Assembly (NCBI GenBank): GCA_001782805.1
Contig: MFPT01000003.1
Location: forward strand, 1 to 42,071
Origin: Candidatus Magasanikbacteria bacterium RIFCSPHIGHO2_01_FULL_41_23
Lineage (GTDB): Bacteria > Patescibacteriota > Patescibacteriia > Magasanikbacterales > UBA922
Direction of reading: 5' to 3'
DNA: 42,071 nucleotides
The position numbers and the translations under genes were made by a program. The notes beneath the pieces are model-generated. The model saw only the letters and a list, made by a program, of their open reading frames with translations. It was not told where the DNA came from and searched no databases. Of this stretch, positions 1 to 42,071 are shown piece after piece (position 1 is the first letter of the stretch; the number at the start of each line of letters is the position of its first letter).

Positions 1-250
1 CGTCCAACAGTCGGCTAAGCAACATCCCGCAGTCTACCGACTACCGTCGGTATCCTACGGGACGATTGCCTAGCCGCCGCCCATTAGCTGAAATATTCCT
101 TTTCTTTTTTGGGCTATCGCCCAATTGTTTAAAAAAATCTGAAATTTCTTTTTCTTTATTTGATAGGGGGGCTGCCTGGCTATCGCCAGTCAGTAAGGTT
201 GTTTTCTCCGCTCCCTATGGTCGCTCCAAAAACGCTATTTATAAAAATCA
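1..250. repeat. Island repeat family, copy A (long form, may continue left of the window)
   Basis: Exact 31-nt match gaaatattccttttcttttttgggctatcgc at 90-120 with 6248-6278 (copy C). Further alignable blocks with copy B (tttctttatt, gttttctcc.ctcc, cc[ag]aaaac). Hairpin ttgggc-tatc-gcccaa at 109-124. Confidence 0.8.
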
Positions 251-288
251 GTAAACAGACTAAAATACAGCTAATTCAATATCGAAAT

Positions 289-1317
289 ATGCCTAAAACA
301 CTATTCAACAAAACCATTCAAGAGCTAGAATCAAACGCTATTTATTGGTGGCCGGATTTTCTGTCACAACTTGAGGAGAATGCCAGCATAATTCCCTTGC
401 TCATCAAAACGCAGGACAAATTTTTATCTCTCCTCGATCTTTCAGACAAAAATCCGTATAAGATTTTCGAACTGATCAAAAGCTCGGATTCCCCAGCTAA
501 CCTGTTTTTAAAGCATTTAGTGGTTTTAACAGACTTCGGAGGTGAACAAATTCAACGCCTAAACAAACAATTTTCATCAGTCTTTGAAAAGAAAAAAGGC
601 AAATTTTTCTTCACCTTTACCTGGAAAGAACAGTATTACGATTATTTTTTCAAAAAGCTGCCAATAACCGGAAACTTAGATAACAAAAAACTTGGTATAG
701 ACGGAAAAAATATTAATAACGAACAAGCTTTAGATGAGCTAAAGGAAGACTTAATATCAATCCTTCTATTTGGTGCAAATTCAATCAACGAAAAAACTGC
801 AAACAATCTGTCAAAATGCGAGATTGGTAATTTGCTAGGGCAAAAGGAAGCTTTAGAAAAATATGTGAAAGAAAAGTACATTTGGGTCAGCAGAATCACC
901 GGAGGGGCACAAGCTAACACACTCGGTCAGGTCGCCCAAACATATATTGTTGATTATTTGAAATCAAAACTTGATAAAAGCTTTTCGGTAAATCGTAATG
1001 GCTCAGTTAAAGTAGCAGGAAGTAAGAAAAGTATTCCTTTCGATATTGTCGTCAAAAAAGGTAATAAAACTGTTGGTGTTGAGGTGACTTTTCAGGTCAC
1101 GACTAACAGTACTATCGAACGAAAATCAGGACAGGCAAAAGCACGACGTGATTTGATGCATAAAGCTGGAAATTTCGTCGCGTATATTATTGACGGTGCG
1201 GGAAATTTTCAAAGGAAAAGTGCCATTTCAACAATATGCAACTACAGCGATTGTACAGTGGCTTATTCACAAAAAGAATTTGACACTTTGGTGAATTTTA
1301 TTAAAGAAAAACTATGA
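289..1317 (+). CDS. Putative type II restriction endonuclease (partner of the adjacent C5-MTase; family not recognised)
   Basis: Track ORF 160..1317 starts at TTG inside repeat copy A, so I trimmed it to the first ATG (289). Its stop overlaps the MTase start (ATGA at 1314-1317), typical R-M coupling. FDIVV..VGVEVTFQ could be a PD-(D/E)xK-like core, but this is weak. Confidence 0.5.
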   Translation: MPKTLFNKTIQELESNAIYWWPDFLSQLEENASIIPLLIKTQDKFLSLLDLSDKNPYKIFELIKSSDSPANLFLKHLVVLTDFGGEQIQRLNKQFSSVFEKKKGKFFFTFTWKEQYYDYFFKKLPITGNLDNKKLGIDGKNINNEQALDELKEDLISILLFGANSINEKTANNLSKCEIGNLLGQKEALEKYVKEKYIWVSRITGGAQANTLGQVAQTYIVDYLKSKLDKSFSVNRNGSVKVAGSKKSIPFDIVVKKGNKTVGVEVTFQVTTNSTIERKSGQAKARRDLMHKAGNFVAYIIDGAGNFQRKSAISTICNYSDCTVAYSQKEFDTLVNFIKEKL

Positions 1318-2681
1318 AATTAACATTTATTGACCTTTTCGCTGGCACTGGCGGAATAAGGATTGGATTCGAGAAAGCATGCCGCAAATTCGGTATTGAA
1401 ACCGAGTGCATTTTAAGTTCAGAAATTGATAAAAAAGCATGCGAAACCTATGAAATGAACTTTGGAGAAAAACCGCAGGGCGACATACGAAACATTAAAG
1501 AAATGAAACAATTTGACGTACTGCTTGGCGGCTTTCCTTGTCAACCATTTTCATATGCAGGCAAACAAAAAGGATTTGGCGATACAAGAGGCACGCTTTT
1601 TTTTGAAATTGAAAGAATTTTAAAAAACTATAAACCTAAATTTTTTCTATTAGAAAATGTTCGTGGATTAACTACTCACGACAATGGACGAACATTTGCC
1701 ACAATAATTCAAGCTTTGGAGAAATTGGGATATGGGGTCAATTATTTATTGCTCAATAGTTCAAATTTTGGCGTACCTCAAAATAGAGTAAGGGTCTATA
1801 TAGTTGGCCAGCTCAATGAAAAACCAATTTTAACCATAAATTCAGACCGTGGAGCGGCAGATAGCCACAAATTCAAAAATTTATTCTCACAAAAATCACT
1901 CTTTGGCCACAATGAATTTAAAGTTGTTGGAGATGTTTTAGACCAAGAAGTTGATAGTAAATATTTGTGCTCTAAAGATTTTATTACTAGGTTAAAAAAA
2001 GTGGCCGGCAGCGATTTTTCAAAGCTTAATGGTACTAGACTTATTGACTACAGAAACGGAGACTCTATTCATTCGTGGGAATTGGGAATTAAAGGTGAAT
2101 GTAGCAAAGATGAAATAGAGCTTATGAATCAGCTTGTTAAAAATCGCAGGAAAAAAATATTCGGAACACATCAAGACGGAAAACGCCTCACTTTAGAGCA
2201 AATTAAAACATTTGTTAAAATCCCAAAAATCGAGGCCGTCATAAAATCTTTAGAGGAAAAGGGCTATATCAAACAAGTAGATGGCAAATACAATCCTGTA
2301 GCCGGAAACATGTCGTTTGAGGTTTTTAAATTTCTTGACCCAAACAGTATCTCAATCACTCTTGTCTCAAGTGACGCGCATAAATTAGGTGTAGTGGTAA
2401 ACAATCAACCAAGAAGAATTACACCAAGAGAAGCGGCAAGAATCCAGGGTTTCCCTGAAAGTTTTAAAATACATCCTGATGATTCTGCCGCATATCATCA
2501 ATTCGGAAATGCAGTAGCCGTTCCAGTTATTCAGGCAGTGATAGAGAATTATTTAACAAACAATATATTTACAACGCCAACAAGGGAAAATTCAAAAATA
2601 CAAATTGAACAGCCAAAAAATAAAATCCCTCCGGGCTTTTCCCCGCAGCTTGCTGCGACTTCCTTAACGCATTGGGTATAA
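1314..2681 (+). CDS. DNA (cytosine-5)-methyltransferase
   Basis: C5-MTase motifs occur in canonical order: I FIDLFAGTGG, IV GFPCQPFS, VI LLENVRGL, VIII QNRVRVYIVG, IX TPREAARIQGFP, X GNAVAVPV. There is a long variable region between VIII and IX. The last ~14 codons run into the IS200-like left hairpin. Confidence 0.95.
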   Translation: MKLTFIDLFAGTGGIRIGFEKACRKFGIETECILSSEIDKKACETYEMNFGEKPQGDIRNIKEMKQFDVLLGGFPCQPFSYAGKQKGFGDTRGTLFFEIERILKNYKPKFFLLENVRGLTTHDNGRTFATIIQALEKLGYGVNYLLLNSSNFGVPQNRVRVYIVGQLNEKPILTINSDRGAADSHKFKNLFSQKSLFGHNEFKVVGDVLDQEVDSKYLCSKDFITRLKKVAGSDFSKLNGTRLIDYRNGDSIHSWELGIKGECSKDEIELMNQLVKNRRKKIFGTHQDGKRLTLEQIKTFVKIPKIEAVIKSLEEKGYIKQVDGKYNPVAGNMSFEVFKFLDPNSISITLVSSDAHKLGVVVNNQPRRITPREAARIQGFPESFKIHPDDSAAYHQFGNAVAVPVIQAVIENYLTNNIFTTPTRENSKIQIEQPKNKIPPGFSPQLAATSLTHWV

Positions 2682-3172
2682 GGTATACTGTGAACCATGA
2701 GCCAATTTATCCATAAATCACATAATGTCACCGTACTTCTCTATCATATCGTCTTTCCAGCGAAGTACAGACGAGCGGTATCGTCCGTGACCGTAGACAC
2801 CACCATAAAAGAAATATGTCTAGAAATAAGCAAGCGCTATGAAATAACTTTTTTAGAAATCGGCACAGACAAAGATCATATTCACTTTCTCATCCAATCA
2901 GTCCCCATGTACCCAGTAAAAAAGATTGTTCAAATCGTGAAGAGTATTACCGCAAAAGAAGTGTTCAAATCCTGCCCTGAAGTAAAACAACAGCTCTGGG
3001 GTGGAGAATTCTGGTCAGACGGCTACTACGCCAGTACCGTCGGACTCCACGGCAACGAACACACCATTCAAAACTATGTTAAAAACCAAGGAAAACCAAG
3101 AGAAGAATATCTGCAACTCCATACCCAGCAATTGGTATTGATTTAATACCTCGTCAGCTTGCTGCGAGGTGG
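2640..3172 (+). mobile_element. IS200/IS605-family insertion sequence (tnpA only)
   Basis: tnpA is flanked by related hairpins: cgcagc-tt-gctgcg at 2644-2657 and cctcgtcagc-tt-gctgcgagg at 3149-3169 (shared core cagcttgctgcga). This is expected for LE/RE structures of this family. Exact ends cannot be determined from one copy. Confidence 0.7.
2697..3146 (+). CDS. tnpA: IS200/IS605 family Y1 (HUH) transposase TnpA
   Basis: 149 aa, with HUH motif HIHFLIQ and C-terminal tyrosine region WSDGYYASTVG. Size and layout are typical of IS200 TnpA. Confidence 0.9.
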   Translation: MSQFIHKSHNVTVLLYHIVFPAKYRRAVSSVTVDTTIKEICLEISKRYEITFLEIGTDKDHIHFLIQSVPMYPVKKIVQIVKSITAKEVFKSCPEVKQQLWGGEFWSDGYYASTVGLHGNEHTIQNYVKNQGKPREEYLQLHTQQLVLI

Positions 3173-3192
3173 TTTATCGGTGTAATTTTTTT

Positions 3193-3432
3193 GAAAAAGT
3201 AAAAGTGTATATCGCCTAACACGGTATATGCGGTTCCGCTACGCTTCACCCATATTGCTCCCTGCGGTCGCAACATCGCATACACGGGGACGTTGGTCGA
3301 AATGTCGCTTTTCCTTTTAGGGCTAACGCCCTTGCTTTCACAAAATGGACAAAATTATTTTTTTTCTTTATTAATAGAGGGGAGTAATGGAGTTTTCTCC
3401 ACTCCGCTCCGAAAACAATTTTTAAAAAAAAT
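3193..3432. repeat. Island repeat family, copy B (long form)
   Basis: Aligns with copy C over about 95 nt (acgctt..cccatatt..gtcgcaacatc..ttggt[ct]gaaat..gggcta[at]cgc), with copy A over the downstream blocks, and with copy D over the 5' block (aaaaagt..tatatcgcctaaca..gatatgcg). Hairpin agggc-taac-gccct at 3319-3332. Confidence 0.8.
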
Positions 3433-3614
3433 ATGCCGGAAGGACCAAGAAATTATGAACCAACACCTTAGAGGGAACCGCAACCAAAAGTCAATCTGAC
3501 GGAAATCGCCTTACCTTTTTTTGGCGATTATGAAAAAAATCGATATATAGGTTTCTTATTCCAAGACAATCAGAAGCGGTTGATGTACAAATTATTTATG
3601 CGGATATAGGTCAG

Positions 3615-3995
3615 ATGTGGAGAGATGAATTGATTAAAAATAAAGTTTACTTGAGTACTTACCAAAACGATCCAAATCTACTTAAAGACGCTGAGATGCT
3701 AAACTTAGCAATTGAAGAAAGAAGAAAAATAATTTCAAAAGAGGGTAAATATGTAGGCATAAGAGGTATCCTAAATATTGCACACCTACTTTTATTTAGT
3801 GCCTTAACAAAAAAATCAATAAGTTCAGATCCAGATACCATCCTACTTATAGAGGTTACAAGCACTGGTGGAAATGACTGGGCAAAATTAGAGGACAAAT
3901 TAAACGATTACACACTGGGGTACCCTGAATTGCGTGGTAAATGGAAAAAGCTATATGCAGTATTTCCAGAAAAGAATATTCAACTTTTTAAGTAA
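3615..3995 (+). CDS. Hypothetical protein (126 aa), first ORF of the cassette after repeat B
   Basis: Uninterrupted ORF in the island orientation with no recognisable motif. There is no in-frame ATG upstream (stop at 3531). Confidence 0.4.
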   Translation: MWRDELIKNKVYLSTYQNDPNLLKDAEMLNLAIEERRKIISKEGKYVGIRGILNIAHLLLFSALTKKSISSDPDTILLIEVTSTGGNDWAKLEDKLNDYTLGYPELRGKWKKLYAVFPEKNIQLFK

Positions 3996-4027
3996 TGACT
4001 AATTTTAGCAAAATTCCATGTCTTCTC

Positions 4028-4056
4028 TTGACATCTAGTTTCAGTTATGATACAAT
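4028..4056 (+). promoter_or_regulatory. Sigma70-like promoter for the AbiE-like pair
   Basis: TTGACA (4028-4033), 17-nt spacer, TACAAT (4051-4056). The ATG at 4069 is only 12 nt after the -10, so the leader is very short. Confidence 0.55.
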
Positions 4057-4068
4057 ATCGTCATATAT

Positions 4069-4689
4069 ATGAAATATAGAGAAATACTGTTAGAACAACT
4101 CAAAAAACAGCCATACTTCACTAAAAAGGCCATACACCAGCTTAGTGAACAGTACGGCCTTAAAAGTACCACGGTTGACACTTATATCAGCCGATCTTTG
4201 AAACGCAAAGATATTATCCCCTTAAAAAGAGGTTTGTACGTGTCTACGGATTTTTATAATAAAAACAAAAATGATACATCCTACACTTTCTACCTTGCCA
4301 ACATTATTCGTACACCTTCTTTTATAAGCTCATGGACAGCACTCCAGTATTACGACCTAGTCACCGAAGCTATCCACACTATTACATCAATTACACCTAA
4401 AGTCACCCGATCTTATGAAACGAAAGCGGGTAACTTTGCATACCAGTCTATACAGAAAGAAATGTTTTCAAATTTTTCTTCCGTAAAAGGTAAATTTGAT
4501 TTCTTTATTGCCTCGCCCTCAAAAGCGCTTTTTGACTTGCTCTATTTTAAAACACGACAGTTTCGCGGTGTACATTTTGAGGATATTAAATCGCTCATTG
4601 AAGAATTACGCATTGATATTGATGAAATGAGTGAAGAGGAACAAAAAAAATTATTTTCTATGATTAAAAATTATTTACACTATGAATAA
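4069..4689 (+). CDS. AbiEi-like antitoxin / wHTH regulator (type IV TA)
   Basis: 206 aa. The N-terminal HTH-like region ends in the AbiEi-typical LKRGLYV. It overlaps the downstream AbiEii-like gene by 8 nt. Confidence 0.6.
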   Translation: MKYREILLEQLKKQPYFTKKAIHQLSEQYGLKSTTVDTYISRSLKRKDIIPLKRGLYVSTDFYNKNKNDTSYTFYLANIIRTPSFISSWTALQYYDLVTEAIHTITSITPKVTRSYETKAGNFAYQSIQKEMFSNFSSVKGKFDFFIASPSKALFDLLYFKTRQFRGVHFEDIKSLIEELRIDIDEMSEEEQKKLFSMIKNYLHYE

Positions 4690-5968
4690 TCAGATTCTCA
4701 CAGCTCTCAAAGAAAAATTTAAAGATCTTACTACTCATGGAGAACTGGAAGCTGAAACTCAGCGCAATATTCTCAAAGAAGAATTGCAGTTTTATATTTT
4801 AAATTTTATTTACCACCATCCGGAATACAGTAACTGGATTATGTATGGTGGTTCTGCACTCCGTATCTGTCATGGCCTTGATCGTATGTCTGTTGATTTG
4901 GATTTTGAAGTTGAACATTCTGTGTCAGAATCTTTTTTGAATGAATTGAAAAAAGAAATAGAAATGTACTTCAAAAATACTTACAACACTGAATCAGAAC
5001 TTCTAACTATTAAATCAACAACCAGTAGAGGGCTACGTTTATGCTTCCATATTGGTGATGAATTAGGTGTTAAACATCCTTCAAAGCAGGTAATTGTCAA
5101 AATTGATCTCAACCACTTTGTGGCTCCAAAAACAGTAATTGAACGCCGACCAATTAACCGTGATCAATTTTCATTTGTTATTAAGACATATAACATGTCC
5201 GCACTTATGGCGAGTAAAATTGCAGCAATTTTACTTCGTGGGCAACGCGGTGGTGTGGGCGGAGTGATGTATGAAGAAAAAGGACGTGACATTTATGATC
5301 TTCTTTGGTATATGACAAAAAAAGCTATACCAGACCTTGATTATTTAATTGCTAAAGACATCAACGTGAAAGATTTGCGTGTGCTTTTTGATAAACTTAC
5401 TTTACAAATGAATAAAGTAAATGATATAAATTTAAAACAGGATCTCTCACCTCTTTTTACAAACCAGACATTTATTGAAAACTGGCTTAAAAATTGGAGA
5501 ACAACTTACCTACGACTTTTTGAAGATTACAATATTCGCACGGTCGCCACATTGGAAAAAATTACCATTTCCCAAGACTTCCATACAGATAATTTTTCTT
5601 TTCTTTTTTGGTATTATACGGATAATGGAAAATTGTTAGGAGTCACCTACTCTATTAGTGATTATTGGATTGAATTTCGAGAAGGTGAACTATTAATAAC
5701 CCCTGATAAAAAAATTACAGATCTTGTCGAATTTAATAGTAACGGAATTAGTAGTAGGCCAGCACCACAAGATAAATTATTACAGTACGCTACTATCTTT
5801 TATCAAAAAACTGAAAACTATCTCAAAAAAATGAATCACACAGTATTTGGCGATACTATAAATACTAAAATTATCAGAATGACCGCAGATAATTTAAACC
5901 AAAAAGAACAAATCTTGCTCAACAAATCAACATTACTTTCTTGTGAATTAGATGACCTGTTAAAATAA
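4682..5968 (+). CDS. AbiEii/DUF1814-like nucleotidyltransferase toxin with long C-terminal extension
   Basis: YGGSALRICHGLDRMSVDLDFEV matches the GG(S/T)AL..R.S.DLDF signature of AbiEii NTases. At 428 aa it is clearly longer than the family core as I recall it. Confidence 0.7.
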   Translation: MNNQILTALKEKFKDLTTHGELEAETQRNILKEELQFYILNFIYHHPEYSNWIMYGGSALRICHGLDRMSVDLDFEVEHSVSESFLNELKKEIEMYFKNTYNTESELLTIKSTTSRGLRLCFHIGDELGVKHPSKQVIVKIDLNHFVAPKTVIERRPINRDQFSFVIKTYNMSALMASKIAAILLRGQRGGVGGVMYEEKGRDIYDLLWYMTKKAIPDLDYLIAKDINVKDLRVLFDKLTLQMNKVNDINLKQDLSPLFTNQTFIENWLKNWRTTYLRLFEDYNIRTVATLEKITISQDFHTDNFSFLFWYYTDNGKLLGVTYSISDYWIEFREGELLITPDKKITDLVEFNSNGISSRPAPQDKLLQYATIFYQKTENYLKKMNHTVFGDTINTKIIRMTADNLNQKEQILLNKSTLLSCELDDLLK

Positions 5969-5972
5969 TTGT

Positions 5973-6185
5973 TTGGCCAAGAGGCATTCACCCCTTAATC
6001 CCCTCTGCGCTTTTTGTTCAAAACGACAAAAAACAAAATCATTCTTGGATAAAAATGGCAAAATTTTTGCATGTGGCACCTGTCTAAAAAGCCGCGAATC
6101 TGAAGGCTCAGAAACTTGTCCTATGTCCACGATGAAAGATTTATATGAATTGGTAAAAGACAGCGATAAAGTTCTCTCATTTTAA
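5973..6185 (+). CDS. Possible small zinc-ribbon protein (70 aa, TTG start)
   Basis: CAFC..(17 aa)..CGTC cysteine pairs. It starts 4 nt after the AbiEii-like stop. There is no ATG start and its 3' end abuts repeat copy C, so support is weak. Confidence 0.25.
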   Translation: MAKRHSPLNPLCAFCSKRQKTKSFLDKNGKIFACGTCLKSRESEGSETCPMSTMKDLYELVKDSDKVLSF

Positions 6186-6285
6186 CGCTTAGTTTCGCCC
6201 ATATTACTCCTTTCAGTCGCAACATCAGATATACGCGGACATTGGTTGAAATATTCCTTTTCTTTTTTGGGCTATCGCTTAACAC
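6185..6285. repeat. Island repeat family, copy C (short form)
   Basis: Contains the exact 31-mer shared with copy A (6248-6278) and aligns with copy B over about 95 nt. The hairpin equivalent is degenerate here (ttgggc-tatc-gcttaa). Confidence 0.8.
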
Positions 6286-6320
6286 TTTTCCATAATGAAT
6301 AAATTTTAATTTTTCAATTT

Positions 6321-6755
6321 ATGAAGACGATTTACGTTTTTATGTCTGAAATGGACAATTCAACGACGATCTGCAATCCACTTTCTGAACTTAAAAGGTT
6401 ATTGGCCGTCCTGCCAAAATCATGTCCCATTTATGTCATGGGAGGGTTTGCCTTAGACGGCCATTTGGGAAAATTAACGCGCAAACATAATGACGTTGAT
6501 TTGATTTGCTGGCGCAAAGACGTAAATATTATCAAAAAAGTTTTAGAGCGGATTGGCTACAAAGTTAGGGAAAAATACGACAAGAATAATCCCAAACTAC
6601 CAATATTATTAGAAACAGACGAGGAGAATCCTGCTATGGATGTAAAAATTATCGATGAACAGCCGAATAACAGCTTTACATTTCATTTCAACACTCCTGG
6701 TCAGCAAATTTTTTCCAAAAAAATGCTCGGCTCAAGTCAAGTTTCACTCGATTGA
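6321..6755 (+). CDS. ANT(2'')-like (pol-beta superfamily) nucleotidyltransferase, short form
   Basis: MGGFALDGHLGKLTRKHNDVDLICW closely parallels the GGGWAIDARLGRVTRKHDDIDL active-site segment of ANT(2'')-Ia as I recall it. At 144 aa it may be 3'-truncated. Confidence 0.6.
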   Translation: MKTIYVFMSEMDNSTTICNPLSELKRLLAVLPKSCPIYVMGGFALDGHLGKLTRKHNDVDLICWRKDVNIIKKVLERIGYKVREKYDKNNPKLPILLETDEENPAMDVKIIDEQPNNSFTFHFNTPGQQIFSKKMLGSSQVSLD

Positions 6756-6778
6756 TAAATTATTGCGACTAAAAAAGA

Positions 6779-7798
6779 TTGAACGCATTGGATTGGGAAG
6801 AACGACAAGATACAAAAAAAATTGACCGAAAACGATTTGGTTGGAAGCAGTTCATCCCTAATAAGGTATCGCTATTTCTTGAAATTTTTTGTAATGTATT
6901 TGGGGTTACTTTTTCCAACAATTTACTAATTAACCAACTAATTCATATGAGCACAAACACTATGGAAAATATCATCAAAGAGGGTTTAACACCAATCGGT
7001 GTACAAGAAAACGGAGAAACTTTTGGCCTTTCTCCAGAAGAGCGTCCTGGAATTTTGCATTTATTTGGACGTTTCGGCCATGGTAAAAGCGTCACTCTTG
7101 AAGACATTGTAATTTCAGACATCCACAATGGCCGAGGTGGCATGCTGATTGATCCTTACGGGGATCTTATCAAAGATATTCAATCTTACATTCCAGCGGA
7201 CAAAGCTAACAAAGTTGCAATCTTTGAAGCACAGGCCGAAAAGCTTGATGAAAACATCACAAAATTCCGAAAAGAAATCCACTTTGAGGAAATGAAAAAG
7301 GATAGCCAAAAGTTTCTCCTTTGCAAGTTGGACTACCGCAGTTTGGGTACAGGCGTAGCAAGAGAACTCGGTCTATATTTAGTGAAGCAGTTTTTGCAAA
7401 TCGTTGGTGGCGAGAATCGTTCGCTCGGACTCGACGAAGCACATAACTTCATAGACGAAGAAGTGTTGGAACAAATCGTACAAAGTAAAGAAAGTGGCTT
7501 GTCCTGTATTTTGTCAGACCAAACATCTATGCATTACCGCACAGATATTCTTGAACGCACACTTGAAGCCGCGAATCACGTACTTTGCTATTTCGTTGAT
7601 AGCGCAACAGCCAATCTGATCAATAAGTATCACTCAGAAATGAGTCCGAGCGAACTCACATCACTTGAAAAGTACAACTTTATGGCAAAAGTGAATGCAA
7701 AAACTGCTTCACCAGCCGTCTTGAAGTTAAAAGGAGTTTTCCCGATTCCCTACCCCAATAAAGGAATCGTCAAAAAAATCATATTCCTTCACACCTAA
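6779..7798 (+). CDS. P-loop ATPase, TraD/VirD4/HerA-like
   Basis: Walker A GRFGHGKS, then IDPYGDL, Walker B LGLDEAHNF, then ILSDQTS. The track start is TTG 6779 (hydrophobic N-terminal segment); the first ATG is 6948. Confidence 0.55.
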   Translation: MNALDWEERQDTKKIDRKRFGWKQFIPNKVSLFLEIFCNVFGVTFSNNLLINQLIHMSTNTMENIIKEGLTPIGVQENGETFGLSPEERPGILHLFGRFGHGKSVTLEDIVISDIHNGRGGMLIDPYGDLIKDIQSYIPADKANKVAIFEAQAEKLDENITKFRKEIHFEEMKKDSQKFLLCKLDYRSLGTGVARELGLYLVKQFLQIVGGENRSLGLDEAHNFIDEEVLEQIVQSKESGLSCILSDQTSMHYRTDILERTLEAANHVLCYFVDSATANLINKYHSEMSPSELTSLEKYNFMAKVNAKTASPAVLKLKGVFPIPYPNKGIVKKIIFLHT

Positions 7799-7895
7799 TT
7801 TAGTAAACAGATTCTCAAACCCCATATTTTAGCCAAAATAATGCCACCTGACATTACTATATCAGTACAATGATACAGATATTGAATTATATTAT

Positions 7896-7967
7896 AACCG
7901 TGAAATTAGTCACTTTTTTACAGTTTTTCACGGTTATCTTGACAAAACAGTGAAAATAATGTATAAT
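7896..7967 (+). promoter_or_regulatory. Consensus promoter with upstream inverted repeat (candidate operator) for the Fic gene
   Basis: TTGACA (7939-7944), 17 nt, TATAAT (7962-7967). A perfect 10-nt inverted repeat aaccgtgaaa (7896-7905) / tttcacggtt (7926-7935) abuts the -35. Confidence 0.6.
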
Positions 7968-7996
7968 GGAGTTAATATTCACTACTAATAACAAAT

Positions 7997-8890
7997 ATGC
8001 CAAAAAAATTACATATTTTCAACACAATATCGCAGTTAAGAGAACGATTCTATACCTCGGCTGTTGTAAAACAGGCGCTTTTAAAGCTAATCAGCGAAGC
8101 AGAAGTGGCCGAACAAGTATACAACTCTAACGCGATTGAAAACAGTACACTCACTCTTGAGGAAACCGAAAAAATACTTTTGCAAATAGATTTGGATCGA
8201 TATATTACGGAGCGAGAAATGTTTGAAGCCAAAAATTTGGCGCGAGTTGTGTCGTATATTGATCAAAGAGCCAAAGAACGAGAGCTCTCCCTAGAGGTGA
8301 TTTTATCACTTCACAAAATGTTGATTTCCAATATTCGCGATGATATCGCTGGCAGATTTAGAAAAAATAATGAATTTGTACGCGTTGGCAGTCACATTGC
8401 TCCCAATCCCAACGAAGTGGTGGGTCGCACGGAAAAAATGTTATCCGAATACAACGCCACCAGCCACGAAAATATTATTAAAAGAATAGCAAAATTGCAT
8501 CTGGCTTTTGAATATATCCATCCATTTTGCGATGGTAATGGCCGTATTGGTCGGGTTATCAATAATTATTTGCTAATACGAGAAGGATTTGTCCCAATAA
8601 ACATAAAATTTATCGACCGAAACAAATACTACGAAGCGTTTAAAGAATTTGACGAAAAAGACGCGACGGCAATTATGGAAGAAATAGTAGGTAAAGCACT
8701 TACCAATAGTTACCACAAACGACTTGCCTATTTGGAGGGTGCCAATATTATTACACTCGCTGAATACGGAAAAATAAATAAAATATCACACTCTAATTTG
8801 ATTAATAAAGCCAGTCGACAGACAATAGAGGCCTTTTTGGAAAAAGGTGTGTGGAAAATAGGTGCCGTGCAAAAACATCAAGGTGATTAA
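7997..8890 (+). CDS. Fic family protein (AMPylase-type), class II with internal inhibitory helix
   Basis: HPFCDGNGRIGR matches the Fic motif HxFx(D/E)GNGRxxR. N-terminal SNAIEN fits the inhibitory (S/T)xxxE(G/N) motif. The C-terminal segment looks HTH-like. Confidence 0.9.
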   Translation: MPKKLHIFNTISQLRERFYTSAVVKQALLKLISEAEVAEQVYNSNAIENSTLTLEETEKILLQIDLDRYITEREMFEAKNLARVVSYIDQRAKERELSLEVILSLHKMLISNIRDDIAGRFRKNNEFVRVGSHIAPNPNEVVGRTEKMLSEYNATSHENIIKRIAKLHLAFEYIHPFCDGNGRIGRVINNYLLIREGFVPINIKFIDRNKYYEAFKEFDEKDATAIMEEIVGKALTNSYHKRLAYLEGANIITLAEYGKINKISHSNLINKASRQTIEAFLEKGVWKIGAVQKHQGD

Positions 8891-8927
8891 CGAATTCGCC
8901 CCCACTGATTGAATGACGAGCAAAAAA

Positions 8928-8990
8928 ACAAAAAGTTTAAAAATTTTATATCGCCTAACAGCCGATATGCGATTACGCTAACCGATATTT
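8928..8990. repeat. Island repeat family, copy D (5' module only)
   Basis: aaaaagt..tatatcgcctaacagccgatatgcgattacgcta aligns with 3194-3245 of copy B. Hairpin atatcg (8948-8953) / cgatat (8963-8968). Confidence 0.6.
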
Positions 8991-8991
8991 T

Positions 8992-9270
8992 ATGACAGAA
9001 AAAGAAATTGCTACAGGCGTAGTTCATAAAGTACCGGCTGATTTAAATGAGATATTAATTTCAAATCCCGACGTACTTGAAAAATGGAACAGCCTTACAT
9101 CTCTCGCACGTAACGAGTGGATATGTTGGGTAACTATTGTCAAGAAACCAGAAACAAGAAAAGAACATTTAGTTCGTTTACGTGCAGATCTTTTGAATGG
9201 GAAACGCAGACCCTGTTGTTGGCCAGGCTGTCATCATCGTAGACCAAGTGCAAAAAAGTGGTTTAAATAA
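8992..9270 (+). CDS. YdeI/OmpD-associated family protein
   Basis: NEWICWVTIVKKPETRKEHLVRL resembles the conserved core of the YdeI/OmdA domain. Confidence 0.55.
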   Translation: MTEKEIATGVVHKVPADLNEILISNPDVLEKWNSLTSLARNEWICWVTIVKKPETRKEHLVRLRADLLNGKRRPCCWPGCHHRRPSAKKWFK

Positions 9271-9309
9271 GTAAAACATTCACTTCATTTCAGAGTTATT
9301 TGAGCATTG

Positions 9310-9765
9310 TTACACCAAATCCCGCTGATCAAATTCTTTTTCGCAATAATGGCATTGAAAAAATATTTTTTTGCCAGCTCGTTTGGGTGTAAATTTAGTT
9401 TTAATGATTTCGTGATTAGTAATGCATTTAGGATTGGGACAATGCGCCACTGTGGTGAGGAGCCCGGGAATTTCCACGGGAAATTTTTTACTTATCTCGC
9501 CGTTACGAATAATATTAATACTGGCTTCGGGTGCGATTAAATAGACTTGATTAATTTCGTCCGGTGTCAATTCGCGATTTTCAATTTTTATAATATCTTT
9601 ACGCCCCAGCTTTTTACTGGGCATATTGGCGCCCATAGTGACAATGGAGTCTGAATTTAAAAGACGCAACAAGGTAATGAGGCGCACGGCTTGTCCTCCC
9701 GGGACATGATCAATCACCGTGCCATTGGCAATTTTAAATACGCGATATATTTTTGTGGTAGGCAT
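9310..9765 (-). CDS. pyrI: Aspartate carbamoyltransferase regulatory subunit
   Basis: NGTVIDHVP and KDIIKIENREL segments, plus a C-terminal zinc cluster CPNPKCIT..CHYCE. Lies directly downstream of pyrB. Confidence 0.85.
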   Translation of the reverse strand: MPTTKIYRVFKIANGTVIDHVPGGQAVRLITLLRLLNSDSIVTMGANMPSKKLGRKDIIKIENRELTPDEINQVYLIAPEASINIIRNGEISKKFPVEIPGLLTTVAHCPNPKCITNHEIIKTKFTPKRAGKKIFFQCHYCEKEFDQRDLV

Positions 9766-9769
9766 AAAA

Positions 9770-10696
9770 TTAATTAAGTTTACCGAGAACTAGGCCGAGT
9801 AGAGCTTGGCGTGCGTACAGGCCGTTTTCCGCTTGCTGAAAATAATAAGCATGAGGCGTATTGTCCACAGCCGATGTGATTTCACCAACGCGTGGCAGGG
9901 GATGGAGCACGCGCATATTTGGTTTTACGCCGCGCAAAAGCGGAGTGTCCAAAATATACATGCTTTTGGCCTTTTCGTATTCCGTGATATCGGAAAAACG
10001 TTCTTTTTGAATACGGGTCATATATAAAATATCCACTTGTCTAATTACTTCGTCAATTGTATCTTTACAATAATATTTAATTCCGGCAGTATCCAATTCA
10101 CGCAGTAGATAATCAGGCATTTGCAAAAAATTGGGCGCCACAAAATACAGAGTCGGTTGGAAAAATTTTAGGGCTTGTAATAATGAATGCACGGTGCGGC
10201 CGTACCTCAAGTCGCCGACCATGGCGATTTTCAAGCCGGTTAATTTATTTTGGCATTCTTTAATGGTAAATAAATCCAACAGTGTTTGGGTGGGATGTTG
10301 ATTGGCACCATCGCCGCCATTTAAAATTGGTTTATCAGTAGCTTCGCTCGCGCGTCGGGCTGAACCTTCCAAAGGATGGCGCATGGCGATTACATCCACA
10401 TATTGGCCGATAATTTTCATGCCATCATAAAGAGTCTCACCTTTGGAAGCAGACGACACAGCTGCGTCAGCAAATCCAATCACTCTTCCACCAAGCCGCT
10501 GCATCGCAGTTTCAAATGATAAACGCGTGCGCGTGGAAGGTTCAAAAAAACAACTTCCCATTACTTTTCCTTCCAAAAGTTTTGGTTGCGGTTTTTTCTT
10601 TAATTCTCCAGCATGTTTAAGGACAGTTAAAATATCAGTTCGGCTTAATTCAGGAATTGAAATAATGTCGCGATCCTGCCAATTATTTTTCAGCAT
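9770..10696 (-). CDS. pyrB: Aspartate carbamoyltransferase catalytic subunit
   Basis: STRTR, HPTQ and HPLPR motifs; 308 aa. Confidence 0.95.
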
Positions 10697-10709
10697 ATTT
10701 TTAGTAATT

Positions 10710-10740
10710 TTTTAAAAAGACCACTCATTTTCGGAGTGGC
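10710..10740 (-). terminator. Rho-independent terminator after gatB
   Basis: On the minus strand: ccactc-cgaaaat-gagtgg followed by tcttttt. Confidence 0.6.
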
Positions 10741-10782
10741 CTCGTATTTATAGGGGATAATTTGTAATTATCGGTGAATTTT

Positions 10783-12348
10783 TCATAGTGAATCCAGTGT
10801 ATCATTATCCAATTTTTCTCGCAATAGTTTTTCCACAATTATTGGATCAGCACTGCCTTCCGTGGCTTTCATGATCATGCCTTTTAAAAATTGAAACACG
10901 GCAATTTTTCCCGCGCGATATTGCTCCACTTGCGTCGGATAATTTTTAATAACTTCAACAATAACTTCGTCCAATTTTTTCTCGTCACTAACTTGACCAT
11001 ATCCTTTTTCTTCCATAATATGCGTCGGGTCAATATCAGTTTCACTAGCAACCATTTCAATTAAAATTTTCAACGCATTTGTGGTATTCACTCGGCCAGC
11101 GTGCATTAAGGCGATCAATTCCGCGAAATTTTCCGGACTGATTTTGAAATCAGCGATAGTTTTGTTGGTTGTTTTTAAAATTCCCATTAATTTTCCCGTT
11201 AACCAACTGCCGCATAATTTGGCCAGTTTGGCCGGACTGTCTGATTCGCGTTTAGTTTCGGGCAATGCTTCCAACCACGTAGCCAATTCACTCATTACTG
11301 CTTCCGCAAAATCAGCCAAGATCAAATCTTGGGTCAAAATCTCCGCATCAGAATAGGAAAAACCCAATTCCTCATGAAAACGCGTACGTTTGGCAATGGG
11401 TAATTCAGGCAATGCCAAATCGGACGTGTATTGAAGTGGATGAAACGGCGGAATATCCGGATCAGGAAAATAGCGATAATCAGCCGCATTTTCCTTGAAG
11501 CGTTGTGGCACGGTTTCGCTTTTATTTTCATCCCAGCCGCGCGTTTCTTGTTCCCATGTTTTTCCTGTCTCCAATAATTTTGTTTGTCGGGCAATTTCAA
11601 AATTAATCGCTCGTTCCACGGCGCGGAATGAATTAATATTTTTTACTTCCACTTTATTATTGAGTGTATAATCACCCAATGGTTTTACAACACCCTCAAT
11701 AATTTCAAATTTACCGGCTTTTTGCATTGATATATTGGCTTCCACGCGCATTTGTCCTTTTTCCATGTCAGCCGTACTCACTTTTAAATAGCGGAAAATT
11801 TGTTGCAATTCTTGTGCATACGTTTTGGCTTCCAGCGCGGTTTTAAAATCCGGCTCACTCACAATTTCCACGAGCGGTGTGCCGGCACGATTAAAATCCA
11901 CCAAAGTAGCTCCATCAGTCCCGACAGAATCTGGATGTAATGATTTGGCACTGTCTTCTTCCAAATGCGCGCGCCGAATTTTTATCATAGCCGTATCACG
12001 GATATTTGTCTCGAGTGGAAAATTCAATGTAATTGAACCATGCTCGGCAATCGGCTCGTCATATTGGGAAATTTGGTAGCCTTTGGGTAAATCAGGATAA
12101 AAATAATGCTTGCGATCAAATTTGGATATTTCCGGAATTGTACAGCTTAATGCTTGGCCAATTAAAACTGTCCAGGCAATCGCGGTTTGATTTGGGACTG
12201 GCAATGTGCCCGGATGCGCCAGACAGATCGGACAAATGTTAGTGTTCGCGACTTTGGTTTCCGGATCATTGGGGCAACTGCAAAACATCTTGGATTTAGT
12301 AGCCAATTCCACATGAATTTCCAAACCAATAATCGGAATCAGCTCCAT
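10783..12348 (-). CDS. gatB: Asp/Glu-tRNA amidotransferase subunit B
   Basis: N-terminus IGLEIHVEL..KMFCSC..ICPICLAHPGTLP, with full-length GatB architecture including the C-terminal YqeY-like tail. Confidence 0.95.
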   Translation of the reverse strand: MELIPIIGLEIHVELATKSKMFCSCPNDPETKVANTNICPICLAHPGTLPVPNQTAIAWTVLIGQALSCTIPEISKFDRKHYFYPDLPKGYQISQYDEPIAEHGSITLNFPLETNIRDTAMIKIRRAHLEEDSAKSLHPDSVGTDGATLVDFNRAGTPLVEIVSEPDFKTALEAKTYAQELQQIFRYLKVSTADMEKGQMRVEANISMQKAGKFEIIEGVVKPLGDYTLNNKVEVKNINSFRAVERAINFEIARQTKLLETGKTWEQETRGWDENKSETVPQRFKENAADYRYFPDPDIPPFHPLQYTSDLALPELPIAKRTRFHEELGFSYSDAEILTQDLILADFAEAVMSELATWLEALPETKRESDSPAKLAKLCGSWLTGKLMGILKTTNKTIADFKISPENFAELIALMHAGRVNTTNALKILIEMVASETDIDPTHIMEEKGYGQVSDEKKLDEVIVEVIKNYPTQVEQYRAGKIAVFQFLKGMIMKATEGSADPIIVEKLLREKLDNDTLDSL

Positions 12349-12436
12349 ATCCGTATTTAATTAAGGAAAATAAAATAAAAATTCACTGCGTATCTTTTTC
12401 TGAGATCCGCCCGACCGGGACGGACTCAAAAAAGCT

Positions 12437-13201
12437 TTAGGAGTTTATCCCGACTTGTCGTGGTTCCATTTTTATTTTAGTATCTTTTAGATTTTCGTAC
12501 ACAATAATCGGTGTGAGTGTCATAATCGGCAGAAAAAGAAAATAAAACAAGAACATTAATCCAAGGGACATCCAATAACCGCTAATCATTCCGGAGTCTA
12601 ACAAAAAGTAGCGACCCGGAGTAAGAATTATCCAGCTGCATACAGAAAAAATTACGATGTATACCACTGATGGAGCAATCAAATTCCACAATACTGAACC
12701 AAATCGTCCTACTACCAGATTGCGACTGGCTTTAAGCGCTGCCAGTGGTTTTTGGTTGTCAATAATAACTGCCAATGGCGCGAAATAAAACCAAATCGCA
12801 AAAATTATACCGGGAATAAGTAAGAGTAAAGAGCCACCCAAGACAATCAAAGTTAAAAGAAAACTGGCGATTAAAAATGGTATGAAAACTTTTATTGCGG
12901 CCTTAAATTCATTTGGAACAGTATCCGGTGTTTCATGGCGATACAATTTTCTTAAGACTCGGGTCATAGTGATTGAAACAACAACGAATAGACCAATTAA
13001 TGCTAGTTGCGTGGCCGCGATAGCGATTATGGCAAATACTCCGGACAATATATTTTGGAAAAAGGGAATGCTTAATACGGCGTTTAAAGCCAAAAGTATC
13101 CAGCCTGCCATGCTGAGAGCAATGTATTTGGCGATTTCGCGAAAATTGTCTCGATAGGTTTGCAGAGTCTGGCGAATTATTTCACTGACTGTTATAAGCA
13201 T
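12437..13201 (-). CDS. Integral membrane protein, function unknown
   Basis: 254 aa with several long hydrophobic helices. Its ATG start overlaps the tmk stop by 10 nt. Confidence 0.6.
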   Translation of the reverse strand: MLITVSEIIRQTLQTYRDNFREIAKYIALSMAGWILLALNAVLSIPFFQNILSGVFAIIAIAATQLALIGLFVVVSITMTRVLRKLYRHETPDTVPNEFKAAIKVFIPFLIASFLLTLIVLGGSLLLLIPGIIFAIWFYFAPLAVIIDNQKPLAALKASRNLVVGRFGSVLWNLIAPSVVYIVIFSVCSWIILTPGRYFLLDSGMISGYWMSLGLMFLFYFLFLPIMTLTPIIVYENLKDTKIKMEPRQVGINS

Positions 13202-13920
13202 ATATTAATTATTTTTTGAATAATTTGAATAAAAGGAAGCAATTTTGATTCTAATGCTGACCAAATTAAACAGTGGGTAGCTTCAATCGAAAGCAACTTT
13301 TCGTCCGGAGCGCATTCAATTACTTGGTAACTCGGAAATTTTTTAGCTAAATGTAGGTAACTGGCTTCGGCTTGACGCAGATGATTAATGTCATCCTCAT
13401 GAATATCGCGTTTTTTGCCTTGGAGATATTCACGTCCGACCGCGGTTTTTTGGTCAACCAGACGTTGGGAAATTTCCGGACTAACATGCAAAATAAGACT
13501 ATAATCAGGCCGTGGAATATGGAAAATAGTATACTCCAATTCGTCAATCCAAGCAAAAAATTTTTCCCGCTCTTGTTCATCAGCGATTTTGCCGCCATTA
13601 TGCGCCATATTTGACCCCACATAGCGATTGGCAATGACGATTTTGCCTTCGGCCAGCCACTGACGGATTTGTGGCGCGGCCGCGTAGCGATCAATGGCAA
13701 AAAAAACCGAAGCGGGGTATGGCCCAACTTCTTCGGCTGTTCCCAATTTTCCATTTAAATAATCTTCCACCATTGTACAACTCCGTTCGCCATAACGCGG
13801 GAAATTAATAACTTCAACTGGATAATTTTTCTGTTTTAGCCGCGCTACCAAAAGTTCTGTTTGGGTCCCTTTGCCCGATCCATCCGTGCCTTCGATCGTG
13901 ATAAAAAGCCCCTTACTCAT
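13192..13920 (-). CDS. tmk: Thymidylate kinase
   Basis: P-loop FITIEGTDGSGKGTQ and DRY-type segment FAIDRYA. Confidence 0.9.
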   Translation of the reverse strand: MSKGLFITIEGTDGSGKGTQTELLVARLKQKNYPVEVINFPRYGERSCTMVEDYLNGKLGTAEEVGPYPASVFFAIDRYAAAPQIRQWLAEGKIVIANRYVGSNMAHNGGKIADEQEREKFFAWIDELEYTIFHIPRPDYSLILHVSPEISQRLVDQKTAVGREYLQGKKRDIHEDDINHLRQAEASYLHLAKKFPSYQVIECAPDEKLLSIEATHCLIWSALESKLLPFIQIIQKIINICL

Positions 13921-13922
13921 AT

Positions 13923-14471
13923 TTATGAAATATTTTTTTCTAAAATATCAAATATTCCCAGTAGTTTTTTGAGCAGATTTGTGTCTTTAGTCTCGCCATT
14001 GTCATCAAAAGCGCTCCAAGGACGAGGAAGACATACTTCGCTATATAGTGGAATCATCCGCAGTTCAATGACTACCTGACGTAGTTGTTCAACGGCTCGC
14101 GTACCGCCCGCTCCGCCACCATAGCCAACAAATGAAACCGGCTTTCCGTTCCATTCAGAAAATAAATGGTCAAGAGCATTTTTAAGTACGCCTGGATACC
14201 CATGATTATATTCCGGCGTTACTATAATAAATCCATCAAACGAACTGATTTTTTCACTCCAGGCGCGAGTTTGTGGGTCATCATAGTTGCCATTAATAAT
14301 TTCGCCTGGGGAGTCGGGACTATCAAAAAATGGTAATGGCCAGTCGCGTAAATCGATCAATTCATAGTGTGCCGCTGTTTGCTCGTTGGTGTGGTTATAT
14401 ACCCAAGTGGCGACCTTGTCTCCCTCACGTCCTTGGCGTGTGCTGCCAAGAATGATTCCTACATGTTTCAT
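13923..14471 (-). CDS. NAD(P)H-dependent FMN reductase family oxidoreductase
   Basis: IILGSTRQGREG and TPEYNHGYPGVLKNALD. I trimmed it to ATG 14471 because the longer track ORF would overlap 14497..14880. Confidence 0.8.
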   Translation of the reverse strand: MKHVGIILGSTRQGREGDKVATWVYNHTNEQTAAHYELIDLRDWPLPFFDSPDSPGEIINGNYDDPQTRAWSEKISSFDGFIIVTPEYNHGYPGVLKNALDHLFSEWNGKPVSFVGYGGGAGGTRAVEQLRQVVIELRMIPLYSEVCLPRPWSAFDDNGETKDTNLLKKLLGIFDILEKNIS

Positions 14472-14496
14472 AGTTTTTTTGGTTAAATAATCAAAT

Positions 14497-14880
14497 TTAG
14501 GTCTTGGTAAAAAATGTAATCTCAAAACCTTCTGGATCCGCTATTTTAAACGATGTGTCTCCCCAAACATTATCTCTAATACCGTAGATAACAGTATCAG
14601 AATTTTGAAATTTTTTAAATAATTCCCAAACATCGGAGACCTCAAGTGAAAGATCGCAACCAACGATTGGTTGGTATTTCTTTTCTGGCGAAAGAAGTTC
14701 TATTGTTGCTCCGCCAGTGTCAAACATCACTCCTTTGTCATTTTCACCGCGATTCCATTCTTTGGTAACCGGCCAATCCATTATTGTTTCATAAAAATGT
14801 CTAACCAAATCAAAATTTTTGGGGTAAAGTTTTAACCTGAATTCCCTAATTTCTGTGAGTTCGTTCCGTTTTTTATTCAT
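14497..14880 (-). CDS. VOC (glyoxalase/bleomycin-resistance) family protein
   Basis: Size (127 aa) and pattern FY..IMDW..GVMFDTGGATIELL..DVWGDTSFKIADPEGFEITF are typical of VOC folds. Confidence 0.65.
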   Translation of the reverse strand: MNKKRNELTEIREFRLKLYPKNFDLVRHFYETIMDWPVTKEWNRGENDKGVMFDTGGATIELLSPEKKYQPIVGCDLSLEVSDVWELFKKFQNSDTVIYGIRDNVWGDTSFKIADPEGFEITFFTKT

Positions 14881-14939
14881 AGTGGCTGTATTGTATCGTG
14901 GCGGTTGGGTGTAGTCAATGGGGTTTGGGTCTAACTTTA

Positions 14940-14978
14940 TAGTTTACAGTTGACAGTAAACTGTAAACTATGTATACT
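14940..14978 (+). promoter_or_regulatory. Promoter embedded in a perfect palindrome (candidate autoregulatory operator)
   Basis: tagtttacag (14940-14949) / ctgtaaacta (14961-14970) is a perfect inverted repeat. It encloses TTGACA (14950-14955), then 17 nt, then TATACT (14973-14978). Confidence 0.6.
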
Positions 14979-14984
14979 GTGCAT

Positions 14985-15968
14985 ATGAAAACTACTACCG
15001 CAACAAAAATTATCAGCTATCTTGGCGCTCATTCTCAGGCAACTGCCAAGGAATTGGCGGATGTGACTGGTATTAGCCGGCAGGCATTGTTTCGGCAACT
15101 AGGCAAGTTGCAGATGCAAGATCAGATATATAAAATTGGTACGCCGCCGGAGGTTTTTTATTTGCTTAAACAGAAGATTATCGAGGATCATCGTGATCAC
15201 ACTGAAATTGATCCGGCAACTAAAATATATATAGATAAAAATTACTTGTTTATTACTCCAACGGGAGAGCGTCTGGAAGGATTGGTTGGTTTTATTGATT
15301 GGTGTAGAAAAACCAAACAACCGGTTGAAAAAACCGCTCAGGAATATGTAAAAACTCTTGGGAAATATAATGCCTATAAAAAGAATGGTCTTATTGACGG
15401 CACGGTTAAACTCAAAACCACCTTTGGTCATTCTTCAATGCATAAATTATATTATCTTGATTTTTACAGCATTGAACGGTTTGGAAAAACCAAACTTGGT
15501 CAACTACTTCTTTATGCCAAACAGAGTCAAAATCGTCACCTTATCAAGGAGCTTATTGTTGATATTAAACCAGCGATTGCACAATTGATTAAAAAAAATA
15601 ACATTGAAGCGATTGGATTTATTCCGCCTACAGTCAAACGCGAGGTGCAATTTATGAAAGAATTAGAGCGCCAGCTTCATTTTAAGGTCGCCAAAATTTC
15701 TATTTTTAAAATCAGAAATGGAATTTCTGTCCCACAAAAAACACTTAATAAATTGGAAGATAGAATTGAAAATGCAAAAAAAACCATGGTGGTGGATACG
15801 ACCAAACAGTATAAAAATATTTTGTTAATTGATGATGCCGTTGGTTCAGGCGCGACCCTCAATGAAATCGCGGCACAGATAAAAACAAAGGGTGTTGGCA
15901 GTGGCAAGATCTTTGGCCTGGCGGTTACGGGGAGTTTTAAGGGTTTTGATGTGATTAGTGAGGTTTAA
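14985..15968 (+). CDS. wHTH-fused phosphoribosyltransferase (ComF-like)
   Basis: N-terminal HTH ATAKELADVTGISRQALFRQL. C-terminal PRTase motif ILLIDDAVGSGATLNE. I chose start ATG 14985 because the track start 14970 lies upstream of the predicted -10. Confidence 0.7.
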   Translation: MKTTTATKIISYLGAHSQATAKELADVTGISRQALFRQLGKLQMQDQIYKIGTPPEVFYLLKQKIIEDHRDHTEIDPATKIYIDKNYLFITPTGERLEGLVGFIDWCRKTKQPVEKTAQEYVKTLGKYNAYKKNGLIDGTVKLKTTFGHSSMHKLYYLDFYSIERFGKTKLGQLLLYAKQSQNRHLIKELIVDIKPAIAQLIKKNNIEAIGFIPPTVKREVQFMKELERQLHFKVAKISIFKIRNGISVPQKTLNKLEDRIENAKKTMVVDTTKQYKNILLIDDAVGSGATLNEIAAQIKTKGVGSGKIFGLAVTGSFKGFDVISEV

Positions 15969-16450
15969 TTTTGGAACAATTTTTTTAAGATGTTAATGAC
16001 ATCTTTTTTTACCTGATCGTTGGATTCATAATGAATGACCGTCATGCCTGCTTCATTAGACGCATCAAGATTTTTTTTGTTATCGTCTATATACAAAATT
16101 TCTTCGGGCTTGAGATTGATTTTTTCCGCTATTATTTTGTATGTTTCAGTGTCATTCTTCTTTAATCCAAGACGGGCAGCACTAAAAATATATTTGAAAA
16201 TACCTTGCATTTTGGGTTGCAAGGCGGGATGTTCTTGAATATATTCTGATGTAAAAACATAAACAGGGATTTGCTCGCGGATGGTTTGGTAAAAAGCAAG
16301 TAAATCTTCATTTAATCGGAAATATTCCCAAAAATTGTAATCGCCGAGCCCTGACAAATTTCTGTGCAAAGCATTAAGCCCGCCAACGTAATTTTCATCG
16401 GCTGGAGATAAGATCACTCGGGAAAAATCACTAACCAATGCTTTTATCAT
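15965..16450 (-). CDS. HAD-superfamily hydrolase
   Basis: N-terminal ALVSDFSRVIL and C-terminal YIDDNKKNLDASNEAGM motifs. Trimmed to the ATG at 16450. Confidence 0.7.
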   Translation of the reverse strand: MIKALVSDFSRVILSPADENYVGGLNALHRNLSGLGDYNFWEYFRLNEDLLAFYQTIREQIPVYVFTSEYIQEHPALQPKMQGIFKYIFSAARLGLKKNDTETYKIIAEKINLKPEEILYIDDNKKNLDASNEAGMTVIHYESNDQVKKDVINILKKLFQN

Positions 16451-16670
16451 ATGTTTATTTATTAACAATAAGTGAGGTTTGTATGTTGTTAATTGTATGT
16501 TTTGCCCAAGTTGATTGCTTTGTAGTAGGATGATCATTTAGGATTCTGTTTTTGAGTTTATATTTTGGATGAAACATAATGTGATGTCTTTGTTGGAGCA
16601 TATAACGTAATTTTGATTCGCGCAAAATTCGCGTAAAAAAATTTGGGTTATTTCTGCTGATAAATTTCCC

Positions 16671-17144
16671 TTAAATTAACTTATTAAAACCCTCTAATTC
16701 CAGAAGTGATTTTTTGGTTTTTAATGATCCGGAAAAACCGCCAAGTTTGCCATTTGATGTTATTACGCGGTGACAGGGGATAATAGTACACAGAGGATTT
16801 TTACCAGTGGCATTGCCGGCCGCGCGGTAAGCATTTTTGTGGCCGATTTTTTGTGTCAGTTTTTGGTATGACCAGGTTTTTCCATAAGGAATTTTTTTGA
16901 TCGCGCGCCAAATTTTTTCTTGGAATGCGGTGCCGGCAAAAGCGAGGGGAATATCAAATGAAGGGCGTGTTCCGGTAAAATATTCTTCCAGTTGGGAAAT
17001 GACGTGTTGTATAATTGGATTATGTTGCGACGCGGCACCTCGCCTGACAAAAGAAATCTTGGTGAGGGCTGAATCCGTTGCTGTGATTTTTAACCAACCA
17101 ACAGGGGAATGGTGGTAGGCGATGAAGGTGAGCCGCATATTCAT
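16671..17144 (-). CDS. ogt: Methylated-DNA--protein-cysteine methyltransferase
   Basis: Active-site IIPCHRVI, preceded by YRAAGNATGKNP. Confidence 0.9.
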   Translation of the reverse strand: MNMRLTFIAYHHSPVGWLKITATDSALTKISFVRRGAASQHNPIIQHVISQLEEYFTGTRPSFDIPLAFAGTAFQEKIWRAIKKIPYGKTWSYQKLTQKIGHKNAYRAAGNATGKNPLCTIIPCHRVITSNGKLGGFSGSLKTKKSLLELEGFNKLI

Positions 17145-17184
17145 TATGTGCTACGTCGGAGTCAACATAGTAGCAGTATTTTGG

Positions 17185-17224
17185 TTAGTATACTTGTAAG
17201 TAGTATACCGTACGAGTATACTAA
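17185..17224. promoter_or_regulatory. Triple GTATAC palindrome array upstream of ogt
   Basis: ttagtatact (17185-17194) / agtatactaa (17215-17224) is a perfect inverted repeat. GTATAC occurs at 17188, 17203 and 17216. Confidence 0.45.
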
Positions 17225-17354
17225 TCCTCATTAGTGATTTTTTTATTATATGTTAGCCAAAAAAACCATACTATTTTGGAATATTTTATCTATATGCCAA
17301 ATTTTTCGATGAAGCCCTCGTGTGTCGCTAGCACAACGGGGGCTTCTGTTTGGT

Positions 17355-17516
17355 TCATCCCTTCGCCTCCTCTTGTTGAGGACTTCTGTCAAAGTAAAAG
17401 ATGTCGATCATCCCCACCGAACTGGTGCTGATGAACACCTCACCTGGCTTCAGCCCCTGCTGGTTGAGGAAATCAAGGGCGTACTTCGGAAGGCTGAGTC
17501 TTATGTGCTTCCACAT
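17355..17516 (-). CDS. Small AbrB/MazE-like (SpoVT-AbrB fold) protein, 53 aa; absent from the ORF track
   Basis: My own translation is MWKHIRLSLPKYALDFLNQQGLKPGEVFISTSSVGMIDIFYFDRSPQQEEAKG. aaggag lies about 10 nt upstream of the ATG. The gene sits in a locally GC-rich patch. Confidence 0.45.
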   Translation of the reverse strand: MWKHIRLSLPKYALDFLNQQGLKPGEVFISTSSVGMIDIFYFDRSPQQEEAKG

Positions 17517-17589
17517 GACGAATCATCTCCTTTTTGTTCACTCTGAGCAAAAATAATATAACATGAAAAGAAAATTTTCAAAAGAGTTT

Positions 17590-18414
17590 TTATAAATTTG
17601 TGACTAATTTTGCCTCTAAAAATTCCATTATAAATTTTTTCATTTCAGGCCTGTCTGCAAAAGGATTTTTTCCTTTTGCATCATTTCCACAATAAGCGAA
17701 TCCCAGAAGATGTGCGGTAATGACTTCGCACATTTCTTCGCTTATAGCTGTTTTTTCTATATGAATATTCTCTGGATCTTTTTTAAATTTTCTGTCCGCG
17801 TCCCTGTATGTTCCTGCATACTCAGAAATTGGTGAGGATTGTTCTGCTAATTTTTGAAAATTTGAAATTGCTTCTGAACCGGTAATTAATTTTCCATCGG
17901 GAAATTTTAATGTGTAGTTTTGTATATAAAGCAGAGGTTGCACGATAGTATGGCCAACTTCATGAATAAATCCCTGTGAAGAAACCAGTTTTCGGACTTT
18001 TTCATTAGCCATTTCTTGTGGAATTTCATACAAGGAAATATCCGCCTTTAAAATCTTTGATTCTCCTAAATCTAAATGCATGTAATTAGTACGGGCTGGG
18101 ATTATTGAGGTGGGGGATAATGCGTCTGCTTGGTTGGCTGTATTTAGTTTTTCACCTGTTTGATCTTTGATAAACCATTCGGTTGGCTGGCCAATAATTT
18201 TTCTAAGAATTGATCTTTCTCTGGCATTTTCCGGAAACAAAAAGAAAAGGCGTCCTAGTTCTCGCGGGGATAATTCGATTAATTGTTGATTTTCAATAGG
18301 ATAGGGTAAGTCTGTATCAGCAAGATGCGGAGGCAATTCTATCCCAGAATTTCCATACCATTTTAAAGTTTCTGCCATGTCGAGACCCGGATTGTATACT
18401 TCATGTTCAGCCAT
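17590..18414 (-). CDS. HExxH zinc-metallopeptidase-like protein, function unknown
   Basis: The single HExxH motif (FIHEVGHTIVQ) is the only recognisable feature. It is the last gene of the thymidylate gene string, 11 nt after folA. Confidence 0.6.
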   Translation of the reverse strand: MAEHEVYNPGLDMAETLKWYGNSGIELPPHLADTDLPYPIENQQLIELSPRELGRLFFLFPENARERSILRKIIGQPTEWFIKDQTGEKLNTANQADALSPTSIIPARTNYMHLDLGESKILKADISLYEIPQEMANEKVRKLVSSQGFIHEVGHTIVQPLLYIQNYTLKFPDGKLITGSEAISNFQKLAEQSSPISEYAGTYRDADRKFKKDPENIHIEKTAISEEMCEVITAHLLGFAYCGNDAKGKNPFADRPEMKKFIMEFLEAKLVTNL

Positions 18415-18425
18415 ATGTGGTTTGT

Positions 18426-18902
18426 CTATGAAATTTTTATATAAGTAAAAAATCCAAATCCTTCGTGTTCTTCCCGTTCGGTTTCACGCCAAATGTTTTT
18501 ATCAATCTCCGGGAAAAAAGCGTCGCCGTCAATTATTTGGTGAATTTCGGTGATGTATAATGTATCGGCCGCGTCAATTGTTTGGCGATAAATTTCCGCG
18601 CCGCCAATGACCATTATTTCTTCGGCTTGATGCGCGGCGATTGCGTCGGAGATAGTAGTGTAAATTTTTACTCCGGCCGGGACAACATAATCGGTTTGGC
18701 GAGTAATGACAATGTTCGTTCGTTTTGGTAATGGGCGGAATTTTTCCGGCAAAGATTCCCAGGTTTTGCGACCCATTAAAACAGTTTTACCCAGAGTCAG
18801 TTTTTTGAAGTGCGCCAGATCTTCAGGCAAATACCAAGGGAGAGCGCCACTTTTGCCAATGCAATTATTGGCCGCGATCGCGGCGATGAGGGATAAAGAC
18901 AT
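18426..18902 (-). CDS. folA: Dihydrofolate reductase
   Basis: LIAAIAANNCIGKSGALPW, GRKTWESLP and VIGGAEIY; 158 aa. Confidence 0.9.
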   Translation of the reverse strand: MSLSLIAAIAANNCIGKSGALPWYLPEDLAHFKKLTLGKTVLMGRKTWESLPEKFRPLPKRTNIVITRQTDYVVPAGVKIYTTISDAIAAHQAEEIMVIGGAEIYRQTIDAADTLYITEIHQIIDGDAFFPEIDKNIWRETEREEHEGFGFFTYIKIS

Positions 18903-18930
18903 AGAAAAAATTAAAACTCTAATTCATTTA

Positions 18931-19803
18931 TTAGACCGCAATTTCAAAACCAATCCGCGGATGACTGGCATAACTGATAACTTTGGTATCATCGTATTTC
19001 CAATTGAAAATTGAAGTAAAATTTTCAGTTTCCAAATGAGCGAGTGGATATTGATTTGGGTCGCGGTTTAATTGTTCGCGCGCGCCGTCAAGATGATTTT
19101 TGTAAATGTGCACATCAGCCAAAAAACCAACGAGTTTGCCTTCTTTGAGTCCGGTTTCTTTGGCCAGTAAATGTAAAAGTAACGCATAACTCGCTATATT
19201 AAATGGCAAGCCAAGCATGGTATCTACGGAACGTTGATTCCATAATAAATTTAATCGTCCGTTAATAACCGTCACTTGATACGAATAATGGCAAGGCGGC
19301 AAAGCCATTTCTCCCAACATAGTCGCGTTCCAAGAATTAACAATCATGCGACGATCATTGGAATTTGATTTGAGAGTTTCAATTACGCGTTGGAGTTGAT
19401 CTACGCCTTGGCCAGTGTAATTTGTGTCATAATTATAATAAGACGCGCCAAAATGTCGCCATTGGAAACCATAAACTGGACCGAGATCGCGTTCTTCATT
19501 CATTCTTTTTTTACTACCTTCATCGTGTCCATACGGCGCTTTGCTTGGCCGTGCCCATTCATCCCAGATATGATTATTGCGATCGCGAAGCCATTGTTTG
19601 TCCGTGATGCCTTTAATAAAAAATTCTAATTCACTGGCAATTATTTTGAATGGCATTTTTTTTGTGGTTAAAAGCGGGAAGCCTTTGGCCATATCATGTT
19701 CAAAAATTGCGCCCGCAATGGCGATCGTGCCTACGCCTGTGCGATCATCTTTAACTTCGCCAGTTTCCAGAATTTTTTTAACAATATCCAAATAGGCTTG
19801 CAT
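18931..19803 (-). CDS. thyA: Thymidylate synthase (ThyA type)
   Basis: Catalytic LPPCH and RSVDTMLGLPFNIASYALL. Trimmed to ATG 19803 (MQAYLDIVKKILETG matches the usual ThyA N-terminus); the track start 19830 is TTG. Confidence 0.95.
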   Translation of the reverse strand: MQAYLDIVKKILETGEVKDDRTGVGTIAIAGAIFEHDMAKGFPLLTTKKMPFKIIASELEFFIKGITDKQWLRDRNNHIWDEWARPSKAPYGHDEGSKKRMNEERDLGPVYGFQWRHFGASYYNYDTNYTGQGVDQLQRVIETLKSNSNDRRMIVNSWNATMLGEMALPPCHYSYQVTVINGRLNLLWNQRSVDTMLGLPFNIASYALLLHLLAKETGLKEGKLVGFLADVHIYKNHLDGAREQLNRDPNQYPLAHLETENFTSIFNWKYDDTKVISYASHPRIGFEIAV

Positions 19804-19813
19804 AAAATTTTTG

Positions 19814-20242
19814 TTATCCGGTACTGCCAAATCCGCCGCGATTTGGTTCGGTCATTTCCACGACTTCTTCCCATTCCATTTGATCAACGCGCAAAAATGC
19901 GGCTTGGCCAACACGTTCCCCACGTTCAACATGCACTTCACTATCCGTAAAATTATACACTTGATACAAAATTTCATCGGCTGGCCCGCAATAATCTTGG
20001 TCAATAATGCCAAAGCCCTGCAACAGTGACAAGCCTTTTTTAATCGCTGTGCTGGAGCGCGTGACAATAGCTAGTAAATATCCAGTCGGAATTTTTATTA
20101 TTAAATTGGTCGGAATTTTGGCAATGGTTTTGGCCGGAATTATAATGTCAATTCGGCTGTATAAATCAAAAGCGGCTGCGCCTAGGGTTTGATAAGCGGG
20201 CAAAGGCAGGGAAGTGTCAACTCGTTTTATTTTAATTAACAC
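19814..20242 (-). CDS. dut: dUTP diphosphatase
   Basis: GIIDQDYCG segment and C-terminal motif NRGGFGSTG. GTG start. Confidence 0.85.
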   Translation of the reverse strand: MLIKIKRVDTSLPLPAYQTLGAAAFDLYSRIDIIIPAKTIAKIPTNLIIKIPTGYLLAIVTRSSTAIKKGLSLLQGFGIIDQDYCGPADEILYQVYNFTDSEVHVERGERVGQAAFLRVDQMEWEEVVEMTEPNRGGFGSTG

Positions 20243-20243
20243 A

Positions 20244-20798
20244 CTAATTAATTTTTTTTATAATTTCTTCAATTTGCGCAAATAATTCTTCTTTGGTTCC
20301 ATTGTTATCAATCGTAAAATCAGTCTCCGCCGCGATTTCTTTTATTTTTTGTTCTGATTCTTGCTGACCTTCCGCTTGAAATTCTTCCCATGTTTTTTGG
20401 GCATCATCCGGATTTTCGTGGCGTTGAATAATTCGTTCAAAACGAGTTCGTTCATTTGTGTTTATGGCAATCATATGAAAACTTTCTAGTTTACGAAGAT
20501 ATACAATATCACTCGGCCGACGGATACCCTCGGTAATAATAATTGAGGCATTTGACGCGGCCACATCTTGGGCAATGACTTTGGACATAATATCTTCGCC
20601 ATAGGTTTGGCGTACAAAAGTGGACAGACTCTGCAAATTGGCGCGTTCCGGCTCCACATGAATACGTTTTAGAATATCGCGGAGCATATCAGAAAAACGA
20701 AAAGTCACGGCATTATGCTTTTCTTTTAGATATTCAGTAACGGTTGATTTTCCGGCTGCCATTTCACCGGCTAGACCAAGGATTATTTTATTTTCCAT
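20244..20798 (-). CDS. P-loop nucleotide kinase (dNMP-kinase-like by context)
   Basis: P-loop LGLAGEMAAGKST. About 185 aa from ATG 20798. It is wedged between the dCMP deaminase and dut with 1-nt gaps. Confidence 0.55.
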   Translation of the reverse strand: MENKIILGLAGEMAAGKSTVTEYLKEKHNAVTFRFSDMLRDILKRIHVEPERANLQSLSTFVRQTYGEDIMSKVIAQDVAASNASIIITEGIRRPSDIVYLRKLESFHMIAINTNERTRFERIIQRHENPDDAQKTWEEFQAEGQQESEQKIKEIAAETDFTIDNNGTKEELFAQIEEIIKKIN

Positions 20799-20799
20799 A

Positions 20800-21273
20800 T
20801 TATTTTTCTTGCGCCCATTCAGAAACATATTGCCGATATTTCACCTTAGCTGCGTCAAATAAACGACGTGCGGCCACAAATACATCCACTTCATGATATT
20901 TGTCACTTTCAAAAATAACTTCCACAATGCCATTTTGGATCAATGCTTTGGCGCATTCATTGCAGGGAAATAAGGTTGAATACAATTTTCCGCCTTTGGT
21001 GGAAACATTGGAATTATAAATTGCGTTTTCTTCGGCATGACAAACATACGCGTATTTGGTGTTGAGAAAATCACCTTCGCGTTCCCAAGTCAGTTGGTCG
21101 TTTTCAATTCCGCGAGGCAGACCGTTATAGCCAAGACCAACGACAACATTGTTTTGGTCCACCACGACTGCTCCAACTTGGGTGCTGGGATCTTTGGAAC
21201 GTTCGGCAATGACCCTCGCCATGCGCATAAAACATTCGTCCCAAGAAATGTAATTTTGGCGTGCGGTCTGCAT
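20800..21273 (-). CDS. dCMP deaminase
   Basis: Zinc motifs CHAEENAI and PCNECAK; 157 aa. Confidence 0.9.
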   Translation of the reverse strand: MQTARQNYISWDECFMRMARVIAERSKDPSTQVGAVVVDQNNVVVGLGYNGLPRGIENDQLTWEREGDFLNTKYAYVCHAEENAIYNSNVSTKGGKLYSTLFPCNECAKALIQNGIVEVIFESDKYHEVDVFVAARRLFDAAKVKYRQYVSEWAQEK

Positions 21274-21287
21274 AAATTCAGTGTATT

Positions 21288-21971
21288 TTATTGTACCACT
21301 TCCACTTTTACACTCGGACCCATGGCACTGGTCAGAAATAAGGCTTTGAGATAAGTTCCTTTGGTGCCATTTGGCTTAACACGTTTGAGCGCGTCCACAA
21401 AAGCCGTAATATTTTCTTTTAATTGCGCATCGGTAAAGCTAACTTTGCCAATAGCTTGATGCACATTGGCACCACTGTCGTTTTTAAATGCGGCTTTGCC
21501 TTTTTTCAGTTCAGTCACTAATTTTTTAATATCAGTGCCAACTGTGTCGGTTTTGGGATTAGGCATCAAGCCTTTTGGCCCCAGAATTTTCGCGGCCATG
21601 GCCATTTTTGGCATCATGTCCGGAGTGGCCACGGCGATATCAAATTCAATTTTAAGAGAGCCATCTTTGATTTTTTTAATTTCTTCTTCGCCGTAAACAA
21701 AATCCGCGCCGGCTTCTTGCGCGCTTTTTTCATTGTTTGTGCCAACGAAAGCGGCGATTTTTTTGGTTTTTCCCGTGCCGTGCGGCAAATTCACTGTTGC
21801 GCGAATTTGTTGGTCACTTTTGGCCGGATCAATTCCCAAACAAACATGAACTTCAACCGAAGCATCAAATTTTACTGTACTGGTTTGTTTGACGAGCGTT
21901 ATGGCTTCGTCGAGTTGGTAGATTTTGGTCTTATCGACCAAGGCAATGGCTGTCTGCATGCGTTTTGACAT
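21288..21971 (-). CDS. rplA: 50S ribosomal protein L1
   Basis: L1 family sequence throughout (GTGKTKKIAAF, ILGPKGLMPNPK). Trimmed to ATG 21971 (MSKRMQ..). Confidence 0.9.
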   Translation of the reverse strand: MSKRMQTAIALVDKTKIYQLDEAITLVKQTSTVKFDASVEVHVCLGIDPAKSDQQIRATVNLPHGTGKTKKIAAFVGTNNEKSAQEAGADFVYGEEEIKKIKDGSLKIEFDIAVATPDMMPKMAMAAKILGPKGLMPNPKTDTVGTDIKKLVTELKKGKAAFKNDSGANVHQAIGKVSFTDAQLKENITAFVDALKRVKPNGTKGTYLKALFLTSAMGPSVKVEVVQ

Positions 21972-22033
21972 AGTATTCTTAATTGTGGTCATAGCCCCTA
22001 AATGGTTAGGGTTCCACATAAATAATGTGTCTA

Positions 22034-22062
22034 TTTATATCGCAGTTAAGGCTTTTTGTCAA
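22034..22062 (-). promoter_or_regulatory. Dedicated promoter for rplA, overlapping the ldh stop
   Basis: Minus strand: TTGACA (22062-22057), 17 nt, TATAAA (22039-22034). The leader contains hairpin ccctaa-atgg-ttaggg (21996-22011). Confidence 0.55.
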
Positions 22063-22988
22063 ACTTCGTATTTTTTTAACATGGCCGCAGAGGCCGTTAA
22101 TTTCTTTTGTTCTTGTTTTGAGAGAATCAGAGGCCAAATTTTTTCCACACCAGCGCGACCCAAAATAGCGGGCACTCCAAGTACAATGTTGTCCACGTCG
22201 TTCCAATTCTCAACCAATATACTTATCGGTAAAATTTTTTTCTGATCAAACAGTACTGCCTCGATAATGTCTGCCGTGATGAGACCGATTCCATAGAATG
22301 TCGCGTTTTTGCGACTGATAATTTCATAGGCTTCTTGACGCACTCGTGTTTCAATTTCAGTGCGAGCATGGGCTGTAAGTAATTTGAGTTTGGCAGTCGG
22401 AATTCCTCCGATTGTGACTGAGCTCCATGCTACAAATTCACTGTTGCCATGTTCACCGAGCACAAAACCGTGGACATTTTGGGCACTGATTTTAAATAAG
22501 TGCGACAATTCAGTGCGTAGGCGGGCAGTATCGAGTGCAGTGCCGGTTCCAAATACACGACCCCGCGGCAATTGTGTAAGACGAATTGCTTCTGCTGTAA
22601 GCGCATCCACTGGGTTGGCCACAATAATAACTATGGCCGTGTTTTTAAATCGTGCAATTTTTTTAAAAACTGATTTTAAGATATTGCGATTTTTTGTCGC
22701 CAGGTCCAGACGTGTTTCGCCCGGTGCTTGTGGCGCGCCGGCTGTGTACACAATAATATCGGCGTCGCGGGCGCTCGCAAAATCCGTGCCTTTTACGCAG
22801 CCTGTTTCCACAAAACACATACCATCAGCGATATCCATTACTTCGCCTTCTTCTTTTTTTACATTAATATCAATCAAACTGATTTCTGCCGCGAGATTTT
22901 TGAGAGTCGCGACATAGGCGATTGTCGAACCGACTGAACCAGCGCCGATAATTGCGATTTTAGTGGCCAAAGGCTTTTTGTTATCCAT
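22059..22988 (-). CDS. ldh: L-lactate dehydrogenase
   Basis: IAIIGAGSVGST; GAPQAPGETRLDL with Gln at the LDH/MDH discriminating position; LGEHGNS. Trimmed to ATG 22988 (the track start 23030 is TTG). Confidence 0.85.
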   Translation of the reverse strand: MDNKKPLATKIAIIGAGSVGSTIAYVATLKNLAAEISLIDINVKKEEGEVMDIADGMCFVETGCVKGTDFASARDADIIVYTAGAPQAPGETRLDLATKNRNILKSVFKKIARFKNTAIVIIVANPVDALTAEAIRLTQLPRGRVFGTGTALDTARLRTELSHLFKISAQNVHGFVLGEHGNSEFVAWSSVTIGGIPTAKLKLLTAHARTEIETRVRQEAYEIISRKNATFYGIGLITADIIEAVLFDQKKILPISILVENWNDVDNIVLGVPAILGRAGVEKIWPLILSKQEQKKLTASAAMLKKYEV

Positions 22989-23085
22989 AAAATTTTTTAT
23001 AATCTGAATAATTTCAGATTTAGTATACAAAAAACTCGCGGAATAAGCGAGCTTTTGTACGGATTTGATTTTCAGAGGTTAATTT

Positions 23086-23508
23086 TTATTCGACAGTAAC
23101 GCCCATTTGTTTGGCCGTACCTTCCACCATTTTCATGGCTCCCTCTACAGTATTACTGTTCAAATCTGACATTTTTTTTTCGGCAATTTCACGAACTTGT
23201 TTTTTGCTGATTTTACCAACTTTATTTTTGTTTGGAGTACCCGAGCCTTTTTTAATGTTGGCTGCCATTTTAATGAGCTCGGAAACCGGTGCCACTTTCA
23301 TGATAAAAGTAAAACTGCGATCTTCGTATACCGTAATTATTACGGGGACGATTTCGCCTTTACGATCTTGGGTTTTTTCATTGAATTCTTTACAAAAACC
23401 TTGAATGTTGACGCCATGCTGGCCAAGCGCCGGACCGACCGGAGGCGCTGGATTGGCCGCTCCGCCCACGATTTGTAGTTTAATCTGCGCGTTAATTTTT
23501 TTTGCCAT
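23086..23508 (-). CDS. rplK: 50S ribosomal protein L11
   Basis: [22 protein letters not shown] and full-length L11 similarity. Confidence 0.95.
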
Positions 23509-23523
23509 ATTGTATTTAGATTC

Positions 23524-23630
23524 GTAATAGTATATTAAATTTTATTACCTGCGGATTCGCAGGCCGCTCGCCTAACAACTGGCTCGCTGTCGCACACTGT
23601 CCTCGGTAACAAAATTTAATATACTATTAC
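23524..23630. repeat. 107-nt inverted-repeat element (MITE-like or structured leader) between nusG and rplK
   Basis: Perfect 20-nt arms gtaatagtatattaaatttt (23524-23543) / aaaatttaatatactattac (23611-23630). They extend imperfectly through attacc/ggtaac. The GC-rich core has an inner hairpin cctgcg-gatt-cgcagg. Confidence 0.75.
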
Positions 23631-23693
23631 TTTATTATTTTGGTAAAAACTGTTGAGAAGCCCTTGATACAAGATCAAGGCAACAGAGAATAC

Positions 23694-24239
23694 TTATATT
23701 TTTTTAACTTGTAGCGCATCCAATTCCACCGGAGTTTCGCGACCGAACATATTTACCAGCACTTTTATTTTACCGCGTGATTCATCAACCGCGTTTACTT
23801 TACCTTCAAAATTTTTGAATGGACCGTCAATGATTTTGACCGGATCGTTTATTGCCACATCAATTTTGTGCGTGGGCATTTCTACGGTGATGCGATTCAT
23901 CAGCGCTGTCATTTCTTTTTCATCAATCGGAGTTGGGACAGTTCCCGAACCCACAAAACCGGTGACGTTCGGAGTATTGCGGACAACATACCACGAATCA
24001 TCGGTCACGATCATTTGTACGAGCACATATCCGGGAAAGATTTTTTCTTCGATGACGTTGCGCTTGCCGCCTTTGATTTTTATTTTTTTTTCTTTGGGCA
24101 CCATTACTTCGGCGATTTTGTCTTGCATATCAAAAGACTCAATGCGTTGTTCCAAATTGTGTTTTACATTTTCTTCGTAACCGCTGTAGGTGTGAATCAC
24201 ATACCAGCGCATTCCCAGATTGGGATTTTGTTTTCCCAT
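23694..24239 (-). CDS. nusG: Transcription termination/antitermination factor NusG
   Basis: WYVIHTYSGYE (NGN domain) and KOW segment VKIIDGPFKNFEGKV. The first ATG is at 24239. Confidence 0.9.
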   Translation of the reverse strand: MGKQNPNLGMRWYVIHTYSGYEENVKHNLEQRIESFDMQDKIAEVMVPKEKKIKIKGGKRNVIEEKIFPGYVLVQMIVTDDSWYVVRNTPNVTGFVGSGTVPTPIDEKEMTALMNRITVEMPTHKIDVAINDPVKIIDGPFKNFEGKVNAVDESRGKIKVLVNMFGRETPVELDALQVKKI

Positions 24240-24246
24240 AGACAAA

Positions 24247-24432
24247 TTATTTGATAATATAATCTAGGCCTTTGTTAAGACCAAGATCCATAACCATAAA
24301 GAAAATGGCCACGCCAGCACTTAAAGCAAAGACCGCAATCGTGTAATTAATTGTTTGTTTTCGTGATAACCATTGAACTTTTTTAAGTTCTTCAATGGCT
24401 TCTTTAATATAGGCTACTATTTTCATAAACAA
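24247..24432 (-). CDS. secE: Preprotein translocase subunit SecE
   Basis: 61 aa with EELKKVQW followed by a single TM helix. Canonical position upstream of nusG. Confidence 0.8.
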   Translation of the reverse strand: MFMKIVAYIKEAIEELKKVQWLSRKQTINYTIAVFALSAGVAIFFMVMDLGLNKGLDYIIK

Positions 24433-24494
24433 ATGAGTGGGGAAGAATATAATTTTTGGAACTAAAAAAGGCCTACGGCCGATTTGTTGGTAGC

Positions 24495-24523
24495 ACTATA
24501 TATAAAAATGAGAGGATTGTCAA
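24495..24523 (-). promoter_or_regulatory. Candidate promoter upstream of secE
   Basis: Minus strand: TTGACA (24523-24518), 17 nt, TATAGT (24500-24495). A small ggcc-gta-ggcc hairpin plus T6 (24480-24464) follows it. Confidence 0.4.
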
Positions 24524-24542
24524 TGTTGATAAAAGTGGATAA

Positions 24543-27500
24543 CTACACATCCAAATTCTGGACATTTTTAGCGTGCGTTTGGATGAATTTTTTGCGCGGA
24601 GCAACTTCGCTGCCCATAAGAATATCAAAAATTTCATTGGCGCGTTCCGCGTCTTCAATTGTGACTTGTTTGATGACGCGATTGGCCGGATTCATCGTGG
24701 TTTCCCATAGTTGCTCCGGATTCATTTCTCCCAAACCTTTATAGCGTTGAATGGCAAAACCAGAGGATTTTTTGTTTTCCGTCACTTTTGTTTCCGAACT
24801 CGCGATTTCGTCGGTTTCTTCTTCTGCCACTTGAATATCTTCGGCTTTCAGATTATTTTTTTGCAAAAATTTATCTAAAGCTTCGGCATCATAGAGCCAA
24901 GTTGTTTCTTTGCCTTTTTTGGCGCTGTACAACGGTGGTTGAGCAATAAAAATATGTCCTTGATAAATCAGATCTGGGAAATAACGGAAAAATAATGTTA
25001 AAAGTAGAGTACGAATATGCGCGCCGTCAACATCCGCATCAGTCATAATGACAATGCGATTGTAACGTAGTTTGGTAATGTCAAACATTTCGCCAATGTT
25101 CGTGCCCATTGCAATAATAAGGGATTTTAATTCATTGTTCGTCAGAATTTTATCCAAACGCGCGCGTTCCACATTTAAAACTTTTCCGCGCAAAGGAAGA
25201 ATGGCTTGGATATTACGGTCGCGGCCTTGCTTGGCACTATTATGGACAAAAATACCACTCGCGAGCGCGAAATTATGGGTGTTTGGAATTTCAATATCGT
25301 ATACAGGAATTTTTTGTGATATTTTTTTAATTGCAATAATTCGGTGATTGTATAATTTTACGGCTTCAGTTAATCGGTTTGCGTCATCGGCGAAAAATCG
25401 TTTACGAAGTGTTTCCAATTTTAAATAATTTTTGTTTTGACGGATATTACGTCGGGTCATATCGTAGTTTTGTATCGTGCCCTCTTTTTTATACACATCA
25501 GACAATAATTTCATTGATGTGGCGTAATACACTTGGTCATATGCGGCTTTACGTTTTTGACGGAATTCAGGAGTCCACTGAGCATGGGTTTCGTGCGCAC
25601 GCCAGATTCGTAAATTTTCATTATTCCATTGCGCCTTAGCTTTATGGCGCAATACTTCTTTTTGTTCAGGATGATTTTCAAAGAATTTTTTTACACGACC
25701 AGCCTGTGTAATTCTATGATTCGTATCCGCCCAATAGATTATTTGTTGTTGATTTAGCAACTCATTATTTTTTTGACGATAACCGGCATTTGAATTATAA
25801 AAATTCAAAAAAATATCTCCCATTTGTTTTTTATAAACCGGGTTGGCCCACTGTCCTTTGGCTCGAGCGCTTAATAGTGGAGACATTTTTTTCATGGTTC
25901 GGCTAATTTTCGCGCGATATTCAGAAGTTCTTTTTAAAATATTTAATTTGGCAATCACATCGGGACGGTGTAATGTTTTTTTGATGTGTGTTCGATGAAT
26001 GGTCAAATGTTCTTCAGAAGAAATCAAACGAACATTATCCGGATTGTTGTTACGTTTATTGAAATCAACATGATGACGATGGCCTTTTTCAATTTTTTTA
26101 TACGCATTATGCTGTAGGTTGTAAGCATCGGACAATAGATGGGTGAAAATCCAGCGATTATCTTTTGGATCAAATACTAATTCATAGCCTTCAATCGTGA
26201 TTCGTTTTCCTTTTCGAGAAATTTGGCGGTATAAGGGCATTAATGAATCTTTGTTAGTTAATTCGGCGACAACTTTGTATGAACCATCACGTGTCATAAA
26301 ACGATGGTCAGGTGTACAGATTATTTTTTCATCAGAATCAAGCGTAATTTCTGTTACCTCAGCTTTGGCCTTGGTTTGACGTGGGGAAAGAATTTTTTCA
26401 ATCCCAATGCGGCCATCTTCAAGAATAGTGTAGCAATAATTTTGTTTGCCTAGTTTTTCTTCTTCAATCAGTTCCAAAAAAGATAAACTGCGGCCATCAG
26501 CCAAAGCAACTTTAGTATCACCAGAAAAACAGCCTCCGGCACTATCGCCTTCCACAATGAATAATTCAGAAATACTGGCGTCGCGGCTGGAGCAATCAGC
26601 CAATTTTCCCGGCAAAGTAAATCCTTCCAACGCACTTTTGCGCAAGACCGTATCGCGTGCCATTTTGGCGGCGGCGCGAGCGCGGGCCGCGATAATACAT
26701 TTGGCGAGAATTGCTTCGGCATCCTTGGGATGTTCTTCCAAAAAAATCGCAAAGTGATCACCAAAAACTTGTTCTACGGCCGGTTTAACTTCGGGATTAC
26801 CTAGTTTGGCTTTGGTTTGGCCTTCAAATTGTGGATTGGGAATTTTAACGGAAATAATCGCGGTTAAGCCTTCGCGCACGTCTTCTCCGGTCAAACTCGC
26901 GTCTTTTTCTTTTAAAATACTTTTGTTGCGGGCGTAATTATTTATGGTTCTGGTTAAAGCCAGACGAAAGCCGGCCACGTGCATGCCGCCATCCGGATTC
27001 GCGATATTATTGGCGAACGCAAAAAGCGATTCATTATAATCGTCTGTGTATTGTAGGGCGATTTCCACCAACACATCATCCACTTTTTTTTCAATATAAA
27101 AAACCGTTTCATTTTTAATTTCCCGATTTTTATTAATGTGTTTGGTGTAGCTGGCAATGCCTCCTTCAAAATAAAATTGATAGGTGGTATTGAAAGGAAG
27201 TGCGGAAACATCTTTCTTTTTTTCCTCGGCACTGCGTTCATCATGTAAAATAAGATGAATGCCTTTGGTTAAATAGGCTTGTTGACGAACATGGTCAATA
27301 ATGTATTTCCAATCAAAATCAAGCGTTTCAAAAATTGACGCGTCCGGATGAAACATGATCGTGGTGCCGGTAGTTTTACTGTTGCCAATTGCTTTGACTT
27401 TTCCTTGCGGTTTGCCTATTTTATAATTTTGTTCCCAGATTTTGCCATCGCGATGAATAATCGCTTTTAAATCCGTGGAAAGCGCGTTTACCACTGATGC

Positions 27501-27896
27501 TCCCACGCCGTGCAAACCACCGGATACCTTATATCCGCTGGCATCGCCGCCAAATTTACCGCCGGCGTGGAGAGTGGTGAGAACCAAATCCAAAGCACTG
27601 ACTTTTTTGAGAGGATGAATGTCAACCGGAATACCACGGCCATTATCACTGACCGAAACCCAGTGATCAGGCAACAACTTTACCGTGATGGTATCGCAGT
27701 GGCCGGCCATGGATTCGTCCATGGAATTGTCCACAATTTCCCAAATCATGTGATGCAAACCAGTCGCGCCGGTAGAACCGATATACATGCCCGGACGTTT
27801 GCGCACTGCTTCCAATCCTTCAAGAACAGTTATATTTTTCGCGCTGTAATCTTTTTGGTTCGACGAGCTCACCATAAATTTTTCTTCTTTAGTCAT
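24543..27896 (-). CDS. gyrB: DNA gyrase subunit B, interrupted by an intein
   Basis: GHKL motifs LEGLEAVRKRPGMYIGST, EIVDNSMDE, DNGRGIP, GGLHGVGASVVNALS. The Toprim EGDSAGG / SAKQGRDR is split by the intein. C-terminal QRYKGLGEMNPEQLWETTM. The start is uncertain (ATG 27896 or 27875). Confidence 0.95.
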   Translation of the reverse strand: MTKEEKFMVSSSNQKDYSAKNITVLEGLEAVRKRPGMYIGSTGATGLHHMIWEIVDNSMDESMAGHCDTITVKLLPDHWVSVSDNGRGIPVDIHPLKKVSALDLVLTTLHAGGKFGGDASGYKVSGGLHGVGASVVNALSTDLKAIIHRDGKIWEQNYKIGKPQGKVKAIGNSKTTGTTIMFHPDASIFETLDFDWKYIIDHVRQQAYLTKGIHLILHDERSAEEKKKDVSALPFNTTYQFYFEGGIASYTKHINKNREIKNETVFYIEKKVDDVLVEIALQYTDDYNESLFAFANNIANPDGGMHVAGFRLALTRTINNYARNKSILKEKDASLTGEDVREGLTAIISVKIPNPQFEGQTKAKLGNPEVKPAVEQVFGDHFAIFLEEHPKDAEAILAKCIIAARARAAAKMARDTVLRKSALEGFTLPGKLADCSSRDASISELFIVEGDSAGGCFSGDTKVALADGRSLSFLELIEEEKLGKQNYCYTILEDGRIGIEKILSPRQTKAKAEVTEITLDSDEKIICTPDHRFMTRDGSYKVVAELTNKDSLMPLYRQISRKGKRITIEGYELVFDPKDNRWIFTHLLSDAYNLQHNAYKKIEKGHRHHVDFNKRNNNPDNVRLISSEEHLTIHRTHIKKTLHRPDVIAKLNILKRTSEYRAKISRTMKKMSPLLSARAKGQWANPVYKKQMGDIFLNFYNSNAGYRQKNNELLNQQQIIYWADTNHRITQAGRVKKFFENHPEQKEVLRHKAKAQWNNENLRIWRAHETHAQWTPEFRQKRKAAYDQVYYATSMKLLSDVYKKEGTIQNYDMTRRNIRQNKNYLKLETLRKRFFADDANRLTEAVKLYNHRIIAIKKISQKIPVYDIEIPNTHNFALASGIFVHNSAKQGRDRNIQAILPLRGKVLNVERARLDKILTNNELKSLIIAMGTNIGEMFDITKLRYNRIVIMTDADVDGAHIRTLLLTLFFRYFPDLIYQGHIFIAQPPLYSAKKGKETTWLYDAEALDKFLQKNNLKAEDIQVAEEETDEIASSETKVTENKKSSGFAIQRYKGLGEMNPEQLWETTMNPANRVIKQVTIEDAERANEIFDILMGSEVAPRKKFIQTHAKNVQNLDV
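25239..26531 (-). mobile_element. GyrB intein (431 codons) carrying an HNH-type endonuclease module
   Basis: Starts at Cys (CFSGDTKVAL) right after EGDSAGG. Block B is CTPDH. HNH segment GHRHHVDFNKRNNNPDNVRLISSEEHLTIH. The C-terminal block VYDIEIPNTHNF..GIFVHN is followed by a +1 Ser of SAKQGRDR. 1293 nt, in frame. Confidence 0.9.
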
Positions 27897-27937
27897 AAAT
27901 TTTTGAATAGTACAGGCACAGCGTATCATATTTGAAG

Positions 27938-28936
27938 ATGTCGAGCAAGCAGATATGGCGTGGTCAGGTTTTTTTCGCTATACTTACCTCATCCTTTTTT
28001 TGTATGTTCAAAAATCCTCCGGAAAAACCTGTTGAAAAAAAATTGATCGATAATTTTTCACGTTATACTGATCCAACTGGTGAATTTACCAATCGTGATT
28101 TGCAAATGGGTGAATGGTATGTGAAACATCGAATAATGTTGCGCGAAATAGTGGTAACAATTCTGGCCATTATCATTGTGATATTTGGCGGGTATAGTTT
28201 GTATCGCATAATTGAGTATACTTTTTTTGGCTATCGTCATGATGAACGCGTGCGCGCTGATTTAACCAAAACAACGATTCCTGTAAAAACATTACATAAT
28301 TCTGTTTCCGCTACTCCGCTTAGTATTGATTCGGTGTCAGTCTATCCGAGTACTCCGGGAAAATATGATTTTGTGGCCATGGTTCAAAATCTAAATGATC
28401 GCTGGTTGGCACGCGTAACCTATGTTTTTTCTTGGGACGGCGGTGAAACACTCTCAATGGAAAGTGTGGTTTTGCCCAACAAAAAAATGCCGCTTATGGC
28501 TATAGGTGTTCCCCGTGACTCTGCGCCGGATACTGCTCGACTGGTAATTAAAACCATTGATTGGCAGAATCTGGATAATCATAATTATTCCGATCCTGCT
28601 AAATTCGTGGCGGAGCGAACTGATTTTACGACTGAAGATTTGGTTTTTAGTCCAGCCAATTCTATTGCGGGAAACGCGATTAATCAAATAAAATTTAATC
28701 TCAAAAATAATACGGGGTATGCTTATTGGGAAGTGCCATTTGCCGTCGTGCTTAAAAAAGGCGATGTTGTGGTGGGAGTAAAGCGATTTATTGTTGATTC
28801 TTTGGAGGCCGGTGAAAAACGTTTAATTCAATTGTCTTCTTTGGTTGATGGACTGGATGTGGATGCGATTGAATTGTATCCTGATCTTGATATTTTGGAT
28901 CAAGAAAATTATCAAAAACCAAAAGATGATTTATGA
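27938..28936 (+). CDS. Membrane-anchored protein, function unknown
   Basis: Single TM (IVVTILAIIIVIFGGYSLY) followed by a beta-rich domain. Its stop overlaps the SEDS gene start (ATGA). An alternative start at ATG 28004 would leave more room for the promoter region shared with divergent gyrB. Confidence 0.5.
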   Translation: MSSKQIWRGQVFFAILTSSFFCMFKNPPEKPVEKKLIDNFSRYTDPTGEFTNRDLQMGEWYVKHRIMLREIVVTILAIIIVIFGGYSLYRIIEYTFFGYRHDERVRADLTKTTIPVKTLHNSVSATPLSIDSVSVYPSTPGKYDFVAMVQNLNDRWLARVTYVFSWDGGETLSMESVVLPNKKMPLMAIGVPRDSAPDTARLVIKTIDWQNLDNHNYSDPAKFVAERTDFTTEDLVFSPANSIAGNAINQIKFNLKNNTGYAYWEVPFAVVLKKGDVVVGVKRFIVDSLEAGEKRLIQLSSLVDGLDVDAIELYPDLDILDQENYQKPKDDL

Positions 28937-30036
28937 TACTGCGTTCGCTCGCGGAATTTAGCCGACGAATTGACTGGTTTTTGGTTGTGGCCGCAGTTGG
29001 TCTAACGGGCATTGGTCTGGTGACTATTTACAGTGTTGATTTATCACGGGGAACAGCCTTGCCATTTTTTTCAACCCAAGTTATATCTCTCATCATCAGT
29101 TTAACTGTCATGTTTAGTGCGGCTTGGATTCATCACAGCCGTTATGAGCGTGGCGCTCAATTGATTTTTTTTCTAACACTCATCGTACTTATCGCGGTTT
29201 TATTTTTTGGCGTTTCCATTCGCGGTACGCGTGGTTGGTTTCGAGTGGCCGGATTTTCATTTCAGCCGGTTGAGATCGCCAAAGTAGCTTTGATAATTTT
29301 TTTGGCCTGGCGAATAGAACGTTCGGGACGACAATTTAATCAGCCTGGATTTCTGTGGGGAACAGCTATTATGGCTGGATTCCTGATAATTCCGGTTTTG
29401 TTGCAACCGGATTTGGGTTCGGCCGTGGTTTTGTTGGCGATTTGGTTGGGACTTATTTTATTGGCCGGGATTCGTACTCGATACATTATGACTTTATTTA
29501 TTATTGGAATTGGAGTCATGATTATTGGTTGGATGTTTTTATTTAAGGATTATCAAAAAGAGCGGGTGCTGACTTTTATCAATCCGGCTCTTGATCCTTT
29601 GGGCGCGGGTTATAATGTGAATCAGTCAATGATCGCCATTGGGTCGGGCAAATTTTTTGGCCGCGGTTTGGGTTTTGGTTCCCAAAGTCAGTTGCATTTT
29701 TTGCCCGAAGCGCAAACTGATTTTGCGATTTCCGTGATTGGTGAGGAATTGGGTTTTGTGGGTTTGATTTTAGTTTTAGGTCTGTACGCCATTTTATTAA
29801 TTCGTTTGGTTTTCATCGCGCATCAGGCTCGAGCTGATTTTAGGGCGTATACTGTGGCTGGGATTATCATTTTGTTTTCGGTGCAGTTGACGGTAAATAT
29901 GGGCGCGGCTTTGGGTATTTTGCCGGTGACTGGTGTAACTCTGCCGTTTATTAGTTATGGCGGTTCATCATTAATTACCAATTATCTGCTTTTGGGTATA
30001 GCCCTGAGTATTAATCGCCAGGCCAAAACAGCTTGA
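28933..30036 (+). CDS. SEDS-family peptidoglycan polymerase (FtsW/RodA)
   Basis: FQPVEIAKVALIIFLA and GSGKFFGRGLGFGSQSQLHFLPEAQTDFAISVIGEELGF; about 10 TM helices. Confidence 0.9.
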   Translation: MILRSLAEFSRRIDWFLVVAAVGLTGIGLVTIYSVDLSRGTALPFFSTQVISLIISLTVMFSAAWIHHSRYERGAQLIFFLTLIVLIAVLFFGVSIRGTRGWFRVAGFSFQPVEIAKVALIIFLAWRIERSGRQFNQPGFLWGTAIMAGFLIIPVLLQPDLGSAVVLLAIWLGLILLAGIRTRYIMTLFIIGIGVMIIGWMFLFKDYQKERVLTFINPALDPLGAGYNVNQSMIAIGSGKFFGRGLGFGSQSQLHFLPEAQTDFAISVIGEELGFVGLILVLGLYAILLIRLVFIAHQARADFRAYTVAGIIILFSVQLTVNMGAALGILPVTGVTLPFISYGGSSLITNYLLLGIALSINRQAKTA

Positions 30037-30072
30037 CTTAATTTTTAATTTTTGATATATTCGTGACTGCTT

Positions 30073-30417
30073 ATGAAGCAAGAATTACCAGCCAATCCAG
30101 CTCATTCAATTCGCGATCTTAAAAATTGCCGTGTGTGTGGCAGTAATTATGGCGCGGACAAAATTCGTTTGATCGACCGAAACGAGATTGGAGCCGTGGC
30201 GCACATTACTTGTTCGGTATGCGTGCATTCAGCTTTGGTTTTCTTTGGGAAAACCGCTCATGGATTGGGATTCCTCGGTATGATGACTGATTTAAATTTT
30301 GCCGATGCGGAACGATTTCGCGGCCGGCCAAAAATTTCCGAAAATTTTCTTTATGCAGCCAATGAGTGTTTGACCACAAAATCCCGTCAGCTTGTGGCGG
30401 CAATTTATTATCAATGA
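30073..30417 (+). CDS. Hypothetical zinc-ribbon protein (114 aa)
   Basis: CRVC..(27 aa)..CSVC cysteine pairs; no other recognisable motif. Confidence 0.4.
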   Translation: MKQELPANPAHSIRDLKNCRVCGSNYGADKIRLIDRNEIGAVAHITCSVCVHSALVFFGKTAHGLGFLGMMTDLNFADAERFRGRPKISENFLYAANECLTTKSRQLVAAIYYQ

Positions 30418-30447
30418 TTATTTGGTAAATTAATGTTTTAAAATGGT

Positions 30448-31128
30448 ATGTCATTTTCTCTTAATGCAAAAACTCGCGTCGGCGGCAAGCCAAATGAGGT
30501 TCGGTCACTGGGTGAAATTCCCGCTGTGGTTTATGGTGGCGATCGTCCGGCTGAGACCGTGGTTTCAGTTTTAACTACTGAATTTACACGTTTATATAAT
30601 CAAACCGGTGAATCCACTTTGATTGATTTTTCCATTGATGGCGCTGCGCCGGTAAAAGTTTTGGTGCAAGCCGTGCAATTGGATCCGGTCAAAAGTTTGC
30701 CCGTGCATATTGATTTTCGTCAAATTAACATGAACAAATCAATGGAAGTGGATGTGGAATTGAATTTTGTCGGCGAAGCTCCGGCCGTAAAAGATTTGGC
30801 CGGTACTTTAACCAAAAATTTGGATTCGGTCACTGTTACCTGTCTGCCAAAAGATTTGGTTAGCGAATTAACCGTTGATTTATCATTACTGAAGACGTTT
30901 GATGACTCTATCCGAGTTAAAGATTTAGTGGCCCCGATTGGTATTACGATTGAAACTGATCCGGAACAAACGATTGCCAAAGTAACGCCGCCTCTGTCTG
31001 AAGAAGAATTGAAAGCGTTGGAAGAGCCGGTCGCTGTTGATTTAACAGCCATTGAAGTGGAAAAGAAAGGTAAAAAAGAAGAAGATGGTGCGGAGGCGAC
31101 TGCGACTGAACCGGCTAAAAAAGAATAA
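30448..31128 (+). CDS. rplY: 50S ribosomal protein L25/Ctc (long form)
   Basis: N-terminal L25 domain (GEIPAVVYGG) plus a Ctc-type C-terminal domain and an acidic tail. Confidence 0.85.
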   Translation: MSFSLNAKTRVGGKPNEVRSLGEIPAVVYGGDRPAETVVSVLTTEFTRLYNQTGESTLIDFSIDGAAPVKVLVQAVQLDPVKSLPVHIDFRQINMNKSMEVDVELNFVGEAPAVKDLAGTLTKNLDSVTVTCLPKDLVSELTVDLSLLKTFDDSIRVKDLVAPIGITIETDPEQTIAKVTPPLSEEELKALEEPVAVDLTAIEVEKKGKKEEDGAEATATEPAKKE

Positions 31129-31137
31129 TGGTTCTAC

Positions 31138-31181
31138 TTCCCTCGACTTCGCTCGGGACAAGTCGTTCACCATAAATAAGT
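31138..31181. repeat. Short dispersed repeat, intergenic copy
   Basis: ttccctcgacttcgctcgggacaagtcgttcaccataaataagt aligns with 33064-33102 inside prmC. It contains hairpin cgactt-(10 nt)-aagtcg. Confidence 0.7.
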
Positions 31182-31189
31182 CAATTTAA

Positions 31190-31220
31190 AACGATCTCGA
31201 TTAATTGGGATCGTTTTTTT
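31190..31220 (+). terminator. Rho-independent terminator after rplY
   Basis: aacgatc (31190-31196) / gatcgtt (31209-31215) stem followed by a T-run to 31220. Confidence 0.7.
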
Positions 31221-31221
31221 A

Positions 31222-31250
31222 TAGACCATTATGAATTTTTGGCATATAAT
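31222..31250 (+). promoter_or_regulatory. Candidate promoter of the DUF3048 gene (leaderless layout)
   Basis: TATAAT at 31245-31250 with a weak -35 tagacc at 31222-31227. ATG 31257 lies 6 nt after the -10. Confidence 0.45.
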
Positions 31251-31256
31251 CATTGT

Positions 31257-32309
31257 ATGAAAAAAAATAAAAAGTACCAATTAACTAAATTTAAATCTCG
31301 TTATTGGTATTTTATCGTCCCGGTTTTTGTATTGATTTTTTACGCATTATTTTTTTCTTCATCAAAAAAGATTTTTGTCGCTGAAAAAAAAGATTTTAAA
31401 AAAGTAAAAATAGCGGAAAATATTTGTGAACAGCGTAGTCGTCTCAATGGCATTTGTATAAATTTTAATGAATCTGGTCGTGCATTTGTTGGAGTGATGA
31501 TTGAAAATCATCCGGTGGCTCGTCCGCAAGCTGGTTTGGCAGAAGCCAGTGTGGTATACGAAGCATTGGTGGAAGGGAATTACACGCGTTTTTTGGCTTT
31601 TTTTGATTATGCTGAAAAAATAAATAAAGTTGGTCCGGTACGGAGCGCGCGACCATATTATCTGGATTGGCTCAATGAATGGGGGAATCCATTATATATG
31701 CATGTGGGCGGATCTCCCGAAGCTTTGCAGAAAATTGTGGCGCAGAAAATTTTTGATGCCAATGAATTTTATCATGCCAAAAGTTATTGGCGTGATAGTT
31801 CACAGTCTGCGCCTCACAATGTGTATACTGATTCGGGAAAATGGACAGAATTTCGACAATCGGATTTTTTAAATTTTTCGAGTTGGAATTTTGTAACCAG
31901 TAGTACGCCATGCCTCATACATTGTTTGACTCATATTCGAATTTCCTATTCATCCGAGACTGATGTTCAGTGGGATTTTAATACGACTACAACACGATTT
32001 GTTCGTTACCATGGCAATACAAAACATGTGACTGAAGAAGGAGAAATCGTGGCTGACACGATAATCATTCAAGAAATTAAAACAAAAGTGATTGATGGTG
32101 AAGGTCGTCTGGCGTTGCAGACAATTGGGGAAGGGCAAGCCGTGGTTGCGTATGATGGAAAAAAAATTAATGCGACGTGGAAAAAAGAATCATTCAAGAG
32201 TCGGACGCGATTTTTTGATGGTACAGGCGTGGAAATTTTATTAAAGCCGGGCAAAATTTGGCTAGAAATTGTGCCAAATTTTTCTGTTATTGAATTTACT
32301 CAGTTATGA
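31257..32309 (+). CDS. DUF3048-domain protein (YerB-like), signal-anchored
   Basis: GVMIENHPVARPQAGLAEASVVYEALVEGNYTRFLAFF is characteristic of DUF3048. There is an N-terminal hydrophobic anchor. The track start 31239 is TTG and lies upstream of the -10. Confidence 0.75.
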   Translation: MKKNKKYQLTKFKSRYWYFIVPVFVLIFYALFFSSSKKIFVAEKKDFKKVKIAENICEQRSRLNGICINFNESGRAFVGVMIENHPVARPQAGLAEASVVYEALVEGNYTRFLAFFDYAEKINKVGPVRSARPYYLDWLNEWGNPLYMHVGGSPEALQKIVAQKIFDANEFYHAKSYWRDSSQSAPHNVYTDSGKWTEFRQSDFLNFSSWNFVTSSTPCLIHCLTHIRISYSSETDVQWDFNTTTTRFVRYHGNTKHVTEEGEIVADTIIIQEIKTKVIDGEGRLALQTIGEGQAVVAYDGKKINATWKKESFKSRTRFFDGTGVEILLKPGKIWLEIVPNFSVIEFTQL

Positions 32310-32725
32310 TAAAAAAATTTTTTGTGTCAGCGCTGCCCATGCTTGTGGTATTTTTATTTGATAATGTTGTCAATAATTCGTTGGGATTGTATGACCGCTG
32401 GCGCTGGCTTGATATTCCCATGCATTTGTTGGGAGGAGTGGTTGCGGCTTGGAGTTGTCACCGATTTTATAAAAAAATAAAAAATGAAATTAACATTAAA
32501 CCTCTTTTCGCGCGTTTGTGGTTGTATGTCGGCACGACTGCGATCATTGGAATTTTGTGGGAGGTGTATGAATTTTTAGTTCACGTTGTTACGAGAATTA
32601 TTACTCAGCCGAGTGTGGGAGATACGGTGCATGATTTGGTGAATGATCTGATTGGCGCGGTTTTGTTTTGCGGTTTGATTTTCTTGTTTGATAAAAATAA
32701 AAAAAAAATGATTAAACGAGAGTGA
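32306..32725 (+). CDS. Small integral membrane protein
   Basis: 139 aa with four hydrophobic segments. ATGA overlap with the preceding gene. Confidence 0.5.
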   Translation: MIKKFFVSALPMLVVFLFDNVVNNSLGLYDRWRWLDIPMHLLGGVVAAWSCHRFYKKIKNEINIKPLFARLWLYVGTTAIIGILWEVYEFLVHVVTRIITQPSVGDTVHDLVNDLIGAVLFCGLIFLFDKNKKKMIKRE

Positions 32726-33539
32726 TAACCACTAACCGATCTTGTTCCGCGAGATCGGTTTTTATTTCAATTAAAGCCGTGGAAAAATATGCTTGTATTA
32801 TTTTTTTAATCGCATCTTTTTGCGCGGGATCGATTTCCAAAAATATCTGGATTTGATTTTTTATTTTTACGCTAGTTAAATGTTGTTTTATCTGTTCTAA
32901 TAATTTTTCGTATAATCCCAATCCGTTGTTATTGGCCACCAAAGCCAAACGCGGTTCATACTGAATTGTTGGTTCTTTCTTGAATTGTTCGGCCCTAAGA
33001 TAGGGGAGATTGGCGGTTATTATAACAAATGACTCAGGTAAATCCATTGAGGGCAAAATGGATTTCCCTCGACTCAACTCGGGATAAACACCATAAATAG
33101 GTTCAAGCAAATTGCCGTGCAAAAAGGTAATATCAACGTTGTTTTGACTGGCATTTTTTTGGGCGATGCGCAACGCTGATGAAGAAATATCAGTGGTAAT
33201 AACGCGGATTTTTTTTTGAGCATTTTTAATAATGGAAATGGGAATACAGCCCGAACCAGTGCCGACATCTATCAGAACTACATTGTGATTGGCATTTTTA
33301 ATTATTTCCAAAACCGCTTCCACCATTATCTCGGTTTCCGGTCGTGGTATCAAGGTATTTTTATTTACCAAAAAATCAAGACCGAAAAATTCTTTGTGGC
33401 CGAGTAAATAGGCGAGGGGAATTCCACGTTGTCTTTTTTTTAACAAACGAATGAAGCGAAATTTTTGCCACCATGACAGTCTAATCTCGGGATGAGCCAA
33501 CACGAATTCGCGCGGTTTTTTTAAAACAAACGCCAACAA
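32712..33539 (-). CDS. prmC: Release factor glutamine methyltransferase
   Basis: SAM motif LIDVGTGSGCI and NLPY (an NPPY variant). There is no ATG. The open frame continues upstream to 33617, so the start is non-canonical or unresolved (TTG 33539 in the track). Confidence 0.85.
   Translation of the reverse strand: MLAFVLKKPREFVLAHPEIRLSWWQKFRFIRLLKKRQRGIPLAYLLGHKEFFGLDFLVNKNTLIPRPETEIMVEAVLEIIKNANHNVVLIDVGTGSGCIPISIIKNAQKKIRVITTDISSSALRIAQKNASQNNVDITFLHGNLLEPIYGVYPELSRGKSILPSMDLPESFVIITANLPYLRAEQFKKEPTIQYEPRLALVANNNGLGLYEKLLEQIKQHLTSVKIKNQIQIFLEIDPAQKDAIKKIIQAYFSTALIEIKTDLAEQDRLVVITLV
33040..33102. repeat. Hairpin plus dispersed-repeat copy embedded in frame in prmC
   Basis: Perfect 9-bp hairpin aaatccatt (33040-33048) / aatggattt (33057-33065). 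It is followed by ttccctcgactcaactcgggataaacaccataaataggt (33064-33102), homologous to 31138-31181. On the minus strand this encodes PIYGVYPELSRGKSILPSMDL. Confidence 0.7.
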
Positions 33540-33617
33540 AATTTCCGCGTCGCGGGGATCACTGTTAGAGGAGTATGGTAGCGAATTTATTAATTTGATC
33601 AGATGATTTAAAACAAA

Positions 33618-34538
33618 TTAATCCGCTTCAATCGTTGTTCTCCAACCATCATACTCACCGTTACACTCGACGGCAATTTTCCATAAATAAATCACATATT
33701 CATTTACGCTTTCCAAGTCCACTTTATCCACTCTCTTGATATGTAAGATGAATGGGAATTTTTTCTCTGATTCGTCAAATTTTTGTTCAACTATATCAAA
33801 ATCATCTTTTTTAATTTTTGAGATAAATTTATCTCTATCTTTTTCTGTTTCAAAATATATCCAATGATCAACCGCTCGCTCTTTTTTTAAAATATCTCCT
33901 CCTTTTTTTAGTTCGTCTATTATTTGACGATTACTTATTCTTTGTAATTCTTCTGGCTTAGGATATAAAAAGTCAAAATAATAACTCCAATTTTTGTCCT
34001 CTTTTGAACCAATAGTAAAATTATATTTTGGATAGACAGCCATAACTTCAGAAATTGCCTTATCATAAAGTTTAGTCTGATCAACATAGAAATAAAAATC
34101 CCTACGTCCGTCAGAAGTCAGACGTCCGGCATACGTTGATTTAAATTTTGCAGTTATTTTATTAACCAAATCTTTTCCAATAATACCAAGAATTCCACTC
34201 TCCTCTTGTGAAGAAAGTCCATTTTTATCAGGATTGTTCATGGTGATGGAAATCCAGATTAAGTTTGACTCATTTTTTATTGGGGCAATTTTATGCAAAC
34301 CAAGGTCAACAAATATTGAACTTACTTTATCATCGACATTGCTAAAATAAAATTCCCATTTTTCCTGATATTCATTTTCAGGTTGTAAATTTTTTGACTG
34401 TTGATTTATCTCCGATTTGTTGAAAATTTTTTTAAAAAGCCCCATAGAAATTACTGTTATTATAAGTCCCATTAAAATTATGGGTATAATTATTTTTATT
34501 CTATTTTTAATCATATCGTTCGCCAGTCTTTTCCGCAT
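33618..34538 (-). CDS. Membrane-anchored protein, tentatively DUF695/RraB-like
   Basis: N-terminal TM helix. [21 protein letters not shown] and [19 protein letters not shown] resemble DUF695 and RraB-type domains as I recall them. An alternative start at ATG 34514 overlaps the prfA stop by 8 nt. Confidence 0.5.
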
Positions 34539-35571
34539 AATCAGCCGCGCGTAACGCGGAAATAATCGGTTCCAAATTACCGTTTAAAATCGTGGGGATA
34601 TTATTCCAGCTCTCGTGAATGCGATGATCCGTAATTCGATCTTGAGGAAAATTATATGTGCGAATTTTTTCACTGCGATCGCCCGTGCCGATTTGATTTT
34701 TTCGCGCCGCATCAGTTTTGGCTTTTTTCCCCGCTTGTTGAGTTTCATACAGCCGCGCGCGCAAAACTTCCATGGCCTTGAGGCGATTTTGTTGTTGCGA
34801 ACGTTCATCTTGGCATTGCACAATCATTCCTGTGGGAATGTGGACAATGCGAACGGCCGAATATGTGGTGTTGACTGATTGGCCGCCTTTTCCGCCGGCC
34901 ATAAAAGTATCAATACGCAAATTTTTTGGATCAATTACCAATTCTGTTTCTTCAATTTCGGGAAGGACTGCCACGCTGACTGTTGAGGTGTGAATCCGGC
35001 CGGCTTTTTCCGTTTCGGGCACGCGCTGAACACGATGTACTCCCATTTCGTACTTCATTGATTTGTATACGTCGCGTCCTTTGATGGAAAAAATCACTTC
35101 TTTGTATCCGCCAATACCAATATGGCTTTCATCAATTAATCCCACTTGCCAGTTTTGACTTTCAGCGTATTTCATATATAAGCGCATCATTTCGGCCGCG
35201 AATAGGGCGGATTCATCTCCGCCCGCGCCCGCGCGGATTTCCACAATGACGTTTTTTTTGTCCATGGGATCGGTGGGACGAATTAGTTCGGCCAATTCCG
35301 CTTCTAATTTTTGTATTTTTTCTTTTAAAGAATTTAATTCTGTTCGTGCCATTTCCGCCATTTCGTCAGTTCCTTGTGATAATTTTTCCGTGGCGATTAG
35401 TTCCGTTTCAATTTTTTCCAATGTTAATATTTTTTCGCATACTGGTTTCAAATCAGTGTATTCACTGGAAGCGGTTTTTAATTTTTCTTGATTATTAATG
35501 ACAACCGGATCTTGCAAAGCGGTTTCCAATGATAAAAATTTATTTTTTAGGTCAAGGTATTTTTGGATCAT
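34507..35571 (-). CDS. prfA: Peptide chain release factor 1
   Basis: GGQ motif [13 protein letters not shown]1-type tripeptide in RVQRVPETE. Trimmed to ATG 35571 (the track start is TTG 35586). Confidence 0.95.
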
Positions 35572-35636
35572 ATTTTTTAAATTCAATTAACACTTTAAGG
35601 AAATCAAATTAAACTAATTAAAACCAAATCATTATT

Positions 35637-35792
35637 AATTTCAGTAGTAGTTAATTTTCTTTTCAGTAAAACTCGCTATTCTTTTACTCTCCCAGTCTCT
35701 ATCCTTATTGATAGCTAATATATTCTTTCCAAGCAAGAGGAAAGAAAGCTCATACACATTACTGAAAAAGAAAATTAACTACTACTGAAATT
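35637..35792. repeat. 156-nt inverted-repeat element (MITE-like)
   Basis: Arms aatttcagtagtagttaattttcttttcagtaa (35637-35669) and ttactgaaaaagaaaattaactactactgaaatt (35759-35792) are complementary except for a 1-nt indel. The core holds an 8-bp hairpin ttctttcc-aagcaaga-ggaaagaa. Confidence 0.75.
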
Positions 35793-36050
35793 ACCCCAAT
35801 GCCCAATGCAACACCAGAACATTCAATGTACTAATAAGCAAAATGGAGACGAATATACTTTTGCTGAAAGCTGAGTATATTGACTTACTGAGAATGCATA
35901 ATCCGTTAGACTATCAGTTGAACAAAAGGATATCGTCGAATTTTGCTTACATGTTAGCACGAATGAAGTTTGATTACGACTTAGGAGACGGAGTTTTTAT
36001 GAGTTAGTAAAAGCGAAGTTTGCCGATAATATAGAAAGAACAAAGTTTTT

Positions 36051-36082
36051 TGAAAACAAAAACAGGCCAGCGACCTGTTTTC
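36051..36082 (-). terminator. Rho-independent (bidirectional-looking) terminator after rpmE
   Basis: Stem acagg/cctgt with loop ccagcga, flanked by an A-run and a T-run. On the minus strand it is followed by tttttgttttc. Confidence 0.65.
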
Positions 36083-36094
36083 AATTGTACTTAA

Positions 36095-36391
36095 CTATTT
36101 AGCTACTTCAGCCTTTGTTTCAGCGTTAGCTTTTGTTTTGCGCGCAGCAGTTTTGACTTTCTTGCCTTTGCGTGTTTCGGCCGCGGCATTGACCTTACTC
36201 ATTTTTTCTTGGAATTTTTCCACGCGACGAGCCGTGTCAACCAGACGTTCTTGGCCAGTATAAAATGGATGACAAGCGCTGCAAATTTCCATGCGCAGGT
36301 TTTCTTTGGTTGAACCGGTTACAAAAGAATTGCCACAGGCGCAGGTTACGGTAACATTTGACGAATATTTAGGGTGAATTTTTTCTTTCAT
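36095..36391 (-). CDS. rpmE: 50S ribosomal protein L31 with Lys/Ala-rich C-terminal tail
   Basis: KIHPKY and CSACHPFYTGQ. Trimmed to ATG 36391 because the longer ORF overlaps the predicted -10. Confidence 0.9.
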   Translation of the reverse strand: MKEKIHPKYSSNVTVTCACGNSFVTGSTKENLRMEICSACHPFYTGQERLVDTARRVEKFQEKMSKVNAAAETRKGKKVKTAARKTKANAETKAEVAK

Positions 36392-36410
36392 ACAAAATAA
36401 TAATGAGCGC

Positions 36411-36440
36411 ACTATAGCATATTGATTTTATTCTTGTCAA
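36411..36440 (-). promoter_or_regulatory. Promoter of rpmE
   Basis: Minus strand: TTGACA (36440-36435), 18 nt, TATAGT (36416-36411). Confidence 0.55.
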
Positions 36441-36503
36441 TACAGTTTTGGTCATTCAGCCCTCGATTCTATTTACCTGAAGAGATAAACAAAGTGGAGG
36501 GCG

Positions 36504-36538
36504 GCTCGCGGATCTGCTGGGGAGATCGACGCGAGCCA
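36504..36538 (-). terminator. GC-rich nested hairpin downstream of ORF 36549..37082
   Basis: ggctcgcg / cgcgagcc outer stem with gatct / agatc inner stem. There is no clean U-run, so the terminator call is tentative. Confidence 0.4.
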
Positions 36539-36548
36539 GAGGTGGAAG

Positions 36549-37082
36549 CTAGTCAGTGCGCGCAGGCCACAGTGGCTTGATGTAGTAGATGTCGCCGCGA
36601 TGGTGGCCGGCATCTTCGTAAGTCAAACCGAGCGAGTCGAGGATGGCGTCAAGTCCTTCTTCACATCGCGTATCCATGATCTTGGTCGTTACTTTTCGAT
36701 CTACGGTTCCCATGGTTGGGATCAAGATCATACCGCGGCACTCCTTCATGATGAAAGCGAGGACTTGGCCAAAGTCCGCATCTTTAATCACTAGGTTGAA
36801 AGGAGTGATAGTATCGAAGTCAGGATTCGAACATTTCGCGAGCTCGTCTGCAAGCCTGTTGTTCTCTTCCTCGCTGAATCTGATTATCTCGCTTGTTCGG
36901 AAGAACACACGGATAATCTCGGCCTCAAGTTTGTGGATCGTATTGGCCTGCTGAGCAACGGTCGATTCGTACTCAGCAGTTACGTCCCTCAACCTGTTCA
37001 TGAGCAAAATCTGGCCAATGGACTGAGTAATAATTGCCACGATTAAAATAAATCGGACAAAACCATCTGACGGCTTTTGCAC
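36549..37082 (-). CDS. TM + coiled-coil protein with a secretin-N0/STN-like C-terminal domain (tentative)
   Basis: N-terminal TM (FILIVAIITQSIGQILL). The C-terminal pattern IKDADFGQVLAFIMKECRGMILIP..KVTTKIMDTRCEEGLDAILDSLGLTY resembles STN/secretin N0 modules. It is markedly more GC-rich than its neighbours. Confidence 0.45.
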   Translation of the reverse strand: MQKPSDGFVRFILIVAIITQSIGQILLMNRLRDVTAEYESTVAQQANTIHKLEAEIIRVFFRTSEIIRFSEEENNRLADELAKCSNPDFDTITPFNLVIKDADFGQVLAFIMKECRGMILIPTMGTVDRKVTTKIMDTRCEEGLDAILDSLGLTYEDAGHHRGDIYYIKPLWPARTD

Positions 37083-37135
37083 TTTTGTCTCCTTTTTTGT
37101 TTAAGTCACTAGGCAATAATAGCTCAAAATCAATT

Positions 37136-37179
37136 TTTGTCAATTGCCGTTTGACAAAAAGCGTAGTCTTTATTACACT
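37136..37179 (+). promoter_or_regulatory. rpsB promoter with a palindromic -35 region
   Basis: TTGACA (37151-37156), 17 nt, TACACT (37174-37179). tttgtcaa (37136-37143) / ttgacaaa (37151-37158) form a perfect inverted repeat. Confidence 0.55.
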
Positions 37180-37253
37180 AGCCCCACTTATTTATCCCTC
37201 ACTCTTCGATACGTCGTAGTCCTGATTATATCCGGGCCAAGGCGCTTCATTTT

Positions 37254-37290
37254 CCTCTTTCCGACCACTCGGAAGGTTACGAAGAGGAGG
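37254..37290 (+). promoter_or_regulatory. rpsB leader hairpin overlapping the purine-rich SD region
   Basis: cctcttt (37254-37260) pairs with gaagagg (37281-37287). The inner stem is tccga-ccac-tcgga. gaggagg lies at 37284-37290, upstream of ATG 37305. Confidence 0.4.
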
Positions 37291-37304
37291 AACAAGGAAA
37301 AATT

Positions 37305-38000
37305 ATGAAAACTCCGACAATTCTGGAAATGCTCCAGGCCGGCGCCCACTTTGGGCATCATGTGTCACGCTGGCATCCTCAGATGAAGCCGTTCATTTTT
37401 ACTGAACGCAATCGTATTCATATTTTAAATTTGGAAAAAACCGAAGCGCAGTTAAACACGGTTTTACCGGCCATTAAACAAATGGCGGCCGAAGGCAAAC
37501 AGATTTTGTTTGTTACTACCAAACCACAGGCACGCGAACTGGTTAAACAAGCGGCGATTGATTGTGGTATGCCTTATTTGACTGAACGTTGGTTGGGCGG
37601 CATGTTGACAAATTTTTCGGAAATCAAAAAATTAATCAAAAAATACATTTCTTTGAAAGACAAACAGGCCAAAGGCGAATTGTCCAATTATACTAAAAAA
37701 GAACAATTGGAAATTTCCAAAGAACTGGAAAAAATGGATACGTTTCTCGCCGGTCTTGTTACGTTGGATCGCATGCCCGATGCTTTATTTATTCCTTCGG
37801 TTCAGCGAGAAAAAACCGCCATGACTGAAGCCGGCAAGACAGGAGTGGAAATTATCGGTATTTGCGATACCAATGCCAATCCGACTAAAGTGACTCATGT
37901 GATTCCGGCCAATGATGACGCGGTCAAATCAATCACTATTATGGTGCATTTGGTTCGCGACGCAATAAATGAAGGTAAACTTGCCCAAAAATCAGCTTAA
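37305..38000 (+). CDS. rpsB: 30S ribosomal protein S2
   Basis: LEMLQAGAHFGH and WLGGMLTNF with full-length S2 similarity. Confidence 0.95.
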   Translation: MKTPTILEMLQAGAHFGHHVSRWHPQMKPFIFTERNRIHILNLEKTEAQLNTVLPAIKQMAAEGKQILFVTTKPQARELVKQAAIDCGMPYLTERWLGGMLTNFSEIKKLIKKYISLKDKQAKGELSNYTKKEQLEISKELEKMDTFLAGLVTLDRMPDALFIPSVQREKTAMTEAGKTGVEIIGICDTNANPTKVTHVIPANDDAVKSITIMVHLVRDAINEGKLAQKSA

Positions 38001-38024
38001 TTTATTTTTTTAAATTTATTATCT

Positions 38025-38675
38025 ATGGCAATTACTGCCAGTGATGTTGCCAAACTCCGCGCTCAAACCGGAGCCGGCATACTTGATTGTAAAAAAGCAT
38101 TGGAAGAAACAAATGGTGATTTTGAAACTGCTATTGATTTACTTCGTAAAAGAGGAATAACTAAAGCGGCCAAACGCGCGGACAAAGTCGCGGCTGAAGG
38201 CACAGTGATTAGCTATATTCATGGCGCAGGTAGAATTGGTGTTTTGGTTGAAGTAAATTGTGAAACGGATTTTGTGGCACGTACTGACAGTTTTAAAAAT
38301 TTAGCGATGGATATTGCCATGCACATTGCCGCGGTCGCGCCAAAATATCTAAGTCGTGAGGAAGTTTCAGTCGAAGAATTGGAACGTGAAAAAGCCGTGT
38401 ATCGGGATCAACTGGCGAATGAAGGCAAACCAGCGGAAATGCTGGAAAAAATTGTAGAAGGAAAACTGGCAAAATTTTACGCGGAAATTTGTTTGCTCGA
38501 ACAAATTTTTATTAAAGATGAAACCAAAACAATTGAAGGTTTGTTAAATGAAAAAGTGGGGGAAATTGGTGAAAAAATTACCATACGTCGTTTTGCTCGT
38601 TATGAGCTTGGTGAAGGGATTGAAAAACCAGTGGTTGATTTTGTGGCTGAAGTCGGAAATGAATTGAATAAATAA
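38025..38675 (+). CDS. tsf: Elongation factor Ts (short form)
   Basis: VAKLRAQTGAGILDCKKALEETNGD UBA-like N-terminus and EVNCETDFVAR. Follows rpsB. Confidence 0.95.
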   Translation: MAITASDVAKLRAQTGAGILDCKKALEETNGDFETAIDLLRKRGITKAAKRADKVAAEGTVISYIHGAGRIGVLVEVNCETDFVARTDSFKNLAMDIAMHIAAVAPKYLSREEVSVEELEREKAVYRDQLANEGKPAEMLEKIVEGKLAKFYAEICLLEQIFIKDETKTIEGLLNEKVGEIGEKITIRRFARYELGEGIEKPVVDFVAEVGNELNK

Positions 38676-38701
38676 TCTACTCGCACTTGTCCACAGTTTT
38701 T

Positions 38702-38731
38702 AAATCTCCTGCGTAAAGTAGGAGATTTTTG
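38702..38731 (+). terminator. Rho-independent terminator after tsf
   Basis: Perfect 9-bp stem aaatctcct (38702-38710) / aggagattt (38720-38728) followed by T residues. Confidence 0.75.
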
Positions 38732-38789
38732 TATCGTTTCTTATTTAATAATTTGTTATACTACATAGGCTTTATTCCAGCGTCCTTTT

Positions 38790-41700
38790 ATGTTATTGAA
38801 TAGAAAGAAATATAGACTTTCTTACCTAGCCTCAATTACTGCGTTTATTACGGTTTGCAATTTAATCCTTGGACCGTTGTTCTTTAGTTTTGAAAGTAAT
38901 GTTATTCCCAAAGTAAAAGCCGCGGCCGTTACTTGGGTTGCAGGTGCTACGGGAACATGGGAAACCGGAACGAACTGGAGTAGTGGCGTTGTTCCCACCA
39001 CTGCGGATGATGTGACTATTTCCAGTTCAACTGGCAATATTGTGGTAACTTTGTCAACGGGACAAACGGCTAATTTTGCGTCACTTATCGTGGGCGGTGA
39101 CAGTACCAGATACGCGACAACTACTTTTGTGGGCAATATTGGCACTGCCGTTAGTACTACTATTGCCACCAAAGGAACCATAATACAAAAAAATACCGCC
39201 ACTCAAACATTAACCGGAAATTTAACGATCCAAAGCGGAGGAGTTTTGACTCATGAAGCCAATACCACTGCGCAAGATTACGAACTTGATTTCAGTGTTG
39301 CGTCTGTTAATATCCAATCTGGCGGTAAAATTGATACTGATGGTAAAGGATATTCCGGTGGCGCTAGTGGTAGTAATGGTAATGGAACTGGCGGCGGAAT
39401 TGGTGTTGGTAGTGGACGGGGTGGCGGAGGAGCCCATGGTGGCGATGGTGGAATCGGCGGTGATGCAGTTGGTGGAACAGGATATTGTGATATTAGCAGT
39501 CCGGCAACAATTGGTTCGGGAGGTGGTGGTGGTGGACAAGAGAAAAGCGGTACAGCGGGTGGTGGTGTTATTATTTTGAATGCCTCAGGAACGGCCACAA
39601 TTAATGGCACTATTACGGCTGATGGTACAAACGGAACTGATAATGGCGGTTCTGGTGCCGGCGGTGGTGTAAAGATTGTGGCTGGTACTATTACCGGAAC
39701 TCCCGAAAGTTTTACGGTTACAGGTGGAGTTTCATCTGGTAGCGGTGCGGCTGGTGGCGGTGGTGGCTGTGTGCTTCTAAATTACACAACGTCCAATAGT
39801 ATTTCTCCGACCACGACGATAATCATGTCCGGTGGTGCCGGTGGTGGTACTGGATATCGCGGTGGCGCAGGTGTTACTTATGTGAAACAAGTCGGTACAA
39901 ACGGTGATTTATATTCAATTAACAGTGGTACCTCCGGAGCCGGCTCAACGCAAGGAACCACTTCTCTTACGGTTGATTCGGTTACATTAACAACCAGTCC
40001 GACATATATTGTTCCCACGGGGAAAACTTTGGTTGTTCGTAATAGTAATCCATTTGTTGCTGGTGACGCAACAGGTATTCTTCAGGTAAATTCCGGAGCT
40101 ACTTTTACTCCAACGTCCACAACTGATTTTGTAATAGCGAGTTCCACACTTCAAATCTTGAGAGGATCTACTATAACATCTTCATCCAGTCTTGATGTGA
40201 TTCTTGAATACGGTGGTACGCTTGATATGCGTTATTTCACCACGTCTTCAAACGCGTTTCCACTGGACACACTCTATGTTAAAAATGGCGGTCTTGTTAC
40301 TCATGGCGCCAATACTACGACTCAGGCTCATGTTATTAATTTGTCATTTACTTCTTCCACTATTGCGACCGGAGGTTCAATTAATGTTGATGGTAAAGGA
40401 TATTCCGGTGGCGCTAGTGGTAGTAATGGTAATGGAACTGGCGGCGGAATTGGTGTTGGCAGTGGACAAGGTGGTGGTGGTGCTCATGCCGGTGCCGGTG
40501 GTACCACTGGTGAAGCTGCTGGTGGTTCAGCGTATTGTGTTACCAGTAATCCTGGAACTCTAGGTTCGGGTGGTGGTGGTGGTGGACAAAGCACGTATGG
40601 CACGGCAGGGGGAGGTTTGGTTATACTGTCTGCTAGCGGTGCTCTTACTGTTGCCGGTACTATAACTGCCGGTGGAACATCAAGCACGGGTAGAGGAGGA
40701 GCCGGCGGAGCTGGCGGAGTAAAGATAACCGCGGATGTTGTGGCGGGCACACCGCAAAGTTTTATCACTGTGGGTGGAAATGGAACTAGTTCTGTTGCCG
40801 GTGGCGGTGGTGGCTGTATTTATATTCTTTATACGACGAGTAATTCCATCGCAGCGGGCAATATATCGGTTGCCGGTGGTACTTCAGTTTCAGGCGGCGG
40901 GTTTAATGGTGGCACGGGTAATTTTACTGCCACTCAAAATAATTCCGCTCCGACTGCGGCCGGTTTTCCTTTTTCAAACGCCAGTACCGCTCAAACAGGA
41001 ACGTTTAATCCCACGTTATTAACGACGACAACACCATCATTTTCCGCATTATATATTGATTCCGATGCTTCCGACACCGCGACCAAAGCTCATATTCAAA
41101 TGAGTACCAGTTCTTCGTTTACCACCATTAGTCATTGGGATTCCGGATCATCGGGAAATACTATCACGAGCTGTACTCAAGGCAATCGTTGTCAGGATTT
41201 AAAATATGGCAATTTTGGTACTGCTCCCACCACGAATTTATCTTTGAACGACGATGCTGATGAAAATTCGCAAACAGTATATTATTGGCGGCTGCATTAT
41301 TTTGATACGGCCGGTGCCATCGGGAGTTATTCCACCACTACGGCCACATTTACTTTGCTTGATATTCCCAATGAACCAAGCGGTATGGCTGCCGGATCAA
41401 TAACAGCCAGTGCAGCCACTCTGAGTTGGACTGATAATTCCAGTATAGAAAGTAATTATTTAGTCCAAGTGTCGGGAGATGGAGGAACGACATTTGCCAC
41501 GGCTACGTCAACTGCGGCCAGCGCGACCAGTATTACGACCAGCACATTAAGCGCCAATACTTCATATCTGTACCGAGTTGCCGCTCAAAATAGCGTTGGT
41601 ACTTCAACTTATAGTACATCGAGTGCGTTTTATACTCTAGCCAATATTCCCACGTCATTAACTATTCAAACTACGGGTGTGAATGGTGTACTCCAAGCAA

Positions 41701-42071
41701 GTTGGAGTGCCAATAGTAATCCGGCCGGCACATCATATTATGTGGAAGAAACCGGTAACACGAGTATTAATTCCGGTTTGATAACTGATACGTCTTATAC
41801 ATTTAGCGGTTTAACTGCCGGACAAACATACACGTTTCATGTAAAGGCGCGCAATGGTTCAGCGATCGATACTGCTTACACTGATTCAGTTTCAGCCACG
41901 CTGCCTAGTAGTGGAGCGGCTGCGCCATCGTCACCTCCGGCAATTCCTCCTCCACCGCCAATTCCTTTTCCTTTTGGTGATTTTCCACCGGATATTCCGA
42001 TTCAAGAATTTGCTCCAACCGGATTAATTAAAATTGTTTCAGCGGTTGGTGGCGAGCTTGATATTCTTAAT
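38790..42071 (+). CDS. Very large secreted/surface repeat protein, 5' partial (>=1094 codons, open at window end)
   Basis: My own translation from ATG 38790 shows no stop to 42071 (3282 nt, exactly 1094 codons). It has an N-terminal signal/anchor (LASITAFITVCNLILGPLFF) and two ~350-codon Thr/Gly-rich units, each ending in DGKGYSGGASGSNGNGTGGGIGVGSG..GGGGAH. Two FN3-like modules (..LSWTDNS..YLYRVAAQN.. and ..TYTFHVKARN..) and a Pro-rich linker follow. It is absent from the ORF track because it has no stop. Confidence 0.85.
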   Translation, partial: MLLNRKKYRLSYLASITAFITVCNLILGPLFFSFESNVIPKVKAAAVTWVAGATGTWETGTNWSSGVVPTTADDVTISSSTGNIVVTLSTGQTANFASLIVGGDSTRYATTTFVGNIGTAVSTTIATKGTIIQKNTATQTLTGNLTIQSGGVLTHEANTTAQDYELDFSVASVNIQSGGKIDTDGKGYSGGASGSNGNGTGGGIGVGSGRGGGGAHGGDGGIGGDAVGGTGYCDISSPATIGSGGGGGGQEKSGTAGGGVIILNASGTATINGTITADGTNGTDNGGSGAGGGVKIVAGTITGTPESFTVTGGVSSGSGAAGGGGGCVLLNYTTSNSISPTTTIIMSGGAGGGTGYRGGAGVTYVKQVGTNGDLYSINSGTSGAGSTQGTTSLTVDSVTLTTSPTYIVPTGKTLVVRNSNPFVAGDATGILQVNSGATFTPTSTTDFVIASSTLQILRGSTITSSSSLDVILEYGGTLDMRYFTTSSNAFPLDTLYVKNGGLVTHGANTTTQAHVINLSFTSSTIATGGSINVDGKGYSGGASGSNGNGTGGGIGVGSGQGGGGAHAGAGGTTGEAAGGSAYCVTSNPGTLGSGGGGGGQSTYGTAGGGLVILSASGALTVAGTITAGGTSSTGRGGAGGAGGVKITADVVAGTPQSFITVGGNGTSSVAGGGGGCIYILYTTSNSIAAGNISVAGGTSVSGGGFNGGTGNFTATQNNSAPTAAGFPFSNASTAQTGTFNPTLLTTTTPSFSALYIDSDASDTATKAHIQMSTSSSFTTISHWDSGSSGNTITSCTQGNRCQDLKYGNFGTAPTTNLSLNDDADENSQTVYYWRLHYFDTAGAIGSYSTTTATFTLLDIPNEPSGMAAGSITASAATLSWTDNSSIESNYLVQVSGDGGTTFATATSTAASATSITTSTLSANTSYLYRVAAQNSVGTSTYSTSSAFYTLANIPTSLTIQTTGVNGVLQASWSANSNPAGTSYYVEETGNTSINSGLITDTSYTFSGLTAGQTYTFHVKARNGSAIDTAYTDSVSATLPSSGAAAPSSPPAIPPPPPIPFPFGDFPPDIPIQEFAPTGLIKIVSAVGGELDILN
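39338..39409 (+). repeat. 72-nt identical core, unit 1 of the internal duplication
   Basis: Identical to 40388-40459, offset exactly 1050 nt (350 codons). The flanks are much more diverged. Confidence 0.9.
40388..40459 (+). repeat. 72-nt identical core, unit 2 of the internal duplication
   Basis: Identical to 39338-39409. Confidence 0.9.

What the first reader, a model, noticed from the sequence alone, without database searches (positions are those of the whole stretch)
1..9300. Co-directional accessory island built from repeat-headed defence/mobility cassettes
Every supported ORF from 289 to 9270 is on the + strand, and the gene content is accessory. It comprises a type II R-M pair, IS200 tnpA, an AbiEi/AbiEii-like pair, an ANT(2'')-like NTase, a TraD/HerA-like ATPase, Fic and a YdeI-like ORF. 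The window then switches abruptly to minus-strand housekeeping at pyrI (9310). Copies of a single repeat family sit immediately upstream of the R-M cassette (copy A), the hypothetical-AbiE cassette (copy B), the NTase-ATPase cassette (copy C) and the YdeI ORF (copy D). The layout of same-orientation cassettes each headed by a conserved structured repeat is integron- or CALIN-like in logic. However, I see no attC core sites and no integrase in the window. It could therefore be a different, undescribed cassette-accretion or cassette-expression system. The left boundary lies outside the window.
Basis: partly seen in the sequence, partly recalled or inferred. Interest (0 to 1): 0.78.

Follow-up and report, generated by a model that had tools for sequence, protein, structure and literature searches.

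The report
Integron-like gene-cassette array, CPR bacterium
The first 9.3 kb of the window is the cassette array of an integron-like gene-capture platform in a Patescibacteria (CPR) genome, and its integrase, 211 bases outside the window, is a Xer-type recombinase that lacks the extra domain thought to define integron integrases.

Summary
Positions 289-9270 carry only + strand accessory genes: BanI-type R-M, an IS200-like element, AbiEi/AbiEii, an NTase, an ATPase, Fic and YdeI. One repeat family separates them.

- The repeats do carry attC-type core sites. Each is RYYYAAC ... GTTRRRY around a roughly 100-nt hairpin with covarying stems.
- There is an integrase. It starts 211 nt left of window position 1, divergent from the array, behind a conserved attI-like site.

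A covariance model of the site finds it only on the cassette strand and only upstream of homologous 270-aa recombinases. This held in every Patescibacteria locus with at least about 2 kb of flank. There were no hits in about 1 Mb of control DNA.

The two ends of a cassette match each other (permutation 0/10000). Variant contigs diverge within the GTT of a site. An orthologous platform in a related species holds different cassettes.

The integrase passes NCBIfam's XerA model. Its closest solved structure is the integron integrase VchIntIA, but it lacks the IntI-specific I2 insertion. The attI and R' arms resemble dif.

Best reading: a sedentary chromosomal integron variant run by a Xer-like recombinase, widespread in Patescibacteria. 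I found no description of it in the searchable literature.

The parts
1..89 (+). attC-like site A. It is the 3' part of an ORF-less 'mini-cassette' cut by the window start. R'' GTCCAAC at 2-8, R' ATTAGCT at 83-89.
   Evidence: CM R1 hit on the identical sequence L001:9706-9809 (19.6 bits, E about 0.01-0.02). As single-stranded DNA the top strand folds at -20.0 and the bottom strand at -26.7 kcal/mol (z -4.2 and -5.9). The same 187-nt element directly follows the attI of two different integrases and follows site J2 in L001.
90..231 (+). Conserved cassette 5' leader, copy A (GAAATATTCCTTTTCTTTTTT-GGGCTATCGCCC hairpin ... AGGGGGG ... TTTTCTCCGCTC ... CGCTCCAAAAACG).
   Evidence: nhmmer family, found on the cassette strand and starting at R' in several CPR lineages, apart from one weak inverted match. 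The alignment and fold show mostly sequence conservation.
289..2681 (+). Type II R-M pair: BanI-family endonuclease 289-1317 and C5 cytosine methyltransferase 1314-2681. This is the cargo of cassette 1.
   Evidence: Pfam RE_BanI 1.5e-140 and DNA_methylase 8e-102. PADLOC REase_II and MTase_II.
2644..3169 (+). IS200/IS605-family insertion inside cassette 1. tnpA is at 2697-3146, flanked by its own similar hairpins CGCAGCTTGCTGCG (2644-2657) and CCTCGTCAGCTTGCTGCGAGG (3149-3169).
   Evidence: Pfam Y1_Tnp 3e-35 and NCBIfam transpos_IS200 above cutoff. The hairpins were read directly from the sequence. No Y1 gene is present in the other arrays.
3206..3306 (+). attC-like site B, the end of cassette 1. 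R'' GCCTAAC 3214-3220; L'' CGGTATATGCGG; core CTTCACCCATATTGC ... GCAACATC; L' GCATACACGG; R' GTTGGTC 3292-3298.
   Evidence: CM R1 89.8 bits, E 6e-22. It is a member of seed alignment A2.
3299..3414 (+). Cassette 5' leader, copy B.
   Evidence: nhmmer E 7e-26.
3615..5968 (+). Cargo of unit 2: hypothetical protein 3615-3995, AbiEi 4069-4689 and AbiEii 4682-5968. A promoter-like site lies at 4028-4056.
   Evidence: PADLOC AbiEi 7e-36 and AbiEii 4.5e-28. Pfam AbiEii. TTGACA-17-TACAAT, 11 of 12 matches.
5972..6185 (+). Degenerate conserved 3' hairpin element (5972-6036) and a C-terminal remnant of a DsrE-family gene (5973-6185). This is the scar of a lost cassette whose site is C.
   Evidence: nhmmer 3' element E 2e-5. 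Pfam DsrE profile positions 64-116 of 116, E 2e-4.
6157..6255 (+). attC-like site C. The 5' half is degenerate. R' ATTGGTT at 6241-6247.
   Evidence: CM R1 20 bits, E 0.01. 78% identical to B over 93 nt.
6248..6296 (+). Cassette 5' leader, copy C (first third only). The 32-mer TGAAATATTCCTTTTCTTTTTTGGGCTATCGC is identical to copy A.
6321..8890 (+). Cargo of unit 3: NTase 6321-6755, P-loop ATPase 6779-7798 and Fic 7997-8890. Fic has its own promoter at 7939-7967.
   Evidence: Pfam Aminoglyc_resit 1e-6 and Fic 1e-22. PADLOC SoFic/PDC-S04. TTGACA-17-TATAAT, 12 of 12 matches.
8948..8985 (+). Truncated attC-like site D. Only R'' GCCTAAC (8953-8959), L'' and about 15 more nt remain. The 3' half has been deleted.
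   Evidence: 80% identical to the 5' part of B over 41 nt. Not detected by the CM.
8992..9270 (+). Last cassette gene, YdeI/OmdA family. No site follows it. The array ends against pyrI (9310-9765, minus strand).
   Evidence: Pfam OmdA 1e-13. A different OmdA gene sits in the sister array L100.

Best explanation
Window 1-9300 is the cassette array of a sedentary chromosomal, integron-like platform of a Patescibacteria (probably Magasanikbacteria-related) genome.

Layout (shown). The platform's tyrosine recombinase (272 aa) lies on the minus strand and starts 211 nt left of window position 1. Between it and the array lies an attI-like site of consensus ATAnAAACGA|GTTRNNN GAAAT. Each cassette ends in a ~100-nt imperfect palindrome of this form: ACATC, R'' (RYYYAAC), A, L'', conserved core CTTCACCCATATTG, variable hairpin, CAACATC, L', NAAC, R' (GTTRRRY), GAAAT.

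Mechanism (inferred). The recombinase exchanges strands between the first and second base of R' (G|TT). A circular cassette is thereby inserted at attI or excised between two sites. TTRRRY and the leader stay at the cassette's 5' end, and the rest of its site stays at its 3' end. The site most likely acts as a folded single strand, by a one-strand exchange resolved by replication, as in integrons and in CTX-phage/XerCD integration. In the fold, the R box plus flank forms a dif-like right arm and the L box forms a dif-like left arm.

Expression (inferred). Cargo is expressed from cassette-borne signals (the conserved leader, and own promoters for AbiE and Fic) and perhaps also from a platform promoter.

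State of this array (shown). It is old and decaying: site C is half-lost, site D is truncated, a gene remnant is present, an IS200 has inserted, and the interior is fixed in the population. Only the integrase-proximal end varies.
For: 1. Architecture. Longer contigs that are 100% identical to the window over 11,317 nt place a divergent Phage_integrase gene just to the left. In L002 the integrase plus array sit between pyrC... and pyrI-pyrB, so they interrupt a pyr gene cluster.

2. Generality. Homologous 270-aa recombinases on long contigs all have a divergent, co-directional array of small accessory genes on the N-terminal side and housekeeping genes on the other side.

3. Site specificity.
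- CM R1 gave 36 hits at E<=1 in 160 kb (28 of them at E<=1e-6), all on the cassette strand inside arrays.
- It gave 22 hits in 1.26 Mb of 80 recombinase loci. All were upstream of, and antisense to, Patescibacteria integrases of at least 49% identity.
- About 58 of those 80 loci carry recombinases at 28-42% identity: ordinary Xer loci plus roughly 20 Patescibacteria ones. None of them had a hit. None of the downstream flanks had a hit either.

4. Structure. 24 consensus pairs, 15 with compensatory changes. Covariation score 0.478 against 0.164 in shuffles, with 0 of 500 shuffles as high.

5. Cassette unit. The variable 4 nt of R' at a cassette's 5' end are the exact reverse complement of the R'' of that cassette's own site in 12 of 28 cases (mean 3.0 of 4). 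Within one junction the figure is 5 of 40. In random pairs it is 6%. Permutation gave 0 of 10000.

6. Crossover point.
- L001 and L099-L101 are identical for more than 4 kb and diverge right after the GTT of site J2 (GTTGGTC... against GTTATAT...), followed by different cassettes.
- The mini-cassette is preceded by three different left contexts that converge exactly at the G.
- In two L001 cassettes TTATGT/ACATAA and TTAAGT/ACTTAA match perfectly while base 1 differs.

7. attI. ATAnAAACGA|GTTRNNN|GAAAT lies 72-149 nt from the start codon in 22 of 23 loci.

8. Turnover. L020 has an integrase 75% identical and the same nifS-nifU-sufC side, but its cassettes are entirely different.

9. Enzyme.
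- The catalytic R, HxxR, H and Y are present.
- The Foldseek top hit is the attC-bound integron integrase 2a3v, E 1e-16.

10. Bottom strand. It folds more stably than the top strand in 40 of 43 sites (p 5e-7).
Against: - The recombinase lacks the IntI-specific insertion (I2), which reads the extrahelical bases of folded attC in classical integrons. It passes NCBIfam's XerA model, so it may be, or may also be, a housekeeping Xer.
- No experiment or read-level data shows excision or insertion.
- The left-end variants come from metagenome assemblies in which a 187-nt element is repeated, so some joins could be chimeric.
- One variant (L003) differs from the window up to 24 nt beyond R', not exactly at G|TT.
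- The interior of this array shows no variation in 24 contigs.
- The R-to-L spacing (1 nt against 4 nt) and the conserved central core differ from canonical attC. I could not run IntegronFinder's attC model.
- The bottom-strand energy bias could be a nearest-neighbour effect. Wobble counts do not clearly favour either strand.
Confidence: 0.8

Rival explanations
1. Xer/dif-type accretion. The 270-aa protein is the cell's chromosome-dimer resolvase, the 'attI' is its dif site (next to the gene, as with XerS/difSL and XerH/difH), and the cassettes are IMEX-like or pdif-module-like elements integrated by ordinary double-stranded Xer recombination.
For: - The protein passes NCBIfam recomb_XerA_Arch (224 bits against a cutoff of 220) and has no I2.
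- The family is very large and conserved (60-70% identity, more than 7000 members) and syntenic with housekeeping genes.
- The 11-mer after G of R' averages 7.6 of 11 matches to the E. coli dif XerD arm, against 4.6 for background. CGCATA in L' and attI recalls the XerC arm.
- Smyshlyaev et al. (10.1101/542381) list the 'Cand' subgroup among presumed Xer proteins.
Against: - At least three different integrase/attI loci are linked to the same cassettes in one population, whereas a chromosome has one dif.
- Sites are ~100-nt hairpins whose stems covary rather than keep a fixed arm sequence.
- The would-be overlap regions differ between attI and the sites, and among sites. This blocks a complete two-strand exchange.
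- About 20 other Patescibacteria loci in the same scan carry more distant Xer-like genes (35-42% identity) with no R1 hits. Those could be the housekeeping enzymes.
- The two roles are not mutually exclusive.
Confidence: 0.1
2. Ordinary integron remnant (CALIN). The sites are canonical attC sites served by a true IntI encoded elsewhere in the genome or now lost, and the neighbouring Xer-like gene is a coincidence.
For: - The site anatomy fits attC (R''/L''/L'/R', with AAC...GTT).
- In archaeal integrons only 6 IntIs were found for 75 genomes with attC arrays (PMC9668308).
Against: - Every locus with flank pairs the array with the same recombinase family in the same divergent geometry and with a conserved attI at a fixed distance.
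- All 120 listed homologues are 239-286 aa, too short for an IntI with I2.
Confidence: 0.04
3. The repeats are RNA-level or regulatory elements (terminators, processing or stability hairpins, a shared promoter-leader) or REP/MITE-like selfish repeats, with no role in recombination.
For: - All copies are sense to the genes and intergenic.
- The leader and the 3' element are conserved in sequence and may well act in expression.
- Rfam has no match, so an undescribed RNA cannot be excluded.
Against: - There are no copies outside arrays in about 1.4 Mb searched.
- Own-end complementarity of cassettes cannot be explained by an RNA role.
- Contig variants break at GTT.
- A half-site (attI) sits next to the recombinase gene.
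- The antisense strand folds better.
Confidence: 0.04
4. The IS200-like Y1 transposase at 2697-3146 (a RAYT-like enzyme) spreads the repeat family.
For: Y1 enzymes act on single-stranded DNA hairpins, and the gene lies 67 nt from site B.
Against: - It has its own, different flanking hairpins.
- It scores as IS200 and not as RAYT: 20.6 bits against a cutoff of 80.
- The other arrays have no Y1 gene.
Confidence: 0.01

Closest known systems
Sedentary chromosomal integrons (IntI + attI + attC cassette arrays, e.g. the Vibrio cholerae superintegron with its VCR sites)
   Same: - Divergent integrase, an attI next to it, and a co-oriented array of small accessory, toxin-antitoxin or defence cassettes.
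- Each cassette ends in an imperfect palindrome with RYYYAAC...GTTRRRY boxes.
- The inferred crossover is at G|TT.
- Sites within a lineage are homogeneous in sequence.
- ORF-less cassettes and cassette-borne promoters occur.
- The closest solved structure to the integrase is VchIntIA.
   Different: - The integrase is 270 aa and lacks the I2 insertion. It scores below the IntI cutoffs (TIGR02249: 208 bits against 265) and above the XerA cutoff.
- The R-to-L spacer is 1 nt on one side and 4 nt on the other.
- A central core (CTTCACCCATATTG ... CAACATC) is conserved across lineages.
- Many cassettes carry a conserved 125-nt leader and a conserved 3' hairpin.
- The host is Patescibacteria.
Xer/dif and IMEX elements, especially CTX-phage integration by XerCD through a folded single-stranded attP hairpin (from my own knowledge; not checked in a paper here)
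   Same: - A Xer-family enzyme without I2.
- Site arms resemble dif (TTATGYGAAAT against TTATGTTAAAT; CGCATA).
- A folded single strand that mimics a duplex site, and tandem accumulation of elements at the site.
   Different: - The recombinase gene and its site form a dedicated platform, present in several copies.
- The inserted units are single-gene cassettes rather than phages or islands.
- Every unit keeps a complete hairpin site, so it should remain excisable.
'Cand' subgroup of simple tyrosine recombinases (Smyshlyaev, Barabas and Bateman, 10.1101/542381)
   Same: Probably the same protein family: close to Xer and found only in candidate phyla.
   Different: That paper listed the group among putative dimer-resolution proteins. 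It reported no cassette array or site for them. Identity with that subgroup is inferred; I did not test it with their HMMs.
Archaeal integrons (Ghaly et al. 2022, PMC9668308) and CALINs
   Same: attC arrays in uncultivated small-genome lineages, mostly without a detectable IntI.
   Different: The archaeal IntIs that were found do carry the additional domain. Here a specific I2-less recombinase is always adjacent.
pdif modules of Acinetobacter plasmids (from my own knowledge)
   Same: Accessory gene modules bounded by Xer-type sites, with no dedicated integrase domain.
   Different: pdif sites are 28-bp duplex sites in alternating orientation on plasmids. They use the host XerC/D and have no attI platform and no hairpin sites.

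Membership tests
Integron (sensu IntegronFinder / Mazel) | A tyrosine recombinase carrying the IntI-specific additional domain (I2 helix around patch III) | tested here: not met
   - TIGR02249 and PRK15417 align in two stretches that skip profile positions ~181-252. The scores are 208 and 138 bits against cutoffs of 265 and 435.
- The phmmer alignment to 2a3v covers query residues 12-177 and 195-270 against chain residues 13-181 and 242-317.
- The AF2 model has only short strands at 181-195.
- All 120 listed homologues are 239-286 aa.
Integron (sensu IntegronFinder / Mazel) | The integrase gene is adjacent to an attI site and to a co-oriented cassette array | tested here: met
   The attI consensus is found 72-149 nt from the start codon in 22 of 23 loci.
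Integron (sensu IntegronFinder / Mazel) | attC sites: imperfect inverted repeats R''-L''...L'-R' with conserved AAC/GTT, where structure is conserved more than sequence | tested here: met
   Alignment A2, RNAalifold and pair counts. Differences from the canonical form: a 1-nt against 4-nt spacer, and a conserved core.
Integron (sensu IntegronFinder / Mazel) | Crossover between G and TT of R', so that each cassette carries TTRRRY at its 5' end | tested here: met
   In silico only. Own-end complementarity is perfect in 12 of 28 cassettes, with 0 of 10000 permutations as high. Contig variants diverge within GTT. One variant (L003) does not fit exactly.
Integron (sensu IntegronFinder / Mazel) | Recombination of the folded bottom strand, marked by extrahelical bases | tested here: inconclusive
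   The bottom strand is more stable in 40 of 43 sites, and an asymmetric 3-4-nt bulge lies between the R and L boxes.
Integron (sensu IntegronFinder / Mazel) | Detection by the IntegronFinder attC covariance model | not testable with these tools
   The model is not available here, and Rfam has no attC family.
Xer/dif chromosome-dimer resolution | A Xer-family recombinase | tested here: met
   NF040815 recomb_XerA_Arch scores 224-227 bits against a cutoff of 220. XerA structures are the 2nd and 3rd ranked hits.
Xer/dif chromosome-dimer resolution | A single ~28-bp dif site (11-6-11) at the replication terminus | tested here: inconclusive
   The arms resemble dif. However, at least three integrase/attI loci are linked to this population, and the spacers are 8-10 nt on the top strand. 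The position of the terminus is unknown.
REP/RAYT or IS200-mobilised repeats | The repeats match the hairpins recognised by the adjacent Y1 transposase and are scattered through intergenic regions | tested here: not met
   The IS200 element has different hairpins. The RAYT model scores below cutoff. The repeats are confined to arrays.

The most novel reading that the evidence does not exclude
Patescibacteria carry a widespread, undescribed lineage of integrons. Its integrase is a Xer-like ('Cand') recombinase without the I2 domain, its attI is dif-like, and its attC hairpins rebuild a dif-like duplex. It would be either a living intermediate between Xer/dif and classical integrons or an independent reinvention. 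If so, I2 is not required for cassette capture, and much of the 'integron-type recombinase without attC' signal in metagenomes belongs to such systems.
Probability: 0.55. Interest if true: 0.9.

Novelty: new variant of a known kind. Interest (0 to 1): 0.82.

Why it matters
- Origin of integrons. Integron integrases are thought to have arisen from Xer by gaining the I2 helix, which switched them from double- to single-stranded substrates (PMC7790495, PMC4792948). A natural cassette platform with attC-like hairpins, a dif-like attI and an I2-less enzyme would make that transition directly testable.
- Gene flux in CPR bacteria. The platform would be a main route for gaining and losing accessory and defence genes in ultra-small CPR genomes of about 1 Mb. 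Here it carries R-M, AbiE and Fic.
- Assembly behaviour. It would explain why CPR contigs so often end next to these 'XerD' genes.
- Detection gap. Standard tools demand the IntI C-terminal signature, so they cannot report these platforms as complete integrons. A 2026 permafrost study flagged that 97% of contigs with 'integron-type' recombinases lack recognised attC sites (PMC13323075).

Tried and rejected
- Rfam, at gathering and at E<=1, and tRNA/tmRNA scans found nothing in the region.
- A generic R''/L''/L'/R' pattern scanner was too permissive. Real and shuffled sequence gave similar counts (38 against 26-37 per window), so I dropped it in favour of the covariance model.
- Looking up the exact int1 protein gave only one short contig.
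- Looking up Fic to find interior cassette variation gave 24 collinear contigs.
- Nine literature searches on integron, Patescibacteria, CPR, Parcubacteria, Saccharibacteria, CALIN and attC-like terms found no description of such arrays. This covers only the searchable open library.
- Considered and rejected:
  - a CRISPR array, because there are no short regular repeats;
  - a shufflon or invertible system, because all sites are in direct orientation;
  - a Y1/RAYT origin of the repeats;
  - a terminator role for the GGGCTATCGCCC hairpin, because the T-run lies on the wrong side.
- Wobble-pair counting to decide which strand folds was ambiguous.

Full report
**1. Observation**

ORF listing and Pfam/PADLOC scans confirm the gene content. 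The genes on the + strand are:
- a BanI-family endonuclease (289-1317) and a C5 methyltransferase (1314-2681);
- an IS200-type Y1 transposase (2697-3146);
- a hypothetical gene (3615-3995);
- AbiEi (4069-4689; PADLOC 7e-36) and AbiEii (4682-5968);
- a small nucleotidyltransferase (6321-6755) and a P-loop ATPase (6779-7798; only faint TraD/AAA matches);
- Fic (7997-8890) and a YdeI/OmdA protein (8992-9270).

pyrI follows at 9310 on the minus strand. The rest of the window is housekeeping: pyrB, gatB, tmk, thyA, mdh/ldh, an intein-containing gyrB and ftsW.

The repeat copies A-D are real. No Rfam family, tRNA or tmRNA matches the region.

**2. What lies left of the window**

Looking up the BanI protein shows that the window is the start of NCBI contig MFPY01000010.1 (a Rifle aquifer MAG). 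Many independent assemblies break at the same place, inside copy A. Three kinds of contig run further left. All are 99.99-100% identical to the window across the array.
- L002 has a 272-aa tyrosine recombinase on the minus strand. Its start codon is 211 nt left of window position 1. On the far side of that gene lie pyrC and other pyr genes. The integrase plus array therefore sit between pyrC... and pyrI-pyrB.
- L001 has a different 270-aa recombinase next to nifS-nifU, followed by two extra cassettes (Peptidase_S51 and a PNPOx-like gene) before BanI.
- L003, with 9 similar contigs, has the N-terminus of a third recombinase directly before the BanI cassette.

**3. Anatomy of the repeat**

Read together with L001, the inter-cassette DNA resolves into an attC-like site. 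Its parts, in order, are:
- ACATC;
- R'' (RYYYAAC), for example GCCTAAC at 3214-3220;
- a single A;
- a 12-nt L'';
- a conserved core, CTTCACCCATATTG;
- a variable hairpin;
- CAACATC;
- L';
- NAAC;
- R' (GTTRRRY), for example GTTGGTC at 3292-3298;
- GAAAT.

Evidence on the structure:
- On a MAFFT alignment of 16 sites from four genomes, RNAalifold predicts 24 pairs, 15 with compensatory changes.
- Pair counting gives 89.6% of cells paired, against 71.5% in shuffles and 28-42% when partners are slid. The covariation score is 0.478 against 0.164, and no shuffle of 500 was as high.
- As single-stranded DNA the sites form R-box and L-box helices separated by an asymmetric 3-4-nt bulge.
- The strand complementary to the genes is the more stable one in 40 of 43 sites (mean 2.4 kcal/mol, p 5e-7). 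Wobble counts do not settle which strand is selected.

In the window:
- A (1-89) and B (3206-3306) are complete sites.
- C (6157-6255) has lost its 5' half and is preceded by the C-terminal remnant of a DsrE gene.
- D (8948-8985) keeps only R''-L''.

It recurs on the cassette strand, starting at R', in several other lineages, apart from one weak inverted match.

**4. Association with the recombinase**

The recombinase has more than 7000 relatives of about 270 aa at 60-70% identity, all from Patescibacteria where a source names the organism. On three long contigs, each homologue has a divergent array of small accessory genes on its N-terminal side and housekeeping genes on the other side.

The covariance model R1 gave these results:
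- 36 hits at E<=1 in 160 kb (28 of them at E<=1e-6), all on the cassette strand and inside arrays. There were none in window 9300-42071.
- In 80 loci fetched from GTDB species representatives with the integrase as query (1.26 Mb), 22 hits. All were upstream of, and antisense to, Patescibacteria integrases of at least 49% identity.
- No hits in the remaining ~58 loci, whose recombinases are 28-42% identical. These are ordinary Xer loci plus roughly 20 Patescibacteria ones.
- No hits downstream of any integrase.

Every Patescibacteria locus with at least about 2 kb of upstream flank has at least one site. Many others simply end within 500 nt of the start codon.

A conserved attI-like motif, ATAnAAACGA|GTTRNNN|GAAAT, lies 72-149 nt from the start codon in 22 of 23 loci.

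**5. Evidence that cassettes are the recombining unit**

In an integron the crossover at G|TT leaves TTRRRY at the 5' end of each cassette. That hexamer therefore matches the R'' of the cassette's own site and not the R'' of the junction it sits in. This is what is seen.
- Over 28 adjacent site pairs, the variable 4 nt match perfectly in 12 (mean 3.0 of 4). Within junctions the figure is 5 of 40, and in random pairs it is 6%. Permutation gave 0 of 10000.
- In L001 the Peptidase and PNPOx cassettes show TTATGT/ACATAA and TTAAGT/ACTTAA, while the first base differs.
- JGI contigs L099-L101 are identical to L001 for 4.2 to 9.6 kb and diverge right after the GTT of site J2. They continue with other cassettes (PhnB-like, RibD_C, OmdA).
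- The 187-nt ORF-less mini-cassette, whose 3' part is window 1-86, follows two different attI sites and also J2. The three contexts converge exactly at the G.
- L020, a Magasanikiibacteriota genome, has an integrase 75% identical to int1 and the same nifS-nifU-sufC neighbours, but its cassettes are entirely different.

Points against, or limiting:
- The interior of this array is invariant in 24 contigs.
- L003 differs from the window up to 24 nt beyond R'.
- All variants come from metagenome assemblies.

**6. The enzyme**

- The catalytic residues are present: R131 in AGLRVSE, H220-x-x-R223, H246 and Y255.
- NCBIfam places the protein above the XerA cutoff and below the IntI cutoffs. The IntI alignment skips the I2 region. 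The phmmer alignment to VchIntIA shows the same gap.
- An AlphaFold2 model (pLDDT 87.7) has only short strands at residues 181-195.
- Foldseek ranks the attC-bound VchIntIA (2a3v) first (E 1e-16) and XerA second.
- The 11-mer after G of R' (consensus TTATACGAAAT) resembles the XerD arm of E. coli dif. It averages 7.6 of 11 matches against a background of 4.6. The dif sequence itself was verified in MG1655. The CGCATA of L' and attI recalls the XerC arm.

The folded site therefore looks like a dif mimic. A Xer enzyme without I2 acting on a folded strand has a known precedent in CTX-phage integration (my own knowledge).

**7. Interpretation**

The best reading (confidence 0.8) is a sedentary chromosomal integron variant run by a Xer-like recombinase. 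Rivals:
- plain Xer/dif IMEX-type accretion (0.1), which is not exclusive of the best reading;
- a CALIN served by a true IntI elsewhere (0.04);
- non-recombinational RNA, regulatory or REP repeats (0.04);
- Y1-driven repeats (0.01). The IS200-like element has its own distinct hairpins at 2644-2657 and 3149-3169 and is an ordinary insertion in cassette 1.

**8. Novelty**

The recombinase family probably equals the 'Cand' subgroup of Smyshlyaev et al., which was presumed to be Xer. Archaeal integrons have been described with I2-bearing IntIs. A 2026 study notes that most 'integron-type' recombinase contigs lack recognisable attC sites. Nine full-text searches found no report of integron-like arrays in CPR bacteria. 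I file this as a new variant of a known kind. An unindexed paper, or routine IntegronFinder 'CALIN' output, may already contain these arrays.

Noticed in passing
window 90-231, 3299-3414, 6248-6296; also L014 4281-4395, L017 9822-9908, L029 160-264, L031 8860-8971: A ~125-nt cassette leader is conserved across distant Patescibacteria. It starts exactly at R' and is present in perhaps 40% of cassettes. It has a GGGCTAWCGCCC hairpin and the string AGAGGGG..GTGTTTTCTCCGCTC..CGCTCCGAAAACGATTT. Conservation is mostly at the sequence level. It could be a promoter or translation leader, or an accessory recombinase-binding arm.
   Followed up: partly
window 5972-6036 (degenerate); L014 3087-3164 and 5244-5321; L017 2745-2821, 4097-4134, 5224-5263, 7754-7825; L023 57-130, 5930-6003: A third conserved module lies right after cassette stop codons. 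It is a long hairpin with covarying stems (for example GTCTTGGCTTCGGGGC ... GCCCCTACGCCAAGAC) around a conserved loop ATTCACCCC..CCCCTCTGCCC, followed by an A-run. It is not a canonical terminator, and its function is unknown.
   Followed up: partly
L001 7989-8174 and 9613-9798; L002 8282-8467; window 1-86; analogues right after attI in L019, L023 and L030: ORF-less 'mini-cassettes': R' plus flank, a 3-11-nt loop, then a flank plus an R''-like box and a hairpin site. In effect each is an integrated site with no cargo. They often occupy the first position after attI.
   Followed up: partly
L001 7098-7910 vs L002 7353-8171 (outside the window): The two integrases differ through their first ~200 residues but are identical over the last ~55 residues. 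The DNA there is only 82% identical, so the C-terminus (..[51 protein letters not shown]) is under very strong purifying selection. The ..SPL end is shared with VchIntIA.
   Followed up: partly
upstream regions of the integrases: L001 7930-7965, L002 8205-8230, L003 ~265-295, L017 ~9935-9965: Each integrase has its own 25-30-bp palindrome between the start codon and attI. The sequences differ but the form is the same. It may be an operator or part of attI.
   Followed up: no
window 2644-3169: An IS200/IS605-family element sits inside cassette 1 with matching flanking hairpins (CGCAGCTTGCTGCG and CAGCTTGCTGCGAGG). Its left end overlaps the last codons of the methyltransferase ORF.
   Followed up: partly
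window 4028-4056 and 7939-7967: Near-perfect sigma-70-type promoters lie in front of AbiEi (11 of 12 matches, with TG) and Fic (12 of 12). These toxin-type modules are probably expressed independently of any platform promoter.
   Followed up: no
window 24543-27929 (minus strand): gyrB encodes 1128 aa, with an intein (Intein_splicing, residues 483-897) inserted before the Toprim domain.
   Followed up: no
window 39232-40581: There are two 300-nt direct repeat copies 1050 nt apart (74% identity), in a G+C-richer stretch of the window. A second, 42-nt pair has nearly the same spacing (1047 nt, 39750/40797). They are probably internal repeats of a large surface protein gene.
   Followed up: no
contig ends: L003-L011, L019, L021, L022, L027, L029, L030, L032, L033, L036, L038: Metagenome contigs of Patescibacteria very often end within a few hundred bases upstream of these recombinase genes or inside the sites. 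The arrays are therefore likely to be systematically under-assembled and missing from MAGs.
   Followed up: partly

Follow-up and report, generated by a model that had tools for sequence, protein, structure and literature searches.

Sedentary chromosomal integrons and CALINs, as exemplified by the Vibrio superintegron with its VCR sites, place a divergent tyrosine recombinase beside an attI with direct repeats, and next to these an array of co-oriented, promoter-poor cassettes. Their attC sites are imperfect hairpins of approx. 50–200 nt whose R boxes resemble RYYYAAC/GTTRRRY and whose L boxes covary, the crossover lies at G|TT as deduced from R'(n)=R''(n+1), the attCs resemble each other within a family, and the cargo is rich in restriction-modification (R-M), toxin-antitoxin (TA) and other defence genes. 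All of these features were also found in the CPR (Patescibacteria) arrays described here. The CPR arrays differ from chromosomal integrons in that the recombinase resembles XerA in length and colinearity and is devoid of the IntI-specific insertion, the canonical extrahelical bases were not seen in the attCs, the attCs carry conserved internal boxes, and leader cassettes have terminal inverted repeats of approx. 75–100 nt outside the R boxes. To our knowledge neither a conserved leader nor such terminal inverted repeats are known in described integrons.

MAGs of uncultured lineages, DPANN among them, have yielded archaeal integrons (Ghaly et al. 2022, PMC9668308). They are mostly CALINs with few detectable IntIs, those IntIs were reported with the IntI additional domain, the attI is semi-conserved across phyla, and the cassettes are enriched in TA and R-M genes (PMC9668308). 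The origin from uncultured-lineage MAGs, the predominance of CALINs over arrays with a recognisable IntI, the TA/R-M cassettes and the semi-conserved attI are shared with the CPR arrays, whereas the archaeal study describes neither a conserved leader nor a terminal inverted repeat and does not mention CPR (PMC9668308). In their short, 'simple' Xer-like tyrosine recombinase the CPR arrays resemble Xer/dif systems and the 'Cand' Xer-like recombinases of candidate phyla (Smyshlyaev et al. 2021, PMC8138268). Discrete gene modules bounded by recombinase sites are likewise common to the CPR arrays, Xer/dif and pdif modules. The pdif modules on Acinetobacter plasmids are XerC/D-dependent and dif sites are 28 nt long and double-stranded; in contrast, the CPR sites are 50–200-nt hairpins with compensatory variation, and the modules share one orientation and have their borders at G|TT. 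Finally, some integron cassettes of Vibrio and Xanthomonas (TA cassettes, ORF-less cassettes with promoters or sRNAs) bear signals that free the cassette from Pc, as the CPR leader may do. There the signals are cassette-specific, whereas in CPR one module of approx. 165 nt recurs in many phyla in front of 80 or more unrelated families of cargo. A prior description was not found in the literature on CPR integrons, on Xer-like cassette arrays or on the sequences themselves.

Here we analysed a stretch of 42,071 nt from a Candidatus Magasanikbacteria genome (the window). We concluded that positions 1–9300 are very probably the distal part of a chromosomal integron-type cassette array of a CPR bacterium, in which each copy of an intergenic repeat is a cassette junction. 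It is equally well supported that the four repeats consist of integron-like attC hairpins and a non-coding cassette leader of approx. 165 nt. The system is a variant of the integron, set apart by the leader and by a recombinase without the IntI-specific insertion.

Four related intergenic copies (A–D) had been noticed in a sequence-only reading of the window and were recovered by our repeat search, as was the 31-mer that is identical at 90–120 and 6248–6278. The counterpart in copy B (3299–3329) has 6 mismatches, and a degenerate pattern of the 31-mer gave 3 matches in the window versus 0 in 100 shuffles. One repeat in three copies (82–164, 3291–3373 and 6240–6322) has an identity of 63–72 %; 3237–3329 and 6186–6278 are 78 % identical over 93 nt, and 3201–3241 and 8940–8980 are 80 % identical over 41 nt. 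Two further blocks are shared downstream by copies A and B (195–214 with 3386–3405, and 145–160 with 3357–3372). Leader and attC profiles that were built from other genomes only picked out exactly copies A–D and nothing else in the 42-kb window. The earlier view of a modular, structure-bearing element linked to a downstream cassette was thus borne out, the modules being an attC-type hairpin and a cassette leader. The statement that the element could not be matched to attC was wrong: the 5' modules are attC-type hairpins, and homologous sites show all array-level signatures of integron cassettes.

Features of the cassette array in the window. Positions are those of the 42,071-nt window; the basis of each assignment is given where one was recorded.
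Feature	Position	Strand	Basis	Details
Long attC site, 3' part, of ORF-less cassette E	1–89	+	ssDNA fold	Internal palindrome 12–76; R' box ATTAGCT 83–89
Leader A, 5' end of cassette 1	84–254	+	Leader HMM, E 3.3e-30	In order: TTAGCT, GAAAT, polypyrimidine tract, hairpin 1 (GGGC-TATC-GCCC, 111–122), A/T-tract region, extra TATC-loop hairpin (176–189), hairpin 2, A/T-rich end; BanI gene start 289
Cassette 1 cargo	289–2681	+	Pfam	
BanI-type restriction endonuclease	289–1317	+	Pfam RE_BanI, 1.5e-140	
C5 DNA methyltransferase	1314–2681	+	Pfam DNA_methylase, 8e-102	
IS200/IS605-family insertion	2640–3180	+		In cassette 1, just 5' of its 3' inverted repeat
Y1 transposase of the insertion	2697–3146		Pfam Y1_Tnp, 3e-35	
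Hairpins of the insertion	2643–2657, 3149–3169		Read from sequence	Outside the repeat family
Copy B 5' module	3193–3298	+		3' inverted repeat of cassette 1 and complete attC
Diverged 3' inverted repeat of cassette 1	3193–3213		Read from sequence	GAAAAAGTAAAAGTGTATATC
Copy B attC boxes	3214–3220, 3222–3232, 3277–3287, 3292–3298			R'' GCCTAAC, L'', L', R' GTTGGTC, in this order
Conserved box of copy B attC	3247–3256			CACCCATATT
Leader B, 5' end of cassette 2	3293–3432	+	Leader HMM 3292–3432, E 1.2e-20	Most diverged copy; hairpin 1 at 3319–3332, hairpin 2 at ~3390–3417
Cassette 2 cargo	3615–5968	+		ORF without assigned function 3615–3995, then TA pair
AbiEi-like/AbiEii TA pair	4069–4689, 4682–5968	+	Pfam AbiEii, 4e-21	
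Own promoter-like TTGACA...TACAAT of the TA pair	~4029–4058		Read from sequence	
TIR-R, inner part	5971–6032	+	TIR-R HMM, E 4.6e-7	Removed beyond by deletion
DsrE-like cassette gene, 3' fragment	6051–6185	+		Last 44 codons; same deletion as TIR-R at 5971–6032
Copy C 5' module, attC 3' half	6194–6247	+	attC HMM positions 68–132 only, 6194–6252, E 3.5e-5	Conserved CGCCCATATT, apical stem, L', R' ATTGGTT 6241–6247; without R''/L'' half
Leader C, 5' end of cassette 3	6242–6313	+	Leader HMM positions 3–73, 6243–6313, E 1.1e-10	Ends early, after hairpin 1 (31-mer 6248–6278); nucleotidyltransferase ORF from 6321
Cargo behind leader C	6321–8890	+	Pfam	Nucleotidyltransferase 6321–6755; AAA-like ORF 6947–7798; Fic protein 7997–8890
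Own promoter-like TTGACA-17-TATAAT of Fic gene	7950–7978		Read from sequence	
Copy D, diverged 3' inverted repeat and attC 5' fragment	8925–8985	+	80 % to copy B 5' module	R'' GCCTAAC 8953–8959, L'' 8961–8971; without L'/R'; fused to start of last gene OmdA/YdeI (8992–9270), array then stops at pyrI

Window and contig both begin inside the attC site of cassette E. The complete site was found in two other assemblies of the same array (AACCAATGGGCGGCGG...CCGCCGCCCATTAGCT; L001 9640–9790, L002 8310–8470). Its part in the window folds, as bottom-strand ssDNA, at −26.7 kcal/mol (z −6.6). Leader A was also matched in inverse orientation by the TIR-R profile (170 to 84, minus strand, E 1.9e-10). Copy B gave a full-length match to the combined attC and TIR profile (3194–3303, E 4.8e-14), whereas the attC match of copy D was weak (8952–8985, E 0.055).

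To see the array-level signatures, 638 kb from 98 loci, mostly of CPR genomes and selected by the leader, were scanned for attC sites. In the orientation of the leader 101 attC-like sites were detected versus 4 in the opposite one, while shuffled sequence gave 10 on both strands. The sites are 53–199 nt long (median 103 nt) and carry R'' (RYYYAAC), R' (GTTRRRY) and L''/L' boxes in which structure is kept over sequence: 65 distinct L'' 11-mers were found, each with a matching L'. The L stems are usually perfect over 11 bp and extrahelical bases of the canonical kind were not evident. The arms are nevertheless asymmetric, with an R-L spacer of 1 nt versus 3–5 nt (1/4 in 75 of the 101 sites) and a 20–40-nt bulge on the '' arm. 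Conserved internal boxes are GGTTC, CACCCA[TA]ATT and the apical loop TCCGCTACGCTAC. Comparing R' of one site with R'' of the next, all four variable bases matched in 14 of 31 neighbour pairs (in L001, for example, TTATGTG...ACATAAC and TTAAGTG...ACTTAAC), versus 6 % within the same site and 10 % in random pairs. This complementarity is a signature of cassettes and puts the crossover at G|TT. In these loci, which were selected by the leader, approx. one attC-like site in three has the conserved leader behind it.

The leader pattern was found in 98 genome loci. Its approx. 165 nt are almost identical in about 100 CPR genomes, with an alignment that is near-invariant over approx. 95 nt; among about 100 species belonging to many CPR phyla, identities frequently exceed 95 %. 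The 5' end lies always exactly at the G|TT crossover (TT of G|TTRGYY). A forward ATG-ORF follows 85 of 102 leaders, at a median of 164 nt downstream; the 83 first ORFs fall into 80 Pfam families, mainly R-M and other defence. A search of viral contigs gave 0 matches and hence no indication that phages were the source.

According to the sequence-only reading, the conserved blocks might encode a hydrophobic peptide of approx. 60 aa with a TTG start. ORFs 66..254 (TTG...TAA) and 3293..3499 (TTG...TGA) are present as it described and stay open in the same frame through the shared blocks, but this agreement is a coincidence of two diverged copies. In approx. 80 % of the 102 homologous leaders the frame stops at 31 codons or earlier (modes 19 and 30), in copy C it ends after 17 codons, and near-identical copies differ by +1/−1 nt indels in the A-run (L018, L035, L061, L074, L101; L039, L045, L052). 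A conserved start codon is absent, because the sequence upstream is variable attC, and the second hairpin has a +7-nt variant. This variant also shifts an alternative GTG-initiated frame of 19 aa, which is lost in GGAG variants. Moreover, cassette 3' ends carry this sequence too, conserved but in the inverse direction. As frame, start codon and multiple-of-three indels are unconserved among homologues, we rejected a small-protein gene and regard the peptide as extremely improbable. The doubt that had already been voiced about a purely coding reading was justified.

That inverse orientation proved to be a regular property of leader cassettes. The first 75–100 nt or so of the leader recur inverted directly before R'' (AGCTAAC) of the same cassette. 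In 34 cassettes the first approx. 73 nt of the leader are the inverse of approx. 73 nt before AGCTAAC, with scores of 48–94 except for one at 35, versus 12–30 in shuffled sequence. Conserved leader and inverted copy before AGCTAAC thus make up a standard chassis with long terminal inverted repeats, which the leader cassettes share: TTAGCT, leader, cargo, inverted leader, AGCTAAC, attC core. The chassis is also present without cargo (L092 and L098).

Long terminal inverted repeats around a cargo are also what a transposable element would show, and an IS200-family transposase adjoins copy B. The repeats could then be ends or relics of such an element, i.e. MITE, foldback, IS200/IS605 or REP/RAYT hairpins mobilised by the Y1 transposase. 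However, the hairpin ends of the IS are its own and unlike the repeats, and nearly all other leader-bearing loci lack it; among the top 25 families of the 83 first ORFs, Y1_Tnp did not occur besides the window's own array. The junctions lie always at G|TT of attC or attI, no target-site duplications were seen, and R'(n)=R''(n+1), the co-orientation (101 versus 4) and the adjacent tyrosine recombinase are features of cassettes, not of transposons. From the different IS hairpins, the G|TT junctions and the cassette signatures we rejected an IS200/REP origin; a transposable element of any of these kinds is quite improbable.

The recombinase gene is located outside the window. Among 104 loci retrieved, six (L001–L006) are assemblies of the window's own array, and in two of them (L001 and L002) the array stands behind a divergent 270-aa Phage_integrase on the minus strand, approx. 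80–190 nt left of window position 1. It scored 224 bits against NF040815 'XerA/integron integrase' (cut-off 220), and 208 bits in two stretches against TIGR02249 integron integrase (cut-off 265). The protein is colinear with XerA 4A8E, its best solved relative being P. abyssi XerA. The IntI-specific additional domain around patch III is absent, residues 182–241 of IntI4 (2A3V) being without counterpart (query 178–194), and in this feature the arrays therefore fall outside the canonical integrons. A homologous integrase was found in 26 of the 104 loci (40–61 % identity, all approx. 270 aa), in approx. 16 of the 26 divergent and 80–150 nt from a leader. Beside the recombinase gene, in intergenic regions of 85–150 nt, lies an attI-like site of two AGTT[TC]G[CT]ATAA direct repeats, the second of which directly adjoins G|TTAGCT or G|TTGGTC; a short spacer separates intI and attI. 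L001 and L002 do not have the same first cassette behind this site, and their differences consist of entire cassettes with G|TT at the borders: five additional units, each running precisely from one G|TT junction to the next, occur in L001 (E, S51 peptidase, a short unit without an ORF, PNPOx and a second E).

With integron-type junctions on both sides of the cargo, the leader might still act primarily as a cis-acting structured RNA, an attenuator- or riboswitch-like 5' UTR that controls the cargo, its attC neighbourhood being incidental. Hairpin 2 covaries (14 double-change cells; shuffles gave 2.7, and 0 of 500 reached this count), it is mutually exclusive with an alternative pairing GAGGGGA:UUUUCUC, a U-rich tract follows it, and the distance to the ATG is fixed. 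Against this, the fold energy of the whole leader on both strands was no better than that of shuffles (z −0.23), a long-range polypyrimidine/polypurine pairing is missing from some copies, and the leader is mostly invariant, so that covariation is largely unavailable. A structured RNA would also leave the inverted 75–100 nt at the cassette 3' end unexplained, as well as the leader start at the crossover. The sequence-only reading knew of no matching RNA family, and in agreement the Rfam search at the gathering threshold gave 0 matches in the window and only tRNAs in 12 canonical loci; for the canonical leader in E-value mode the best sub-threshold match was idnO (17.8 bits versus 100, E 2.7). 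We regard a primarily regulatory RNA as unlikely, but the reading could hold for the inner third of the leader only, beside the integron explanation.

The hairpin sequences reported earlier, ttgggc-tatc-gcccaa (109–124) and tagggc-taac-gccct (3319–3332), were confirmed. The compensatory change proposed for this hairpin 1 was not: the GGGC/GCCC stem is invariant in 82 homologous leaders, and the outer pair is U:A in 66, unpaired in 15 and A:U in 1, namely copy B itself. Overall, the earlier interpretation was partly supported.

Within 60 nt of the ATG, 64 of 79 leaders have a TAnnAT box, whereas the control gave 24 of 79; the positions of the box concentrate at +139..+150. A strict sigma-70 promoter scan of the canonical leader gave no promoter, only the terminator-like hairpin 1. 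A few leaders have reverse-oriented genes behind them (L017, L026, L094), a poor fit to a pure promoter role. From these sequence features we infer that the inner leader may serve as an expression module for the cargo. Such a module would comprise hairpin 1, which is terminator-like and has TTGTTTT behind it, phased A/T tracts, hairpin 2 with its covariation, and a TAYAAT resembling a −10 box at +139..+150 (15–25 nt before the ATG); each leader cassette would then be an insulated transcription unit.

The left modules of each junction (TIR-R remnant, R'', L'', CACCCATATT box, apical stem-loop, L' and R') are the attC of the upstream cassette, and the right modules are the conserved non-coding leader that opens the next one. 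In the mechanism we propose, the recombinase would excise and insert cassettes as in integrons, with a folded single-stranded attC whose strands are exchanged at G|TT. By approx. 75–100 bp the attC stem may be extended through the inverted leader arms, whether in the excised circle or where two leader cassettes are neighbours, and the longer stem would favour formation of a hairpin or cruciform.

In many CPR phyla, genes appear to be captured in the integron manner with a recombinase that the usual IntI criterion does not recognise. Surveys that demand this criterion probably report too few integrons for CPR and DPANN genomes, and standard tools would, if our reading is true, label such arrays 'integrase-less' CALINs. 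That the leader is nearly identical from phylum to phylum suggests that these ultra-small, episymbiotic bacteria draw on a common, active pool of R-M and other defence cassettes. More tentatively, CPR and possibly their DPANN neighbours may harbour a distinct integron lineage with a short Xer/XerA-like recombinase, in which defence genes circulate on a standardised chassis of a promoter-bearing leader of approx. 165 nt, terminal inverted repeats of approx. 75–100 nt and an attC of approx. 100 nt, the empty chassis being the vehicle for loading new genes; we regard this as a serious possibility, short of probable. Where cassettes come from and how an attC joins a gene are standing questions on integrons. 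As one pair of conserved ends encloses at least 80 unrelated genes, and empty units exist as well, the idea that a gene is loaded into a ready-made cassette becomes testable. If true, the empty chassis would be a concrete, testable route to the long-unsolved origin of integron cassettes.

The window itself holds a worn example of such an array. Its copies are diverged (63–78 %) and partly truncated, as a decaying duplicated spacer without function would be, but the family is conserved across about 100 CPR species of many phyla with compensatory changes, and a functionless spacer has next to no probability. What has decayed is rather this array: judged by its sequence it is old and rearranged, with the IS200 insertion, the half attCs C and D, the fusion deletion and mismatched R'/R''. 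A strict attC scan within the window gave chance-level matches only. The ssDNA folds of copies B, C and D were insignificant, which is consistent with decay, and a strong palindrome was found in copy A only. The L''/L' boxes of copy B pair at 9 of 11 positions, C and D are half sites, and the R'/R'' boxes of the window's own three cassettes do not match between neighbours; from this, recombination activity of the array is doubtful. A tRNA/tmRNA scan gave no matches. The practical result for the window is the annotation of the four repeats as junctions of a partly decayed cassette array. The gene fragment at 6051–6185 is 70 % identical to the C-terminus of the cargo behind the L018 leader, which belongs to the DsrE family by Pfam.

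The repeat search recovered four modular copies in the window, as the sequence-only reading had described: A (1-250), B (3193-3432), C (6185-6285) and D (8928-8990). Around the 31-mer, which is an exact match between A and C (90-120 and 6248-6278), 83 nt were common to A, B and C; B agreed with C to 78 % over 93 nt and with D to 80 % over 41 nt, and additional blocks shared by A and B were found further downstream. A degenerate 31-mer pattern spanning A, B and C had zero occurrences in shuffled sequence. The repeats occupy the intergenic gaps of an accessory-gene run at 1-9300, in which all genes lie on the plus strand (BanI R-M, IS200 transposase, an unknown ORF, AbiEi/AbiEii, a nucleotidyltransferase, an AAA-like ORF, Fic and OmdA). 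The window is a chromosomal stretch from an AT-rich bacterium with a small genome and, outside this run, encodes L1, L11, NusG, intein-containing gyrB, pyrBI, gatB, thyA/folA and RF1. The gyrB gene (24543-27929, minus strand) encodes 1128 aa, with the intein splicing domain at residues ~483-897, ahead of the Toprim domain.

When one genome per species was searched with the 31-mer pattern, it was present in 98 stretches, nearly all from Patescibacteria/CPR phyla (Magasanik-, Falkow-, Peregrini-/Peri-, Moran-, Uhr-, Kerfeld-, Kuenen-, Komeili-, Campbell-, Nomura-, Andersen-, Berkel-, Gracili- and Saccharibacteria); among 2.9 million viral contigs there were 0 matches. Alignment revealed a common sequence of ~165 nt starting at G|TTAGCT, here called the leader, of which the first ~95 nt are almost invariant. 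Its upstream neighbour varies: some leaders follow a hairpin site, others an attI-like (recombinase-side) AT-rich spacer beside a divergent recombinase gene. A forward ORF followed in 85 of 102 leaders, at a median of 164 nt from the leader start. The 83 cargo ORFs tested matched 80 Pfam families, with N6_Mtase, N6_N4_Mtase, Eco57I, EcoRI methylase, HaeIII, EcoRV, GmrSD and ResIII at the top and Fic, AbiEii-like, LexA-like and DsrE among the others. Leader contigs also occurred under non-CPR labels, namely in Gammaproteobacteria-labelled MAGs (loci L007, L012, L027, L038, L047, L059, L063, L071 and L076), Altarchaeum (L016), Methanoregula (L048), DPANN (L057 and L094) and L008, L024, L052 and L084; many of these contigs are short. 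Such labels reflect either mis-binning or mis-labelling, or true cassette sharing across phyla or domains.

The upstream hairpins share one anatomy. The 5' half reads [TA]A[CT]ATC, R'' (NNNYAAC), 1 nt, an 11-nt L'', GGTTC... and CACCCA[TA]ATT; the 3' half consists of an apical stem with the loop TCCGCTACGCTAC, A[CA][AT]TC, L', 3-5 nt, R' (GTTRGYY) and GAAAT. We scanned the loci for AAC followed after 1-2 nt by an 11-mer pairing at no fewer than 10 of 11 positions with a partner 11-mer 40-200 nt away and 3-5 nt ahead of GTT. This gave 101 sites co-oriented with the leader and 4 opposite, against 10 in shuffled loci on both strands. The 101 attC-like sites (median length 103 nt) carry 65 distinct L'' sequences, each paired with its L', which amounts to large-scale compensatory variation. 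Between R' after one site and R'' of the next, the four variable bases were all complementary in 14 of 31 neighbour pairs, compared with 6 % when both boxes came from a single site and 10 % when pairs were drawn at random. This complementarity places the putative crossover at G|TT and makes the cassette the mobile unit. Judged by their sequence, the upstream hairpins thus behave like attC sites. One motif, TC(C)GCT(N)CGCT(N)C, recurs as the loop of three hairpin types, namely the attC apex (e.g. L031 ~2680-2710), hairpin 2 of the leader and, in ORF-less cassettes, the R'-R'' hairpin; L001 8003-8013 is another instance. For attC sites, whose tips normally vary, such apical conservation is out of the ordinary.

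Cassettes beginning with the leader finish with the R'' AGCTAAC, the complement of TTAGCT, and an attC of ~100 nt of uniform sequence; the ~110 nt ahead of this R'' are likewise conserved. For 34 cassettes both ends fell within one locus; in these, the ~73 nt preceding R'' mirror the opening ~73 nt of the leader as its reverse complement (alignment scores 48-94 with a single exception of 35; shuffles 12-30), and fainter inverted similarity extends to about 100 nt. A 3'-arm profile derived from other genomes matched the minus strand of leader A (170->84, E 2e-10). Since the leader recurs inverted before R'', leader cassettes share a common chassis: TTAGCT, leader, cargo, inverted leader, AGCTAAC, attC core, G. 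Two loci, L092 and L098, have this chassis empty of cargo. In an excised circle both arms would flank the attC and lengthen its stem by ~75-100 bp, and neighbouring arms of adjacent leader cassettes would do likewise. A small hairpin sits at the matching place in both arms on unlike stems (GGGC-TATC-GCCC vs CCGAC-TATC-GTCGG or GTTTTC-TTATCA-GAAAAC). GC hairpins with a TATC loop recur on unrelated stems (GGGC-TATC-GCCC, CTGGC-TATC-GCCAG, CCGAC-TATC-GTCGG) at window 111-122 and 176-189, at ~275-288 of L092 and in many 3' arms, and may be a protein-binding motif.

The window array is a member of this family, partly fossilised: the R'/R'' boxes of its cassettes are now mismatched (e.g. TTAGCT...GCCTAAC).

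Organisation of the cassette array in the window
Feature	Position	Remark
attC-E, 3' part	1-89	
Cassette 1, leader A	84-254	followed by BanI R-M
Cassette 1, IS200 insertion	2640-3180	
Cassette 1, diverged 3' arm	3193-3213	
Cassette 1, attC-B	3214-3298	
Cassette 2, leader B	3293-3432	followed by unknown ORF, then AbiE
Cassette 2, inner 3' arm remnant	5971-6032	
Deletion		between cassette 2 arm remnant and DsrE-like fragment
DsrE-like cassette gene, last 44 codons	6051-6185	70 % identity to L018 cargo
attC-C, 3' half	6194-6247	
Cassette 3, truncated leader C	6242-6313	followed by nucleotidyltransferase, AAA-like ORF, Fic
Cassette 3, diverged 3' arm and attC-D 5' fragment	8925-8985	
OmdA		after attC-D; array ends at pyrI

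The IS200/IS605-family element carries a Y1 transposase (2697-3146) with GCAGCTTGCTGC-type hairpins on either side (2643-2657, 3149-3169). Its insertion point lies after the methylase gene and ahead of the 3' inverted arm of cassette 1; as annotated, the methylase ORF (to 2681) extends at its 3' end into the end of the IS. The nucleotidyltransferase ORF (6321-6947 region; 144 aa) matched its Pfam models over their N-terminal part only and is followed by an overlapping-frame ORF with a TTG start (6779-7798); the pair may be a frameshifted or fused gene.

The BanI protein was found encoded on 24 public contigs. Among the six shown, four begin where the window begins, inside copy A, and two reach further left. 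This assembly break lies at one point within attC-E in four independent assemblies (window 1; starts of L003-L006), which points to strain heterogeneity or a collapsed repeat at the array head. In the two longer contigs, L001 and L002, a minus-strand tyrosine recombinase (270/272 aa) lies ahead of the array, and the AT-rich gap between them contains a direct repeat, AGTT[TC]G[CT]ATA, in two copies, of which the second is immediately next to G|TTGGTC. In L002 a single ORF-less unit, E, then leads to the BanI cassette; in L001 the order is E, a peptidase-S51 cassette, a short ORF-less unit, a PNPOx cassette, E and BanI. All differences between the two are bounded at G|TT on both ends. The opening hexamer of each inserted unit complements the first box of its own terminal hairpin (TTATGTG...ACATAAC, TTAAGTG...ACTTAAC), which is the construction of integron cassettes. 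The two recombinases (L001 7098-7910; L002 7353-8171) are only 52 % identical although the cassette array is the same, and the left flanks are unlike: L001 has SUF/NifU genes there, and L002 has pyr genes. The explanation is either an exchange of the platform or a chimera in one of the contigs at the repeated ORF-less cassette E.

The best NCBIfam match of the recombinase was NF040815, 'XerA / integron integrase', with 224 bits (cut-off 220); TIGR02249 (integron integrase) gave 208 (cut-off 265), split in two pieces. In comparison to solved structures it was colinear with P. abyssi XerA, and V. cholerae IntI4 aligned in two blocks, skipping IntI4 residues 182-241, the IntI-specific domain. A homologue was present at 26 loci, in about 16 of them at 80-150 nt from the leader, and all 26 were of equal length. 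L016 (906-1700 and 1855) is the sole locus with the recombinase gene on the leader's strand, not divergent. As the recombinase lacks the IntI-specific domain, the system, which would function in the manner of an integron, is short of one defining feature of the family.

The kind of element, an integron cassette array, is already known. Archaeal integrons were reported to be mostly CALINs (attC arrays without a recombinase) with few IntIs, their attIs being semi-conserved across phyla (PMC9668308); the leader is not described there. Smyshlyaev et al. grouped Xer-like recombinases of candidate phyla as 'Cand', with no tie to cassettes (PMC8138268). Rfam contains no family of this kind, and no prior description turned up when the full text of the literature was searched for integrons of CPR bacteria, for cassette arrays with Xer-like enzymes and for the sequences themselves. 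The variant appears undescribed in the literature searched: its recombinase is free of the IntI insertion, its attCs have conserved boxes inside them, and its standard leader/TIR (terminal inverted repeat) chassis crosses phyla.

A conserved mini-ORF had been proposed for the repeat, and both ORFs named for it exist in the window. In about 80 % of the 102 leaders, however, the frame from TTAGCT meets a stop no more than 31 codons on, and in copy C it ends after 17 codons; single-nucleotide indels separate otherwise identical leader copies, and hairpin-2 variants differ by 7 nt. The coding reading was therefore rejected. Nor did the compensatory pair suggested for hairpin 1 hold, as A:U occurs in window copy B only and the position is unpaired in 15 of 82 sequences.

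Hairpin 1 with TTGTTTT was the sole terminator-like site found, and phased A/T tracts lie downstream of it. A GAGGGGA:UUUUCUC pairing is possible and mutually exclusive with hairpin 2, (U)GUUUUC-N13-GAAAAC(G). Three of the four inner pairs of hairpin 2 show changes on both sides (14 double-change cells vs 2.7 in shuffles); its variants are GUUUCC/GGAAAC, GUCUUC/GAAGAC and an 11-bp form with another loop. A TACAAT/TATAAT box occurs at +139..+150 of the leader, 15-25 nt ahead of ATG. From these motifs we infer that the inner leader could serve as an insulated expression module. No strict sigma-70 promoter was present in the leader, the whole-leader fold was not significant, and three leaders face genes in reverse orientation. 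Within the window cassettes, sigma-70-like promoters were seen for the AbiE pair (TTGACA...TACAAT, 4020-4068) and Fic (TTGACA-17-TATAAT, 7950-7978).
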